Below are positions 1-59,130 of a stretch of DNA of 59,130 nt, piece by piece (positions within the stretch are counted from its first letter, which is position 1; the number at the start of each line of letters is the position of its first letter). The stretch lies in the IMG/VR virus record IMGVR_UViG_3300024581_000422, positions 1 through 59,130 of that record; one strand, given 5' to 3'. This stretch comes from a virus. The notes beneath the pieces are model-generated. The model made no database searches. It worked only from the letters and a program-made list of their open reading frames with translations, and was not told the DNA's origin. Both the position numbers and the translations under genes were made by a program.

Positions 1-99
1 TTAATTGATAATCAATAAGTTAAGTAAAATAAAGTCAGCATAAAGTCAACACTAACTCAACACTATTATATATAAAGTCTACACTATTGGTAAAAAAAA
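1..99. repeat. Terminal exact direct repeat, left copy (identical to 59032..59130)
   Basis: Base-by-base comparison: ttaattgataatcaataagttaag...ctattggtaaaaaaaa occurs at both window ends. Confidence 0.95.
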
Positions 100-128
100 A
101 GAGGAAATAGATTGCTCTACTTCCCCTC
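92..128 (-). terminator. Rho-independent terminator of the leftward two-gene operon (633..149)
   Basis: On the - strand an imperfect GC hairpin (gaggggaagtag / ctatttcctc) is followed by T9, about 20 nt after the stop at 149. Confidence 0.55.
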
Positions 129-148
129 CTAACCAAAAAACACAATGA

Positions 149-448
149 TTAATTGAAGTCTGATATTCTTACATATACAGACCCGTAGTTGTCTATTAAC
201 CCATCAGCATCTTCTATAGGTGTGAATTGTGCATCCACCTGTGTCTCTCCATCTATAAACACCTCTACAGTAAACTTTGTTGTCTCACTCTGAGGTAACA
301 TAGAGAAATCCTTTTCTGATGTTGGGTCATCTCCACATTTCACTACACGCAATAGCTTATAGTTGGATGTGTTGTCTTCTTTTGTATTTGTATCTATTAC
401 ATCAACGCTGATAATAAACACTCTTGTATTCTGCGCTACTTTTAACAT
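149..448 (-). CDS. Hypothetical protein (99 aa)
   Basis: ORF track. Tightly coupled to 451..633 and followed by a terminator. Confidence 0.6.
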   Translation of the reverse strand: MLKVAQNTRVFIISVDVIDTNTKEDNTSNYKLLRVVKCGDDPTSEKDFSMLPQSETTKFTVEVFIDGETQVDAQFTPIEDADGLIDNYGSVYVRISDFN

Positions 449-450
449 GA

Positions 451-633
451 CTATAAGTTTCCGAGTCTCACACCTTCAGCAATCATGTCAATCTTTTTAG
501 CTCGCTTCATTTCTTTCTTTAGGTTGGCAAGCTTGGTTAGTCCCATCTCAGGACATGGAGCAGTACGTACCATACGTCCATCTTTCATATCGTACCCCAT
601 TAGACTTGGAGACACATTGAATATCTTTCTCAT
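451..633 (-). CDS. Hypothetical small basic protein (60 aa)
   Basis: ORF track. ATG lies 17 nt downstream of a TATCTTTA -7-like box. Confidence 0.5.
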   Translation of the reverse strand: MRKIFNVSPSLMGYDMKDGRMVRTAPCPEMGLTKLANLKKEMKRAKKIDMIAEGVRLGNL

Positions 634-650
634 AATTATTATTTTGACAG

Positions 651-658
651 TAAAGATA
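651..658 (-). promoter_or_regulatory. Bacteroidota-type -7 box (TATCTTTA on - strand) for the leftward operon
   Basis: + strand taaagata is the reverse complement of TATCTTTA. Its spacing to the ATG matches other TATCTTTG boxes in this genome. Confidence 0.4.
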
Positions 659-675
659 ATAAAAAAATATTAGAT

Positions 676-785
676 ACCCGTAGTGTTTGGGTTGTGTGGT
701 GGCACGCGCGATGACCCCCGATACGGAAACCGATGCTGAGCGATAGGGGGGGGTGCCAAATTCAAATCCGCACTCCGATTTTTTT
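676..785 (+). ncRNA. Candidate structured RNA / attenuator-like element (GC-rich island)
   Basis: GGCAC(701-705)/GTGCC(753-757) and CCCCC(715-719)/GGGGG(746-750) can pair. This competes with the terminator stem GGGGTGC(750-756)/GCACTCC(770-776), which is followed by T7. No family recognised. Confidence 0.3.
750..785 (+). terminator. Intrinsic-terminator-like hairpin plus T-tract
   Basis: 7-bp stem (one G-U), 13-nt loop, then ga + T7 (779-785). Confidence 0.4.
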
Positions 786-797
786 GGCTTTTTGTAC

Positions 798-1018
798 AGG
801 GTATGTGCTGTAGCTGTATGGCTGTAGCTGTATGGCTATAGCTGTTGCTGTTGTGCGCTGTGCTGTTATGCTGTTGCGCTGTTGTTGTCCGTCCATAGCT
901 GTTGCGCTGTCGCTGTTGCTGTATCCTGTATCGTGCATAGCTGTTGTGCTGTGCGCTGTTGCTGTCGTAGCTGTTGTGCATAGCTGTCGTGCTGTATCCT
1001 GTTCCTGTATCCTGTATC
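798..1018. repeat. Degenerate GCTGT/TAGCTGT/GTATCCTGT repeat tract (candidate origin / iterons)
   Basis: About 220 nt made almost only of G, C and T on the + strand. It has reiterated (c)atagctgtt(g), gctgttgc and gtatcctgt words. Confidence 0.7.
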
Positions 1019-1228
1019 AATAGTCTATTCAAAGAGACAAAATGCGCTCTAAATACGCTGTTTACAAGCATTTAAACGCTAACAGAGAGACGATAACCTC
1101 ACAGCGAGCGAGATTAGCCCAAAAAAAATGTCTCTTCAGACTAAACTTTTTTTTACTGAGAATCAATGAGTTATGAAGGCGAAATCTAACTTTAGCTATT
1201 ACCTATTCTTTAGAATCAAGAATTAGAC

Positions 1229-1236
1229 TATATTTG
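1229..1236 (+). promoter_or_regulatory. Candidate rightward early promoter -7 box TATATTTG
   Basis: Exact TAnnTTTG match upstream of the first + strand gene (ATG 1319). Confidence 0.35.
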
Positions 1237-1318
1237 AACACGAAAGGAACATAAAAAACATACAAAAAATTACATAACTTATTGAAAATCAATCATTTAA
1301 CACAAAAAAACAAGTATT

Positions 1319-1570
1319 ATGAAAACTTTTAAGGATTTAAGAAGCAAATTAGTAAGCAAAAAAGCGGGTAGTGAATATGTATATCGCATAAACAATACAC
1401 GATATGAGATATGCGAATTTAACTGCAATAAAGGATGGTGTTTGAACGAATATAGAGAGCATGAGAGATATGGCGAAGAATTAGTTGATTCTTATGGATA
1501 TGAGGGATTATTGCTTAAAGACTGCAAAGAGATGATATTGTTAGCTTGGAATAATAACGAAATAGCTTAA
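1319..1570 (+). CDS. Hypothetical protein (83 aa)
   Basis: ORF track. Its leader aacacaaaaaaacaagtattATG is duplicated before 1619. Confidence 0.6.
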   Translation: MKTFKDLRSKLVSKKAGSEYVYRINNTRYEICEFNCNKGWCLNEYREHERYGEELVDSYGYEGLLLKDCKEMILLAWNNNEIA

Positions 1571-1618
1571 TTGATTACCAAAAAATAGAATTTATAAACA
1601 CAAAAAAAAACAAGTATT

Positions 1619-2260
1619 ATGAGACATTTATTAGAAATCGAAAGACAATTCTTAACATCCGACAGAGTTAGCGCGCACGTTAACTTTGGCGAAGTTGATA
1701 ACCTGTTAACCAAAGCTACAGCGAAAAGCAAAGAAGCCTTTGACGTGCAAGTTGAGTTAGCCAAGATAGTGTATAAGGCATCTATATGGCTTAAATCCGC
1801 TGACACGCAAGCGCAATTAGAGGAAGAGGGTATTGTATTCCAAAACTTTGAAGAGTTAGGTAAACGTGTTTTTAACTATGGCAAAGCGCAGGCTTACAAG
1901 ATGAAAAAAGCGGGAGCAATCGCAATCGAGCAAGAAGAGATGGTAAACAGATTCAAGACCATATGCGACGAGCGCGAAGAAGCGGGAGAGACAGCGGGTA
2001 GAGGAATCGATAACCTAATCGCATTTGTATCGAGAGACGGACGTGAAGAGAAAGAGACGAACGAACGTACACTATTCACGTTATCAATCGCGAAAGACGG
2101 ACTGAATGGCGAGAAAGGCATCTCAGCGCGAATTACTATCAATGAGAATGGAATTGTAAATTCTAAAATATCGGGCGAATCAGACAAGCTAACTGACTTT
2201 GAAGCAGTAAAAGTGATGGAGTTAATCGAATTATTCAAAACCAAAGCAATGTCTCTTTAA
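1619..2260 (+). CDS. Hypothetical protein (213 aa)
   Basis: ORF track. Shares the conserved leader with 1319. The stop overlaps a 1-mismatch copy of the genome palindrome (2251..2266). Confidence 0.65.
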   Translation: MRHLLEIERQFLTSDRVSAHVNFGEVDNLLTKATAKSKEAFDVQVELAKIVYKASIWLKSADTQAQLEEEGIVFQNFEELGKRVFNYGKAQAYKMKKAGAIAIEQEEMVNRFKTICDEREEAGETAGRGIDNLIAFVSRDGREEKETNERTLFTLSIAKDGLNGEKGISARITINENGIVNSKISGESDKLTDFEAVKVMELIELFKTKAMSL

Positions 2261-2293
2261 ATAGACTATTTTTAAACCAATAAATTTAATACA

Positions 2294-3310
2294 ATGAGCA
2301 CATTAATTGAAACAGGGATAACGTTTGATAGATTGTATGACGATGAGTCACGTGGACGAATAATGCCATACAAGCAAGGAGCGAAATCAATTGACCGAAG
2401 TAAGGCGCACAGGGCTGATATTGTTGGGCTGTCAAATTATGACCGAAAGAATGTATTAGAATCAGATGAAGCGCGATTCACGATAGGATTCGAAATCGAG
2501 AAGAATCGTTTGCACAGGAATAGTCTACGTGAATATCCTGTATTTGCAAGATTCGAAACAGATGCATCGTGCGGATTCGAATATGGCGTGAAAGGACATG
2601 AAGCAATCACGCATATCTTACCTTTAATCGGACGTTCGCTATGGCGCACGAAGGTGTACAATATGTTCAATGAAGCGCATACTCTCATAGATGATGCATA
2701 TAGTCCGTCAAACACGCGATGTGGTGGTCATATACATCTTGCGTGCAAAGGGATGGCACCATATGAATTGATGGATAGAGTAAGACGTTTTAGTGGTATA
2801 GTATATGCGCTCTACCGAAAGAGGGTCGGCAATTACTTTTGCCGAGCGAATACGAGAATGTATGATTCAAGCACAAAGTATTCCGTAGCAAAGGTAAATG
2901 ACTATGGCATCGAATTCCGTATCCCAAGCAGAGTTATGTCAGTTAAACAATTGATGCGACGATATGAGTTAATGTACACGATTATGGATTTTGCCTGTAA
3001 TACTCCCGTATATCCCGAATTAAGCACAGCAGTAAAAGCGAAATTCCGTAGTGCTGTGATGCCAATCATTGTATCAATGTGCGAAGGGAACAAAGAGAAA
3101 GCGAAAGCTATCTACAATCTCGGAATGCATTTCCAAGATTACATCAATACAGGTATTGTGAACAAGCATACAATCGGATGGCTTGAGCGCAGATGGTCAA
3201 CAGCAGACTATCGAAAAGGTACCTTCTATGATTTCTATACGAGAGGATTGGATGCGAGATTCGATGAATACGAATGGCTAAACGCACAGCGCGAGATTGG
3301 ATTGCTGTAA
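2294..3310 (+). CDS. Amidoligase (Amidoligase_2 / glutamine-synthetase-like COOH-NH2 ligase family)
   Basis: Ordered motifs: TIGFEIE, ETDASCGFEYG, RCGGHIHL, R..NYFCRAN, GIEFRIPS. Confidence 0.7.
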   Translation: MSTLIETGITFDRLYDDESRGRIMPYKQGAKSIDRSKAHRADIVGLSNYDRKNVLESDEARFTIGFEIEKNRLHRNSLREYPVFARFETDASCGFEYGVKGHEAITHILPLIGRSLWRTKVYNMFNEAHTLIDDAYSPSNTRCGGHIHLACKGMAPYELMDRVRRFSGIVYALYRKRVGNYFCRANTRMYDSSTKYSVAKVNDYGIEFRIPSRVMSVKQLMRRYELMYTIMDFACNTPVYPELSTAVKAKFRSAVMPIIVSMCEGNKEKAKAIYNLGMHFQDYINTGIVNKHTIGWLERRWSTADYRKGTFYDFYTRGLDARFDEYEWLNAQREIGLL

Positions 3311-3421
3311 GATGACAGGACGTGTACAGGGAGAAATCCCTGTGCATTCCGTCCACAGGTGTGTGCCTGTGCTGATGAGTTCAAAAGAACGAAACGGATT
3401 TTTAAACTTAAATTATACACA

Positions 3422-3565
3422 ATGTTAAACGTATTTTTTTTAGTGCTATCAATCATATCTATCGTGATGATAGCTGTACAGGACAAAGACAGCAAGAACA
3501 GAGATGAGATGTTCATCAATCTGATTATCTGTTGGACAATTTTTTTACTAACCTTACCAAGATAG
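3422..3565 (+). CDS. Small two-TM membrane protein (47 aa)
   Basis: Internal ATG of ORF 3359..3565, preceded by the tacacaATG context. Two hydrophobic segments. Confidence 0.45.
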   Translation: MLNVFFLVLSIISIVMIAVQDKDSKNRDEMFINLIICWTIFLLTLPR

Positions 3566-3570
3566 ATTTG

Positions 3571-3658
3571 GATATGTCAAATATTCGTTTTATCTTCGTC
3601 TAAATTATTATTAACAGGGCAGTCTCTTTGAAGAGACAATCCCACAAACACAAACACA
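3571..3658 (+). promoter_or_regulatory. Promoter-hairpin cassette, copy 1
   Basis: tgtcaaatattcgt...tatcttcg...ttaacagggca, then the palindrome gtctctttgaagagac (3622..3637), then cccacaaacacaaacacaATG. Homologous to 5637..5722 and 6746..6835. Confidence 0.55.
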
Positions 3659-3871
3659 ATGAGAAATTTTACAACAAGAATGATTGGCAGAAAAGTAGAA
3701 GTATCTTTTAAACACCCAAAATATGTTACGGCAATATTTCAAGCGCAATTAATGTCTTTTGCTTGTCAAGGTAATTGGGTAACTCAAATGGTTTCTATAC
3801 CTAAAAAAGAATATTCTCTTGAAAAATTACAAGAAGAAGTAGAAAGAGAGTTTAATGTTTATTATTATTAA
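3659..3871 (+). CDS. Hypothetical protein (70 aa)
   Basis: ORF track. Follows cassette copy 1. Confidence 0.6.
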   Translation: MRNFTTRMIGRKVEVSFKHPKYVTAIFQAQLMSFACQGNWVTQMVSIPKKEYSLEKLQEEVEREFNVYYY

Positions 3872-3894
3872 TTAACCAAATAAAATTTAACACA

Positions 3895-4071
3895 ATGAGA
3901 CATCAAGTTAAAATTACAATGGACATCCTAAAGAATTGGGATTGCCTAAAAGACCTAAGCGAAAGCGACAAGGAGTACATCGAATGGCAGTTAAACTTTA
4001 TAGCTGAACAAGCAATAGCTGAATATAGAAAAAAAATTAACGAGTTAGGAAACGAATTATTAAACCAATAA
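3895..4071 (+). CDS. Hypothetical protein (58 aa, below the ORF-track cutoff)
   Basis: Hand-translated: MRHQVKITMDILKNW...GNELLNQ*. Flanked on both sides by the junction motif. Confidence 0.5.
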   Translation: MRHQVKITMDILKNWDCLKDLSESDKEYIEWQLNFIAEQAIAEYRKKINELGNELLNQ

Positions 4072-4082
4072 AATTTAACACA

Positions 4083-4445
4083 ATGAAAGCAAGAGTATTA
4101 AGAAAAATAGATGTAGGATTTACTAACGTAACACTACAGGGGAACGTGTACCGTGTTCACGAGATAGTTGGCACAAGAGTAACAATAAAATTGGAGAGCG
4201 ATAGGTACATAGACTTATCCTTAGACGAAGTAGAGTTATTGATAGATGGCAGACACGTAGCAGTATACCGAAATCAAGGTACAAGGGATGGCAGTTGGAT
4301 AGGATTTAACGAAAGCAAGGGGTATGCATTAGTGTACACTATGCCAAACGGAAGGGAGTTTATAAACCTATGCAAGAATCCATTCAAGTTGGACGAGTAT
4401 ACCACGATTACTAAAGAGAAATTTAAGACATTATTTAACCGATAA
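4083..4445 (+). CDS. Hypothetical protein (120 aa)
   Basis: ORF track, with junction motif upstream. Confidence 0.65.
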   Translation: MKARVLRKIDVGFTNVTLQGNVYRVHEIVGTRVTIKLESDRYIDLSLDEVELLIDGRHVAVYRNQGTRDGSWIGFNESKGYALVYTMPNGREFINLCKNPFKLDEYTTITKEKFKTLFNR

Positions 4446-4458
4446 AATTTATAACACA

Positions 4459-4620
4459 ATGAAAGATTTTAAACAATGGATGGAAACAAATGTAGTTGCC
4501 CGAATGGACAAGTTTGGCAATCAATTTTTCAGCACTCAAGATGCGCTGTATCACAATACCATATATGGTATGGACAGGCTGATTGAGTATTACAAAAAAG
4601 AATTTTTAATTAACCAATAA
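4459..4620 (+). CDS. Hypothetical protein (53 aa, below the ORF-track cutoff)
   Basis: Hand-translated: MKDFKQWMETNVVARMDKFGNQFF...KKEFLINQ*. Junction motif at both ends. Confidence 0.5.
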   Translation: MKDFKQWMETNVVARMDKFGNQFFSTQDALYHNTIYGMDRLIEYYKKEFLINQ

Positions 4621-4632
4621 AATTTAAACACG

Positions 4633-4824
4633 ATGAGAACAATAGAAACAAAAACGGCATTAAGTAAAAAACAAATTGAAGAATTAAAAAACAAGCACGA
4701 AGCAATAAGAAATGTTTTAATAAATAACGATTGTGAGGAACATGGAGATTGCATTATTGATGAAATTTGTGAAGCTATTGGGATATTACCCACGACTGTT
4801 TATTATACAGAAGGTGGGATGTAA
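4633..4824 (+). CDS. Hypothetical protein (63 aa)
   Basis: ORF track, with junction motif upstream. Confidence 0.55.
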   Translation: MRTIETKTALSKKQIEELKNKHEAIRNVLINNDCEEHGDCIIDEICEAIGILPTTVYYTEGGM

Positions 4825-5058
4825 AAAAAATTATTAACCAAATAAAATCAAACACAATTATTAATCAATTAAAATCAAAAAATTATGACACATTTTAAAT
4901 ACACTTTTGCTTTTATGGGTTTCGAGTTTAAAGAAGACAACCATACTTATATCTATATTGGTAGGTCTATTTATTCGGGTAAGTTTATATATCAAACTGA
5001 AATCTAATTTGCCCTAAGGTGCAAATAACATATATCTATAACAATAAAATTAAACACA

Positions 5059-5604
5059 ATGAAAAAGCAAACAAGAAAGGTAGGTGTAGCGGGAGGCTTC
5101 ATCAATCAAATGATGGGTAACAATGCAACAGAGCCAAGAGTTGGCGAAGGTGCTACAATCTTAATGTATAGCGACAGGCACGCATACGAGGTGGTAGATG
5201 TATCCGAGGATGGCAATCAGTGTACACTAAGAAAAATGGACACGATATTTATTGGCTCGGGATATGGCGATGAGAGATACGAGTACAAATCCAATCCGAA
5301 CAATCACACGATAGAACTTGAGTGGAATGCGAAGAAAGGATGTTGGGGAAAGGTTACATACACGATTGAAATCATTCGCTCATTAGCCAAAAAATACTAC
5401 ACCAAGTATGATTTTGGATGGTCAGATATATTAGTGAAGGACTATGGCATTGAGTCATACCAACATCTATACGAAGACCCGAGCGCAGACAATTACTACA
5501 ATCAAATGAAGTTAATTGATGGCTTGACCAAGAGATACAAGAACTTTCATAAGGTGTCAGTCATCTTTGGAATCTCGGAAGAGTATCGTGACCCACATTT
5601 TTAA
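5059..5604 (+). CDS. Hypothetical protein (181 aa)
   Basis: ORF track. Preceded by a 25-nt repeat (5019..5043) that recurs at 5941..5965. Confidence 0.7.
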   Translation: MKKQTRKVGVAGGFINQMMGNNATEPRVGEGATILMYSDRHAYEVVDVSEDGNQCTLRKMDTIFIGSGYGDERYEYKSNPNNHTIELEWNAKKGCWGKVTYTIEIIRSLAKKYYTKYDFGWSDILVKDYGIESYQHLYEDPSADNYYNQMKLIDGLTKRYKNFHKVSVIFGISEEYRDPHF

Positions 5605-5630
5605 CATTTTTTAACATTTTTTAACATTTA
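5601..5630. repeat. Three phased 10-bp tandem repeats (ttaacatttt x3)
   Basis: Read directly. The repeat starts inside the stop codon region of 5059..5604. Confidence 0.85.
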
Positions 5631-5636
5631 AAATTA

Positions 5637-5722
5637 TGTAATGTCGAATATTCGTATTACTTTTGTTTAAAATAATTATTAACAGGGCAAGTCTCGAGGC
5701 TTGCCCACAAAACACAAACACA
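5637..5722 (+). promoter_or_regulatory. Promoter-hairpin cassette, copy 2 (contains an exact TAnnTTTG box TACTTTTG at 5658..5665)
   Basis: tgtcgaatattcgtattacttttgtttaaaataattattaacagggcaag-tctcgagg-cttgccc-acaaaacacaaacacaATG. The 7-bp stem has a different sequence from copies 1 and 3. Confidence 0.6.
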
Positions 5723-5929
5723 ATGAAACAAATATTAAACGATAAAAAAGAAGTAATTTTTGAAGGAGATGCTACAGAAATGACATTAGCATTTAACTAC
5801 CTAACTAAACCATTCTATATACTTGCTGAAAGTATGGGTTTAAGAATGTCTGATGCTTATGAATTAAACAAGAAGTATTGGAATGACAAAACTCGAAATG
5901 TAAAATCATTTGAATTGGTAGATGCTTAA
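5723..5929 (+). CDS. Hypothetical protein (68 aa)
   Basis: Start moved to the ATG behind the conserved cacaATG context. The upstream part of track ORF 5663..5929 is the cassette. Confidence 0.6.
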   Translation: MKQILNDKKEVIFEGDATEMTLAFNYLTKPFYILAESMGLRMSDAYELNKKYWNDKTRNVKSFELVDA

Positions 5930-5981
5930 TGGCATAAAACGTGCAAATAACATATATCTATAACAACAAAAACAAAACACA

Positions 5982-6167
5982 ATGGGAAAAATGAAAGAAC
6001 AATTTATGCTCTTAAGAGAGCAAGACACAAGACACGATGATGATGCGTATCATTACGACCAATGGAGACTACAAGAGCATATGAAAGCAGAACAAGAGTA
6101 TGGCAAATATGTCGTAAGCAGTCTGACTGAGATGTTCAAAAAGATGGGAGGTAGCTATGAGAAGTAG
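5982..6167 (+). CDS. Hypothetical protein (61 aa)
   Basis: ORF track. Exact 25-nt repeat upstream. Confidence 0.55.
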   Translation: MGKMKEQFMLLREQDTRHDDDAYHYDQWRLQEHMKAEQEYGKYVVSSLTEMFKKMGGSYEK

Positions 6168-6444
6168 AAGCGAAGTAGCAGATTACTCTTGGGAGTATGA
6201 CAGAGCTGTGTGCATCTTCAAGGATGGCACATCTATGGAATACAAGTGCGACAAGTATGACCTGTGCGACATCATAGGCAAAGAGATTATGACCGATGTT
6301 GGTGGGGATTGGGTAGCGGACGAGTATGACCTGTCATATGATAGCGATGGATGGATAGCTACGAATGTGGTAGACATCAATCACTACACTCCATACAGAA
6401 AAGAACTTGAGACATTATTCACTAACTTAAAAATGATACAATGA
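6157..6444 (+). CDS. Hypothetical protein (95 aa)
   Basis: ORF track. Overlapping start/stop coupling with its neighbours. Confidence 0.6.
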   Translation: MRSRSEVADYSWEYDRAVCIFKDGTSMEYKCDKYDLCDIIGKEIMTDVGGDWVADEYDLSYDSDGWIATNVVDINHYTPYRKELETLFTNLKMIQ

Positions 6445-6743
6445 TTTACGTAACAAAAGATAATTTCGTATGGTTGGATGTGACCGAGCAGTTAACCAAG
6501 TCGCCAAAGGCGTGGGTAGAAAATGAAATCTACGCAGTACACGACGATGATTCAGAGTCATTACTTGAGTCAATAGAAGAGGTAATAGAGGCTATTAACT
6601 TAGGACTGCGATTGTGTATAGAGGGGGGGTATCTTCCCTCTACACACACGCCACAGAAGACGTGGTGGCATAAGGCACAGAAGGTAGTCAAAGATGGATA
6701 TGTATATGTGCGATGGGCGGATGTAAAAATACCAATGCAATAG
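6441..6743 (+). CDS. Hypothetical protein (100 aa)
   Basis: ORF track. ATGA overlap with the upstream gene. Confidence 0.6.
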   Translation: MIYVTKDNFVWLDVTEQLTKSPKAWVENEIYAVHDDDSESLLESIEEVIEAINLGLRLCIEGGYLPSTHTPQKTWWHKAQKVVKDGYVYVRWADVKIPMQ

Positions 6744-6745
6744 TT

Positions 6746-6835
6746 GGATACGTCAAACGAATGTCGTATATTAGTTTAAAATTAAATTAACTTGGCGAGT
6801 CTCTTCAAAGAGACTTGCTACAAAAATTAAATACA
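6746..6835 (+). promoter_or_regulatory. Promoter-hairpin cassette, copy 3
   Basis: ggatacgtcaaacgaatgtcgtatattagtttaaaattaaattaac, then a 10-bp stem gcgagtctct/agagacttgc (palindrome 6799..6814), then caaaaattaaatacaATG. Confidence 0.5.
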
Positions 6836-7903
6836 ATGTGTGTAATTATAATAAAACAACAAGACAAGATAGTATCATATGATACATTAAAGAATTCAGC
6901 AAGATTAAATCCTCATGGCTTGGGGATTGTGTGGCTTGACACATTTGATGTCACGTATCACAAGTCAAATGAGTATGCGATATTGGATACAGACAGACCA
7001 TACATCGCACACTTTAGATATGCTACGATAGGTGTGGTAAGCAAGGCGAACACGCATCCCTTTGTGTGTGGTAGAAACACGGATGAGATGCTTATGATGA
7101 ATGGTACAATACGAGGGTATGGGACCAAGCTAATGACAGACACAGAAGACTTGGCTATACAATTAGGCAAGATGCCAAGACACGAATGGAAATCATTCCT
7201 ATCTAAATTTGATGCGAGATTCGTATCTGTAAACCTACGGAATAAAACATTCCAAATATACAACAGACATCTGTACACACTCGTGGATGGGGTATGGTAT
7301 TCAAAGACCAATGTACTACAGGAGAATGTGGTTGCGGTGTATGGCACACTAAAGAAAGGATTCAATAACTACAATCACTATCTTACATCATCTACGTATG
7401 TGGGTAGAGGTAAGACACAGGACAGGTATCCGTTAATAGTGAAAGGATTGCCATACCTAATCGAGAAGAAAGGACAGGGGACCAATGTGATTGTAGATGT
7501 ATTCAAGGTATCTGATGGAGTAATGAATAACTTGGATGCGCTTGAAGGTCATCCCAATTGGTACATACGCAAACAGATACCAATCAATATAGGTGGGAAG
7601 ACTATCATAGCTTGGATATATTTCAATCCTTCAGCAGAGGAAGATTGGAATGGACGCAATCACGTGGAGAGCTACGAGCAATACAATCTTTGGAAGTATC
7701 GTGGGTATGAAGATATGATGGGAGAAGAACAAGAAGAAGATAACACGTGCGCTCAGCATGAACTATTCGACACAGAAGAAGATGGCGACGGTGTATGTGT
7801 GTATTGCAGTCACGACCTACAGCACGATGGATTTCAGAACTATTACTGTTCAGCGTGTGATAGTTGGTTTATTGAGAATGATGTAAATGTATTAAAGAGA
7901 TGA
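6836..7903 (+). CDS. Fusion: Ntn (class II) glutamine-amidotransferase-like domain + gamma-glutamyl cyclotransferase (AIG2/GGCT-like) domain + C-terminal zinc ribbon
   Basis: Start reset to the ATG giving Met-Cys (MCVIII...). GATase motifs: NPHGLGIVW, HFRYATIG..NTHPF, MMNGTI. GGCT motifs: VAVYGTLKKG...LDALEGHPNWY. Zinc ribbon: CVYC...CSAC. Confidence 0.7.
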   Translation: MCVIIIKQQDKIVSYDTLKNSARLNPHGLGIVWLDTFDVTYHKSNEYAILDTDRPYIAHFRYATIGVVSKANTHPFVCGRNTDEMLMMNGTIRGYGTKLMTDTEDLAIQLGKMPRHEWKSFLSKFDARFVSVNLRNKTFQIYNRHLYTLVDGVWYSKTNVLQENVVAVYGTLKKGFNNYNHYLTSSTYVGRGKTQDRYPLIVKGLPYLIEKKGQGTNVIVDVFKVSDGVMNNLDALEGHPNWYIRKQIPINIGGKTIIAWIYFNPSAEEDWNGRNHVESYEQYNLWKYRGYEDMMGEEQEEDNTCAQHELFDTEEDGDGVCVYCSHDLQHDGFQNYYCSACDSWFIENDVNVLKR

Positions 7904-8145
7904 GTATGCTACAGGATATAATAGATAACTACTACGAGTATGACTTTCTAATCGCAGATGGATTTAACGATGCGATTATTGGGGTGGATGAGACATCTAT
8001 GCGATTGATTTATTCTGTAAGAAAATGTTTGGAGATATTACAGGAGTATCTTGACGAAGAGGATGCCATAGAATACTTTGAATACAATGTGAGTGGTGCA
8101 TGGATGGGAGAACAGACACCAATATGGTGCTACGATAACTTTTAA
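7900..8145 (+). CDS. Hypothetical acidic protein (81 aa)
   Basis: ORF track. ATGA overlap with 6836..7903. Confidence 0.6.
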   Translation: MSMLQDIIDNYYEYDFLIADGFNDAIIGVDETSMRLIYSVRKCLEILQEYLDEEDAIEYFEYNVSGAWMGEQTPIWCYDNF

Positions 8146-8156
8146 AAAATAAAATT

Positions 8157-8318
8157 ATGAGACAGATAATAACAAGCTATGAATGCCCTCCGATACCATC
8201 GAGAGACTACGATTGGTCAGCAGCGAGAGAAGATTGGGATGAGGGTGACTGCATTGGATATGGTAGGACAGAACAGGATGCCATAGATGATTTAATTGAA
8301 CAAGAATTTTTAAAATAA
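8157..8318 (+). CDS. Hypothetical protein (53 aa, below cutoff)
   Basis: Hand-translated: MRQIITSYECPPIPSRDYDWSAAREDWDEGDCIGYGRTEQDAIDDLIEQEFLK*. Replaces the antisense track ORF 8155..8382. Confidence 0.5.
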   Translation: MRQIITSYECPPIPSRDYDWSAAREDWDEGDCIGYGRTEQDAIDDLIEQEFLK

Positions 8319-8324
8319 AAAGAT

Positions 8325-8471
8325 ATGAATGACGAAGGATTAATCGGTGGGGTGTGTGCCTATTTAGGTAGGAATACACCACTACCTATTTGGATTTGGA
8401 GAGTATTGTTTGTGGTGATGCCCGCAAGCTCATTAGTTTACCTGATAATATGGGCACTGATAGATGTTTAG
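8325..8471 (+). CDS. PspC-domain-like mini membrane protein (48 aa)
   Basis: Hand-translated: MNDEGLIGGVCAYLGRNTPLPIWIWRVLFVVMPASSLVYLIIWALIDV*. It has the G(G)VC..L......R..F......Y...W pattern of PspC domains. Confidence 0.5.
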   Translation: MNDEGLIGGVCAYLGRNTPLPIWIWRVLFVVMPASSLVYLIIWALIDV

Positions 8472-8826
8472 GATTAGCACAAGACTTGCGATACTACTGA
8501 AGAGTATTGTCATCAAGATACCATTGGAGCATAAAGGTATGCTTCAAGGTATTAACGAGAAGATGATATGGAAGAAGTATAAAGATGTTGCCCCATTAGC
8601 TGAACTGAAGTGGGAATTCTTAGGGATAATAATCCAAAAGAGATACACTCATGTAGGCCACATCCCTATGGAAGAGGTGGACAGAGTCAAGACTATTATC
8701 CCTGAGTTTCAGTTTGAGAATGGTGACCTGTGGAACTACGAGAATTGGGGTATGGATGAGCAAGGAAACTACATCTTACTTGACTATGGAAACTCTGAGT
8801 ATGTAGCGAGTCTGTATAAAAAATAA
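8464..8826 (+). CDS. Hypothetical protein (120 aa) with protein-kinase-like motif remnants
   Basis: ORF track. VIKIP ... INEKMIW ... GDLWNYENWG ... ILLDYG resembles the VAIK / alphaC-Glu / catalytic-loop / DFG order, but the protein is far too short for a full kinase. Confidence 0.55.
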   Translation: MFRISTRLAILLKSIVIKIPLEHKGMLQGINEKMIWKKYKDVAPLAELKWEFLGIIIQKRYTHVGHIPMEEVDRVKTIIPEFQFENGDLWNYENWGMDEQGNYILLDYGNSEYVASLYKK

Positions 8827-8987
8827 AAGATATGAAACAGATAGACAGATGGCTGATAGCCTTATACATCATTATGATTTATATGACGTATGAAATTAAC
8901 AGATTAATAGATGGAAATCTTTTCCAATAAAATTTGGTAATCCCAAATATTAATACTATTTTTAAACTTAAATTAAACTTTATTAAA

Positions 8988-9335
8988 ATGAAATCAATTT
9001 ATTTACGAGAAGCTAACTCAGAAAAAATGCGGGTACATTCAGAGAAGGGGTACATTAATAGGATGCAACAATTTGCAGACAGGGATGAGCCATTCACATT
9101 CAGTCTCTTTAAAGAGACAGGCAGACTACACTCACAAACCGATTTCCACAATACATATGATGCAGAAGTGCCTAAGGACTGCACCAATGTGATGGTATAC
9201 TTTGGTGGGGCACACATCTATCTACTATCGGATGGCACATGGCAGATTCCTAATGAGGATATGCGTGTGACAACAGACAGGATAGAAGAACTTGAACAGA
9301 TATTATATAACAAAACAAAAAACAATTTAAAATGA
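8988..9335 (+). CDS. Hypothetical protein (115 aa)
   Basis: Internal ATG of ORF 8934..9335 behind an AT-rich leader. Contains an in-frame copy of the palindrome (9103..9118). Confidence 0.6.
   Translation: MKSIYLREANSEKMRVHSEKGYINRMQQFADRDEPFTFSLFKETGRLHSQTDFHNTYDAEVPKDCTNVMVYFGGAHIYLLSDGTWQIPNEDMRVTTDRIEELEQILYNKTKNNLK
9103..9118. repeat. Perfect 16-bp palindrome gtctctttaaagagac (intragenic copy)
   Basis: Read directly. Encodes ..SLFKET... Confidence 0.9.
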
Positions 9336-9619
9336 AAAAGAATGTATTCAATGAATACGTTGACAAGGTAGTTGACCTATTCAATTTAAAAAAAGACATC
9401 CTATTTATCAAGTCAAAACGTAAGGATATAGTGGACGCAAGACATCTACTATACTACCTGTGCTATGAACGTAATATGCAGATACGATACATACAAGAGT
9501 ACATGGCAGACAATGGATACGAGATAGGACACTCGTCTATTATCTACGGAATATCTCAGGTGAAGTATAAGATAGAAGAAGATGCAGACTACCAAACTAT
9601 ATGTAATGAAATCGCATAG
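9332..9619 (+). CDS. DnaA C-terminal (domain IV)-like helix-turn-helix protein (95 aa)
   Basis: KSKRKDIVDARHLLYYLCYE...IQEYMADNGYEIGHSSIIYGISQVKYKIEED matches the R..vv.aR..a.YL...l....I......dHstV..a pattern of DnaA domain IV. Confidence 0.55.
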   Translation: MKKNVFNEYVDKVVDLFNLKKDILFIKSKRKDIVDARHLLYYLCYERNMQIRYIQEYMADNGYEIGHSSIIYGISQVKYKIEEDADYQTICNEIA

Positions 9620-9638
9620 GTATACACTACAGGACATA

Positions 9639-10046
9639 ATGTCTCAGGCAAAACAAGATTCATACACAGCTATATTAGATGGCAATGGATATGAAGCACG
9701 AGCATTGTATGGCTGTAAAATATCAATGGATTTAAAAACATATGAGGTGCAATTACAGAACACTGCACGAGGTGGCAATTGGTATATCCCACTAACAGAA
9801 AAAGAAATAAATATTTTTTTGGAAAATGGTTGGAGAATTGGAATATATACATTATCTTTGTCTAACTATCGTACAAAACTAAATAGCATCGAGTCTTTTA
9901 TTAAGAGAGAGATGAACGGAAAAAAGAATCCAAAGCAGATACGAAAGTTAAAGACATCGAGAGAACGAGTATTAGAAAACTATTCAAATATTATTAAAAA
10001 ATTAAATCAAATTAAAAATGGAAAAGTTAAAGACAGTAAACATTAA
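9639..10046 (+). CDS. Hypothetical protein (135 aa; alternative start 9606)
   Basis: ORF track frame. ATG 9639 follows the stop of 9332..9619. Confidence 0.55.
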   Translation: MSQAKQDSYTAILDGNGYEARALYGCKISMDLKTYEVQLQNTARGGNWYIPLTEKEINIFLENGWRIGIYTLSLSNYRTKLNSIESFIKREMNGKKNPKQIRKLKTSRERVLENYSNIIKKLNQIKNGKVKDSKH

Positions 10047-10539
10047 AGGCAAAGAGTATGTAGAAGTAAACGAGAGACTCATATACTTCAGAAAGCACTA
10101 TCCTAAATACTCTTTAGTATCTCAGGTATTAGACAAGACAGATAACTCTATATGTATCCTTGCGCGTATAGGTGACGAGAGTGGACACGTCATTGCTACA
10201 GGGATAGCAGAAGAGGAGAAGGGTAGCACATTCATTAACAAGACATCTTACGTAGAGAACTGCGAGACAAGTGCATGGGGTAGAGCATTGGCTAACTTCG
10301 GCATCGGACTTGACACATCTGTGGCATCAGCAAACGAGGTGATAAATGCCATATCAAATCAAGATAAACCAAAAGAATACACGAAGGTTAAATTGAATAT
10401 TGGAGACGACAATTGGGGCAAGGTGCTAAGGTATGTGGCTGCTAACAAAAGCAAGGGTCTAAAGGAGATTGTAGAGACACTTGAAAGTAAGTATAGCATC
10501 ACTGCAAACATTAAAAAAGAACTTAAAAAATTAATCTAA
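10018..10539 (+). CDS. Putative single-strand annealing / recombination protein (family unresolved)
   Basis: Sits directly upstream of, and translationally coupled to, a RecB-family exonuclease. Conserved-looking core: VENCETSAWGRALANFGIG..SVASANEV. Confidence 0.4.
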   Translation: MEKLKTVNIKGKEYVEVNERLIYFRKHYPKYSLVSQVLDKTDNSICILARIGDESGHVIATGIAEEEKGSTFINKTSYVENCETSAWGRALANFGIGLDTSVASANEVINAISNQDKPKEYTKVKLNIGDDNWGKVLRYVAANKSKGLKEIVETLESKYSITANIKKELKKLI

Positions 10540-11300
10540 TGGACACGACACACAATGACATCATCCAAAAGCTAAGGGATGATGATGAATACTACAATGG
10601 CATAGGCAGAAAGTATCTGTCTAACTCAGATATAGGTACACTACTGAAGAACCCAAGAGAGTTTGGTAACAGACAGCCCGACACAAAAGAGTTTGCGATG
10701 GGAAGATATTTCCATCAGCTTTTCTTAGAGCCTGAGAAGGCTAAAGAGTGGGACTTCGTAGATGTATCATCACGAAACACGAAGGCATACAAAGATTACC
10801 TTAAGGAGTTAAGCAGTGGATACACGAGACCACGTGACTTTGCATTACTAAAAAAAGAAAAAGAAAATGTAGAGATGTGGGTGAATGCCATGCAATCTAA
10901 TCTTGATTTCTTTGACATGATTAATGCAGAGACCAATCGATATGAGGTGCCATCCGTACAGGAGATATGCGGAGAGATGTGGAAAGGTAAGGCAGATATT
11001 GTAGGCAAGGATTACGTGTATGACCTGAAGACCACAGGGAATCTAAATGAATTCAAGTGGAATGCAAGGAAATATAACTACGATAGTCAGGCATACATAT
11101 ACTCCACACTATTTGGAAAGCCTATGATGTTCTTGGTTGTAGACAAAAGCAGTCATATGCTTGGCAAGTTTGTCGTAAGTGAAGACAGCTTAGAGCGTGG
11201 CAGGTCAAAGGTAGAACGAGCGGTAGAGGTATATCGTAAATTCTTTGGAGACAATCCAACAGAAGACATAAACCAATACTACTATGAAGATGAAATTTAA
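10539..11300 (+). CDS. PD-(D/E)xK exonuclease, RecB/YqaJ-like
   Basis: GKADIVGKDYVYDLKTT (D..D.K core), then YDSQAYIY (QxxxY motif of the RecB nuclease family). Confidence 0.7.
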   Translation: MDTTHNDIIQKLRDDDEYYNGIGRKYLSNSDIGTLLKNPREFGNRQPDTKEFAMGRYFHQLFLEPEKAKEWDFVDVSSRNTKAYKDYLKELSSGYTRPRDFALLKKEKENVEMWVNAMQSNLDFFDMINAETNRYEVPSVQEICGEMWKGKADIVGKDYVYDLKTTGNLNEFKWNARKYNYDSQAYIYSTLFGKPMMFLVVDKSSHMLGKFVVSEDSLERGRSKVERAVEVYRKFFGDNPTEDINQYYYEDEI

Positions 11301-11310
11301 AAATGCATTT

Positions 11311-11326
11311 GTCTCTTTGAAGAGAC
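11311..11326. repeat. Perfect 16-bp palindrome gtctctttgaagagac
   Basis: Read directly, 10 nt after the exonuclease stop. Confidence 0.9.
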
Positions 11327-11328
11327 TT

Positions 11329-11451
11329 ATGACAAGAAGAGAACGAGTTATCGCATTGGATGTTCCAAGGCAGTGCGATACTCGTGCCGAGAAGATGCGA
11401 ATCATCAAGGCAACGGAAAAATTTTTGGAACATAATATTTTAATCAATTAA
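11329..11451 (+). CDS. Hypothetical protein (40 aa)
   Basis: Hand-translated: MTRRERVIALDVPRQCDTRAEKMRIIKATEKFLEHNILIN*. Fills the gap exactly between the palindrome and 11454. Confidence 0.35.
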   Translation: MTRRERVIALDVPRQCDTRAEKMRIIKATEKFLEHNILIN

Positions 11452-11453
11452 TT

Positions 11454-11723
11454 ATGGCGTATGCTAAGAATGATGAGAAAGTTTTTGCCGAAGGTTTCTC
11501 ATTTAAAAGACAAGACAATGCTCCTGACTTCGTAGTTGGGAGACTATCGGTAAAATGTGATGAAGCTATTCAGTTTATGAAAGAGCATCAGAGCAATGGG
11601 TGGCTTAACCTAAATATCAAGTATGCCAAGAGTGGCAATCCATACGTGGAGCTTGATACATGGAAGCCTTCAGGTGAAAAAGAATCTCAATCAATGCAGA
11701 CAGCAGAAGACCTTCCGTTCTAA
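11454..11723 (+). CDS. Putative ssDNA-binding protein with SSB-type acidic C-terminal tip (..AEDLPF)
   Basis: Sits in the recombination/replication module. The C-terminus mimics the bacterial SSB D-D-D-I-P-F tip. Confidence 0.45.
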   Translation: MAYAKNDEKVFAEGFSFKRQDNAPDFVVGRLSVKCDEAIQFMKEHQSNGWLNLNIKYAKSGNPYVELDTWKPSGEKESQSMQTAEDLPF

Positions 11724-11745
11724 CCCAACAGAAGAATGATTCTAT

Positions 11746-11776
11746 GGGGGAGTGTAATATGCTCCCCCTTTTTTTC
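11746..11776 (+). terminator. Rho-independent terminator
   Basis: GGGGGAG - tgtaatat(g) - CTCCCCC followed by T7. Confidence 0.8.
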
Positions 11777-11779
11777 CGA

Positions 11780-11950
11780 TGTATGAATGCTGACTTTGAA
11801 AAATATATATACACTATACTACTACTACTATTATATATTTTTTTTTATTTCCTATATGATAGAAAAAAGTTAACATAGTCGACAACTCACTGATAATCAA
11901 GAACAAACTCAACACAAACTCAACACAAACACAACACAAAATTAAATATC
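11780..11950. promoter_or_regulatory. AT-rich control region upstream of the primase (candidate promoter/origin)
   Basis: Contains tatactactactac (11815..11828), tgataatcaa (11891..11900) and tandem aaactcaacac x2 (11905..11926). The same words recur at the genome-end region (58947..58960, 6..15, 54..63). Confidence 0.4.
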
Positions 11951-14362
11951 ATGACATCAACAGTAACAATATTCAAGAACATTAAGGAGACAGATGCTCC
12001 ATTCCACAGAGAGGTAGAGCATATATTAGAGCGTATCAAGAATGGTACATCAAAAGATTTAGTTAAGCGCATTAGGACAGAACAGAAGAAGTCTGAGCGT
12101 AATGAACTAAAGAAACTTCTACCCGCCATATGTTTTAGTGGCATCTTCACAAAGCGTAACGACAATTCTATACAACAACACTCAGGTCTGATATGCTTGG
12201 ACTTCGATGGATATGAGAAGAACAGAGAGCTACTACAAGACAAAGAGAATATAACCAAGTCACCATACACATATTCAGTATTCATCTCGCCAAGTGGTAT
12301 GGGTCTAAAGGTATTGGTTAAGATACCACAGGATGTAGACAATCACGTGAACTATTTCAATAGCTTAGAGAAGCACTACAACAATCCAAAGTTTGATGTG
12401 ACCTGTAAGAATGTGTCTCGTGTATGCTACGAGTCGTATGACCCGCTTATCTACATCAACGAGAACTCATCTGTATGGGACAAGATAGAAGAGAGAACAT
12501 ACCAAGAGAAACATCAGTACAGAGATGCGCCTACAATACCAATCACAGATGAGAATAAGATTGTAGAGATATTAATCAAGTGGTGGACGAAGAAGTATCC
12601 TATGGATGAAGGACAGCGAAATAATAACTGCTACATACTTGCCGCTGCATTCAATGACTTTGGTGTGAACAAGTCATTGGCGGGATATGTACTATCGAAT
12701 TACAGGACAGAGGACTTTACTGAAGCAGAGATTAACAGGACGATAGACTCAGCATATGCCAACACACAAAACTTTGGTACGAAATACTACGAAGATGAGG
12801 AGCGTGTGCAGAACCTGAAGATTAAACTAAAGCGTGGTGCATCAAAGAAAGAGATACGTTCACAGCTACAGGACTCACACATAGAAGAAGAGGTGATAGA
12901 TGCTGTGCTGACACGTATCGATGAAGAGTCTCAGGGGATACAGTTTTGGACAAAGAATGATAAGGGTGTCATCAAGGTGATACACGTATTATTCAAACAG
13001 TTTTTAGAAGACAATGGATTCTATAAGTATTGCCCTGAGGGTAGCAAGAACTATGTATTCGTGAAGGTGACAAACAATCTAATAGACCACACGGACGAGA
13101 AGGAGATAAAAGATTTTGTTCTCAACTACCTTATAGAATTAGATGACTTAAGTATATACAACTATTTTGCAGACATGACACGATTCTTTAGAGAAGAGTT
13201 TCTTACACTGCTGTCTACCATAGACATCTATTTCATAGAAGACTCAAAGGATACATCATATCTATACTACAGGAACTGTGCTGTGAAGATTACAAAAAAT
13301 GAGGTGACAATCATAGACTATATAGACCTTGGTGGATACGTATGGAAAGACCACGTCATAGACAGGAACTTTAGGATGTGTGATGCAGACACAGACTACA
13401 GGACATTCATCCATAACATATGCAAACATGAAGAGGATAGGATAGAGTCGATGCAGTCTACTATAGGATTCCTTATGCACGGTCACAAGAACCTGTCGTT
13501 CTGTCCCGCTGTGATATTAAATGACGAGGTTATATCAGACAATCCTGAGGGTGGCACAGGCAAAGGTATCTTTATGAATGCACTCAGTCAGATGAAGAAG
13601 GTCGTGACCATAGATGGAAAGTCATTTACATTCGAGCGGTCATTTGCATATCAACTTGTATCGGCAGATACACAGATACTTGTATTCGATGATGTGAAGA
13701 AACACTTTGACTTCGAGAGGTTGTTCAGCGTGGTGACAGAAGGTCTCACATTAGAAAAGAAAAACAAAGATGCAATCAAGATACCATTCAGCAAGTCACC
13801 GAAGATAGCTATCACAACTAACTATGCTATCAAAGGTAGTGGCAACTCGTTTGCGAGACGTAAATGGGAGCTTGAGTTACACCAACACTACAGCAAGAAC
13901 TTTACTCCGCTTGATGAGTTTAAGAAATTATTCTTTGGTGATTGGGATGATGATGATTGGTGTGCATTTGACAACTACATGATTGAATGTTTGAAAGGAT
14001 ACCTGAATACAGGATTGGTTGAAAGCAAGTTTGTTAACCTGAAGATTCGTCAGCTATCAGCAGAGACATCTCACGATTTCATTGAGTGGTGCGGTCTTAT
14101 CAATGGCAGTCAGTTTAATCCAATGCTTGAACCTAACAGAAAAATATCTCTGTCGTCAGCATACCTTGAGTTTGTCGAGCAGTATCCTGACTATGCGCCA
14201 AAGGCTAAGCTTACGATAAGTAGGATTAGATTCAACAAGTGGATGCATTCATATGCAGTCTATGTGTCAGGCGTGTCGCCTCAGGAGGGTAGAGATTCAA
14301 GTGGCAGATGGATGATAATACAGCCGCCTGCAGAACCTGTACAGACAACATTAGATATATAG
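11951..14362 (+). CDS. Primase-helicase: N-terminal AEP-type primase (BT4734/VirE_N-like) fused to a P-loop (SF3/D5-like) NTPase
   Basis: GLICLDFDGY (DxD), SPSGMGLKVLVKIP, Walker A NPEGGTGKGIF, Walker B ILVFDDV. Confidence 0.8.
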   Translation: MTSTVTIFKNIKETDAPFHREVEHILERIKNGTSKDLVKRIRTEQKKSERNELKKLLPAICFSGIFTKRNDNSIQQHSGLICLDFDGYEKNRELLQDKENITKSPYTYSVFISPSGMGLKVLVKIPQDVDNHVNYFNSLEKHYNNPKFDVTCKNVSRVCYESYDPLIYINENSSVWDKIEERTYQEKHQYRDAPTIPITDENKIVEILIKWWTKKYPMDEGQRNNNCYILAAAFNDFGVNKSLAGYVLSNYRTEDFTEAEINRTIDSAYANTQNFGTKYYEDEERVQNLKIKLKRGASKKEIRSQLQDSHIEEEVIDAVLTRIDEESQGIQFWTKNDKGVIKVIHVLFKQFLEDNGFYKYCPEGSKNYVFVKVTNNLIDHTDEKEIKDFVLNYLIELDDLSIYNYFADMTRFFREEFLTLLSTIDIYFIEDSKDTSYLYYRNCAVKITKNEVTIIDYIDLGGYVWKDHVIDRNFRMCDADTDYRTFIHNICKHEEDRIESMQSTIGFLMHGHKNLSFCPAVILNDEVISDNPEGGTGKGIFMNALSQMKKVVTIDGKSFTFERSFAYQLVSADTQILVFDDVKKHFDFERLFSVVTEGLTLEKKNKDAIKIPFSKSPKIAITTNYAIKGSGNSFARRKWELELHQHYSKNFTPLDEFKKLFFGDWDDDDWCAFDNYMIECLKGYLNTGLVESKFVNLKIRQLSAETSHDFIEWCGLINGSQFNPMLEPNRKISLSSAYLEFVEQYPDYAPKAKLTISRIRFNKWMHSYAVYVSGVSPQEGRDSSGRWMIIQPPAEPVQTTLDI

Positions 14363-14366
14363 AGAT

Positions 14367-14612
14367 ATGGCTGTACTTATTGAAAGTAATAGAGGATATA
14401 GTCCATGCCAACACCTTGATGAACTTAATAGGATGTATAGGGTCTTAACAAAGACAGTCAAGGTGAAGCATGGCAGAGGTAGGAACATACGATACACGGA
14501 GACATTAAAGTATAAGAACAGCAGTGATATTGTAGCACGAGAGAACTTAATTTACTCAATTAAAATATATGAAGAGAGATGTTTGAATTCAGAGAATACC
14601 AAAAGAAAATAA
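14367..14612 (+). CDS. Hypothetical basic protein (81 aa)
   Basis: ORF track. Tight spacing. Confidence 0.5.
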   Translation: MAVLIESNRGYSPCQHLDELNRMYRVLTKTVKVKHGRGRNIRYTETLKYKNSSDIVARENLIYSIKIYEERCLNSENTKRK

Positions 14613-15808
14613 TTGAAAAGGCAACAGAGATATGCAAGGCTCATAGGTTTGTATACCTTGCGATGGAGGTACGTACAGGCAAGACACTCACAAGCTTAGG
14701 ATTGGCATCAGCATTGGGATGTGAGAATGTATTGTTCCTTACAAAGAAGAAGGCTATACAGTCTATATCAGATGACTACGACAAGCTATGCCCAAACTCT
14801 TTTACACTGTTCACTATAAACTACGAGTCAATGCACAAGCTACCTGACGTGAGATGGGACCTTGTGATAGTAGACGAAGCACACTCATTAGGCTCATTCC
14901 CTAAGCCATCCAAGAGAGCTAAGGATGTGAAAGCCATAATTAAAAAGTGTAATCCATATGTGTGTTTGATGTCAGGGACTCCGACACCTGAGAGCTACAG
15001 TCAGATGTATCATCAGGTGTATGGGGTCCCCTCAAACCCATTCAGAGAATACAAAAGTTTCTACAAGTTTGCGGGAGAATATGTAAATGTGAAACAAAAA
15101 AAGATTAACTCGATGTATATCAATGATTATTCACGTGGGCTTACAAGTATATTGGATAGAATGAAGCCAATGACAATCACATATACACAGAAGGATGCAG
15201 GATTTATAAGCACAATAGAAGAGAGAGTGCTGACCGTAAAGATGAAAGACATCACGTATGATATGGCAAAAAAGCTAAGCACACACAGAGTTATTGAGGG
15301 TACAGACGAAGTAATCCTTGGTGACACAGCAGTAAAACTTATGCAGAAACTACATCAGATATACTCGGGCACAGTAAAATTTGAGTCGGGCAACTCTATG
15401 ATATTAGACTATAGCAAGGCAGAGTTTATACGTGACAGGTTTGCCAATCAGAAGATAGGTATCTTCTATAAGTTTAAAGAAGAACTCAATGCACTGCGTG
15501 AGGTCTATGGCAAAGAAAACTTGACAACAGAACTTGATGAGTTTAATAATACCAACAAGTCTATAGCCCTGCAGATAGTCTCAGGGCGTGAGGGCATATC
15601 ACTTCGCAAGGCTGACGCATTGGTGTACTACAACATTGACTTCAGTGCGACAAGCTATTGGCAGAGTCGTGACAGGATGACAACGAAAGATAGATTGGAG
15701 TCAGATGTGTATTGGGTATTTGCTGAAGGTGGGATAGAGCACGATATATACAAGGCAGTCATAAAGAAAAAGGATTACACAGTCAGACACTTTAAAAAAT
15801 TAATATGA
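14579..15808 (+). CDS. SNF2-family SF2 helicase
   Basis: FREYQ, RTGKTLTS (motif I), VIVDEAHSLG (motif II), MSGTPTPES (motif III), SGREGISL...WQSRDRM (motifs V/VI). Confidence 0.85.
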   Translation: MFEFREYQKKIIEKATEICKAHRFVYLAMEVRTGKTLTSLGLASALGCENVLFLTKKKAIQSISDDYDKLCPNSFTLFTINYESMHKLPDVRWDLVIVDEAHSLGSFPKPSKRAKDVKAIIKKCNPYVCLMSGTPTPESYSQMYHQVYGVPSNPFREYKSFYKFAGEYVNVKQKKINSMYINDYSRGLTSILDRMKPMTITYTQKDAGFISTIEERVLTVKMKDITYDMAKKLSTHRVIEGTDEVILGDTAVKLMQKLHQIYSGTVKFESGNSMILDYSKAEFIRDRFANQKIGIFYKFKEELNALREVYGKENLTTELDEFNNTNKSIALQIVSGREGISLRKADALVYYNIDFSATSYWQSRDRMTTKDRLESDVYWVFAEGGIEHDIYKAVIKKKDYTVRHFKKLI

Positions 15809-16119
15809 ATAAGAACATAGCAAAAGAATTAAAGGCATTCACTGAAGAGGTATGTGACAGGTATTCAAATACTGATAGAGCAAACAACTTTAATAATGAG
15901 ACTTTCAAAGTACAAGAAATAATACCTACAAGCGACCATACAGCAACGGTTATATATGAAAAGAACACAGGTAAAAGAGCAGCATTTTTTTTCTACTACA
16001 TACCCGGGATTAAAAAATGGAATTACTTTGTACCTACAGATTCACACATAAATGGTATGTCGTGTTTTGCAAATCAAAAGATAGAAGTGGAAAGGCATAA
16101 CTATAAATATAATTTTTAA
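15805..16119 (+). CDS. Hypothetical protein (104 aa)
   Basis: ORF track. ATGA overlap. Confidence 0.6.
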   Translation: MNKNIAKELKAFTEEVCDRYSNTDRANNFNNETFKVQEIIPTSDHTATVIYEKNTGKRAAFFFYYIPGIKKWNYFVPTDSHINGMSCFANQKIEVERHNYKYNF

Positions 16120-16145
16120 TAAAAAGGATTTAGTAAATTTACATA

Positions 16146-16385
16146 ATGACAGAACAGCAGATACAGACGAAGAGAATAAAGCAGTTAGAATCTGAAGGGT
16201 ACTATGTCATCAAGCTTATAAAGACAAACAAGAATGGGATTCCTGACATTATAGCTATACCACCGAACAGTGATGTACTATTCAGTGAGGTAAAGACAAA
16301 GACAGGGAAGCTGTCAAAGCTTCAGGAGTATAGATTAAAAGAATTGGAGGGGTATGGATTCAACACAGAAGTCTACAGAGGATGA
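16146..16385 (+). CDS. VRR-NUC domain nuclease
   Basis: GYYVIKL...NGIPDIIAIPPNSDVLFSEVKTKTGKLSKLQ (PD..E.K core followed by Q). Confidence 0.7.
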   Translation: MTEQQIQTKRIKQLESEGYYVIKLIKTNKNGIPDIIAIPPNSDVLFSEVKTKTGKLSKLQEYRLKELEGYGFNTEVYRG

Positions 16386-16686
16386 ACTAAACTATTTTGA
16401 GGTTGACGATTGGTTTATCTTAAAACTTAAATCATTTCCTCGTAGGGCAGGGATAGACATAGCGACACAGATAGAGGAAAGCGTTGAAAGCCTGCCAATA
16501 AAAAATGGTTGGACGCAAAAGATTGCAGGTGTAACACATAAAGAAGAAGATACAATATTCTTTGAAGTCGAATACCTAAATCAAGATACAGAGCCTGTAT
16601 ACTTTATGGATATACATACAATAGAATTAGATGAATACTTAGATTATATAAACTTAAATCAATATTTTAAACATGAATCAAATTAA
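16354..16686 (+). CDS. Hypothetical acidic protein (110 aa)
   Basis: ORF track. Confidence 0.55.
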   Translation: MDSTQKSTEDELNYFEVDDWFILKLKSFPRRAGIDIATQIEESVESLPIKNGWTQKIAGVTHKEEDTIFFEVEYLNQDTEPVYFMDIHTIELDEYLDYINLNQYFKHESN

Positions 16687-17221
16687 AGAACTAAGAGAAC
16701 ACGTTGAAAGAGAATTTGGAATTGATGACCTTAGAGAACGTAGACGGTACAATGATATTGTGAACGCACGGATGGTATACTCATACATCCTGAGAGGTCT
16801 TGGATATTCACTTACAGATATAGGCAAGAGTTTAGGTAAACACCATGCCACAATAATAAACTACCTTGATAACATGGATGGCTATCTTAAGACTGACCCT
16901 GTGCTAAGAAAGAAGTTTGATAAGGTGAGCCGCTCATTCTTAGGTGAAGAGATGGAGATTGATAATAGTGCTCTTACTATGAATGCCACACTAAAATACG
17001 CTGAGCTAAAAGAGGTTGAGTTAAAAAATAAGATAAATATTTTGGAAAGCAGAATAAAAGAATTAACTTCGGAGGTGTTAGAGTACAGGTCAACTCAAAA
17101 GTTTAATGCTGATGACATTGACAGGTTCTATAACATATTCAAATTGGTAAAGCAGAAAACGAAACACGGAGACGAGTTTAAAGTATTTCAAAAATTAAAT
17201 AAACTATATGATGTTATTTAG
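16673..17221 (+). CDS. Second DnaA domain IV-like HTH protein with a coiled-coil tail (182 aa)
   Basis: RERRRYNDIVNARMVYSYILRGLGYSLTDIGKSLGKHHATIINYLDNM. Same pattern as 9332..9619. Confidence 0.55.
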   Translation: MNQIKELREHVEREFGIDDLRERRRYNDIVNARMVYSYILRGLGYSLTDIGKSLGKHHATIINYLDNMDGYLKTDPVLRKKFDKVSRSFLGEEMEIDNSALTMNATLKYAELKEVELKNKINILESRIKELTSEVLEYRSTQKFNADDIDRFYNIFKLVKQKTKHGDEFKVFQKLNKLYDVI

Positions 17222-17444
17222 CGAAGAAAGAATAGAAAGGATATTGGGCTATAAGACATGGTCTGATAGACGGAAGATAGATGAACTGCTTCGCATTGAC
17301 TGTGATATGTATGCTAATCTTGGAATCAACTCATCAAAGAAAGAGAAGGATACTGTAAGAGGTAACTCAAAGAGAATATACCGTATCATAAAACAGATTG
17401 ACAATCAGATGGGCTCACAGCTACTGATGCATATGGACAAGTAA
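17208..17444 (+). CDS. Hypothetical protein (78 aa)
   Basis: ORF track. Confidence 0.5.
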   Translation: MMLFSEERIERILGYKTWSDRRKIDELLRIDCDMYANLGINSSKKEKDTVRGNSKRIYRIIKQIDNQMGSQLLMHMDK

Positions 17445-17451
17445 TACTCAA

Positions 17452-17646
17452 ATGAAAGGCAGGCTATCATCTATAGACAAGGAGAGACTTAACTATATAA
17501 ACTATCTAATGGATGACTTATATAATGATATGTCAGACCTATACGAGTCACTTGTAGATAGAGAGATGGAAGAGACCAAGGCTACTCTGTCTAATATGAT
17601 ACTTAAATTAAGAGACTTACAAGATTCAATTGAAGATGACATCTAA
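17452..17646 (+). CDS. Hypothetical acidic protein (64 aa)
   Basis: ORF track. Confidence 0.5.
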   Translation: MKGRLSSIDKERLNYINYLMDDLYNDMSDLYESLVDREMEETKATLSNMILKLRDLQDSIEDDI

Positions 17647-18037
17647 GCAGTGTACAAAATGCAATGAAGTCAAACCATTAGATGAGTTTCATTGGAAGGA
17701 TAAAAGAAGGGACAGCAGTCCTAACTCAAGAAGAAACTCGTGCAAGTCTTGTGTAAATATACAAAGGAATCTAAGGAGACGCAACATAACATCTTGGCTA
17801 AAACAATACAAGCGTAACTGTGAGTGTCAGAAGTGCGGGTATTCTAAGGAGACACATAAAGATTTTACTTGTAAGGCATTAGAGTTTCATCATCATAATA
17901 ATGACAAGAGTTTTGATGTAGGTGACTATCTAATGAAGGGGGTATCTATAGATAAAATTCAGACAGAGATTGACAAGTGCATTGTGCTGTGTTCACGATG
18001 CCACAAAGAAGTACACGAACATGAGATTCGAATCTAA
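17630..18037 (+). CDS. HNH endonuclease with Cys4 zinc fingers
   Basis: CTKCNEVKPLDEF, CKSC, CQKCG, LEFHHHNNDK, VLCSRCHKEVH. Confidence 0.75.
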   Translation: MKMTSKQCTKCNEVKPLDEFHWKDKRRDSSPNSRRNSCKSCVNIQRNLRRRNITSWLKQYKRNCECQKCGYSKETHKDFTCKALEFHHHNNDKSFDVGDYLMKGVSIDKIQTEIDKCIVLCSRCHKEVHEHEIRI

Positions 18038-18434
18038 AAAAGATTTAGAAAGAGAGAGGGTAGCCATAGAAAAATTTGTTGGAAGGTTTGGTGGAAGCTA
18101 TAAGAAGCTCGACCCCAACGATGTAGACTATAGGATATACGACAGTGCAGGAGAGCTGATAGCATACGCAGAAGTTAAAGGGAGATACAGGAGTATTGCA
18201 AATGCATACCCACTGCCTGTGGCTGCACGTAAGGTTGTGAAACTATGCGACAAGAGACTTAATCCTGTAATCATATGGGCGTGTGATGATGGTCTTATAT
18301 ACGGAAAGCCAACCCATCTCACAGGAGATGTCAGATGGGGAGGTCGTAAGCCACGTGATGGTGCATATAATGATGAAGAGATTATGATATACTACGACAA
18401 ACAAAAAGAGTTTCGTTATATCAAATACTATTAG
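18021..18434 (+). CDS. Putative PD-(D/E)xK nuclease-fold protein (137 aa)
   Basis: Start moved to ATG 18021 (MRFESKK...). DYRIYD...LIAYAEVKGR resembles a D...(D/E)xK core. Confidence 0.45.
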   Translation: MRFESKKDLERERVAIEKFVGRFGGSYKKLDPNDVDYRIYDSAGELIAYAEVKGRYRSIANAYPLPVAARKVVKLCDKRLNPVIIWACDDGLIYGKPTHLTGDVRWGGRKPRDGAYNDEEIMIYYDKQKEFRYIKYY

Positions 18435-18450
18435 TCTCTTTGAAGAGACT
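18433..18450. terminator. 18-bp perfect palindrome agtctctttgaagagact between the two convergent arms (candidate bidirectional terminator/boundary)
   Basis: Overlaps the + strand stop (18432..18434) and the - strand stop (18450..18452). No flanking T-tracts. Confidence 0.5.
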
Positions 18451-21400
18451 TAATCTTCCATCATATCTTCTAAGGTTGGCAGCTTAGGCAAATCATCAGA
18501 CATTTTAGGTAGCTCAGGTAACTCAGGTAGACCCAATGCCTCTCGTTCCTTTTTTGTTAGATTAAGTCCACTGCTCTTCTTTTTCTTAGGTTCCCCTTTA
18601 GGTTTTTCTTTAGTTTTTTCTTTTGTTGCATACCCCGGTCTGTATGACTTAGCAACACCCATTATCTTAAACACATCATCCATCTCCCCCTCGCCTGTAG
18701 CAATATTGAATATGCCTTCAGCAGGGTCCATAGGTGAAGCTGTGCCGATTTCAAGCAATATTTTAGTTCCCTCGTAGGCATCAACGTCTTTGAGTGCCTT
18801 AGCAATTTTTTGTGCGAAATCACTATATGGATTCTTCATGCTGTCTCTTGAAAAGTATTCTCCACGATACGCAGCAATACCACTCTCAAGCCCCGCACCT
18901 ACCAAAGGCAGCCTATATAAAAGTGTAAGTGGATTGCCCGAAGCTAATATCTGTTTAAGTGCGTATTCCCTGTCATCCTTATCTCCAAATAATAATGCCA
19001 TTGAATATGATGCTGTTGTATATAACACATTGGCGACAACTGCATTCAAAAGAAAGTTTTTGTAATCACTATATGTAGCTTTCCCATTAATAATCCTGCC
19101 TGCATATTTCATTGTGTTATTCAACAACAAGAATGATGCACTACCAAACATTGTGACACCTTTAACAAGAGGATTATTTGATTGCTGTAAGCCTATCTTG
19201 TTTACATTCTGCTGTGCCTGCTGTGTGCTATCAAATTGATTGAATCGTCTTAGTGCCTCAGCTTTTGACATACCATTCTTTATGTCCCTATTGAATCGTG
19301 CCTTGTATCCTAATACCCCATTTATATCTCCATATGATGTAAAGAAAGCTTTTGCTCTTGACAGTGCCCTTGCAACAGCTCCCCTTTTACCTTGTGCTTC
19401 TAATACAGGTCTGTATGTTCTTTGCCCTGATTCTATAGCAAGAAGGTCTCCTTTCATTCCTTTCCTATAACGCTCTGCAAATATGCCTGACATATCCATT
19501 GCCTCAGCGACATTCTTTTTTCTATTCGCAAGTACATCAGCATAGTCATACATGAATGTGAAAAAGTCAACTATAGGGGTGCTCTTTCCTTTTCTAAATT
19601 GATAGTCACCCAATGGCAACATAAATGATGTAGTCTGCTTTAATGCCTGTATGGGCTTGAATGCTAATACAATTCCTGAAAATGTATTCTGTGCCCATGT
19701 CAATAGCTTTCCACCTCTTTTTATTTCAGGGGTTGCATTTGGATTGATTCCATAATTTAACATCTGTTGGAATATATTCTTGTATCCTGACATATCTAAA
19801 AGCGTCTGTATATCAGGTGACTTATACACCTGATTCATTGTCTTTACACCCAATGCATATGCCTTGAATCGCTCCATATCTCTGAAGTGTTTCTCTAATG
19901 TCTGAGTAAATGAACGATTCATTACAACGTCACCTACCTTGGCTGTCCTCTCCTTTAGTGCACTCTGCCATTCTGCATTGAACACCTTAAAAAAGTCTCC
20001 TGAAAATAAGTCTTCGCTATTAGTTGCACTCACATCTGTCTGTGTAGGGAAGTAGTTTTCAATCTGACGCAGGCTAATATCATTTGCCTGCATGAATACA
20101 TTATTCACAGATTCAAAGTATGGATTGCTAAGGTAATCTACCGTACTCTCTATGATTGCTATATTATCCTCCCCAATAAACTCTTTTAATTGTAAGATTT
20201 TTGCATCGTCAAGACCTTGATTGTTTAGCTTCTCTCTCTGTGTGTCATTCAATGTAAGTGCATACAAAGCCATCGCTTGGTCTCTATTTAACTCTACACT
20301 GAATGGCTCTTTACTTGTGTCTTCCTGTACAGATATTATACCATCTAATGTAATCACATCATTGCCAAGAGAATACTTCCATTTATTCCACTCTTTATTG
20401 GCAAGCCTATTTGTTATGCCATCAAGAACCTTCTCCTGTGTAAAGTACCCAAGCAGGGCATTATTCTCCATGTCAAGCAATGAGTTATAAAAGAATTCGG
20501 TAAACAACCCATTTGTGTTGCGGTCTAATCGCTGCGTTATAAGGTCAAGGTTAAACATATTCTCCTTCATGAACATAGCCAATGCACCTGTCTTATACTT
20601 TAGGTTCTCTGTTACACGAGCCTTAAAGTCTTTTAATGTCTCTAAGAATCCATCTTTTATGAATGCCTGCATGATAGGCTTACGGTCTCTCTTTAGCTGA
20701 GTATCAGACTTACGTTGACCATCCTCATCATATAGCTCACTGAAGTCTTTACTTATCTGAGTTTTAAACTGCTCTTTAATAGACTCAGAGAGCTGTCGTC
20801 TCATCTTTCGTCTTGTATTAAAATTCTTAATAGATTCAGCCCTTGTATTCTTTAAGTCATCTAATAGCAGCTTCACCTGCTCGAGGTCCATGTTAACAAT
20901 GTCAGCATATGAATCAATTGCATCTCTCAAGTTAAGGATGTCTAATTCTTTTTTAGTAAGCTTCTGTCCACGCTCGTCTTTATCTAATGCAGTATTATAT
21001 TCATTTTCATCTATGCTGTTCATTAGGTTTATGATTCCATCAACATCACCATTCATAGCTAATTTTAGTACACGAGATACTGCATCAAGATATGACTTAC
21101 CTCTCACGTCTACACCACTTGCACTAAGCTTGCCTGACCTTGTCTTCTTTACCTTTACTTTCACGGTGTCCTTAATCTCATTGATTAATTTTTTCTTCAC
21201 CTGCTCTCTGCTATTATCCAACTCATCCAATACCTTTGTTAGTTGCTCAGTATAGTTTTGGTCATTGGTCTCATTAAGAATCTTATTGAGTCTATTAATT
21301 GTTGCAACCCTAAACTCTCTTACCTTTATAGGTGTATCCTTCGTCATCTCAGCAAAAGACTTACGTATCACACGTCTAATCTCCTGTTGGAAGTTTCTTA

Positions 21401-24400
21401 CGTCACGTCTCACCTTATCTTCAGCACGCACCTTCCTGTTAAATTCAAGTGTGCTCTGTCTTAGGCTCTCTGCCTGCTGTGCATCAACCATTGTATCAAT
21501 CTCGGCAAAGATTAAATTAGTTATGCCTTCTACATTTTCAGGAGTAGCCTGAGTAATTAGCTTGTTAATCTTGTTTACACTGCTCTTAGACACATTCTTT
21601 ATGCCTACAAGTTTCTGTCTGATTGCATTCTTTAACTCTGTCTGTGCAGCCTTTATATTGCGTTGACCTCTCTTTATGTCAGCTATACGCTTTCTGATGC
21701 CACCTATCTCCTTAGAAATCTTAGGACCTCTATTTATTTTTAGGTCTCTATCTATGGCATTCTGAAGTTCTAATTGAATTCTCTCTATCTGACTCTTGAA
21801 TAATGGATGTGCCTTTAGAATATCCTGAGCCTTCTGTCTTATTTCAATGAGTGACTTTCCTTGTCGAGCGAATCTCTGCAGCTTATCTTTTACATCATTG
21901 AAAAGTTTTAGTCCTTCTCTTGCACCTTCATTAATATTACCAAACTCATATGGCATCTTATTAAATAGGTCAATATCAATCTCCAATGCACTTTTTATTG
22001 TACTTGCATCGAATCCTCTATTTTGTAGTATCGCCTTGATTGCATCATTTGGATAGCCTAACTCTCTTCCTAATGACACTATAGACTCTGCAGATGCATT
22101 GTCTCCTGTCATCAACTGTAATGTGCTTGACAGTGCCGATACATCCTGACCTTTGAATAGCTCTTTGCCTGATAGCAGGTCTACGGTTACAGCCTGAAGA
22201 AATTCATCCAATGTGATATTTTCAAGCTGCTCTGCAGTATACTCTGATATACCAAAAAGTTTTTGTATATTCTTGTATAGGTCTACAAGCCACTGCTTGA
22301 AGTCTCTGCTTACAGATGCATTCACAAAAGATTCACCTTTGTCTCCTATGGCTGTTGCCAATGCTTCTTCTTTTATGTATGTGTCAATCTCTTCTTCTGT
22401 AGCACCTGCCTCACGCATTTTTGTTATAATACGTTTGTAGTCGCTGCTATTCTTTATCTGATTGATATATGTCTCATCCTGCGAGATAAGCTCCATCCCC
22501 TTGTTGTATAGTTCAGGAGATGCCTGCTTCGCTGTATTAATCCATATGTGTCCGAACTCGTGTATAGGTGTGTTGAAGTTTTCTACTCTCCCATTTAGGT
22601 ATAGCTTGCCTTCATATACCGCACCGTATACAGTTTGGTCTTTAGTTAATAGTTCTTTTACCCATAGATTTTTTGTAAGCTCATCAAACTCTTGTTGTGA
22701 TGTTATGACCTCTACTGTAGGGAACGCCTTCGTTAATCTCTCTAAAAATATTTCCCATGGAGTTGGATTCAGCTCAGATATTTGATACGCTGTAGACGAT
22801 GTGGTCATTGCAGATGTACCTGCGGCAGATATTGCCTCAGCTTTACTGTAGTTAACCATCTTTGCTAATGGTAGCTCAGCTTCTTTTAAAAGATTTTTTA
22901 TTTTATCATTGTTATTTAATTGCAGTGCCTCTTCTAATAGTGGCTTCATTATCTTCCTGTCTCTTGCATTTAGTTTAGCAAATGCATCAGATGCCAATAT
23001 CTCTTCAATAAGTTTCAGCTTATCTGCCTTTTTAACCTTATCAGATTTTGCTTCCTGTATTTTTTCAAACACTTCAGTCTCAGCCTTATTAGCATTGTAT
23101 TTTACTTTACCTGACCTCTTTTTTTCTAAGCCAACAGCTCGCTCTTGTAGCTGATTAGAATAGTAATCTGTAACCCTATAGAATGGTGCAGTATCTTCCA
23201 TCAAGGCGACAGCTCTTCCTCGAATATAAAATGGGTAATTTGGATGTATCTGCATTCCTTCAGCTTGCGCCTCTTCTTCTGAAATTTTTGCCGATGCTAT
23301 TATATCATTGATTCCCTTGTTATATTCTTTTTGTGTTATCTCCTTTTTCTTTAGTCTCTCATCGAGTTGTCTTTTTAACTCGCTTACCTTTACACCATCT
23401 TTGTTAGTAATCTCAACCACCATAGTGAGTGCACCCGTCTTCAAGTCTTTGGTAAAGCCTTCAGATGTCTCATCTATAAGTACGTCTCTTGCTATGCCAA
23501 GAGAAATCAACTCTTGAGACAGCTTGATGTCAGTCTTTACATCTAATGTCTCAGGCAATATAAGCTCCATGACTGCAGCCCTTGTCTTTACACCTTCATT
23601 CTCTTGTAATGCCTTGAAAAATGACATTATATCAGTAGCCCCATCCAAGTGTTTCTTAGCCTTCTTTACGTCTGTTAATTTAGACTCCTTAACTTTATCC
23701 TTGATTAGATTAAATATCTTATCCTTTTGATTGTCGGGAATTTTTTCATTCACCATCTCTGCTATAATAATATTAGACATGATGCCACCATTCCCCATGT
23801 TGTACACAACGGAATAGTCTGCATCCATTGCCCCTTTTATTATTTTTGTTGCTGCCACATCTTTTATCGATGCCCATGCAACCTTGCCAAATAGTCCCTC
23901 CATCAATGGGAAAAAGTTTCCTCCCATCTTTACGTATGGATTGGTATCAGGGTTGTGCGGTTTTGTGGGGTCTTTAAGTTCTACCTTTAGCTTGTCAGCC
24001 ATCAACAGGTTTATCTTTTTCCCCACTAACTCTTTTAGTTTAAACCTCTTTATCTTTTCTACAAGTGACAGGTTTTCTTCTACTGTTATAGGTGTAGGCT
24101 CAACAGTTGGCTCTTCTACTACAACTGTCTCTCCTGAACTTTCTTGTTTGTCTAACTCGCTAAATAGTTTCTTTGCCTCTTTTGTCTTCTTGTCTATTAC
24201 ATTGTCTTCTGTCTTACCTTCAGATAGTTGGAACTGTACTTCATCGCTGCCAAGACGTTCTTCTAAGTCAGCTTCTAAGCTTGCTACATCTTGCTTCAAT
24301 ATCTCAAGCTCGGACACTCTTGTCTTGTGTTTTTCTGCTACTCTCTCTTGGAATTTTGTTAGCTTCTTGCCTGCAATATTCTTGTCTGCTATTGCTGAGA

Positions 24401-27400
24401 GGATACCATCAAGCCTTGACTCTTCAATAGTATTGTCGTCAAACGCCTTTACATCAGCCTTGTTAGGTCTTGCAATAGGTGTCGGGACTACCTCAGTCTC
24501 AGTCTCAACCTCAGCCTCAGTCTCAACCTCAGTCTCAGTCTTAACCTGTATATTGTTTTCTGTTTTTACAGGAGACTCTTTAAAATTAGCAGCATCAACT
24601 GATGTACCTGTACCTATTATTATATCATATGTAGGTCTTTCAACAAGCTTTCCGTCTACTACTCTTTTTGGCTTTACAATTGTTTTTACAATCTTAACAC
24701 CTTCAGGGACTTGGTCGCTTTCTTCTATTCTATCTACATCTACTAATTCACCTTTTTCAATTCTTCTTCCAAGCTCCCCATCAAATATGTATCCATCTGC
24801 TTCAAGCTCTGCCTTCCGCTGCTGATACCAACGCATATCTTCTTGAGTTAAAGCCTCATTAGCTAATATGGCATTTTGCATAAAGTTCTTAAGCAATAAT
24901 GCCTTACTTTTTGAGTCTGTAGTATTAGCCCATTGTGCTTTTATGTTGTCAACTCTTTTCTGTAATTTATTTTTCTGAGTCTGTGTTGCAGCCTCTTGTG
25001 CTTTTGGAGTCCTAACCATTGTAACACCATCCTCCTGCATCTCAAATCCATTACGCTCGTATAGTTCCTGTAATCGATTTGCATCTACAGTGTTATCCTT
25101 TGGTACTACTTTCAGTGTAACCTTCTTCCCACCACTGTCAGCCTTCTGTGTAATCTTATTGATTGCAGCCTCAGCCTTTCCTTGACCTTTCTTTCCTTCC
25201 TCTGTTTCTATACTCTCTAATGTGACACCTGTCTCATCTTCAGTTAGTATAACCTTGGTGCCATCCATGTCAACTTCTACACCACCCTCCATTACGTCTT
25301 CAAGAGAAGTGGTCTCACCTAATCCTTCAGCAAAAGATTCGGTCACATCTGTCTCAACATCTACATCAGCAGTCGTCTTACCTTCTGCCTTTAACGCTTC
25401 TGTAATCTTTTGTTCTACTATGCCCTGCGTCTCAGCATCATTGTTAATAATTAAATTGGTTTTTAGTGCCTGCTCAGGAGTAAGCTTTTGCATCTTAGAC
25501 AGAAACTGTTTTTTGCTTAACTCCTTGCCATTGATAGCGTAGTATGGTGATGCATCATCCAATACACTTCTATATGATATGTCAAGCATTCCTTCAAGAT
25601 TAACCTGAGCCTCTTTGCTTGCAAGCTCTCCTGTGCTGACTGTCTCTGCTATCTCGTCATTTATGTTCTTTATCTTCTCACTAAACAGCTCTCTGCTATT
25701 TGTTGTAGATGAAAGTTTTTCTTTTGCGGCTAACAGCTGCATTACCCTTGTCTCTACTTCAGTAGAAGCATCTTCATTCCCACTGACCTCTAATAGGCTC
25801 TTTGCCTCTCTCCTGCGACCTACATTCTTTTGAATTTCTTGGTTTTGTTCAGAGGTAATCTTCCCTAACCTGTGCATCTCATTTGCCCACTCACTTATCC
25901 TGCTGTCGGTCTCTCCTACATTATTAAACTCAGATACATTAGAAAGTCTCTGTGCAAGACTAAGATTCTTCTTTCCTCGTATGTCACTATACATATTAAT
26001 GGCACCTGTTGTATACGATATAGGATTTGCAAATGGCATAAATAAGCCACCTATCACCTCAGATATTATCTCCTTTCTATTTGTCTCTTGACCTGACACC
26101 TTCTGCGCCAAGAACTCTCCACTTCCCTCGAATAATGGGTTTACAAGAGCCTGCTCTGCAGTTAATACACCAAGCTTTGTAGCTCTCGATGACAGTGGTT
26201 TCGCTCTAAATATTCTACCCGCCAACGATGTCTGTAATAATGATATTGCACCAATTGTCAGACCTCTCTTTAATCCTATCTGCTTTCCTTCTTCCCATAC
26301 CGCATCGTCATCAAGAGCCAATTCCATTTGGTCCGGGTCGAGCACATCATACCCTTTTTTTCTTGCCGCATCCATCACAGCATTGGTGTACTCAAGTGCT
26401 ACGATTGTAGTAGAAAATCCAAGCTGTGCCCCTCTACCTAAACCTACAACCCCTGCCGGCAATGCACCCGGTCCACCTGTTGCTGCAGCCCCATATGCTG
26501 CACCCATACCAAACCCCGTAGCAGCAAATGCAGGTATAATAATCGAACCGTATGGTAGCATCTGCGTGAGACTCTCTGCTGCCAAAGATATACCAACCTC
26601 AAATGGTTGGTCATAGAATGCATCTAACTCTTCTGCAAATGTCCTTCCTTTCTGATACCTATAAAAGCCTCTTCCCTCCTTTCCTGTTTGAGCTTCTGCC
26701 GCATACTTAGCTATAGCTTCAGCTGCCTCTTTTGCGGTACTGTTCTCGTCTATATCTTTTAATCCTAATGATATGGCAAGGATGATATATCCAATATTCC
26801 CATTAGCCAATCCCCTCTTATATGAATTTGACACAGCCTCTAAGTTTTCTACCCACTCATCCATTACAGCCTTGTCTGCTTTTTTATTAAACCACGTGTG
26901 TGCTATATCATATCTATTTGCAGCCTCTTGTCTTTTTATTTTTAGTATGTCATATTCTGTGTTGAATTTATCTACAAACTCAGCTTCTTGTTCTGTCTTA
27001 GGCTCATACAATGCAACCTCATCTGCAGTCAATCCAAGTGTATTGGTAGAAAGCTCATTCATTGCTTCCATGTATAGGTCCACCTCTTTTCTTTCATCTA
27101 TTGCTATAGCTCCATTTACAGCATACATATCCTGCAGGTATTTATCAAAGTCCTCTCGAACCCTTTGAAACTCATCTTGGTTTACAGACCCTCTTAGTAT
27201 AGCAGCTTCTTCCTTTAACTCTTTTAATACCTCATTTGCATCTGTACGCTTCTTTCCGTTGATATATAGGAATCCCATCTTCTCTTTCATCGCCTGCTGT
27301 TCTTCTAAGCCCCCTTCCTCGCTGTAGTCCTGTTGGAATTCATACATTGGTGAGTTTTCAATGGCAACAATCTTGTCCATTAAATCCTCATATTTATTAT

Positions 27401-28829
27401 ACATATCCATGTAGGCATTGTAGTCTAATCCTCTCTTCTTATAGAACCTATCAGCCTCTACATCTACTGCAGATATATCTTTCCATGAGCCATTAACTAA
27501 ATCTTTTGCCTTCTCTTCAGAGTCTACAGAGATAACCTCTCCTCTTACTACTGCCTCAAGATATGCCTCGTCTGCATCTAATAGCATCCATTCAGATGGG
27601 TCTGTGCTATAGTCTGTTGCAGCATTTTTAGGGAATAGTGTGGGGTATACAATAAAGTTCCCATTAGGCATCTCTCTATATGTAAGCTCTAATGTGCCTA
27701 CAGATAAGTCATCTAATTGCGTATAGTTCTTACGCATAGTCTGTAACCTTACCGCATTGGTAATATCATCAGTAACCTCAGGTTCAACTCCTGCAGGTAC
27801 TGCATTGTTTATTATAAAAGACTTTAGCTTTGCTGTCTCATCACGAGTCTTTATTTTTTTTGTTGTGCCTGCTGCCAATGGCTTTAGTTCTATGACTTCT
27901 GTCGCACCATTGTCTGTTGATATGACTTCTATAGCATTTAATGTAAATGACTTTGGTATAATCGCACTAAATAATCCAACATCCCTAAATACAAATCCAT
28001 ACTTACCATACTTCTCTGTAAGCAAGTCTATCGCATCACTTGAATTGTAGTCTATGACATCTTCTGTGATTGATGCTATGTCATTTTGAAATTCTTCTGA
28101 TAGTATGAGCTTTTCTTTCTGCTGTATTTTCTCTAAAGTTTTTTTGTCAGCCTCTCTTTGCTCTTCTCCTTTTCTTTGTATAAGTTCGCCTTCTTCTTTT
28201 AATGTGACACCTTCGGGTCTTATAATGTTATCAGCACCCGGCACATCGATATATTCATCTTGTAAATATTCAGGCGATACCTCACCTCTCTGCCCATAAA
28301 ACATTGATTCAAATGACCCTTGTGCAGGTGGTGCAGGCGGTTTTGGCGGACCCGGAGGTGCAGGTTTACTTGCAAAATCAGGAGGCATTATATTGGCAAC
28401 ACCCGGTGTATCGACATATTCATTTGGTTGGTCTTCTTCTTTCTCTCTTCTCTTCTTCTCTTCTTCTATTTTACTTTTCAAAAGCGGAGCTGCTTGTGAT
28501 ATATAATCCCAATCTACTTTTTTATCTAAAGTGTTGTCAGATAATACTGTACCTTCTACGTTCTCAGTCTCTGACGAAGCCAAAGAACCATCTTCCGAAG
28601 GTGATACCATACCTTCCTCTTTTTTTTTTACATCAGGTATAGCTGTATCTGCCCAAGCTGCTTTGAATTTATCAACAGTAGAAGTTTTAAATAAACCATT
28701 AGATTTACCTATTTCAAAAAGCTTCTCTTGTTGTGTTGAATTAGCAGCCTTCCATTTTTCAAAAGAAGTTTTATTCGTTATTATTCCCTCGTCAAGGTAA
28801 AGATTATATAATTTTTCTAACTTATCCAT
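18450..28829 (-). CDS. Giant 3459-aa virion/ejection-type multidomain (polyvalent-like) protein
   Basis: Uninterrupted ORF at the end of the structural operon. HEFGH zincin motif (nt 22548..22562). Gly/Ala-rich hydrophobic segment (PAFAATGFGMGAAYGAAATGGPGALPAGVVGLG). GNAT-like patch (..KKGQGKAEAAI...LQELYERNGFEM). Long coiled-coil stretches and C-terminal hydrophobic segments. Confidence 0.85.
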   Translation of the reverse strand: MDKLEKLYNLYLDEGIITNKTSFEKWKAANSTQQEKLFEIGKSNGLFKTSTVDKFKAAWADTAIPDVKKKEEGMVSPSEDGSLASSETENVEGTVLSDNTLDKKVDWDYISQAAPLLKSKIEEEKKRREKEEDQPNEYVDTPGVANIMPPDFASKPAPPGPPKPPAPPAQGSFESMFYGQRGEVSPEYLQDEYIDVPGADNIIRPEGVTLKEEGELIQRKGEEQREADKKTLEKIQQKEKLILSEEFQNDIASITEDVIDYNSSDAIDLLTEKYGKYGFVFRDVGLFSAIIPKSFTLNAIEVISTDNGATEVIELKPLAAGTTKKIKTRDETAKLKSFIINNAVPAGVEPEVTDDITNAVRLQTMRKNYTQLDDLSVGTLELTYREMPNGNFIVYPTLFPKNAATDYSTDPSEWMLLDADEAYLEAVVRGEVISVDSEEKAKDLVNGSWKDISAVDVEADRFYKKRGLDYNAYMDMYNKYEDLMDKIVAIENSPMYEFQQDYSEEGGLEEQQAMKEKMGFLYINGKKRTDANEVLKELKEEAAILRGSVNQDEFQRVREDFDKYLQDMYAVNGAIAIDERKEVDLYMEAMNELSTNTLGLTADEVALYEPKTEQEAEFVDKFNTEYDILKIKRQEAANRYDIAHTWFNKKADKAVMDEWVENLEAVSNSYKRGLANGNIGYIILAISLGLKDIDENSTAKEAAEAIAKYAAEAQTGKEGRGFYRYQKGRTFAEELDAFYDQPFEVGISLAAESLTQMLPYGSIIIPAFAATGFGMGAAYGAAATGGPGALPAGVVGLGRGAQLGFSTTIVALEYTNAVMDAARKKGYDVLDPDQMELALDDDAVWEEGKQIGLKRGLTIGAISLLQTSLAGRIFRAKPLSSRATKLGVLTAEQALVNPLFEGSGEFLAQKVSGQETNRKEIISEVIGGLFMPFANPISYTTGAINMYSDIRGKKNLSLAQRLSNVSEFNNVGETDSRISEWANEMHRLGKITSEQNQEIQKNVGRRREAKSLLEVSGNEDASTEVETRVMQLLAAKEKLSSTTNSRELFSEKIKNINDEIAETVSTGELASKEAQVNLEGMLDISYRSVLDDASPYYAINGKELSKKQFLSKMQKLTPEQALKTNLIINNDAETQGIVEQKITEALKAEGKTTADVDVETDVTESFAEGLGETTSLEDVMEGGVEVDMDGTKVILTEDETGVTLESIETEEGKKGQGKAEAAINKITQKADSGGKKVTLKVVPKDNTVDANRLQELYERNGFEMQEDGVTMVRTPKAQEAATQTQKNKLQKRVDNIKAQWANTTDSKSKALLLKNFMQNAILANEALTQEDMRWYQQRKAELEADGYIFDGELGRRIEKGELVDVDRIEESDQVPEGVKIVKTIVKPKRVVDGKLVERPTYDIIIGTGTSVDAANFKESPVKTENNIQVKTETEVETEAEVETETEVVPTPIARPNKADVKAFDDNTIEESRLDGILSAIADKNIAGKKLTKFQERVAEKHKTRVSELEILKQDVASLEADLEERLGSDEVQFQLSEGKTEDNVIDKKTKEAKKLFSELDKQESSGETVVVEEPTVEPTPITVEENLSLVEKIKRFKLKELVGKKINLLMADKLKVELKDPTKPHNPDTNPYVKMGGNFFPLMEGLFGKVAWASIKDVAATKIIKGAMDADYSVVYNMGNGGIMSNIIIAEMVNEKIPDNQKDKIFNLIKDKVKESKLTDVKKAKKHLDGATDIMSFFKALQENEGVKTRAAVMELILPETLDVKTDIKLSQELISLGIARDVLIDETSEGFTKDLKTGALTMVVEITNKDGVKVSELKRQLDERLKKKEITQKEYNKGINDIIASAKISEEEAQAEGMQIHPNYPFYIRGRAVALMEDTAPFYRVTDYYSNQLQERAVGLEKKRSGKVKYNANKAETEVFEKIQEAKSDKVKKADKLKLIEEILASDAFAKLNARDRKIMKPLLEEALQLNNNDKIKNLLKEAELPLAKMVNYSKAEAISAAGTSAMTTSSTAYQISELNPTPWEIFLERLTKAFPTVEVITSQQEFDELTKNLWVKELLTKDQTVYGAVYEGKLYLNGRVENFNTPIHEFGHIWINTAKQASPELYNKGMELISQDETYINQIKNSSDYKRIITKMREAGATEEEIDTYIKEEALATAIGDKGESFVNASVSRDFKQWLVDLYKNIQKLFGISEYTAEQLENITLDEFLQAVTVDLLSGKELFKGQDVSALSSTLQLMTGDNASAESIVSLGRELGYPNDAIKAILQNRGFDASTIKSALEIDIDLFNKMPYEFGNINEGAREGLKLFNDVKDKLQRFARQGKSLIEIRQKAQDILKAHPLFKSQIERIQLELQNAIDRDLKINRGPKISKEIGGIRKRIADIKRGQRNIKAAQTELKNAIRQKLVGIKNVSKSSVNKINKLITQATPENVEGITNLIFAEIDTMVDAQQAESLRQSTLEFNRKVRAEDKVRRDVRNFQQEIRRVIRKSFAEMTKDTPIKVREFRVATINRLNKILNETNDQNYTEQLTKVLDELDNSREQVKKKLINEIKDTVKVKVKKTRSGKLSASGVDVRGKSYLDAVSRVLKLAMNGDVDGIINLMNSIDENEYNTALDKDERGQKLTKKELDILNLRDAIDSYADIVNMDLEQVKLLLDDLKNTRAESIKNFNTRRKMRRQLSESIKEQFKTQISKDFSELYDEDGQRKSDTQLKRDRKPIMQAFIKDGFLETLKDFKARVTENLKYKTGALAMFMKENMFNLDLITQRLDRNTNGLFTEFFYNSLLDMENNALLGYFTQEKVLDGITNRLANKEWNKWKYSLGNDVITLDGIISVQEDTSKEPFSVELNRDQAMALYALTLNDTQREKLNNQGLDDAKILQLKEFIGEDNIAIIESTVDYLSNPYFESVNNVFMQANDISLRQIENYFPTQTDVSATNSEDLFSGDFFKVFNAEWQSALKERTAKVGDVVMNRSFTQTLEKHFRDMERFKAYALGVKTMNQVYKSPDIQTLLDMSGYKNIFQQMLNYGINPNATPEIKRGGKLLTWAQNTFSGIVLAFKPIQALKQTTSFMLPLGDYQFRKGKSTPIVDFFTFMYDYADVLANRKKNVAEAMDMSGIFAERYRKGMKGDLLAIESGQRTYRPVLEAQGKRGAVARALSRAKAFFTSYGDINGVLGYKARFNRDIKNGMSKAEALRRFNQFDSTQQAQQNVNKIGLQQSNNPLVKGVTMFGSASFLLLNNTMKYAGRIINGKATYSDYKNFLLNAVVANVLYTTASYSMALLFGDKDDREYALKQILASGNPLTLLYRLPLVGAGLESGIAAYRGEYFSRDSMKNPYSDFAQKIAKALKDVDAYEGTKILLEIGTASPMDPAEGIFNIATGEGEMDDVFKIMGVAKSYRPGYATKEKTKEKPKGEPKKKKSSGLNLTKKEREALGLPELPELPKMSDDLPKLPTLEDMMED

Positions 28830-28847
28830 TTATTATTGTTAGTTTGG

Positions 28848-30665
28848 TTATTCTTCAGTTTCTTCTTCATCAAGTATAGCATCACCGTTTGTATTCTTTA
28901 GCTGTCGTTGACCTTCTATGAGCAATGGAATCCTGCTGTCAGGTACATTTGCTAATCCCTTTCCTATTAATAAATCTATAAGAGATTGAGCGTCTTGGTC
29001 AAGGGATAACTTTATATCTGCTTCACCTTCAACTGAGCTTGTCAATGTTACTTCCTCACTGATTCCCCCACTTGTCTCTGCAGTATAATTTTCAAGACCT
29101 GCAATATTTGCAATCATAGGATTTAATTTTTTAACTACTTCTTTTTTCGATAACATATTTCCATCTGTACCAACAAATGCAGATGTGTCTATATTATTTC
29201 TCATCAATCTTTCTAATGTCTCCAACATAGGCTCATACTCATCTTCAGGAATAGAAGCACCTGACCCTATTACTCTACGTTCAATATTTTGATTGATACC
29301 TGCCCCTTGAGGTATAATACCTCCGGCAGCTACTAAATCGACTATATTATCTATCTGTCTGCCTTCACCTAAGATAAAGTTTCCTTGAGATGTTAAGAAT
29401 GATTCAATGCTTTGAACGTCATTTAATTTTAATGCTCTTCTTACACCACCTTGTGTCATTATTAATTGACCTTTGTCACGGACAATATCAAGACCCGGAT
29501 TCATAGCCTCTAATGCATCTATAGCCTCTAATATTTCTTCTTCATTACCATAGACTAACTTAGCCATGTTTGTTAATGCATTCTTCTTTTGTGTTTTATT
29601 AAGACCTTTACCCGAAGTTGGAGGCTGTGGTGCATATGGCTTATTTACTACATTTTGAATATCAATCTTTTTGTCTATCTGCTCATCTATCTGATTGCTT
29701 AAGAAGTCTCTAACAGTCTGCTCTTGTTCATCTGTAAATACAGGTACGCCATTAGCATCTTGAGTCCTATCCAAAAATATTAATGTGCCCGTCTTGTCAT
29801 TCTTGTATTCAGTCTCGTTATATGTGAAATCAAAGAATTCACCATTTGCAGTCTGTAGTTTCCCTGTGGTAAGCATATCTGCAACATGGTCTTTGTTTGT
29901 CATCATAGCCTCTATTGTGTTTTCTTTCCATGTGGAAAACCCCGGAGCTTCAGTCTTGTCATCTATCTGCGTTACACTACTTAAATTTCCTGCACGCATA
30001 GCCTGATTCAGCTCTTCTATTACATACTCTCCCAAGTAGTCTACTTTCTCTTTTACATTTGCATCTGCATCATACCTGTCATAATTTCTTTTTATCTTGG
30101 TCAACATCTCTGCTGCAGTAGTCTGCTGATTCATGTCTATATTCCCATTTGCATCTCTATTGGCAATGCTTATCACACCATTGGTAGGATTTATAAATGT
30201 CCCTGCATTACGCAGGTTTGCCATACCTTCTACGTGTTGCATATCAAACACTTCACGCCATGCAGACTCGTCATTCTGCCACCTGTCCATCTTTTCTGTA
30301 TATGCCTCTTGGTATGCCTTAGCCATATCAAATGTTAGCTTCGTGCCATCTGTATTGTTCTGACGGTTACGTGTGTAGTCACCTAAATTCAACTGACCTG
30401 ACTTTAGCAGGTTGTCCTGCATACGTCTATATTCAGTCATGTTAGTCACGTATTCATTAATAAAATTATTACCATGGTCATAGTCACCTGTAGGCGCATT
30501 AGAAAGCTCGATACCTATCTGCCTTGACCTTTCATCTATCTCAGCTTTTTTATCAAGACGTACCTTCGCCTCTTCTTTGAGCATATCAGATACACTCTTC
30601 CCGACAGCATTCCAATCTATCCTGTCCTTTTCATTACGCTCGACATATTTATAGTAAGTAGCCAT
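28848..30665 (-). CDS. Putative internal virion protein (605 aa)
   Basis: ORF track. Position between a TM/coiled-coil protein and the giant protein parallels a T7 gp14-15-16-like order. Confidence 0.5.
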   Translation of the reverse strand: MATYYKYVERNEKDRIDWNAVGKSVSDMLKEEAKVRLDKKAEIDERSRQIGIELSNAPTGDYDHGNNFINEYVTNMTEYRRMQDNLLKSGQLNLGDYTRNRQNNTDGTKLTFDMAKAYQEAYTEKMDRWQNDESAWREVFDMQHVEGMANLRNAGTFINPTNGVISIANRDANGNIDMNQQTTAAEMLTKIKRNYDRYDADANVKEKVDYLGEYVIEELNQAMRAGNLSSVTQIDDKTEAPGFSTWKENTIEAMMTNKDHVADMLTTGKLQTANGEFFDFTYNETEYKNDKTGTLIFLDRTQDANGVPVFTDEQEQTVRDFLSNQIDEQIDKKIDIQNVVNKPYAPQPPTSGKGLNKTQKKNALTNMAKLVYGNEEEILEAIDALEAMNPGLDIVRDKGQLIMTQGGVRRALKLNDVQSIESFLTSQGNFILGEGRQIDNIVDLVAAGGIIPQGAGINQNIERRVIGSGASIPEDEYEPMLETLERLMRNNIDTSAFVGTDGNMLSKKEVVKKLNPMIANIAGLENYTAETSGGISEEVTLTSSVEGEADIKLSLDQDAQSLIDLLIGKGLANVPDSRIPLLIEGQRQLKNTNGDAILDEEETEE

Positions 30666-30678
30666 ATATTAATCTTTA

Positions 30679-31752
30679 TTATCTTCCTCCAAACATTTCT
30701 TCTAATTGCTTATATCGTAAATATTCTTTATAAGCTTCTGTATCTAATCCGGCATTTACTCCACCCATATTAAAAATATAAGGAGAACTTGAAAAGTTTT
30801 TACCTATTCTATTTGAACCTCTATAATCTTGATACCCTTCACTTGCGTAAAGTTTTTTAAATGCTGCAGGATTTGCTTTTTCAAGCTGCTTAAAATCTCT
30901 TTTACTCATATCACTTATAGAGGTTGGAAGAACTCCCGAAGGAACCGTAGTAGTCATAGGTGTCTCAGGTACAGTACTCATTACAATTTGTGAAGACGTT
31001 GGAGGCAGAGGACCTGTTTGTGGGCTAAGCCCTCCTATCCCTGTGCCAAGAGATATTTGTGGGTATGATGATTCCAAAGTTGCATCTATAGGGTTAATAT
31101 TTGTTAAAGTTGTATCACCAAATATAGCTGAATTAACTGCATCTTGTCCCAAGGATGCAATCCCTGCTCTTCTTTGACCTGCCGTACCTTTACCATATAG
31201 TGGTGCCATTGATACTGCCTGACCTACAGTACTTATAGCACCTTGTATACCTTGTCCGATTGCTTGTCTTTTTGCATTCTCAGCTTCTGCCGCTGCTCGC
31301 TGAGCACCTTCTGCCTCCTGTAGGCTTATGTCGGCTTGTAGCCCTGCCAATCGAGCGTCTTCTCGTGCAATCAACTCTTCAATCCTATTCATCTCCTGCT
31401 CCTGTTGTGCCATAATCTGCTGCTGTCCTAATAGGTCCTGTTGGTATACCTGACCTGCAGTAGAGGCAACGCCTCGTGTAGACCCCTCTCTTGCTGCCCC
31501 CATCAGATTTGCTGCCTGCACCATAGCCCTGTCACGAGCGATGTCGTATATCTCTTTGTTTATACCAAGGTCTGCCATGTAGTTCACATCAAGACGCTTA
31601 CGTGCATCTTCTAATGCTCTATCAGCTGCTGCCTGTGCTCTTTTTTGTTTTTTACTTTGTGCCGCAGCCTGACCGAATGATGCCGCTGTACCTGCAGCAC
31701 CCATTACTAACCCTGTTATTCCTAATCCCAATGCTAATCCTATTCCTGCCAT
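30679..31752 (-). CDS. Putative internal virion protein with N-terminal Gly-zipper TM and a Q/A-rich coiled coil (357 aa)
   Basis: MAGIGLALGLGITGLVMGAAGTAASFG..., then AQ-rich helices. Confidence 0.5.
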   Translation of the reverse strand: MAGIGLALGLGITGLVMGAAGTAASFGQAAAQSKKQKRAQAAADRALEDARKRLDVNYMADLGINKEIYDIARDRAMVQAANLMGAAREGSTRGVASTAGQVYQQDLLGQQQIMAQQEQEMNRIEELIAREDARLAGLQADISLQEAEGAQRAAAEAENAKRQAIGQGIQGAISTVGQAVSMAPLYGKGTAGQRRAGIASLGQDAVNSAIFGDTTLTNINPIDATLESSYPQISLGTGIGGLSPQTGPLPPTSSQIVMSTVPETPMTTTVPSGVLPTSISDMSKRDFKQLEKANPAAFKKLYASEGYQDYRGSNRIGKNFSSSPYIFNMGGVNAGLDTEAYKEYLRYKQLEEMFGGR

Positions 31753-32273
31753 AATGCTAATTCTTTTTGTATTATTAATGGTGGCAGTGTCTTGTAGTCT
31801 TCTGTGTACACATCTGCCTCTGCCTCTTCAAATGTCTTTGCATCCGTCTTATATACACAACACCAATCGGTATCTTCATGGATATATAAGACTCTCTGCG
31901 TACCTGTCTGCGTGAATATAACATGAGGTGCCTCCACCGTCACAATCTCACCGCTGTCTGTTAGATACGATACCTTCCCTTTTAGCAGGAATGAAGGATG
32001 TTGTTGTTTGTGTATCATAGATATTACTATATGCCCTTTAGGCATAAATAGCTGTCTTGTATACAGACCTCCCTCCAATGTCTGCTTAAGCGGGTATGTA
32101 GCTTTCAACTCTTCGCTTTGAGGTGTGCCACACTTGTGTGTGACAGCCTCATCATATGTACTTAAGACCTGCCTAAATTGTTCTATTCTCTCCCATAGCA
32201 TCCCCCTATTATAGTTGACATAGTTTAGAATGTCTTCAGGATTGTTATCCTCTAATACAATGGTATCCTGCAT
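31740..32273 (-). CDS. Hypothetical protein, possibly cupin-like beta-barrel (177 aa)
   Basis: ORF track. GGLYTRQLFMPKGHIVISMIHKQQHPSFLLKGKV...APHVIFTQTGTQRVLY pattern. Confidence 0.5.
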   Translation of the reverse strand: MQDTIVLEDNNPEDILNYVNYNRGMLWERIEQFRQVLSTYDEAVTHKCGTPQSEELKATYPLKQTLEGGLYTRQLFMPKGHIVISMIHKQQHPSFLLKGKVSYLTDSGEIVTVEAPHVIFTQTGTQRVLYIHEDTDWCCVYKTDAKTFEEAEADVYTEDYKTLPPLIIQKELALWQE

Positions 32274-32307
32274 AGAATTAAATGTTTATCTTACAAAGAT
32301 AATAATT

Positions 32308-33147
32308 TTATGGGAAAGATTTCATTATCTCAGATTCAACAGAAAACATTTCACTCTGATTAATCGCCTTCGTAGGGTCAAGTGTCAACACAAACTTACA
32401 GTAGTGTCCTAATAGACCATGTGACTCTGCTATAGGATTCTTAATATACAAGAAATATGCGTCCTGCAGTGGTATAGGATTAACAGCAGGAGGAACAAAT
32501 GGATTCCCCTGTTGGTCTACAGATGAGTTAATAACCAACTGATTGATACCATTGCGTTTGTCTACGTTTTTCTGAATAATCTGACCTGCAAATATAGGTG
32601 TCTCATATGGTGGCACTGCATAGTATAGATAGTCTCCAACGCTTACAATGCTTCCTATATCAACAGATAGTGCAAAGTCAATCTCGTATGCTGTAGCTAT
32701 GCCTCCAACTGCTGTACTACGAGCGATGCCATTAAGTGAGCGCAACTCAAATTCACTTTCATCTACACTTGCACCTGTCGGTCCATTGTTACGAATGAAT
32801 GCAAACCACGCATCTTCTTTTTTCTCGAACCAATCGTCATCAATCAGTCCTGTGGTCTGTATGTCTGTTGTTAGGATAGCATCCCAAGAGTCGTCACCCT
32901 CCAAGTTTAATGTCTTGAACTGCTTGGTCTCTAATGGGCTCTGATTAAATATACTTGTTATCTGAGACTCATAGGTGGTCCCATAGAACGTGTTGTAGTT
33001 ATTGTTGGTGTTATGCCTATAAAGGTTGCCACCCTTAAACGTATAAAAAAATTGATTCATCCCTATCATCCAATCAGGGAAAAAAGAATAGAATGATGGG
33101 AACCCCTGTGAGGTATTGCTGTATGTTAATGTATAATTCTGACTCAT
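32308..33147 (-). CDS. Putative tail/structural protein (279 aa)
   Basis: ORF track, in the structural operon. Confidence 0.6.
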   Translation of the reverse strand: MSQNYTLTYSNTSQGFPSFYSFFPDWMIGMNQFFYTFKGGNLYRHNTNNNYNTFYGTTYESQITSIFNQSPLETKQFKTLNLEGDDSWDAILTTDIQTTGLIDDDWFEKKEDAWFAFIRNNGPTGASVDESEFELRSLNGIARSTAVGGIATAYEIDFALSVDIGSIVSVGDYLYYAVPPYETPIFAGQIIQKNVDKRNGINQLVINSSVDQQGNPFVPPAVNPIPLQDAYFLYIKNPIAESHGLLGHYCKFVLTLDPTKAINQSEMFSVESEIMKSFP

Positions 33148-33161
33148 AGACTATTTTTTTT

Positions 33162-33177
33162 GTCTCTTTAAAGAGAC
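33162..33177. repeat. Perfect 16-bp palindrome gtctctttaaagagac (intergenic, late operon)
   Basis: Read directly. On the - strand it is followed by A8, not a T-tract. Confidence 0.9.
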
Positions 33178-33179
33178 TG

Positions 33180-34118
33180 TTATGTACACGGACCTATTGC
33201 TGTTATCACACCATTTGCATTTACAGTTATTCTCTTTCTTACACCTCCAACCTCTATTGAATAGTCATTGGCAGGAGCTCTATTGATACCATATTGGTCA
33301 AGACAGAAAAACTCATTTACTTGTGGGTCGCCTGCTGTGCCACCACGATTTGGTACATTATAGTATAATGTATTCAATCTTCCCTCTTCACATTCAAGTA
33401 GTCCATCATATATACGCCCCTGTACAGGCACTAACACAACCGGGCAGTTTATCTCTATCTCCCATATGGCATCGTCACACGGTGAGAATATCTGAGCTAA
33501 TCCTGTCTCAGGAGTAGCGGCTGTCTTAGGGAAATATAATGTACACCAATCCGGGCTTGTAGCAGTAAGCTTTACATCTGCAGATGTACCTGTAACCACA
33601 CCACTTGCCCCTACATTATCAAATACACCTGTCGATGCATTCCAATCGTACTCTTGTAGCCCACTGTATCCACCCCCATCTAATGTCACACCGATAGCAC
33701 AGTCCTCTGCTGTTAACCCAACATACGTAAAGCTATTAGGGTCTGTTGATGCCACATACCCCTGTGTCTCGCTTGTCATCTCATTGTATGTATTAGAGTC
33801 GTATAGCACCCTTAGTCCATCAGGAGATGCCAATGGATTAAAGTATATGATAACTGCACCAATATCAGTGCCAACACTGAAATCAATGTCATATACGCCC
33901 TGACTACTGTCTGTACTTATGCCCTGACTGCAAGGAAACGCACAGCTTGGACAGTCGGGAGAGCCTGCCAATAGCAGTCCACCTAACTGCTGACGTACCA
34001 CATTGCCATCACTATAGTATCCATCAGGAGACGGAGTTGTTAGCGTGCTATCTGCAAATACTGCTGTTGCTCCCGAGAGCGTAGGTGCATCTAAAAAATA
34101 ATTACCAAGTGCTGCCAT
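33180..34118 (-). CDS. Putative structural protein, Cys-containing (312 aa)
   Basis: ORF track. Confidence 0.6.
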   Translation of the reverse strand: MAALGNYFLDAPTLSGATAVFADSTLTTPSPDGYYSDGNVVRQQLGGLLLAGSPDCPSCAFPCSQGISTDSSQGVYDIDFSVGTDIGAVIIYFNPLASPDGLRVLYDSNTYNEMTSETQGYVASTDPNSFTYVGLTAEDCAIGVTLDGGGYSGLQEYDWNASTGVFDNVGASGVVTGTSADVKLTATSPDWCTLYFPKTAATPETGLAQIFSPCDDAIWEIEINCPVVLVPVQGRIYDGLLECEEGRLNTLYYNVPNRGGTAGDPQVNEFFCLDQYGINRAPANDYSIEVGGVRKRITVNANGVITAIGPCT

Positions 34119-34128
34119 ATCTTAAATT

Positions 34129-34362
34129 TTATTCTTCAATAGTTGTCCACTCAGGACCGCTTACAATAACCAACATCTCTTCTTTTGTATAAGGCGTTAG
34201 ACCTTGCGGGGCTATACTCTCCTTAAACATCATTATACCCTTGGTGTCATCCAAAGACATCCGTATGTATATGTGTTGGCTACCAAGGCTTTCAATCATA
34301 AGATTCTTATATCCATCGATGTCATCCTTTAGTACAATATAATATCTCAAATCATCTATCAT
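34129..34362 (-). CDS. Hypothetical protein (77 aa)
   Basis: ORF track. ATGA-type overlap with the 1761-aa gene. Confidence 0.55.
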   Translation of the reverse strand: MIDDLRYYIVLKDDIDGYKNLMIESLGSQHIYIRMSLDDTKGIMMFKESIAPQGLTPYTKEEMLVIVSGPEWTTIEE

Positions 34363-37300
34363 GTCGGGTAGTTTACTTCATCTAAATTAGCTGCACTCAT
34401 ATTGAATGGCGTTCCATCATTAGTTCCAATTATATCATTGACAATTGTTGTAGGGTCATCACGCTTGTCCATCGCCCAATGGCTCACAATATCAGAAGCA
34501 AAGCTTGCCGTTGTGATGTCGATAGGTAGACCACCGTTATATAACTCTGTCACCTCGGCAGCACTCAACTCTTTTCCAATTACCGAAAAATGGTTTGCGT
34601 TTCCGTCAATGTAGTCCGCACCCATAAACTTTAAGGAAGCTGAAGTATTTATCATACCCGTATATGTGCCTGCGTTTTGATTTGCATTGTCAACTTGTAC
34701 GTCATTAATGTATATCTTCATGCCGGCACTTGTTTTTGAACCGTCATATGTACACACAATATTCAACCATGTAGACAAATCTCCACCTGCCAAAGTATTA
34801 TACCTCCTCCCTATCCTGTTGGATGGATTGCTTAATAGTTCAAACAATAATACCCCACCTGACGTTAACCTTATTCTATATTCGTTTGTTTTGTTAACAA
34901 TCATACCGTTAAATGTTGAACCAAATGAGTCTAAATACACCCAAGTTGATAGACTAAAAGCTTGGTCGGTTACACCATCGCCAAAGCTCAAGTCATCAGC
35001 GTCAGGAACTTCAACAAATTGATTGATTCCGTCAAATATAAAACTTGCCTGTAGTGAACCATCACTGCACTCACAGCATACTGCAAATGTTGATGCAGCA
35101 TCATAGCATAGCTCTATCTCTGTAGGCTTTCTATAGTTATATATTAAGTATAGATACTCATCTGAACTGCTCGGCATTGTAAACTCTGCAGTGTACGTAT
35201 TAGCACCATTGGTTGGCACAACAGGCGTAGCATTGATAGATGCATTAAATAGTGCCTGCATCTGTGCAGGTGTATTTGCATAATACGTATTGGTACGCAA
35301 GTATCGTAACTCATCTGTACTCGGGTTATATACATAGTCGTCTGAGCCAATCTTGTTGCTTATAATACTTACAGTTGCACCATCTGCAGGAATAAATCCT
35401 GAGCCTTGTGGACCTGTAATCTGTGTGTATTGCGAGATAAGTGGATTAGATGTACCCGATGCTAACTCTACTTGCTCGCTGTGTAATGGCGATACATATG
35501 TGCCATCTACCCAACTGTACTCATTATGAATATACTGACCTCCATCAACATCAAGAGAGTAACATACCTGAATAATTTTTAGCTCCTGTGCAGCAGGACA
35601 GTTTACAGTAATCTCTAAGTGAGTTGTTCCCTGAGAGAATATCTGTACATTGACAATATTCTCAGATACAGTATCCTTGTCTACAATCAATGCACCTGAA
35701 GATGTCTGCTCACCTGTAGTGTCTACAACACCATTATATGTCGCCTGAACTTCAAATGCACTCTGACCATCTCCTAATACATTGTATTGGATAGATACGT
35801 CTCCTACCAAGAATCCTACATCAACACAGAACGATACACTTTCCTTGCTATCTACTACAAATGAACGTGATATACCGCACTCAATACACTCTTGAATAGA
35901 TGGAAGTAACTCTAAGTTAGAGCTAAGCACATACTCGCCCATATATGGGTCATACCCTCCAAGCTTCTGAGTATTAAAAGATTCAAGGAACAAGTCTCTA
36001 AACCAAGACCTCATCCCAATATTAGATATAACAGATAGCGACTCGCCTTGCCCTGCACCTGTAAGCATTAATACAGCACCACGCTTGGCATCTGTAAAGT
36101 ATTTGTATGGTCCCCATTTAGCAAAACTCTCGGGATGGAAGCTTATACCATACTCTTCTATACGTGCAACCTGCTGTCCTAACACCTCAGGGATTGATGC
36201 AACTTGTCCACCTCCTGTAGAATCTGTAAGAATATTCTTGCCTTGCAGTACATATGATATTTTATCTTCTTGGAATGTAAGGATGTCAGTCTCTCTCCCA
36301 TCGATAAGATATATCGGTCCGTATCTTTCCTCTAATGGCTTAAAGTTTAATAGCCCTAAGTTGAACTCATTTAACTTATTCACATTAGACTCATCATTGT
36401 ATACACCACTATACGTCAGGTCAGCATATCTCCTTACCTCCTGATAGTCTTGTGCAGATGTAGATGTCACCCTGTTACCTAACGACAGGTCTCGTTTACC
36501 AATCGCATCCATAATAACATAGCTTTCAATGCCATTACCAAATGCGTAGCAATTAAAGAAATCTGTACGTACATTTGCCTGTGAAAATGCAGGAAAGCGA
36601 TTCCCTGTATGTGTGCCTATCGGAAGTGCTGTAGTTATAATATCTATATTGTTAGGGTCTACAGGTGGAGTAGATGGGTCTGTAGTTATACTGCTACACA
36701 CACCGTAGAATGGAGATAATCCATCTGTTACAATAGTACCATCATTTGGTACTATAACAGACTGCTCTATCCCATCTATATCTATATAGTTGAACTGTAT
36801 AGGTGCAGGTTCAGGTGGATTAACTCTCAAATAAAATTGACATATACCACTCTGTGTTACAATAGGATATGACTCAGATGATTCATACCATACATCAGGA
36901 AGTGCATCCTGAGGCTCTGTCTCAAATGCAATAAAATTTGCACCTCTGTATACAACTATCTGAACTTCTAACTTTGTCTTTCTCTTTTTAGTTCCTGCCT
37001 GACCTTCTGAAGACTTTACAACAAAAGAATTTCTTCCTGTTGTTGGATGAGGCATTATAGTAGATGATATACTTCCCGGTTGACAAGACCCTATACCACT
37101 TGGATTGTATGCCGGACCTGTACAGTTATCTGTAGTAGCCAATGCTTCTAATGCTATATCTATATTCTCTCCCTCAAACCAATTCTCAAAGTTAGGATAG
37201 TCTGATGTTACAGTAAATGTATGGTCTACAAACCACTCTCTACGTGATGTATTTCCTTTGCCTTCTCTAAGGTTGTTTATATATATCCTAACTCGAGTTC

Positions 37301-39644
37301 CTTCGGGAAGTTCGTAGTCAGTATATACTCCCGGAGAGTCTTCAACATCTATCGGATACAATACATCATTACATCCCTTTCCAAATACAGACTGTACCCC
37401 GTAGTCTATGATATTATTCTCAACATTAGATACAGCAAACTCATTTGCCTTAATCTTCATGTATACACCCTGTGGCACAGTAGTGTCGGGTACGGTAATA
37501 AAGTCCTCTTGTTGAGACTGTTTTTCTAATACAGTGGCAGATACACATCTTTCTAATGTACCATTTGAATCTACTTTTACTCTTAGAATATCACCCTCGT
37601 CAATCTTCTGAGCGTTCTGACCTTCAAGTAAAAAGTAGCTATCTGATGTAATAGGGTCTGTAAAAAAGAAACGTGAGTACACATTAAAATAATTCTCTTT
37701 GTCAGGCTTGATACAGAACTTGTATCGTGTTGCCCATGCAGGTGCAATCTGTGATGATGGAATATTTACAACTATATGATTTGCTAAGTCAGATGCTGAG
37801 CATGGCACGTATACCGTGTTCTCTGTACTTACCAATGCTGTTGTGCTCCTGCCATACTCATCCATGTATATCATGCCAACCTCATAGCTCCTGTCGCTAT
37901 GCAAGCTTGTAGGTGATGCTACCTTCTGAAATGTTGCATCAGCGGATAATATCTCATAGTATTCAAATGTATAATTTGCAGGATTTGTAGGGTCATCAAA
38001 TCTCATAGCCAACAACTGAAGCCCTATGACTGTAGATGTTGGAGATGAGAATATAGCTATATCGCCTTGTACTGATGTAGGAGGTGTTATTGGAATGCCT
38101 ATATTACTTACAGTCTTATTAAGACCATCCAATGTCTGAGGTATAACACAGTTAAAATCATCAGTGAATGTAACGCCATTACACGCATTTGTTACAGGCT
38201 CTACTCCATTAAGTGATATATCCCCAATCCTGTTCCTAAAGTCTGCACTATTTGCAAGCTCATCAACACTGTTAAAGTTTTGTGTTAGCACATATTGAAG
38301 GCTTATTGTAGTATCCTGTGTGGTCTGTGTAGGCGTGACGGTGCCTGTGAAGCTGTGGTGTGTAAATTGTAATGTAAGCTCAATTGATGAGCCTGCCACC
38401 AAGTCTATACCCGCAAAGTCAATGTCTACCCGACAATTAGAGACAGGATAACCCGGGTTGCCACTGTCAACAAAATAGTCCTCCTCTAATAGTGTTTCAG
38501 TTAAACTTTCTGCCCCAATATCTTCTGAAACTAAATCTATAACGTAGTCTATGCTTGTAGGCTGACCTAATGCATCTATCAAGTCATACTGCTCTAAGTA
38601 GTTGCCATAGAAGAGTCTGCCACCCATAACAGTCTGTGCCTTAGCAAGACGAGGCACATTGTCATATAACCTAAGTATCTCAGATGATGGAAGTACAGTA
38701 TATATCTTGCTGTTGTTAAATGTATATTCATACATCGTATTATCCACAAGTCCTAACTTCTCTTTATCTAACTTTTCAATAACACGGATAATCCCATTTG
38801 TCATGTCTTTCCATAACAAATCTATCCCCACTACTAATGGACCACCTGACATATACTCTATCTTCGCCTGCTGTGCTAAGTTTAGCATACCATCATTTAG
38901 CCCTGTACCATAATTATAGTCAAATGGGCTTGGTATAAATGCAGGCGGTGAGAACTGTGATGTCGCTGAGTATTGACCATCAGCGTATCTATATCTATAT
39001 GCAAAGCATATAAATCTATCCTCAATAAAATTATTCTCAGTTGTCGTAATCTGAGGTGTTACATTGGGTGATGTCAGTGGTGGCTTCTTTATTACAAGCA
39101 ATGCCTCTGCACTTACACCATCTACCCCTGCCGATGGATTATCATAGTTCCTATCTATATTTATACATCTCGGAGGATTTATGTCATCGGTAAAAAATAA
39201 TAGCTTTTCATCCACAAGGTCCACACCTGTAATAAGATATGTAGGATTAAAGTTTAGTGTGGTATTAGAACTACCCCCATCATTAATACTAATAACGTGA
39301 TACGTCAGTGTGTTAACCTGCACATTAAATGATACGATAAGGTCTAATTTTCCTGTCGGGCTTGGTGCAAAATTAGAGTCGTGTATAAACCAATATATTG
39401 TCTCGTTTGCTCCATCTTCATATGCACCAATACATCGAGCGTCATCGCTTAGAGATGTGCCATTATACTGTAGGTCTGTTAGCTGTGTGTTCCCTTTGGT
39501 GTTTTCTAATGAACCAATATCAGAATTCTCAGTAGAACCTAACCGTATATTTAATGCATCAACATATTCTCCCGCAGGTAAAAGTCTCTCATCGATACTT
39601 TTATTCATTATCCCACGTATAAAATTTCTTTCTATATTAGCCAT
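34359..39644 (-). CDS. Large tail/nozzle-fibre protein (1761 aa) with a C-terminal LamG/concanavalin-A-like lectin domain
   Basis: C-terminal FDGINQFVEVPDADDLSFGDG..AFSLSTWVY......NIVCTYDGSKTSAGMKIYINDVQV is a Laminin_G_3-type pattern. The N-terminus is typical of large beta-rich tail proteins. Confidence 0.7.
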   Translation of the reverse strand: MANIERNFIRGIMNKSIDERLLPAGEYVDALNIRLGSTENSDIGSLENTKGNTQLTDLQYNGTSLSDDARCIGAYEDGANETIYWFIHDSNFAPSPTGKLDLIVSFNVQVNTLTYHVISINDGGSSNTTLNFNPTYLITGVDLVDEKLLFFTDDINPPRCINIDRNYDNPSAGVDGVSAEALLVIKKPPLTSPNVTPQITTTENNFIEDRFICFAYRYRYADGQYSATSQFSPPAFIPSPFDYNYGTGLNDGMLNLAQQAKIEYMSGGPLVVGIDLLWKDMTNGIIRVIEKLDKEKLGLVDNTMYEYTFNNSKIYTVLPSSEILRLYDNVPRLAKAQTVMGGRLFYGNYLEQYDLIDALGQPTSIDYVIDLVSEDIGAESLTETLLEEDYFVDSGNPGYPVSNCRVDIDFAGIDLVAGSSIELTLQFTHHSFTGTVTPTQTTQDTTISLQYVLTQNFNSVDELANSADFRNRIGDISLNGVEPVTNACNGVTFTDDFNCVIPQTLDGLNKTVSNIGIPITPPTSVQGDIAIFSSPTSTVIGLQLLAMRFDDPTNPANYTFEYYEILSADATFQKVASPTSLHSDRSYEVGMIYMDEYGRSTTALVSTENTVYVPCSASDLANHIVVNIPSSQIAPAWATRYKFCIKPDKENYFNVYSRFFFTDPITSDSYFLLEGQNAQKIDEGDILRVKVDSNGTLERCVSATVLEKQSQQEDFITVPDTTVPQGVYMKIKANEFAVSNVENNIIDYGVQSVFGKGCNDVLYPIDVEDSPGVYTDYELPEGTRVRIYINNLREGKGNTSRREWFVDHTFTVTSDYPNFENWFEGENIDIALEALATTDNCTGPAYNPSGIGSCQPGSISSTIMPHPTTGRNSFVVKSSEGQAGTKKRKTKLEVQIVVYRGANFIAFETEPQDALPDVWYESSESYPIVTQSGICQFYLRVNPPEPAPIQFNYIDIDGIEQSVIVPNDGTIVTDGLSPFYGVCSSITTDPSTPPVDPNNIDIITTALPIGTHTGNRFPAFSQANVRTDFFNCYAFGNGIESYVIMDAIGKRDLSLGNRVTSTSAQDYQEVRRYADLTYSGVYNDESNVNKLNEFNLGLLNFKPLEERYGPIYLIDGRETDILTFQEDKISYVLQGKNILTDSTGGGQVASIPEVLGQQVARIEEYGISFHPESFAKWGPYKYFTDAKRGAVLMLTGAGQGESLSVISNIGMRSWFRDLFLESFNTQKLGGYDPYMGEYVLSSNLELLPSIQECIECGISRSFVVDSKESVSFCVDVGFLVGDVSIQYNVLGDGQSAFEVQATYNGVVDTTGEQTSSGALIVDKDTVSENIVNVQIFSQGTTHLEITVNCPAAQELKIIQVCYSLDVDGGQYIHNEYSWVDGTYVSPLHSEQVELASGTSNPLISQYTQITGPQGSGFIPADGATVSIISNKIGSDDYVYNPSTDELRYLRTNTYYANTPAQMQALFNASINATPVVPTNGANTYTAEFTMPSSSDEYLYLIYNYRKPTEIELCYDAASTFAVCCECSDGSLQASFIFDGINQFVEVPDADDLSFGDGVTDQAFSLSTWVYLDSFGSTFNGMIVNKTNEYRIRLTSGGVLLFELLSNPSNRIGRRYNTLAGGDLSTWLNIVCTYDGSKTSAGMKIYINDVQVDNANQNAGTYTGMINTSASLKFMGADYIDGNANHFSVIGKELSAAEVTELYNGGLPIDITTASFASDIVSHWAMDKRDDPTTIVNDIIGTNDGTPFNMSAANLDEVNYPT

Positions 39645-39645
39645 A

Positions 39646-40569
39646 CTACTTCAGCCATTTATTTTGTCCTCTAAGATTCATTAATAACCTTCCCGGATGT
39701 ATATTGCTTATTCTTATCTTAGCATTTCTTAATAGAGAAGACTTACGTCTTCGTGCCCTTGCAATCACATACTCCTGTACGTTTAGCTTAGAACTTAATA
39801 TAGCATACTCTATCGCAGCATATATATAATCTTCAAACATTTTATTCACAGTAATCAGCGAGTTATCTCCGCCTTCCATACCATCAGACACATACTCAAG
39901 TACCACGCTTTGGTTTGCCATATCAGAGCTAAAGTTTATAACGCCACCCTTCTTGTCTATACTAAACGTAGGATTAGCATTTGCTGTCTCTGTATTTAAT
40001 CCAAATCGTGCGCCTATGTGATAATCAAAATACCACTGCCCATCGCAGTAATATCCCTCACATCCATTGAATGGATTAGCTGAGTTTAGATATATAGACT
40101 TTTTAGAGCCTTTTATTCTATCTAAATCTAAATTAGAATACTCAGGGCTTAGTGCATTGCCTTCTGCATCAAATAAAATATTACAGTCATTGTCTTGTAG
40201 ATATGCGCTACTCCAATTGGTTTGAATGTTTTCTGTTAGTGGGTATAGCATACCATCCTTATACACAGAGATTCGAACCCAATTCACATAGTCAGATGGT
40301 AACACATATCTTAGCGTGTTACATACCGTTAGCTGTAATATCTTAATCTCTTTGAATGCATCATAGTTAAGTTCCTGTATCGCACGTTTTGCATGGAACA
40401 ATACCTTAAATCGCTCCTCATTGTTTACAAGGTTGTGATTCCCTGCATACATCAACATAAAATTATTGACTATGTCCTGTAGTGATACATACTGATATGA
40501 CCCCCAATTAGCATCCTGAGGGCTATTGCCATTATTGTCGTAGTATTCATATTGTGAAATATATGCCAT
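39646..40569 (-). CDS. Putative tail/adaptor protein (307 aa)
   Basis: ORF track. Position between the head genes and the large tail protein. Confidence 0.55.
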   Translation of the reverse strand: MAYISQYEYYDNNGNSPQDANWGSYQYVSLQDIVNNFMLMYAGNHNLVNNEERFKVLFHAKRAIQELNYDAFKEIKILQLTVCNTLRYVLPSDYVNWVRISVYKDGMLYPLTENIQTNWSSAYLQDNDCNILFDAEGNALSPEYSNLDLDRIKGSKKSIYLNSANPFNGCEGYYCDGQWYFDYHIGARFGLNTETANANPTFSIDKKGGVINFSSDMANQSVVLEYVSDGMEGGDNSLITVNKMFEDYIYAAIEYAILSSKLNVQEYVIARARRRKSSLLRNAKIRISNIHPGRLLMNLRGQNKWLK

Positions 40570-40575
40570 AGTCTA

Positions 40576-41538
40576 TTATTTTTCGTCTTGGTCTTCTTTT
40601 TGTTCTAATCCCTGCCCAAACTGTACTGCCTGTACCTCTCTTATAGACATACCTGCATACTGCAATATCTTCAATACTAACGTAGGCTCATCTGAAATTG
40701 GTAACTCAAAGTCTTGAAAGTCAGGTTGAGATTGGTCAAATGAAGGCTCGCCTCCAATCAATGTGATATACGTCCACTTAGGGTCTTTAGGGTATCTTAT
40801 GTACTGACACTGAACTGCACCTATTGTATTTATACTTGCAGGGAACAGTGTTATGTTTGGCTCCTGATGTGTGTATGCCGGGAACAGTGTCGATGGTGAT
40901 GTTAGCAGTGAATTGTTTAACATAGTAATCTTACTATGAGACACCTTCTCTGCCTCACTCACTACACCGCTATCGTATATAACGTACCCTTCAGGGAACG
41001 CCTGAAATATATCTGCAGGATTACCATTGCCATCTGTCAATACAAGTGTATCTGTGCCAATAATAGACTCAACATACGCTGTCTCGTTTGTTGTTGTATT
41101 GCCTACAATGCTACCTACCTGTACACCTGCCGCAACAAAGTTAGTCGTATTGTCAACCAATGATGATACCACTACAGAGGTATTGCTGCCGCTTGCCAAC
41201 AGTCTTGTATATGCCAACACTTTATTTAGCAGATAATAGTTATCATTTGTAGTAGCGGGGCTTGGTGTAAAAAACTTATTAGATACATTATGTGATAAAA
41301 AGTTATCTACTGAAAATGCATCAATAACCTCTTCATATCCCTTTCTAATATCAGCATATCCTGTACCCGATGTCCTTGCATTCTCTTTGTTTATCTGATA
41401 GTTATACTCATAAAAATAATCTTCAAATATATCTAACTGTGCCTGCTTCGCAAACAAATTGAAATCAGATGGTGAGATGTATCCGTAATTATTTTTATTA
41501 AGTATAGATAATACTGTGTTCCTAACCGAGTTTATCAT
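40576..41538 (-). CDS. Putative head-tail adaptor/structural protein (320 aa)
   Basis: Start moved to MINSVRN (ATG 41538). The longer track ORF would run into the upstream terminator T-tract. Confidence 0.55.
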   Translation of the reverse strand: MINSVRNTVLSILNKNNYGYISPSDFNLFAKQAQLDIFEDYFYEYNYQINKENARTSGTGYADIRKGYEEVIDAFSVDNFLSHNVSNKFFTPSPATTNDNYYLLNKVLAYTRLLASGSNTSVVVSSLVDNTTNFVAAGVQVGSIVGNTTTNETAYVESIIGTDTLVLTDGNGNPADIFQAFPEGYVIYDSGVVSEAEKVSHSKITMLNNSLLTSPSTLFPAYTHQEPNITLFPASINTIGAVQCQYIRYPKDPKWTYITLIGGEPSFDQSQPDFQDFELPISDEPTLVLKILQYAGMSIREVQAVQFGQGLEQKEDQDEK

Positions 41539-41554
41539 TTTAAATACTTTGATA

Positions 41555-41562
41555 CAAAGATA
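41555..41562 (-). promoter_or_regulatory. -7 box TATCTTTG (- strand), 16 nt before ATG 41538
   Basis: Exact TAnnTTTG match, embedded in the inverted repeat tactttgatacaaagata. Confidence 0.45.
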
Positions 41563-41565
41563 CAC

Positions 41566-41598
41566 AAAAAAAAAGACCCCTTAAAAATAAGAGGTCTT
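41566..41598 (-). terminator. Rho-independent terminator
   Basis: - strand: aagacc(tc)-ttatttttaa-(gg)ggtctt followed by T9. Confidence 0.65.
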
Positions 41599-41618
41599 GT
41601 CTTTGTAATAGTATAATA

Positions 41619-42356
41619 CTATAATTGTTTTTCTAAGAATGCCAATATCTCTACTCCATCATCAGACTGAAACCAATCAGCAAGATACTGATACGGGTCT
41701 ACTCCAAATGGGATAGTAGTCAATCGCTTCTTGTTGTTCTCTAAATTAAAATATACCTCTCGCTTCTTGTTTCTAAATGCGATAAGCTTATTGTCAAAAA
41801 ACTGTTGTACAGTTGACTGCAATTTTAACTTAGGGTCAGATATTATATTTAAGAATGTTGTAGGATTCTGTCTTGCAAATATCAATACATCTCTCTTTAA
41901 TTCAGCAGTTGTTATCTTAGATACATCCTTATTGAATAATACACGAGCAATATTCTCAATCTGCTCTATGCTAAGAGATTTAGCCTGAATCAATGCATCA
42001 ACCTCTGTATTAAGCTGTTCTACTTCAGTTTCAGCATCTTTGCCATAGTCAACTTCTACAAACTTCTTTCCATTCAATGGATGATAGTGTAAAAACTCTT
42101 GTAGTATAGGATTGGTCTTAGGTACCCTAAGCATACCATCTTCAAATATAATAGGAGTGACAACGACATTGCCATCTTGTTCATCTTCAAAGCAACTCTT
42201 TTGATTTATAGAATATCGCAATGCTCTATTAACTCCTTGCTCTTTATCAAAGTATAGAAGTGCTGCATTACGAGAGCTTCTTGATGGGATAATGCAGGAC
42301 AGTGGTGCCCTGTTTCTTGTGAGTTTATATACTCTGTCTTTTAATTCTGATTTCAT
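41619..42356 (-). CDS. Hypothetical structural-module protein (245 aa)
   Basis: ORF track. Bracketed by two terminators downstream of the capsid gene. Confidence 0.6.
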   Translation of the reverse strand: MKSELKDRVYKLTRNRAPLSCIIPSRSSRNAALLYFDKEQGVNRALRYSINQKSCFEDEQDGNVVVTPIIFEDGMLRVPKTNPILQEFLHYHPLNGKKFVEVDYGKDAETEVEQLNTEVDALIQAKSLSIEQIENIARVLFNKDVSKITTAELKRDVLIFARQNPTTFLNIISDPKLKLQSTVQQFFDNKLIAFRNKKREVYFNLENNKKRLTTIPFGVDPYQYLADWFQSDDGVEILAFLEKQL

Positions 42357-42382
42357 TTTAATTTGATTTTAATTTAAAAAAT

Positions 42383-42418
42383 ATAAAAAGGTTTGGGAGT
42401 GCCACGCATGACACTCCC
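42383..42418 (-). terminator. GC-rich hairpin terminator after the major capsid gene
   Basis: - strand GGGAGTG-tcatgcgtgg-CACTCCC, then aaaccTTTTTataTTTTTT. Confidence 0.5.
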
Positions 42419-42434
42419 GTCCCTTATTTCAATA

Positions 42435-43910
42435 TTAATCTTCGAATAATACGAAGTTGTTAGCACCTAAAGTACAAACAGCTCTCTCAGAAAGGAAGTG
42501 TACTTCCATTGCATCAAGGTCGCTGTTCATAGCTCCACCTGCTGAACCTGTAATCCAAGTCTTGTAACGTCTGTCCTCAGTCTCAGACGCTCGGTAACGA
42601 ACGTGTAAGAATGGACGCTTAGCGTTCTTTCCTAAGATTTGGTCATACACAGATGTTGAACCTGCAGGAACCAATAGACCGTTAATAGAACCTGAGCCAC
42701 CAACACCTACTGCACCAAGGGCTAAACCTCCACGCATAGTTGGGTCGTTCAAGTATTTCCAATCAGTCTTGTAGAAGTCATATCCTCTACGGAATCCTGT
42801 GAATCCTAAGTTCAATGCCATATCTTGGTCATTGTCGAACAATCCGTAAGATGTTCCATTTGCACCGTAAGAGTTTTGAGCAGCTAACATATCGTCAATT
42901 GCAAATCCAAAATCTCTATCTAAGAAGATAACATTCTCTTCGATTGCACCCTGTGCATCAAGACGACCAACGATAGTGTCGAAGTCAGCTAATGCAGCAG
43001 GAACTCCACCTGTCCATAGGTTGCCTCGTGTGCCTACAGTAAAGAAGATTCCTTCAGAACCTTTGTTACCATATGTAGGGTTGATTGCTGCAGTAGCTGC
43101 ACCTGAACCTGCTTCAGCAGGAACTGCTTCTACCATTGCAGTCTCTAAGTAGTCATCGAAACGTAGACGAGTCTCGTGCTCAGACTTCATATACCAAAGG
43201 TATCCTGTAGCACCGTTCTCAGTGGTTACCTCAACCCATCCGATTTGAGCCATGTCAGAACCTGACACTGAATACTTGTCTTTGATGATGATTGGAGAAT
43301 TTTCAAAGATTAGGTCATCAGACTCTAAAGAGCCTTCCATACCTGAAGTACCTTTTCTAAATTCAGAACCATAGATGAATACAGTAACGTCTGCATTTCC
43401 AACACCTGTCCCTGCTGTAACAAGTCCACCTGCCTCATAGAAAGCAACTGTGAATGTTACAGGAGACGCTGTCAAGTCGACATCTGTAACGATACCTTTG
43501 TTCTCACCTGTACCATCATTTTGATGTACTACAACAGTCTGACCTTCTCGCAATGCGATACCGCTTGTAGCACTAAAAGGGTCCGCTGTACTATTTGCTG
43601 CATTAGGGTCATCGTTTACTTGAAATACTGCCTCATCGTCACCTGCTAATGCAGCGGTACCCACGTTTGTATATTTAACGTGAAGTCGTCCCTGCTCAGC
43701 CCACTTGATAAGGTCTGAATTGGAAGGCATCTCTGCGCCTACCATTCTTAAAAATGAACTAATTGTTCTGTTTCCGTAACGCTCGAATTCTTTTTCATAT
43801 GTATCAGGAAGATACTGATTAAAGAAATCGAAGTTTGTAATGTAATTTGTTGCCAACGGCACTTGTTGTGCGGATGGCTGTAGGTCGAAACCCGGTCCTG
43901 TAAATGGCAT
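42435..43910 (-). CDS. Major capsid protein (491 aa)
   Basis: Gene order terminase-portal-scaffold-this gene. Own terminator. Biased, GC-richer codon usage typical of a highly expressed gene. No motif-level proof. Confidence 0.7.
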   Translation of the reverse strand: MPFTGPGFDLQPSAQQVPLATNYITNFDFFNQYLPDTYEKEFERYGNRTISSFLRMVGAEMPSNSDLIKWAEQGRLHVKYTNVGTAALAGDDEAVFQVNDDPNAANSTADPFSATSGIALREGQTVVVHQNDGTGENKGIVTDVDLTASPVTFTVAFYEAGGLVTAGTGVGNADVTVFIYGSEFRKGTSGMEGSLESDDLIFENSPIIIKDKYSVSGSDMAQIGWVEVTTENGATGYLWYMKSEHETRLRFDDYLETAMVEAVPAEAGSGAATAAINPTYGNKGSEGIFFTVGTRGNLWTGGVPAALADFDTIVGRLDAQGAIEENVIFLDRDFGFAIDDMLAAQNSYGANGTSYGLFDNDQDMALNLGFTGFRRGYDFYKTDWKYLNDPTMRGGLALGAVGVGGSGSINGLLVPAGSTSVYDQILGKNAKRPFLHVRYRASETEDRRYKTWITGSAGGAMNSDLDAMEVHFLSERAVCTLGANNFVLFED

Positions 43911-43941
43911 AATTTCTAATTTTTAAATGTTTTAAATCTTT

Positions 43942-45042
43942 TTATTTTTTACTCTTAATTGTTAAGCCTTTACTGCTTGGTGCAGATATAGACCTAATTT
44001 GCAATCCATCCTTACGACTTGATACCTGAGGTGTAACACGCTCTGTCATGTCAATGTTTTTCATTTTGCGTGTAACATTCTCAGTTGCATCAGCTTTGCC
44101 TTGCTCATAAAAGAACGAAGCAAATTTGTTTGGATTCATTGCTACAGCTAACGCTCTGTGATAACCTTCAGCATCGCTAAGCATCCCTGTGTCCGCATCA
44201 ATATACTTCTTAACGAAGCCTTGATAGTCCATGTGCTGCTCTTTGATTCTCTCAGCTTCACCCGGCTTAAAAGTAAAAGTGTTGTCTCCAATCTTGAAAT
44301 CAAAACCTTTGAAATCATTAAAGACTTCGTCTGTCTTTTGGACAAACCAATCTCTTTTTCTTTTAATTTCCTCTTGAGCTGTATTAGCTTCTGCTAAATA
44401 TCGCTTATACTCTTCAAACTCTTGAAGCTCTTCATTGGGGATTCCAACCGTACTTGACTCAAGTGGCTGCTTGTACATCTCCTTTTGCTCTTCAAAAAAG
44501 CTTTTAGCCTTAGCGACAGCTTTTTTCTTTTTTAACTTAATTTTCTTTATATCCTTTTCTTCGTCTAAGTCTTCATCATATCTGTAGTCATCTAATATAA
44601 TGTCTACATCATCTGAATCAATAGCCTCACCTGAAGCAATAAGATACTCAGATAATAGTTCGTCTTCGTCCATAGAAGAGAAATCTCTGTTTAGTTTTAC
44701 GTAATCTTCAATCCCTCTACCTGTGGTCTTCTTATATTCAAAATAACCTTTTACATCTTCAGGCAACTCTTCATTAGTCTCTCTCTGTTCGAATAGTTGG
44801 TCTATAGATGAAATGTCTTTCTCATATCTGTTCTTAATAAATGAAAGAACGTCTTCTTCTTTTAATTCTGCGGGAACTTCAGTCTCAACATTTGTTTCAA
44901 CTTGTTCACCACTTTCCTCAGTAATATGCTCAGTAGTATCAGTGTCATTATTATTTTCTTCATGTGTTTTTAATAATTCACTTTCTATCTCCTGAACAGA
45001 CTTCTGCTCACCTCCACTAATTTCTCTTACTTTAAATTCCAT
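43942..45042 (-). CDS. Scaffolding protein (366 aa)
   Basis: Very acidic and helical (E/K/D-rich), located between portal and capsid. Confidence 0.55.
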   Translation of the reverse strand: MEFKVREISGGEQKSVQEIESELLKTHEENNNDTDTTEHITEESGEQVETNVETEVPAELKEEDVLSFIKNRYEKDISSIDQLFEQRETNEELPEDVKGYFEYKKTTGRGIEDYVKLNRDFSSMDEDELLSEYLIASGEAIDSDDVDIILDDYRYDEDLDEEKDIKKIKLKKKKAVAKAKSFFEEQKEMYKQPLESSTVGIPNEELQEFEEYKRYLAEANTAQEEIKRKRDWFVQKTDEVFNDFKGFDFKIGDNTFTFKPGEAERIKEQHMDYQGFVKKYIDADTGMLSDAEGYHRALAVAMNPNKFASFFYEQGKADATENVTRKMKNIDMTERVTPQVSSRKDGLQIRSISAPSSKGLTIKSKK

Positions 45043-45094
45043 TTGATTAATTTTTTACAAAGTTAATAGTTTTTTTAATTATATTTTTTTTACA

Positions 45095-47530
45095 TTATCG
45101 AGGAGAGAACTCAGCCAAATCAAATCCATCTAAACTATCTTCATTAGACTCAAAGTTTAATGGAGGTAGATTATTCTTTCTTTGATTGATTAACTTGCTC
45201 TGCTCTGTATTCTGCTGACTTATTCTCTTAGCCTTTGCGTCTTCACGCTCAGTCTCTCTCGCCTGTAGTGATGTCTCTCTAAGATTATGAAGCTGCATAT
45301 TATAGTCAAACTCTTCTTTCATTAGCAATGACTTGAGCTTAGCTTCATTGTTCATCTTCTCAATTTCAAATGCAGCCTTAGCCTGCTCGATTTGCATCTT
45401 GCTCTGAGACTCTAACTGTATCTTTTGTGCAGCCACCTGTGCAGCCATCTGTTGTGATTGCATATTGATTTGACTTTGCATCGCCTGCTGCTGCATAGCC
45501 ATCTGCTCTTCTCTGTCCTGCTTCTGCTTACGTTTTAATTTAAGCAACTGATTGGCAAGCTTGATATTCTTAAGCTCTCTGATGTCTATCGCATCCTCAA
45601 GATTAATATCTCCCTTAGATAAAGCCATCTGAACATTCTGCTCAAGCTGAGCTTTCTGCTCTTCGTCAGGTGACACCTCTATAAATATTCCAAAGTCATA
45701 TAAATATAAGTCACTTATCTCGTTAAGGATAGACACATTATACTTTCCAATCTTATTTGCAAAGTCATCTTTGAAGTCAGCATACTCAAGTATGTCTGCA
45801 ATACGATATGTTAATGCCTCTGCAACAGACCTATACACATATAGGCTACCATCAAGTACGTGTCGGGTCGCTACATTTGAATTTAATGCAGCAAGCTTCT
45901 GTAGCCCTACCAATGAGTTAGGGTCAATATCGCTTCCGTCTCTTGCCTCGTTTAGCCCTGTAACAGTTCTAATCATGTTCAGATAATGATTATAGTTCCC
46001 TATAAGCATCTGTGCCTTGGAGGCTCCTGAATTAGATGTAAGCTGTTGGATAGGAATCTTTCCTTGGTTATACTCGCCATCCTGTGTATATGAACGCCCG
46101 ATAACACTACCCGTTTGGAAGTATAGTCTCAATGCATCTTCAGGATTATATGCTGCTCCTGTACCAAGGTCTACCTCATTTAATCCATCGGCATCTATAT
46201 ACACACCGTCAGGTACAACCCTTGAGATTACCTGCTGTAGTTTTAGATGCGTCATCTGTATCAAGTCGGCAAATGGTATCATACGTCTTACCAAAGACTC
46301 TAATCTTCCCTTATACATTCGAGGTGCAACAGCAACATAGTTTGGCAGTGCGTGTTGAGATGTTGACTTGGGTCTTACCATATTCTTTGCAAGCTCCCAC
46401 TTCAATATAATATTGGTACCCATGACCATAACGCCATCGTACCACACATCAATAGTCTTCTCAAACTTTTCAAAGTTTCCCTCTTCCATTATCTCTTCAG
46501 GTGGATTAAATTGGTCATCTTTCTCGATAACCTTGTTTCCGCCCGTTGCTGTAATTTTTTTCTTGTAGACCATCTTTTGTGTGGTCTTGTAGTTGAAGTA
46601 TAACAATGTCGCAGTGTCTCTATAAAACATATCATTCTCATAGAACTGTGCCACATTATAGTAGTCGTACCAAGACTGACTATACTTGCTTATCTCTTCT
46701 AAGTCTTCTTTCGTAAGTGATGGGTCTATCTTCATTAGCTCCGTTATAGGAAGCGTCTTTACTTCACCCCAATAGAAACAGTCTTTAAAGTGTGGGTCTT
46801 CGGTGTAACTATACACCACATTTGCAGGGTCAACATAAGATATTTTTACACCTGAGCCTTTTAAAAACTCGTGCTTTAATACTCCAAGCCCCAATGTAGT
46901 TATGTCGTAATCTACTCTCTTGCGTAAGTCTACATAGTGATTCTCATCAAGTATCGTATTGATAGCCTCTTCTTCAGCTATCTCAATAGCAGGCTTATAG
47001 TTGAGTTGCATATACAATGCCATCTCCTCATCATCTTGAGGTAAAGAATCTTCAGGCATCATGAAAGGGTCATACCCTGACATCTCTTTTACTATAGATA
47101 GCTGCTCTTTTGCTGCCATCTGTCCTTGTATCATATCCTGATACTTACTTCTCTTTGCCTGAGACATTGCGTCCTGTGCATAGGCATTAACCTTAAACAG
47201 CCTGTCAGACATTCCGTTTACAACAATGTCTACAAATTTAGGTATGATAGGTACAGGTGTCCAATCTAAGTTAAGATAAGATAGGTCGCCATCAATGGCT
47301 AACTCATTTTTGTATTTTGCAACAGACTGCTCGCCTCTTGAATACAACCTTAGCTTATGGAACTCTCTCCATTGGTCATAGAACCTACAGCTATTACCAT
47401 CTTTTTTGAACCACTCATATTGAATAGCTTGACCTATCATCAGACCATATTCGTCTGTTGCCTTCTCGGCATCAGAAACAAACTGACTTGGAAACCCTAC
47501 TGATGAAATATTAATCTTTACGTCCTTCAT
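45095..47530 (-). CDS. Portal protein (811 aa) with a Q-rich coiled-coil C-terminus
   Basis: Size and position immediately downstream of, and overlapping, the large terminase. Confidence 0.7.
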   Translation of the reverse strand: MKDVKINISSVGFPSQFVSDAEKATDEYGLMIGQAIQYEWFKKDGNSCRFYDQWREFHKLRLYSRGEQSVAKYKNELAIDGDLSYLNLDWTPVPIIPKFVDIVVNGMSDRLFKVNAYAQDAMSQAKRSKYQDMIQGQMAAKEQLSIVKEMSGYDPFMMPEDSLPQDDEEMALYMQLNYKPAIEIAEEEAINTILDENHYVDLRKRVDYDITTLGLGVLKHEFLKGSGVKISYVDPANVVYSYTEDPHFKDCFYWGEVKTLPITELMKIDPSLTKEDLEEISKYSQSWYDYYNVAQFYENDMFYRDTATLLYFNYKTTQKMVYKKKITATGGNKVIEKDDQFNPPEEIMEEGNFEKFEKTIDVWYDGVMVMGTNIILKWELAKNMVRPKSTSQHALPNYVAVAPRMYKGRLESLVRRMIPFADLIQMTHLKLQQVISRVVPDGVYIDADGLNEVDLGTGAAYNPEDALRLYFQTGSVIGRSYTQDGEYNQGKIPIQQLTSNSGASKAQMLIGNYNHYLNMIRTVTGLNEARDGSDIDPNSLVGLQKLAALNSNVATRHVLDGSLYVYRSVAEALTYRIADILEYADFKDDFANKIGKYNVSILNEISDLYLYDFGIFIEVSPDEEQKAQLEQNVQMALSKGDINLEDAIDIRELKNIKLANQLLKLKRKQKQDREEQMAMQQQAMQSQINMQSQQMAAQVAAQKIQLESQSKMQIEQAKAAFEIEKMNNEAKLKSLLMKEEFDYNMQLHNLRETSLQARETEREDAKAKRISQQNTEQSKLINQRKNNLPPLNFESNEDSLDGFDLAEFSPR

Positions 47531-49755
47531 CTAATTATTTGACTTATATTTCCGGTGTTAGTATACCTTGCAAAGGTAACCTTTATTTTTGATTCTTTTT
47601 TTTCAGGCTGATACATATGCTTTTGACACGCCATGATAGCTAATCCTGAACTGATTGATGCATCAAACTTAGTCCTGTTTGTAATATCAAACCGTGCCCA
47701 ATCCTCGAGAGTCTTGTTAAATGGCATAGATGACATATCCCCATCAGACTTCATACCAACATGATTCTCAATGTAGGACTCTATAGCTGCTGCGTGTGCC
47801 TGCTTTACAGCCTCACTTGAGTTAGGTATACCTCCCAACTCTCTTTCTGTCTTAGACAGCTTCGTAAATGTCTTGTCGGGTCTGTTCATACAGTATCCCC
47901 TGTATCCCCTATTCTTAAAATGGTATAGTAGCCTTGGCTTGTTGTTCTCTATAAGTATTGGCATACTGTAAAACACACACGCCATCAACACATCTTCAAA
48001 AAATATCTCAGCAGTCTGAGGTCTTGCTATGTACTCCAAGAAGAACTCATTAGATGGAGCCTCTTCCATGTTAAACTTTGTTAGCCCATGCAGTGCGCCA
48101 TTGGAGCCTACGCCACCTACAGTCCCACTAATGTCATATGAGTCGCATCCAAATGCTCCTATGTGCTCATTGCCCGGATACATAATCCCATTCTTCTTTA
48201 CGGAATTGTTCTGTAAGCTTTTATTCGGAACCCATGTAATTAGAAACCTCCCCCTATTGTCAGGATTAAATACTACAGTGGTGTCCTTTATTCCATTCTT
48301 CCAACTAAATGAGCCACGTGTAACATACTGCTCTGTTATCATGGCATCATTGTAGTCTATCTGTTGGTATATCTTTGTTAAATTAAATAGCGACTGCTTG
48401 CTCTCATCTCTAAATGCATGAGACTCAGTCCTTGGAAACTGTCTATAATATTCGTTTAGTGCATCAGGGTCATTCTTTAGTGACTCAACTTCATTGTCCC
48501 AATAGTCTAATGCACCTTGTGTTATCCACTCCCCATCAATGCCTCTAATCTTTTCTCCATCATTATGTATTACAGGCATACCATGCCTGTCAATAAATCC
48601 CTCCATGTTCCACTCCATAGGTATAAATAGGCTATATAGTCCACTCTTTGTCTGACCGTTTGCATTCCTCTTCGTTATATCTGAATCATAGTATAACTTT
48701 TTAAAGTTGTCTCCTCCCTTATCTAATGCATTAGATGTAGAGCCCATCATACACTTGCCAATAATCTTGCTACCTAATCTTAGACACGTCTTAGTCACTC
48801 GCCAATTGTTTAGGATGTTATTCGGCTTTACCCACTTACCACTCTCATCGTGCACTAACAACAATAACTTCTCACCATCATAGCTGTTATCATCTGTGTT
48901 CTTCCAATCTATTGTGGTATCCAACCCTTCAATCACATCATCTTCCGAGTCAAACATATTCTTCTTGGTAATCTTAGATGCAGGTACACGATACGCCAAC
49001 TCAGTCTTAGGCTTGTCCATACCGTCCATGATAGGCTTGAAAAAGAATGGCAGCCTGCTGTTTATCGGCACAACCTTGTCCGTAAACATCTTCTTGGCAT
49101 CCGACCCTGTCTTTGACAGTATTCCAACTCGTGCATCTTTTGCAAGTGTTGCAGTATGGACACACTCAGACGATGACATAAACGAGAATCCTGACCGTCT
49201 TATCTTCAAGTACACCATACCAAAACTTCTCTTGTCAGCCTTACACGCCTCCCAAAAAATATATAGCAATCTGTTCGCCTCCCTATAGTCCGGGTATCCT
49301 ACGTCAATAGATGTCCACTGCAGATACATATAATGTGAACCCGTGATGTATGTTGGCTTGCCATTATTCATGAACCAAAAGCCATAGTCCCTATTATCAA
49401 ACTCAGACTCAATATAGTCTACCCAACGAGACTTAAATTCTGTAGGCATCTCATTCCATTGGAATATAGACTGTATTTTTGAAAGTTCTTTTGGCAACTC
49501 TTTACGCTCCCAATACTGCTCGTCTTTACTCTTGTGTCGTTGATAACATTCTTTTGGAGCCTTGGGTAGTGCTATCTTAAGTCCTGATATTTCAATGACT
49601 TCTCCTATCTCTCCTGTCTTTGATATGACTACAACATCATACTTTTCATTGTACCCATATAGCCAAGACTTATTGCGATTCTTATTCACATATACGCTAT
49701 TGGGGATGTGGTCGTGTACTACCCTATATATACTATTTTGACCTTCTTTCTGCAA
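47527..49755 (-). CDS. Terminase large subunit (742 aa)
   Basis: Walker-A-like KIRRSGFSF, Walker B LLLVHDESG, C-terminal nuclease-like acidic residues (GCDSYD). Position before the portal. Confidence 0.8.
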   Translation of the reverse strand: MQKEGQNSIYRVVHDHIPNSVYVNKNRNKSWLYGYNEKYDVVVISKTGEIGEVIEISGLKIALPKAPKECYQRHKSKDEQYWERKELPKELSKIQSIFQWNEMPTEFKSRWVDYIESEFDNRDYGFWFMNNGKPTYITGSHYMYLQWTSIDVGYPDYREANRLLYIFWEACKADKRSFGMVYLKIRRSGFSFMSSSECVHTATLAKDARVGILSKTGSDAKKMFTDKVVPINSRLPFFFKPIMDGMDKPKTELAYRVPASKITKKNMFDSEDDVIEGLDTTIDWKNTDDNSYDGEKLLLLVHDESGKWVKPNNILNNWRVTKTCLRLGSKIIGKCMMGSTSNALDKGGDNFKKLYYDSDITKRNANGQTKSGLYSLFIPMEWNMEGFIDRHGMPVIHNDGEKIRGIDGEWITQGALDYWDNEVESLKNDPDALNEYYRQFPRTESHAFRDESKQSLFNLTKIYQQIDYNDAMITEQYVTRGSFSWKNGIKDTTVVFNPDNRGRFLITWVPNKSLQNNSVKKNGIMYPGNEHIGAFGCDSYDISGTVGGVGSNGALHGLTKFNMEEAPSNEFFLEYIARPQTAEIFFEDVLMACVFYSMPILIENNKPRLLYHFKNRGYRGYCMNRPDKTFTKLSKTERELGGIPNSSEAVKQAHAAAIESYIENHVGMKSDGDMSSMPFNKTLEDWARFDITNRTKFDASISSGLAIMACQKHMYQPEKKESKIKVTFARYTNTGNISQIIR

Positions 49756-50014
49756 AACCTTGTCTTGTGTCTACCTTACTTGGACCCTTATCTAATGACT
49801 CGATAGCCTCCCTTTCAGATTCTATCCTGTTTAATATCTCAAAGGCATCAAAGATTGCAAGCTTCTTTGTGGCAGCAGCATTCTTTAGCCTGTCTGCCGA
49901 CAGCTCATCTTCAGGGTCGTGTTTGATAATGTCCTCTTTTGCAACCTTTATCAGTTGCTCTACAGCCCTGTGACCCGCATCAATTATCTTTAGTTTAATA
50001 TCCTTTGAGTTCAT
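49733..50014 (-). CDS. Hypothetical helical protein (93 aa), possible small terminase subunit by position only
   Basis: Immediately upstream of and overlapping the large terminase. Confidence 0.5.
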   Translation of the reverse strand: MNSKDIKLKIIDAGHRAVEQLIKVAKEDIIKHDPEDELSADRLKNAAATKKLAIFDAFEILNRIESEREAIESLDKGPSKVDTRQGFAERRSK

Positions 50015-50574
50015 ATCTTCAATGTTATTGAATGGTCATACATCCTCCACAGTATCTCTCCATCTACCATAAACTCATATTCCTGTGATGGCTTGTAACA
50101 TATCATGTCTCCTACCTTTAACCCTTCAGCTTTTAGGCTATCATTGATTATAGCAATCGTACCCATCAGAGGCTCATTTGTTATTGGCTTAAAGATATAA
50201 CTATCTTTTACAGGCGTAGGTTTGATAAAACAGTATCTGTCATATCCATGCCACACCCCATCTTTCTTATACGCAAAGAATTGGTCATAGTCTATAAAGA
50301 ATATATTTTCTTTAAAGAAACTCTTCCCACTCTTGCGTCTGCCCTTCATATCATTGTAGAACTTAAACACATTGTGGTGTACCAACAAGATGTCTCCTTT
50401 CTCTATTGGACCACTATAGTCTAATGGTGTCTCTATTACCACAGCCTCTCTATTAGATGCAGACACATCTTCTTCAGATGTGCTGACAATAAAGTCCATG
50501 CCTGCTATTGTCTTTGTGTTATTATATCTCTTATTATTTACAGGCTCTACTATAAACTGATATATAGATTTCAT
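50011..50574 (-). CDS. Hypothetical protein (187 aa) with two GroES-like beta-barrel-looking halves
   Basis: AVVIETPL...IEKGDILLVHHNVF and GTIAIINDSLKAEGLKVGDMICYKPSQEYEFMVDGEILWRM resemble the G.V...G....vkvGD.V.y pattern of Cpn10. Confidence 0.55.
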   Translation of the reverse strand: MKSIYQFIVEPVNNKRYNNTKTIAGMDFIVSTSEEDVSASNREAVVIETPLDYSGPIEKGDILLVHHNVFKFYNDMKGRRKSGKSFFKENIFFIDYDQFFAYKKDGVWHGYDRYCFIKPTPVKDSYIFKPITNEPLMGTIAIINDSLKAEGLKVGDMICYKPSQEYEFMVDGEILWRMYDHSITLKI

Positions 50575-50801
50575 TAAAAGTTTATATTATATTCTATTGC
50601 AATAGGCATATCCGATGTAAATTCTTTCCATAGCAGTACCTCATTAGATGCATTCTCTATCCATATCTTTATAGATTGAGTCTCATCATAATACTTTATA
50701 AGGTGTATGGTATGTGTATTACCTAACACATCCTGCCCTACTATGTAGTGCATAGCCCCTGACTTGTAGTCGGGTCCAACACTTATCTTACGAATGTCCA
50801 T
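50574..50801 (-). CDS. Hypothetical protein (75 aa)
   Basis: ORF track. Confidence 0.55.
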   Translation of the reverse strand: MDIRKISVGPDYKSGAMHYIVGQDVLGNTHTIHLIKYYDETQSIKIWIENASNEVLLWKEFTSDMPIAIEYNINF

Positions 50802-50806
50802 ATCGA

Positions 50807-51037
50807 CTATTTACCTTTTTGTTGAACCTCTCCTGTCTGAATGTTTATGACAGATTCTTCGCCATACTTATCGATAAGTTTCTTTTCGTGTTGTGCGAAC
50901 TTCATTTTAATAGCAGCTATCTCAGATATGATGCTACTCTTTTGAATTTCTAAGTCACCAAGACTAATCTTCATTTTGGTAAACTCAGTATTTAGCTGTT
51001 GCAGCTGTTCCAATTCTTCTTTACTTAATTTTGCCAT
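50807..51037 (-). CDS. Hypothetical coiled-coil protein (76 aa)
   Basis: ORF track. First gene after a TATATTTG box. Confidence 0.55.
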   Translation of the reverse strand: MAKLSKEELEQLQQLNTEFTKMKISLGDLEIQKSSIISEIAAIKMKFAQHEKKLIDKYGEESVINIQTGEVQQKGK

Positions 51038-51053
51038 TTTATTTTATTTTTGG

Positions 51054-51061
51054 CAAATATA
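51054..51061 (-). promoter_or_regulatory. -7 box TATATTTG (- strand), 16 nt before ATG 51037
   Basis: Exact TAnnTTTG match in the only intergenic gap upstream of the packaging/head operon. Confidence 0.45.
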
Positions 51062-51066
51062 AGCAA

Positions 51067-51489
51067 TTATTCTTTATTATTCCGCTTTTTGCGTCTATCA
51101 CGCCCAAATGTAAACGTGTCCATCATTTTCTCACCCGTTCTTCCTATAACATATCCACCTATCCCTAACTGTAATAAATTCCAAAACTCATTCTCTAACG
51201 GTGGTATAGTAAACCCAAACAGTGGGGCTAAGAACTTAACGTATATAACAATGAATCCAAAGGCTAACATAAGAATAGGTCTCCAACTTCTCTGAAGGAA
51301 GTTACCCTTAGCCTCTTCAACAATGATGTCTGTCTGCATCTTCTGCAGCTCCAACTCTTTTTGTATGAATATCTGCTTCAGTGCAATCTCTGCCTGCATC
51401 TTTTCTTCCTTGGATGTGATAAGCCCATCAAGACCTCCAAGCACATCCTTTAACATTGTGCCACTAAACCACTCTACTACCTTATTCAT
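51067..51489 (-). CDS. Putative holin (3-TM type)
   Basis: Start set to MNKVVEWF (ATG inside tATGAATAA, overlapping the amidase stop). N-terminal coiled region followed by WRPILMLAFGFIVIYVKFLAPLFGF and further hydrophobic segments. Adjacent to the endolysin. Confidence 0.5.
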   Translation of the reverse strand: MNKVVEWFSGTMLKDVLGGLDGLITSKEEKMQAEIALKQIFIQKELELQKMQTDIIVEEAKGNFLQRSWRPILMLAFGFIVIYVKFLAPLFGFTIPPLENEFWNLLQLGIGGYVIGRTGEKMMDTFTFGRDRRKKRNNKE

Positions 51490-51889
51490 ATTCTTTTTTT
51501 GCGTCAAAACTCGGACACGCCTTTGTAGAAAAGTCTCTGTGTCCATATACTATAGCATCAGGATACATAGACTTTAACACCGTGATAAGGTTTAGTAGGC
51601 TTAACTTCTGAGTATCTGTCCGGGTATCCTTTGGAGTTGTCCCATCAGACTCTACTCCACCAATGTAACATATCCCTATGCTGTCAGCATTGTGCCCTAC
51701 AGTATGTGCACCTGTGCGTTCAACCTGTCTTCCAATCTTAAGAGTGCCATCCAACTCTATAACATAATGGTATCCAATATCAGACCATCCACGCTCATTG
51801 ACGTGCCAATCACGGATAGTATCAGCTGTAATGTCCTGACCCTCTCGTGTTGCACTGCAGTGGACTATTATCTTCTTAATTGTCCTCAT
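51482..51889 (-). CDS. N-acetylmuramoyl-L-alanine amidase (Amidase_2/PGRP, T7-lysozyme-like) endolysin
   Basis: IIVHCSAT...WSDIGYHYVI..DG....GR.....GAH..GHN..SIGICYIGG. Confidence 0.9.
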   Translation of the reverse strand: MRTIKKIIVHCSATREGQDITADTIRDWHVNERGWSDIGYHYVIELDGTLKIGRQVERTGAHTVGHNADSIGICYIGGVESDGTTPKDTRTDTQKLSLLNLITVLKSMYPDAIVYGHRDFSTKACPSFDAKKEYE

Positions 51890-52034
51890 TATTATTATTC
51901 ATATAAATTTTCTGAAGTGTATATATTATTGTTGTAGATAGCAATAATACTTTTAATAACATTTCAATCTCTGTAAATGATATAGCCAATACTCCTGAAT
52001 TTATACAATATAGCTTTAAGTCTTCCAAGCTCAT
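51876..52034 (-). CDS. Small TM protein (52 aa), possible lysis accessory
   Basis: Hand-translated: MSLEDLKLYCINSGVLAISFTEIEMLLKVLLLSTTIIYTLQKIYMNNNNEDN*. Overlaps the amidase start. Fills an otherwise empty 160-nt gap. Confidence 0.35.
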   Translation of the reverse strand: MSLEDLKLYCINSGVLAISFTEIEMLLKVLLLSTTIIYTLQKIYMNNNNEDN

Positions 52035-52048
52035 CTCTTTAGCAATTT

Positions 52049-52516
52049 TTAATACAGTGCGTACATATCTGTAGCAGTTGTATCTGTAGCGTTAATAACA
52101 GACATTAGCACAGGAATCATTGTTGCGGGAGGCACACTTGGCATGAATATATCATCTCCTCCTGCAGTACGACCACTAATGTCTCCACCTGTACCCGACC
52201 ATATTGCAGCACCACGTCCTACCCCACCAATTACATAAAGCTCTCCAACCGCAGTAAATATATCTGCTGATAGCGTTATTTGCTTTGGTCCATTTACTCC
52301 TACAACCGTAGCACCTGCACCTGTCGACAGGTTGTATACAGTTGAACCTATTGGCACAACTTCAACAAAACTTACAGTAGTGTTTGAATCAAACAGTTTA
52401 TTTGCTCCAAGCGATGTTACTCCACTTGGTCCCGCTATTTGTGAGTCAGGAAGCCTTAGCCCATCTATGGGAATTATCGGAATCGCCTTTGTGGGTTGTA
52501 ATCTTTGATATGTCAT
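52049..52516 (-). CDS. Hypothetical structural-type protein (155 aa, Gly/Thr/Val-rich)
   Basis: ORF track. Confidence 0.6.
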   Translation of the reverse strand: MTYQRLQPTKAIPIIPIDGLRLPDSQIAGPSGVTSLGANKLFDSNTTVSFVEVVPIGSTVYNLSTGAGATVVGVNGPKQITLSADIFTAVGELYVIGGVGRGAAIWSGTGGDISGRTAGGDDIFMPSVPPATMIPVLMSVINATDTTATDMYALY

Positions 52517-52518
52517 AG

Positions 52519-52758
52519 CTATTTATTTTTTTTACTTAGTTTTATTGCTGTTGCAATACCTCCAATGATAGGGAATGTACCTGCTATATTTGCAACAACT
52601 TTTTTTGCTTTAGTTGGCTCTTTCTTTTTCTTTGGTCCACATATTCCATATGATTTACTCTTTGTGCGGCATTTGCCTCCACCCATTTTTCCTTTTTTCT
52701 TTTTTCCTCCGCCCGGTCCAAATGTTGATGGGGCTAATGGTTTACTTAAGTTTCTCAT
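52519..52758 (-). CDS. Tagged lysine-rich mini-protein A (79 aa): N-terminal MRNLSKPLAPSTF tag, poly-K/G core, C-terminal Gly-zipper hydrophobic tail
   Basis: ORF track. Motif shared with 53082..53279, 53290..53490 and 55654..55869. Confidence 0.65.
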   Translation of the reverse strand: MRNLSKPLAPSTFGPGGGKKKKGKMGGGKCRTKSKSYGICGPKKKKEPTKAKKVVANIAGTFPIIGGIATAIKLSKKNK

Positions 52759-52760
52759 AG

Positions 52761-52928
52761 CTATTGTTTATATGGTATAATTCTGTTTAATGTATCTCTC
52801 CTCTTGTTGCATCCGCAGTCCTTGCCTGTCTTCTTTGATATGGTGTCTACCACAGACTTAATGCCTGTCAGCCTTGTTACCTTGGCTACAGTGTCACCGA
52901 ATCCCTTTGACTTCTCACTTAGCTGCAT
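52761..52928 (-). CDS. Small conserved-looking protein (55 aa) with a CGC motif
   Basis: Hand-translated: MQLSEKSKGFGDTVAKVTRLTGIKSVVDTISKKTGKDCGCNKRRDTLNRIIPYKQ*. The stop lies 2 nt before the next ATG. Confidence 0.5.
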   Translation of the reverse strand: MQLSEKSKGFGDTVAKVTRLTGIKSVVDTISKKTGKDCGCNKRRDTLNRIIPYKQ

Positions 52929-53074
52929 CTCTTATTTTTACAGTCACACAATAATCTCTGTGGGCAGTCTTTAACCTTGAACATCAGCTTGCATACGCCA
53001 CCGTTCCACTTACACTTCAGCCTGTTACCCAAGCCCTGTAGCCATGTCCCTAATCGTATTAATAACTTTCCCAT
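52919..53074 (-). CDS. Small Cys-rich basic protein (51 aa)
   Basis: Hand-translated codon by codon: MGKLLIRLGTWLQGLGNRLKCKWNGGVCKLMFKVKDCPQRLLCDCKNKRCS*. Overlaps the next ATG. Confidence 0.45.
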   Translation of the reverse strand: MGKLLIRLGTWLQGLGNRLKCKWNGGVCKLMFKVKDCPQRLLCDCKNKRCS

Positions 53075-53081
53075 TGTTTCT

Positions 53082-53279
53082 TTATTTTCTAAATATTGAT
53101 GGAGCTAATGGTGTAGATAAATCTCTTCTTACTGTATTCTTTGCCGCAGAAGCTATTTTTTTGGCAGCCTGTGTAGCAATAGCAGCCTGTGTAGCAGAAG
53201 CCACTTTTTTGGCAGCCTTTGCCACTAATGTCGTTTTTTTGGCAGCTTTTTTCTTTTTCTTTTTTTCTTTATCTTCCAT
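53082..53279 (-). CDS. Tagged lysine/alanine-rich mini-protein B (65 aa); the tag RRDLSTPLAPSIF is at the C-terminus
   Basis: ORF track. AKK/AAKK histone-H1-like composition. Confidence 0.6.
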   Translation of the reverse strand: MEDKEKKKKKKAAKKTTLVAKAAKKVASATQAAIATQAAKKIASAAKNTVRRDLSTPLAPSIFRK

Positions 53280-53289
53280 AACTATTTAT

Positions 53290-53490
53290 TTATTTTCCTA
53301 ATGATACTCCACTTTTATTCTTCGCAGACTTACTCAAAATAATCAATCCAAGAGTTCCCGCACCTGCTATTCCACCTGCAATCTCTGTAAGCTTTTCTCT
53401 GCGTGCAGCCTTCTTCTCCTCCTTAGTCTTCTTCTTCTTAGGCTCTTTATCAAACTTGCTCTCAGATAATGGTCTACTTAAATCTCTCAT
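53290..53490 (-). CDS. Tagged lysine-rich mini-protein C (66 aa): MRDLSRPLSESKF tag plus C-terminal Gly-zipper tail
   Basis: ORF track. Same architecture as protein A. Confidence 0.65.
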   Translation of the reverse strand: MRDLSRPLSESKFDKEPKKKKTKEEKKAARREKLTEIAGGIAGAGTLGLIILSKSAKNKSGVSLGK

Positions 53491-53495
53491 AACTT

Positions 53496-53744
53496 TTATC
53501 TACTACACCCAAAGTTCTTAGCAAAGTTTGCCATCTTTACTACACTTGGCTTATATTTATTTTTACTTCTCATTACCGATGAAGCAGCAGCACACACAGA
53601 CTTCCCCGGCATATTCTTCTTTGCCCAATCTGTAAACTTGCCTTCATTAGACTTTTTAATTTTTATGTCCTGCTTTCTCTTCACTGCAACAAAGATACTA
53701 ATATTTTCCTTTTCTATTTTTAGGACTTGACTTGGTCGAGCCAC
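53496..53744 (-). CDS. Small basic protein (up to 82 aa; start uncertain)
   Basis: ORF track. Its 5' end overlaps 53698..53988, so the real start is probably an internal or non-ATG codon near 53690. Confidence 0.45.
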   Translation of the reverse strand: MARPSQVLKIEKENISIFVAVKRKQDIKIKKSNEGKFTDWAKKNMPGKSVCAAASSVMRSKNKYKPSVVKMANFAKNFGCSR

Positions 53745-53988
53745 CCGGACCTGCCCACAGGTTCTTACACGCCCAATACCGTGCAGTCAGCTTGTCTTTT
53801 GCTGTACTACACTTGTGTCGTGCCCGGAAAGACTTGCGTGCAGCAGCAGAATAGTTGTGACCGTAGCCCTCAGCACCGAAGTGTATCAACTTCTCTTTGC
53901 CATTAGCACACGCCTTTACCATCTTCTTCTTACCTGCCCTATCAGATTTAGTAACCCGATTGCACTTCATCTTGCTCTTAGTCGCCAT
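53698..53988 (-). CDS. Small basic protein (96 aa)
   Basis: ORF track. KLIHFGAEGYGHNYS..ARKSFRARHKC...ARYWACKNLW looks like a conserved fold rather than low complexity. GC-richer than the surrounding sequence. Confidence 0.6.
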   Translation of the reverse strand: MATKSKMKCNRVTKSDRAGKKKMVKACANGKEKLIHFGAEGYGHNYSAAARKSFRARHKCSTAKDKLTARYWACKNLWAGPGGSTKSSPKNRKGKY

Positions 53989-53991
53989 ATC

Positions 53992-54243
53992 CTATCTCTT
54001 TGTGTAACCCTTCGTTACCTTTGCCTTCTTGGTGTTAGGGACAAACTGCTTTGTCCGTCCCAATGCCTTCTTCTTCCTTGCAGTCTTCGCCCTCTCAGAC
54101 TTTGACATACTGCTCGCCTTCTTCAGCGGTAGACACCTGTCAGGGTTCTTCTTGTTCTTGCTCGTTCCGCACTCACCCTTTATAGAGCCATCCGTTCCGA
54201 TGCGAACCCACTTCTCGTCTCTCCACTTCTTTAGCTCACCCAT
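53992..54243 (-). CDS. Small basic protein (83 aa)
   Basis: ORF track. KWRDEKWVRIGTDGSIKGECG.....PDRCLP motif followed by a K/R-rich tail. Confidence 0.6.
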   Translation of the reverse strand: MGELKKWRDEKWVRIGTDGSIKGECGTSKNKKNPDRCLPLKKASSMSKSERAKTARKKKALGRTKQFVPNTKKAKVTKGYTKR

Positions 54244-54258
54244 AGACCTTTATTATAT

Positions 54259-54849
54259 CTATGCAGACTCTAATGTTATAACTACATTTGCTTCTGCTGT
54301 TGAAGAAGTACTAAATGTACCGGAGCTTAATGCAGTAACAGCCACAACACTCCCTGCAGGCAAATCAATATTCAACGCTGATACATCTTCTACAAATCCG
54401 GGAAATGGAGTGTCGTCAGTATCTATTGTTGTCGTTATAAAATAGTCAGTCCATAATGCCGCATTAGTCATGTCGCCTCCTACAGTTGCTGTTGAAATTT
54501 TAAATGTTATCGTCTTATTAGCTCCTGCAGCTGTAGTAATACTAAGACCGGAACACCACTGCCATCCTAATGATGTAACCTTGCAGTCTTCAGTCACTAT
54601 AACAAATCCTATCTGACCTAATGGAGCTTTAATAGTCCCAAAGTCAGCAGTATAACCACCAAGAAAACTTATCGTCCCACTGCTTCCAAAGTTTTGCATA
54701 GTCCCCGCATATGAAAGATATGAAGAGGAATTGAAATCATCAGGGAAGGTATAAGGCTCTGTTAGGCTGTTAATATAAGCTGACCTTTTTTCTGTAAGGT
54801 CTACCTCTTGTGATATACCTATAAATCTTGTTCCGTTTGGTATTGCCAT
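54259..54849 (-). CDS. Putative fibre/receptor-binding beta-sandwich protein (196 aa)
   Basis: Start moved to MAIPNGTRF (ATG 54849) to remove a 120-nt overlap with the upstream gene. Confidence 0.55.
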   Translation of the reverse strand: MAIPNGTRFIGISQEVDLTEKRSAYINSLTEPYTFPDDFNSSSYLSYAGTMQNFGSSGTISFLGGYTADFGTIKAPLGQIGFVIVTEDCKVTSLGWQWCSGLSITTAAGANKTITFKISTATVGGDMTNAALWTDYFITTTIDTDDTPFPGFVEDVSALNIDLPAGSVVAVTALSSGTFSTSSTAEANVVITLESA

Positions 54850-54869
54850 GTCTGTTTGTTTATTTATTT

Positions 54870-55490
54870 TTATAATCCTATCTTGTATATGCTGAGTGTT
54901 GCTGATGGAACATTGCTCCATCCACCTAACAATATGTGTGAATACAGTCCGCCTTGGTCTACACCTGAACTGTCTCGCATTATCTCCCATGTGAGCACAT
55001 CACCTGCAGTTGCATTGATTGGTATCGTAAGGTCATACGGTATAATAGTGTCCGTGTCCTTCAACTCAACAATCTTTGTTTCGCCTGACTGCACACCATT
55101 GATAAGTGCCCTGAATGCAATCACAGCACCACCACCTGATGAACCCTGACGCTCAAAGCTTGCATACCCATTGATTAGGTATATGCCGGACTCGTTGAAT
55201 GTTACATTGCCCAACCCATCTACCATCACCGGGTCAGCAATTGTCCCTTGTGATGTACCAAACTGTACCTGCAGTGGTGTGTCTAAACCCGAAGGTACTT
55301 GATTGTCTGTACCCGATGCGTTTAGCACGTTGGTCACAGCCAAGTTTGTAGCTATACCGCCTGATATATACGCACTGATGTCAGAGATTAGAAAGTTCTT
55401 CGTCTCGTTATTGCTGTCAGCATCTGTGCCTATCACCTTGTCGTTTGGTGAGATGTTGTTGTCTGTTGTGTATGTTGAAATCTTTGCCAT
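54870..55490 (-). CDS. Putative tail fibre with a C1q/TNF-like C-terminal jelly-roll (206 aa)
   Basis: N-terminal MAKISTYTTDN..DKVIGTD....TKNFLISDISAYI. C-terminal GIYLINGYASF...AVIAFRALINGVQ...ATAGDVLTWEI...ATLSIYKIG. Confidence 0.5.
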   Translation of the reverse strand: MAKISTYTTDNNISPNDKVIGTDADSNNETKNFLISDISAYISGGIATNLAVTNVLNASGTDNQVPSGLDTPLQVQFGTSQGTIADPVMVDGLGNVTFNESGIYLINGYASFERQGSSGGGAVIAFRALINGVQSGETKIVELKDTDTIIPYDLTIPINATAGDVLTWEIMRDSSGVDQGGLYSHILLGGWSNVPSATLSIYKIGL

Positions 55491-55654
55491 TACTTTTTGT
55501 TTTTACCTTTAGCATAGTTTGGGTCTTTGCAGTACTTACTCGCAGCCATGTTTGCATATGCAGATGGATACCTGTCGAATGTTCTCTTCGCCCATGCTAT
55601 GCCCGCAGGACATATCTTGTTCTTTTTTTTATTTGCACTCCTCTTTGTTGGCAC
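55490..55654 (-). CDS. Small basic protein (54 aa, GTG start overlapping the upstream stop)
   Basis: Hand-translated codon by codon: (M)PTKRSANKKKNKICPAGIAWAKRTFDRYPSAYANMAASKYCKDPNYAKGKNKK*. TAGTG and TAATG overlaps couple it to both neighbours. Confidence 0.45.
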   Translation of the reverse strand: MPTKRSANKKKNKICPAGIAWAKRTFDRYPSAYANMAASKYCKDPNYAKGKNKK

Positions 55655-55869
55655 TACTTTTTACTTTTGTATCTATCTGTATACTTAGTTGACTCTGACA
55701 ACTCGTAATCATCCGACTTTTCTAATCGCTTGTCAAAGTCTTTTCTATACTGCTTCAACATCTTGACGTGCTTCTTGAAAGCCTGCTTCTGCTTCTTCTT
55801 TACACTTTTTGGTTTCTTGCTACCATTGTCAAATATTGACTCAGATAGTGGAGTTCGTAGGTCTCTCAT
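55654..55869 (-). CDS. Tagged lysine-rich mini-protein D (71 aa): MRDLRTPLSESIF tag
   Basis: ORF track. First gene behind a perfect TATCTTTG box. Confidence 0.65.
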   Translation of the reverse strand: MRDLRTPLSESIFDNGSKKPKSVKKKQKQAFKKHVKMLKQYRKDFDKRLEKSDDYELSESTKYTDRYKSKK

Positions 55870-55881
55870 CGTAATTTTTAT

Positions 55882-55899
55882 TATCTTTATGCAAAGATA
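55882..55899. promoter_or_regulatory. Palindrome TATCTTTATGCAAAGATA carrying two back-to-back (divergent) -7 boxes
   Basis: The - strand reads TATCTTTG, 22 nt before ATG 55869. The + strand reads TATCTTTA, 24 nt before ATG 55914. Confidence 0.5.
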
Positions 55900-55913
55900 G
55901 TAAATTTAATTTT

Positions 55914-56363
55914 ATGCAGAAATACACCCCAACACATGACTACCTAAAATATTGGAAGGTTGTCAGACAATACATAAAGTCACGATACAAGCTTACGCAG
56001 GCAGACCTTGACATACTGCTGTTCTTGCGTACAGAAGACTACTTCTCTAAAGATAAATTTGAAGAGTTTGACAGGCTCCTATCTTGGGATGACAGGAGAT
56101 TTAATAGGCTACTAAAAGATGGATGGATAGAAGTCTTCCGTAAACGTAAAGGTAAACGTAAAGGGCTATACACATTATCGTTTCATGCCAAGCACGTGGT
56201 CGCATCTATATACAGGAAGCTGAATGGTGAAGAGATTCCAATGACAGCAGAACACAATCCTATGTTTTTAAAGAATGTGTCATACTCAGACAAACGCTAT
56301 CGTGAGGCTATCATCGCAATGAATGAGTCTATTCGACAACAACGACATCACGCTCCTGAATGA
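55914..56363 (+). CDS. Putative winged-helix (MarR-like) DNA-binding regulator (149 aa)
   Basis: LTQADLDILLFL...RFNRLLKDGWIEVFRKRKGKRKGLYTLS pattern. It is the only + strand gene inside the - strand arm. Confidence 0.45.
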   Translation: MQKYTPTHDYLKYWKVVRQYIKSRYKLTQADLDILLFLRTEDYFSKDKFEEFDRLLSWDDRRFNRLLKDGWIEVFRKRKGKRKGLYTLSFHAKHVVASIYRKLNGEEIPMTAEHNPMFLKNVSYSDKRYREAIIAMNESIRQQRHHAPE

Positions 56364-56586
56364 TTGTGCACATGGTATTATCTATGGCGAGCGTATATGA
56401 GTTACGCACGTCATAGTATATGATGTCGTTTTCTTTCAGGTGTGGCACATCTGTGCCCGGCATTATCACCCGACCTTTCTGATACCTAAATGACTTCGCA
56501 TCCTCATCCGATAGTAGGATGCCACTCTCGGTTGTTATCTTCTCTTCTATTTTTTCTATTACGATATTTTTTCCTATTGCCTTCAT
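56329..56586 (-). CDS. groES: Co-chaperonin GroES (Cpn10) homologue (85 aa)
   Basis: KAIGKNIVIEKIEE..TTESGILLS......QKGRVIMPG......LKENDIIYY...........IIQERDVVVV follows the Cpn10 pattern along its full length. Confidence 0.75.
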   Translation of the reverse strand: MKAIGKNIVIEKIEEKITTESGILLSDEDAKSFRYQKGRVIMPGTDVPHLKENDIIYYDVRNSYTLAIDNTMCTIIQERDVVVVE

Positions 56587-57239
56587 TATACTTTTTTTGT
56601 GTTATACATATATCTGTCAGTGTCTTCTGTCACCCACTTCTCATACCCCTCAGCATTGAATGTCTGTGTGCACACCTTATAGTCAGGTCGCTCAGGGAAA
56701 TCTTTTGTAGTAAAAGATGGCTCAATCCATCTCACCCTATTGTTTGGCTGTAGTGCAATGTTACCGTTTTGCAACAGGATTATATGGTGCGACTTATGTT
56801 CGTGTGGTGTCTCACTAAGTGTAAGGTCAGCATTCTCGTTTGTGTCACCCGCCCACTGTAGTGTTGCAAAGTATTCGCCATCATACCACATCTTGTCTTT
56901 CATATACACAGATGCAGTCACGCTACCCAAGTAGTTTAGTTGCACTACCGAGAAGTTCTTACTAAAAGAGTTCCATAGGCACAGGTGGTCAAATGCCATG
57001 GCAGGTGCAGTCGTTGGGTCTATCTCTCTGTCGAATACCACAAATGCAGAGCACGGTAGCTTGTCTCTCATCACACCATTCTCAAGTAGCACTTGGAATA
57101 GTGGCACTTGTCCGGGCAAGCACTTTACAGATACCATCCGCCCCCTGTCAAACTCTCCATGGTTAGACTCCATGTCGTATAGGTACTCTCGTCGTACCCA
57201 TACATCTAAAGGAGGAAAACTTGATTCAATGTATGCCAT
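56586..57239 (-). CDS. Hypothetical protein (217 aa) embedded between groEL and groES
   Basis: ORF track. ATG/stop abutting groES. Confidence 0.65.
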   Translation of the reverse strand: MAYIESSFPPLDVWVRREYLYDMESNHGEFDRGRMVSVKCLPGQVPLFQVLLENGVMRDKLPCSAFVVFDREIDPTTAPAMAFDHLCLWNSFSKNFSVVQLNYLGSVTASVYMKDKMWYDGEYFATLQWAGDTNENADLTLSETPHEHKSHHIILLQNGNIALQPNNRVRWIEPSFTTKDFPERPDYKVCTQTFNAEGYEKWVTEDTDRYMYNTKKV

Positions 57240-57249
57240 GTCTTATAAT

Positions 57250-58860
57250 CTAATTAGATGTGTCGTAGCTTCGTGCCATTGTCACAATAGCATTTGTAGA
57301 TAGTATGGTCACTGCAACAGAGACCGCATTCTGTAGTGCCTGACGTGTCACCTTCACCGGGTCTATCACCCCAAGTGACATCAGGTATCCATACCGCTCA
57401 TTCTTCACATCGTATCCCCACGTTGCCCCCTTGCAGTCCTTGTACACCTCAGCAGCATCGAGACCCGCATTGGATAGTATCTGATACAGCGGAGCCTTCA
57501 GTGCCTGAGACAGGATAGCATATGCAGTCTTCTTTGCTACATTCTTCTCTTTGCGTTCCTTGATGGCATAGCTCTTGTGAAGGTTGTATAACGTCAGCCC
57601 ACCACCCGGCAAGATGCCTTCTTCAAGCGCAGAGCGAACCGCACACACCGCATCGTCTACACGGTCATATAACTCTTTCTGCTCGAGGTCTGTCTGCCCA
57701 CCTACGTATACCACACCGATACCTCCCGACAGGGATGCGATACGCTGATTGATAAAGTCCTTGTCTTCTTTTTTCTTTGCATTGCTGTGTGCCTCCTGCA
57801 ACTGCTTCACTCGCTCTTTCACCTCGTCTGATGTCTCCTCGTCGTCCTTCACGATGACAGTTGAGTCCCTGCCAACTATCACCTTGGAACAGTGACCCAA
57901 ATCATCGAATGTGATATGGCTTAGGTCGTCCCCCGTCTTCTCGCTAAAGTATGTAGCCCCAACACTGATAGCTATGTCCTGCATCAGCTCGTGCTGCCTA
58001 TACCCAAAGTCAGGCGGGTTTATCGTACATACCCTAAGCCCATTTTTTATTACGTTGGCTGCAAGCGTGTTCACCACATTCGTTGAACATGGCGCAATCA
58101 TAAGGAGCTTCTTGCCCTCTTGGATGATTGGCTTCAATACGTTTTCTATCTGTAGTATATTGCTTATCTCTGTGTCACACACCAACACATATGTGTCCTC
58201 GAGTACACACTCATCTCTCTTTTGGTCATTGATGAATAATGTAGATGCATACCCACGCTTTATCTTTATCCCCTGTGTCGTCTCGTAGTATGTATCCGAT
58301 GTCTTGCTTTTCTCTACCGTCACCACACCATCACGCCCTATGCTCTCATACACATCTGCTATAATGCCGCCTATGTGACCATCATTATTCGCTGAGATAA
58401 TCGCAACATCTCGCAGCTTTCGACTGTCTAAGGTCTTGCCTTTTAGCTTTAACATATTCGATATACTCTTGGTCTCGTCTACCATGTGTCGTAACACCTC
58501 TGTTCGATTGACCATATCGCCAATCATGTCGGTGCCTGCATTGACCAATGCTTCTGCCAATACAATCGCAGTCGTCGTGCCATCACCCGCAGATGACGCA
58601 GTCATGTCCGCAGCCTCCTTCATCATCCGAACCGCAAGGTTCTCGACCGGGTCAAGTAATGAGATTGACTTCGCTACAGTCACGCCATCCTTCGTTACCG
58701 TAATGCCATGTAGATGTTCAGGCGACTCTATCAGTACCGTATTGCCTCGTGGTCCAAGTGTGGACTTGACAGCATTGGAAATCTTGTTGATGCCATTGAT
58801 TAGTTTACTTCGTCCACCATCTGAGAAGTGGAGTTCTTTAGGAGTGAATCCCTGTTGCAT
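57250..58860 (-). CDS. groEL: Chaperonin GroEL (Cpn60) homologue (536 aa)
   Basis: KELHFSDGGRSKLINGINKISNAVKSTLGPRGNTVLIE, ITVTKDGVTVAKSI, AGDGTTTAIVLAEAL, PGGG. Start set to ATG 58860 (MQQGFTPK). No C-terminal GGM repeat. Confidence 0.95.
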   Translation of the reverse strand: MQQGFTPKELHFSDGGRSKLINGINKISNAVKSTLGPRGNTVLIESPEHLHGITVTKDGVTVAKSISLLDPVENLAVRMMKEAADMTASSAGDGTTTAIVLAEALVNAGTDMIGDMVNRTEVLRHMVDETKSISNMLKLKGKTLDSRKLRDVAIISANNDGHIGGIIADVYESIGRDGVVTVEKSKTSDTYYETTQGIKIKRGYASTLFINDQKRDECVLEDTYVLVCDTEISNILQIENVLKPIIQEGKKLLMIAPCSTNVVNTLAANVIKNGLRVCTINPPDFGYRQHELMQDIAISVGATYFSEKTGDDLSHITFDDLGHCSKVIVGRDSTVIVKDDEETSDEVKERVKQLQEAHSNAKKKEDKDFINQRIASLSGGIGVVYVGGQTDLEQKELYDRVDDAVCAVRSALEEGILPGGGLTLYNLHKSYAIKERKEKNVAKKTAYAILSQALKAPLYQILSNAGLDAAEVYKDCKGATWGYDVKNERYGYLMSLGVIDPVKVTRQALQNAVSVAVTILSTNAIVTMARSYDTSN

Positions 58861-58883
58861 ATGTATTAAATTTAATTGTACCA

Positions 58884-58891
58884 CAAAGGTA
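58884..58891 (-). promoter_or_regulatory. -7 box TACCTTTG (- strand), 24 nt before the groEL ATG
   Basis: Exact TAnnTTTG match, inside the inverted repeat tgtacc-acaaa-ggtaca (58885..58901). Confidence 0.45.
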
Positions 58892-59031
58892 CACTATTAT
58901 ATTTAATTATGCAAACTATTTTTTTTGTGTCGTCTTCATGCGTCCCTATACTACTACTACCCTTTTTTATTATTATTGTTTTTTATTAATACGAGGCTTT
59001 TAACTTAACATCTTAACATTTTTTTAATTAA

Positions 59032-59130
59032 TTAATTGATAATCAATAAGTTAAGTAAAATAAAGTCAGCATAAAGTCAACACTAACTCAACACTATTAT
59101 ATATAAAGTCTACACTATTGGTAAAAAAAA
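59032..59130. repeat. Terminal exact direct repeat, right copy (identical to 1..99)
   Basis: See 1..99. Confidence 0.95.

Follow-up and report, generated by a model that had tools for sequence, protein, structure and literature searches.

A phrog_3704 gene between groEL and groES in a predicted chaperonin operon of an aquatic phage

The chaperonin locus of the virus genome IMGVR_UViG_3300024581_000422 (IMG/VR; 59,130 nt, hereafter referred to as the window) raises two questions: how a complete groEL and groES pair came to reside there, and what the gene lying between them (hereafter referred to as X) contributes. The three ORFs were confirmed on the minus strand, at positions 57250–58860 (groEL), 56586–57239 (X) and 56329–56586 (groES). 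An earlier sequence-only reading had stated that the start and stop of X abut its neighbors, and this was borne out: the X ATG starts 10 nt past the groEL stop codon, and the X TAA and the groES ATG overlap by 1 nt (TAATG). As judged from the sequence, the three genes constitute one tightly packed minus-strand operon with a predicted TTTG/TAnnTTTG promoter. A 99-nt exact repeat (positions 1–99 and 59032–59130; 99/99 matches when the two ends were compared by blastn) indicates that the assembly is circularly closed, and the region upstream from groEL therefore runs on into the start of the window.

The groEL gene encodes a 536-aa group I chaperonin of viral type. Its identification as a Cpn60, originally based on the GDGTTTA and LGPRGN motifs, was supported by a full-length domain match to Cpn60_TCP1 (PF00118; E = 1e-59, 203 bits, cutoff 34.3) and by matches to the NCBIfam GroEL subfamily NF009487 (496.7 bits, cutoff 352) and to phrog_5725 (E = 3.7e-130). 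The LGPRGN motif is present, and in alignments with GroEL, AGDGTTTA falls on the nucleotide-binding motif and ...RVDDAV... on the segment with the conserved equatorial Asp (E. coli D398 region). The score obtained with the cellular GroEL equivalog TIGR02348 (462.2 bits) was below the cutoff of 582.1, suggesting that this protein belongs to a diverged viral subfamily. Its C-terminus, read directly, is ...IVTMARSYDTSN (...MARSYDTSN), confirming that the GGM repeat tail is absent, as previously noted. The ATG at 58860 was favored over the GTG at 58884 as the start codon, because the alignments of relatives begin at residue 1 of the ATG version. The GTG-start extension would cross the −7 box of the predicted promoter.

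This box, TACCTTTG (TAnnTTTG; 58884–58891, minus strand), had already been noticed close upstream from groEL, and 23 nt separate it from the ATG. A Bacteroidota-type −33-like TTTG element (58912–58915, minus strand) lies 20 nt upstream from the box. The sigma-ABfr-type consensus consists of a −7 TAnnTTTG and a −33 TTTG with a spacing of about 19–21 nt, and the TTTG-N20-TACCTTTG arrangement agrees with this Bacteroidota consensus. Within the window, TAnnTTTG was not enriched (66 found versus 59 expected), and the frequency of the composite motif was not above that expected by chance (2 found versus 1.9 expected). Support for the predicted promoter is provided by the related loci, because TAnnTTTG is kept 16–35 nt upstream from groEL (mode 22–26 nt) in 85 of 94 of them, the surrounding sequence having diverged.

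The groES product, a viral Cpn10 of 85 aa, matched PF00166 over profile positions 3–91 of 93 (40.1 bits, cutoff 21.1) and also matched phrog_3188, but did not reach the NCBIfam equivalog cutoffs (32.6 versus 109). The mobile loop is kept, with S-G-I-L-L aligning with the G-G-I-V-L of E. coli, and the roof beta-hairpin is missing: nine residues present in E. coli GroES are deleted here and in all the relatives aligned. The product had been described as a full-length Cpn10; its identity as a Cpn10 stands, but “full-length” holds only relative to the viral subtype. A convergent plus-strand gene, ORF149 (55914–56363), shares 35 nt with the 3′ end of groES and encodes a putative winged-helix (MarR/SarA-like) regulator, with matches to phrog_17028 (E = 4e-12), phrog_12817 “transcriptional regulator” (E = 4e-4) and, below the cutoff, TIGR01889 (E = 1.6e-4). 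Practically all related loci (the first 80 IMG/VR relatives and the metagenome contigs) carry this gene in convergent orientation, and its counterpart in MW202828 is annotated “repressor protein”.

The initial view that a complete GroEL/GroES pair is uncommon in a 59-kb phage is not upheld by the distribution of these genes. GroEL is carried by 257 phage records, 73 of which are Flavobacterium phage records, mostly Elemovirus podophages of ~60 kb in which groEL is directly followed by groES. A relative of the window GroEL was found in 436 IMG/VR stretches, and groEL>groES was conserved in 79 of the best 80 of these 436 (64–86% GroEL identity). The sole exception among these 80 is a 4.1-kb contig (L035), which gave no groES match. 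The further relatives surveyed (about 200 altogether) also displayed groEL>groES, with a minority lacking a detectable groES match. GroEL>GroES clades with a roof-less GroES and podovirus affinity have already been described (Marine et al. 2017, ISME J, PMC5649160), and this study and the synteny surveys identify the pair as a standard feature of a described phage group. The operon appears to be conserved, and to have resided for a long time, in a large clade of aquatic podovirus-like phages with genomes of ~60 kb, the hosts of which are most likely Bacteroidota.

The groEL region had also been perceived as GC-richer than the remainder of the genome, and computation confirmed this impression (47.9% GC for groEL versus 38.9% for the genome). 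The GC3 of groEL is 0.534, versus 0.374 ± 0.064 for the other genes (z-score of 2.5), and GC3 is elevated in all three genes of the operon (0.53, 0.47 and 0.49 versus 0.374). Such a GC-rich island could be explained by the recent capture of groEL and groES, with or without X, from a bacterial (Bacteroidota) genome, as the sequence-only reading had proposed, and the best solved-structure match of the window GroEL is indeed a reconstructed ancestral Fibrobacteres-Chlorobi-Bacteroidetes (FCB) chaperonin. However, identity to that chaperonin is only 41%, versus 64–86% for at least 80 syntenic phage contigs, and GroEL falls under the equivalog cutoff mentioned above. The gene order is opposite to the bacterial groES-groEL order, and both the GroES roof hairpin and the GroEL GGM tail are missing. 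Furthermore, the GC excess is clade-wide: groEL exceeds its flanks in GC content in 78 of 82 relatives, by a mean of 4.7 points. Recent capture is thus effectively refuted and retains very little probability; the capture of the chaperonin genes would be ancient. The locus is best regarded as a typical example of a class already on record, with a pair that is neither rare nor recently captured. As for X, its elevated GC3 implies either that it came in together with the operon or that its codon usage has since adapted to that of the operon.

The groEL-groES junction differs in content between relatives. The gap between the two genes ranges from −13 to 1838 bp and accommodates endonucleases (NUMOD4/HNH/AP2, HNH and GIY-YIG+HTH), a 2OG-Fe(II) oxygenase, WDGH and RyR domain proteins, Zn-ribbon proteins, TM peptides and assorted small ORFs. 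None of the surveyed relatives has X at this position, except for two contigs from two other metagenomes (L180 and L181). By these comparisons, the junction is a hypervariable insertion slot for free-standing homing endonucleases and assorted cargo, and it clearly illustrates how an insertion hot spot driven by homing endonucleases looks in nature. The nearest X homologues sit in a different phage type, as they would if the groEL-X-groES arrangement were an assembly chimera. However, L180 and L181 independently reproduce the gene order (96% identity for groEL, 97% for X, 96–98% for groES and 98% for ORF149), the junctions are precise, in-frame and gene-dense, and X displays just 79.8% nucleotide identity to the copy in the other phage type. 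We therefore consider a chimera to be extremely improbable.

X encodes a protein of 217 aa in which the earlier reading recognized no motif. This was a fair description, as no Pfam, NCBIfam, PADLOC or PDB sequence match was obtained, but X is no orphan and belongs, over its full length, to the phrog_3704 family (E = 2.2e-66, residues 1–216 aligned with profile positions 1–213 of 223). The family is strongly conserved and virus-specific, with representatives in 112 phage records and on over 590 IMG/VR contigs, and it comprises 1069 clusters at 50% identity; the copies in cyanomyophages are about 40% identical to X. A scan of 185,579 species genomes identified relatives on only nine contigs, all from MAGs or SAGs. 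The window X and the L003 copy differ by 98 synonymous and 18 non-synonymous codon differences, and X therefore appears to be functional. One member of the family carries an intein at W-N|C/S-F-S, the most conserved motif of the family. The AF2 model is all-beta (pLDDT of 92.4), and the best Foldseek matches of two independent models were 53BP1, SETDB1, FXR2 and UHRF1, all of them weak (E of 4e-3 to 5e-2, TM of 0.20–0.34, rmsd of 13–14 Å). The modeled fold thus weakly resembles tandem SH3/Tudor-like barrels.

Database labels suggest a different identity, that of a ferredoxin or of PurM, the AIR synthetase encoded by a purine-biosynthesis auxiliary metabolic gene. These names come from GenBank and RefSeq product names for cyanophages and pelagiphages, from the PHROG label “ferredoxin” and from the literature, in which the family is handled as purM. 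PurM is a protein of about 345 aa with an alpha/beta fold, in contrast to the 217 aa and all-beta model of X. No match to AIRS (PF00586), AIRS_C (PF02769), Fer2/Fer4 or any other Pfam domain was obtained for any of 95 diverse family members, X had no NCBIfam matches, and a search of the PDB with the family profile retrieved no PurM or ferredoxin chains at E ≤ 10. Nor is there a conserved set of Cys residues, C40 being conserved in the close subfamily only and none in the broad alignment. The near-confinement of the family to viruses in the species-genome scan also argues against both labels. X therefore appears to be neither PurM nor a ferredoxin, and we attach almost no credence to either name. 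Marine “purM” is used as an ocean-survey marker for viral purine synthesis; none of the tests performed here revealed a PurM hallmark, and the conclusions based on this label merit re-examination.

The commonest neighbors of X elsewhere are RNR, ThyX, MazG, DenV, DNA polymerase and primase genes. These neighbors, the intein and the fold class make a role as a nucleic-acid- or nucleotide-handling accessory conceivable, and we propose it only tentatively. The family also recurs beside SET-domain methyltransferases. Chaperonin neighbors, SET-domain methyltransferase neighbors and the intein at the most conserved motif provide handles on the function of the family.

Of the three roles initially offered for X (dedicated client, specificity factor or unrelated moron), the last is the best supported, and we consider X quite likely to be cargo rather than a part of the chaperonin system. 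Its nearest homologues (90–92% amino-acid and 79.8% nucleotide identity) lie in an nrdB-nrdA-X-SET context, in phages sharing nothing else with the window, and the copies from three lineages of GroEL phages are not monophyletic in the X tree. Alternatively, X might work within the chaperonin system, as its dedicated client, as a cofactor setting substrate specificity or modulating the lid, or as an assembly factor. Stoichiometric co-expression with GroEL and GroES would then be under selection, and several observations are consistent with such a role. X is translationally coupled within the operon and has an elevated GC3 in common with it. It lies less than 2 kb from groEL in three lineages, at three different sites and through apparently independent acquisitions: at the junction in the window lineage, divergently 14–93 bp upstream from groEL in L228-type loci, and 1.5–1.9 kb upstream in L195-type loci. 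A Cpn10-like ORF is present 0.1–2.5 kb downstream from X in 29 of 80 IMG/VR X loci, and a short ORF also separates the chaperonin genes of Cellulophaga phage phi38:1 (Marine 2017, PMC5649160). This recurrent proximity could reflect a functional link, although the surveys on which it is based were centered on groEL or X, with short flanks from which the size of the excess is not derivable. It may instead be due to module-boundary sites that tolerate insertions, or to recombination for which the conserved chaperonin genes serve as anchors, and the Cpn10-like neighbor is below the Pfam threshold (E = 0.0045 with PF00166).

Other observations argue against such a part. About 200 related groEL>groES operons do without X, and the slot accepts a variety of unrelated genes, among them homing endonucleases. 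Cyanomyophages, which lack phage chaperonin genes (record search performed here; Sullivan 2005), commonly carry X; X is also found in RNR, ThyX and replication contexts, and it is 70 kb from the GroEL gene in Immutovirus. We therefore regard a working role in the chaperonin system as unlikely. A more specific version, in which the whole family would consist of tandem-barrel partners of phage chaperonins (client-delivery or specificity factors, or obligate clients) rather than purine enzymes, seems a little less probable still; if true, it would explain why independent acquisitions of X have repeatedly landed beside groEL or groES.

The overall explanation that we favor, and consider likely, is a resident viral groEL>groES operon with its own promoter and a variable slot, in which X is horizontal cargo. 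The chaperonin genes, groEL followed by groES, would be transcribed from their own Bacteroidota-type promoter (TTTG ... TAnnTTTG), and the tail-less GroEL and roof-less GroES would form an enlarged folding cage, probably for large virion proteins, by analogy with T4 gp31 and the proposal of Marine et al. In the small lineage to which the window belongs, the slot at the groEL-groES junction would have been filled by X, acquired horizontally from an unrelated phage. X would now share a transcript with the chaperonin genes and be coupled to them in translation, its nucleic-acid or nucleotide accessory role being independent of the chaperonin.

Several known systems resemble the window in part. 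Pseudomonas phage EL also encodes a GroEL homologue (gp146), but EL is a jumbo phage, gp146 needs no co-chaperonin, and it is very divergent from the window GroEL (115 bits, versus 330 bits for E. coli GroEL). T4 gp31 has little sequence similarity to GroES, whereas the window GroES still matches Cpn10. Nevertheless, gp31 and RB49 CocO are, like the window GroES, viral lids without a roof hairpin, a feature proposed to give the major capsid protein a larger folding cage (Marine 2017, PMC5649160); T4 relies on the host GroEL, whereas the window phage encodes its own. X is a full-length member of the phrog_3704 “purM” family of cyanophages and pelagiphages, an accessory gene in pelagiphages that is present in 45% of HTVC023P-type genomes.

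The Elemovirus Flavobacterium podophages resemble the window in genome size (about 60 kb) and in having groES directly after groEL, but their GroEL is only 36.6% identical to that of the window, and GroEL identity to the window does not exceed 37% for any cultured phage in the collection searched. The closest relative, Caudoviricetes sp. ctfjg026 (MW202828.1, Manatee Spring), has 60.6% GroEL identity, a genome of about 60 kb, groEL followed by groES, a convergent “repressor” gene and DNA similarity to the window in the portal and terminase genes, and its annotation includes a P22-like portal. In both Elemovirus and MW202828, groEL and groES have no gene between them. The virioplankton operons of Marine 2017 (PMC5649160) share with the window an aquatic phage origin, a reversed order with groEL first on the same strand and, in the GroEL>GroES clusters, a GroES without a roof hairpin. 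They also have podovirus-like structural genes and a conserved downstream ORF (a homologue of an Oxic3_1 fosmid protein), to which the P22-like portal of MW202828 and the convergent ORF149 after groES, respectively, may correspond. They differ from the window in the 217-aa phrog_3704 gene between the window groEL and groES, and the hypervariable, homing endonuclease-rich junction seen in this clade was not described in that study. The groEL>groES operon type itself is already known; the placement of a phrog_3704 gene inside the chaperonin operon is new.

The chaperonin locus comprises three minus-strand genes, at the positions assigned in the sequence-only reading: groEL (57250–58860), the gene for a 217-residue protein referred to here as X (56586–57239; phrog_3704), and groES (56329–56586). 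The groEL product is a full-length Cpn60 (PF00118, E 1e-59; NF009487, 496.7 bits against a cutoff of 352; phrog_5725), with the GDGTTTA and LGPRGN motifs and without the GGM tail, as described from the sequence. The groES product matched Cpn10 above threshold and has kept the mobile-loop glycine and three hydrophobic residues, but the 9-residue roof hairpin is missing, so its description as a full-length Cpn10 holds only relative to this viral subtype. The X start codon lies 10 nt downstream of the groEL stop and the X TAA overlaps the groES ATG, indicating that the three genes form one translationally coupled unit. ORF149 (55914–56363, plus strand), which has weak MarR/SarA-like and “transcriptional regulator” matches, is convergent with groES and shares 35 nt with its 3' end, an arrangement kept in the relatives checked for it; it may act as a regulator or terminator of the chaperonin operon.

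The ends of the window are identical (exact 99-nt terminal repeat, 1–99 and 59032–59130), implying a circularly closed genome of ~59.03 kb (about 59,031 bp). Elsewhere, it encodes a portal, a large terminase, giant virion proteins, a primase/helicase and a helicase. Two giant minus-strand ORFs, of 3459 aa (18450–28829) and 1761 aa (34359–39644; virion structural protein PHROG match), encode products that are conceivable as large clients or assembly partners of the phage chaperonin. A 355-aa protein (6836–7903, plus strand) carries a gamma-glutamyl cyclotransferase-like domain (phrog_2520, E 1.6e-22).

A TAnnTTTG-type consensus is established for Bacteroides and Flavobacterium promoters. Upstream of groEL, a 270-nt stretch of 23% GC contains TTTG-N20-TACCTTTG, its end separated from the ATG by 23 nt. 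TAnnTTTG occurs in the window at chance frequency (66 found, 59 expected), as does the composite motif of TTTG and TAnnTTTG (2 found, 1.9 expected), so a single occurrence is not in itself proof of a promoter. The box proposed in the sequence-only reading was nevertheless borne out by comparison: among the 94 related loci that extend far enough upstream, 85 have TAnnTTTG 16–35 nt (mostly 22–26 nt) upstream of the groEL start codon, in surroundings that have diverged. This conserved footprint supports the prediction of a Bacteroidota-type promoter and, indirectly, a putative Bacteroidota host. A scan for sigma-70 promoters and terminators gave background levels. The leader from the −7 box (TAnnTTTG) to the groEL start codon (58861–58883) and its equivalents in the related loci L009–L088 are A/T-rich and have AATTAAAT-like repeats in common, with no evident Shine–Dalgarno sequence.

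The GC enrichment of the groEL region noted by eye proved real on computation (groEL 47.9%, genome 38.9%; GC3 of 0.534 versus 0.374 ± 0.064 in the other genes, z-score 2.5), and GC3 was also raised in X (0.472) and groES (0.488). The recent capture from a cellular genome that had been read into this shift is not upheld. groEL exceeds its flanks in GC in 78 of 82 relatives (mean excess 4.7 points), and the window GroEL scores 462 bits, short of the equivalog cutoff for cellular GroEL (582). Its closest solved structure is a reconstructed ancestral Fibrobacteres-Chlorobi-Bacteroidetes (FCB) chaperonin (391 bits, 41% identity), with 330 bits for E. coli GroEL and 115 bits for gp146 of phage EL. 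The gene order, the missing GroEL tail and the missing GroES roof hairpin are shared derived features of a viral clade. Taken together, these features argue against recent capture; on the basis of bit scores and identities against chaperonins in the PDB and phage contigs, groEL was plausibly captured long ago from the FCB group. The only other window gene as GC-rich as groEL is a 133-aa ORF (670–1071, minus strand; 49% GC, GC3 0.52), which, read across the circular junction, precedes groEL on the same strand and yielded no PHROG or PADLOC matches.

The distance from groEL to groES ranged from −13 to 1838 bp among relatives, and the junction contents were unrelated to each other. They included homing-endonuclease-like genes (NUMOD4+HNH_3+AP2, HNH, and GIY-YIG+HTH), a 2OG-Fe(II) oxygenase of 185 aa, WDGH and RyR domain proteins, zinc-ribbon proteins and membrane peptides (loci L036, L040, L049, L050, L270, L307, L374, L375, L378, L382, L385, L388 and L389, among others). 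Local gene turnover is known to arise through free-standing homing endonucleases located next to conserved genes, which are the likely cause here. The groEL–groES junction is a hypervariable insertion hot spot, and X is most likely a horizontally acquired cargo gene in this slot. Besides the window, the only contigs with X at the junction are L180 and L181, from two other samples; the reproduction of the groEL-X-groES order in these contigs rules out an assembly chimera.

X belongs to phrog_3704, which it matches over its full length (E 2e-66), and has relatives in 112 phage records (cyanomyophages, pelagiphages, Flavobacterium Immutovirus and others) and on more than 590 IMG/VR contigs; the exact window sequence was not recorded in the contig index. 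The family forms 1069 clusters at 50% identity, nearly all of stand-alone proteins of ~210 aa. In a pattern-limited scan of 185,579 species genomes, relatives appeared on just nine contigs, every one from a MAG or single-cell genome rather than a cultured isolate. Record names vary: PurM, phosphoribosylaminoimidazole synthetase, ferredoxin, transcriptional regulator and hypothetical protein. The family corresponds to the “purM” of cyanophages in Sullivan et al. (2005, 2010) and to the purM carried by 45% of HTVC023P-type pelagiphage genomes; these genes have been relabeled “ferredoxin” in RefSeq and PHROGs.

Neither label was upheld. No Pfam match was obtained at E ≤ 0.01 for 95 diverse family members, NCBIfam and PADLOC searches with X returned nothing, and PDB searches with the sequence and the family profile gave nothing meaningful, the profile retrieving no PurM or ferredoxin chain at E ≤ 10. 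The lack of Pfam, NCBIfam and PDB matches, together with an all-beta fold, led us to reject PurM, and ferredoxin was rejected on the Pfam and PDB results and the absence of a conserved cysteine set from the family alignments. Ocean metagenomic studies use “purM” as a marker of purine synthesis, despite the absence of any PurM feature in the tests run; literature searches for misannotation of “purM” found nothing relevant.

The AlphaFold model of X from a deep alignment is confident (pLDDT 92.4) and essentially all-beta. For both X models, the best PDB fold matches were tandem or triple Tudor domains (53BP1, SETDB1, FXR2, UHRF1 and Spindlin), at weak values (E 4e-3 to 5e-2, TM 0.20–0.34), and a BFVD fold search retrieved uncharacterized viral homologs. 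The safe reading of the models is that X would consist of tandem SH3/Tudor-like barrels without a solved equivalent. The most conserved positions are F48, G55, P62, W89, Y123, K149, G159, P165-N166-N167-R168, E197 and Y212. In the 585-aa family member P0174, a LAGLIDADG intein (from CYDAETEV to ICGN|C) is inserted exactly at W-N|C/S-F-S (LQLW(N/D)|C-F-S), the most conserved motif of the family (residues ~89–91 of the window X). This intein and one sub-threshold ankyrin match were the only additions in ten longer family proteins. A prohead protease, prompted by a position between portal and scaffold genes in some phages, was rejected, as X occurs in many other modules and no protease fold was found for it.

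The nearest homologs of X (90–92% protein and 79.8% DNA identity) lie in an nrdB-nrdA-X-SET context on ~65-kb phage contigs that otherwise share nothing with the window. Between the window gene and one such copy (L003), 98 codon differences are synonymous and 18 non-synonymous, indicating purifying selection and a transfer that was not very recent. X is also found before thyX, near a pyrimidine-dimer glycosylase gene; in Immutovirus it lies in the replication and nucleotide module, 70 kb from GroEL, and in cyanomyophages it adjoins denV, mazG, 2OG oxygenase or SET genes. From these neighbors, the intein and the fold class, we tentatively propose an accessory role in nucleic-acid or nucleotide handling, a reading that we regard as possible rather than probable. 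In at least four unrelated phage lineages (L003–L008, 8745–9116; L096, 2642–3013; L097, 1969–2343; L110, 3637–4020), X has a small SET-domain methyltransferase gene as its immediate neighbor, upstream in some and downstream in others. Such a gene was present in only one of 80 IMG/VR X loci, and none was found in the window. These neighbors are curious given the weak tandem-Tudor matches of X; literature searches for phage SET plus Tudor found nothing relevant.

A functional link between X and the phage chaperonin was also considered. X lies 14–93 bp upstream of groEL, in divergent orientation, in phages of the L228 type (five of six loci with GroEL at least 90% identical to that of L228), and 1.5–1.9 kb upstream in the L195 type. 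The GroELs of L310–L315 are 93–94% identical to that of L228; L311 lacks the upstream X that the other five possess, implying very recent gain or loss. More distant members of the window, L228 and L195 lineages have no X near groEL, and the X copies of the three lineages are not monophyletic: that of the window groups with ribonucleotide reductase-context phages, and that of L228 is 88–89% identical to the X of phages with a portal-X-Cpn10-like-scaffold-capsid order. A Cpn10-like ORF (PF00166, at E 0.0045 only) lies 0.1–2.5 kb downstream of X in 29 of 80 IMG/VR X loci. Several apparently independent gains beside or near chaperonin genes are suggestive of a link. However, the sites concerned coincide with module boundaries and known hot spots, the same proximity could arise if recombination were anchored on conserved chaperonin genes, and the surveys covered only a few kilobases around groEL or X; we therefore consider a functional link improbable. 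Cyanomyophages with X are without gp31-type chaperonin genes (Sullivan 2005).

The sequence-only reading had considered a complete pair uncommon in a 59-kb phage. This was not confirmed, as GroEL relatives are encoded in 257 phage records and on 436 IMG/VR stretches; the pair is standard and conserved in a phage group described before. Overall, the observations made from the sequence stand and their interpretation is partly supported. Flavobacterium phages account for 73 of the 257 records, mostly ~60-kb Elemovirus with groEL directly followed by groES. Nucleotide searches across phage records retrieved a single distant relative, the metagenome-assembled MW202828 (60.85 kb), the closest deposited genome, with DNA similarity over the portal and terminase, a GroEL 60.6% identical to that of the window, and the same gene order (groEL-cpn10-“repressor”). 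In all other phage records GroEL identity was ≤37%, and the operon is without a cultured representative. Among the 80 best IMG/VR relatives (64–86% identity), 79 have groEL, groES and then a convergent ORF149 homolog; the sole exception, a 4.1-kb contig (L035), has no groES or ORF149 match. Two further scans seeded by more distant lineages added ~120 loci of this groEL-groES layout, a minority of them without a groES match. The interest of the locus is modest, and its main value comes from the incidental findings on the “purM” family. Marine et al. 2017 (PMC5649160) described GroEL>GroES clades in viromes, GroES clusters lacking the roof hairpin, podovirus-like structural genes, and the presence of a short ORF separating the two chaperonin genes in Cellulophaga phage phi38:1. 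The locus is an uncultured new member of this known class of phage chaperonin operons.
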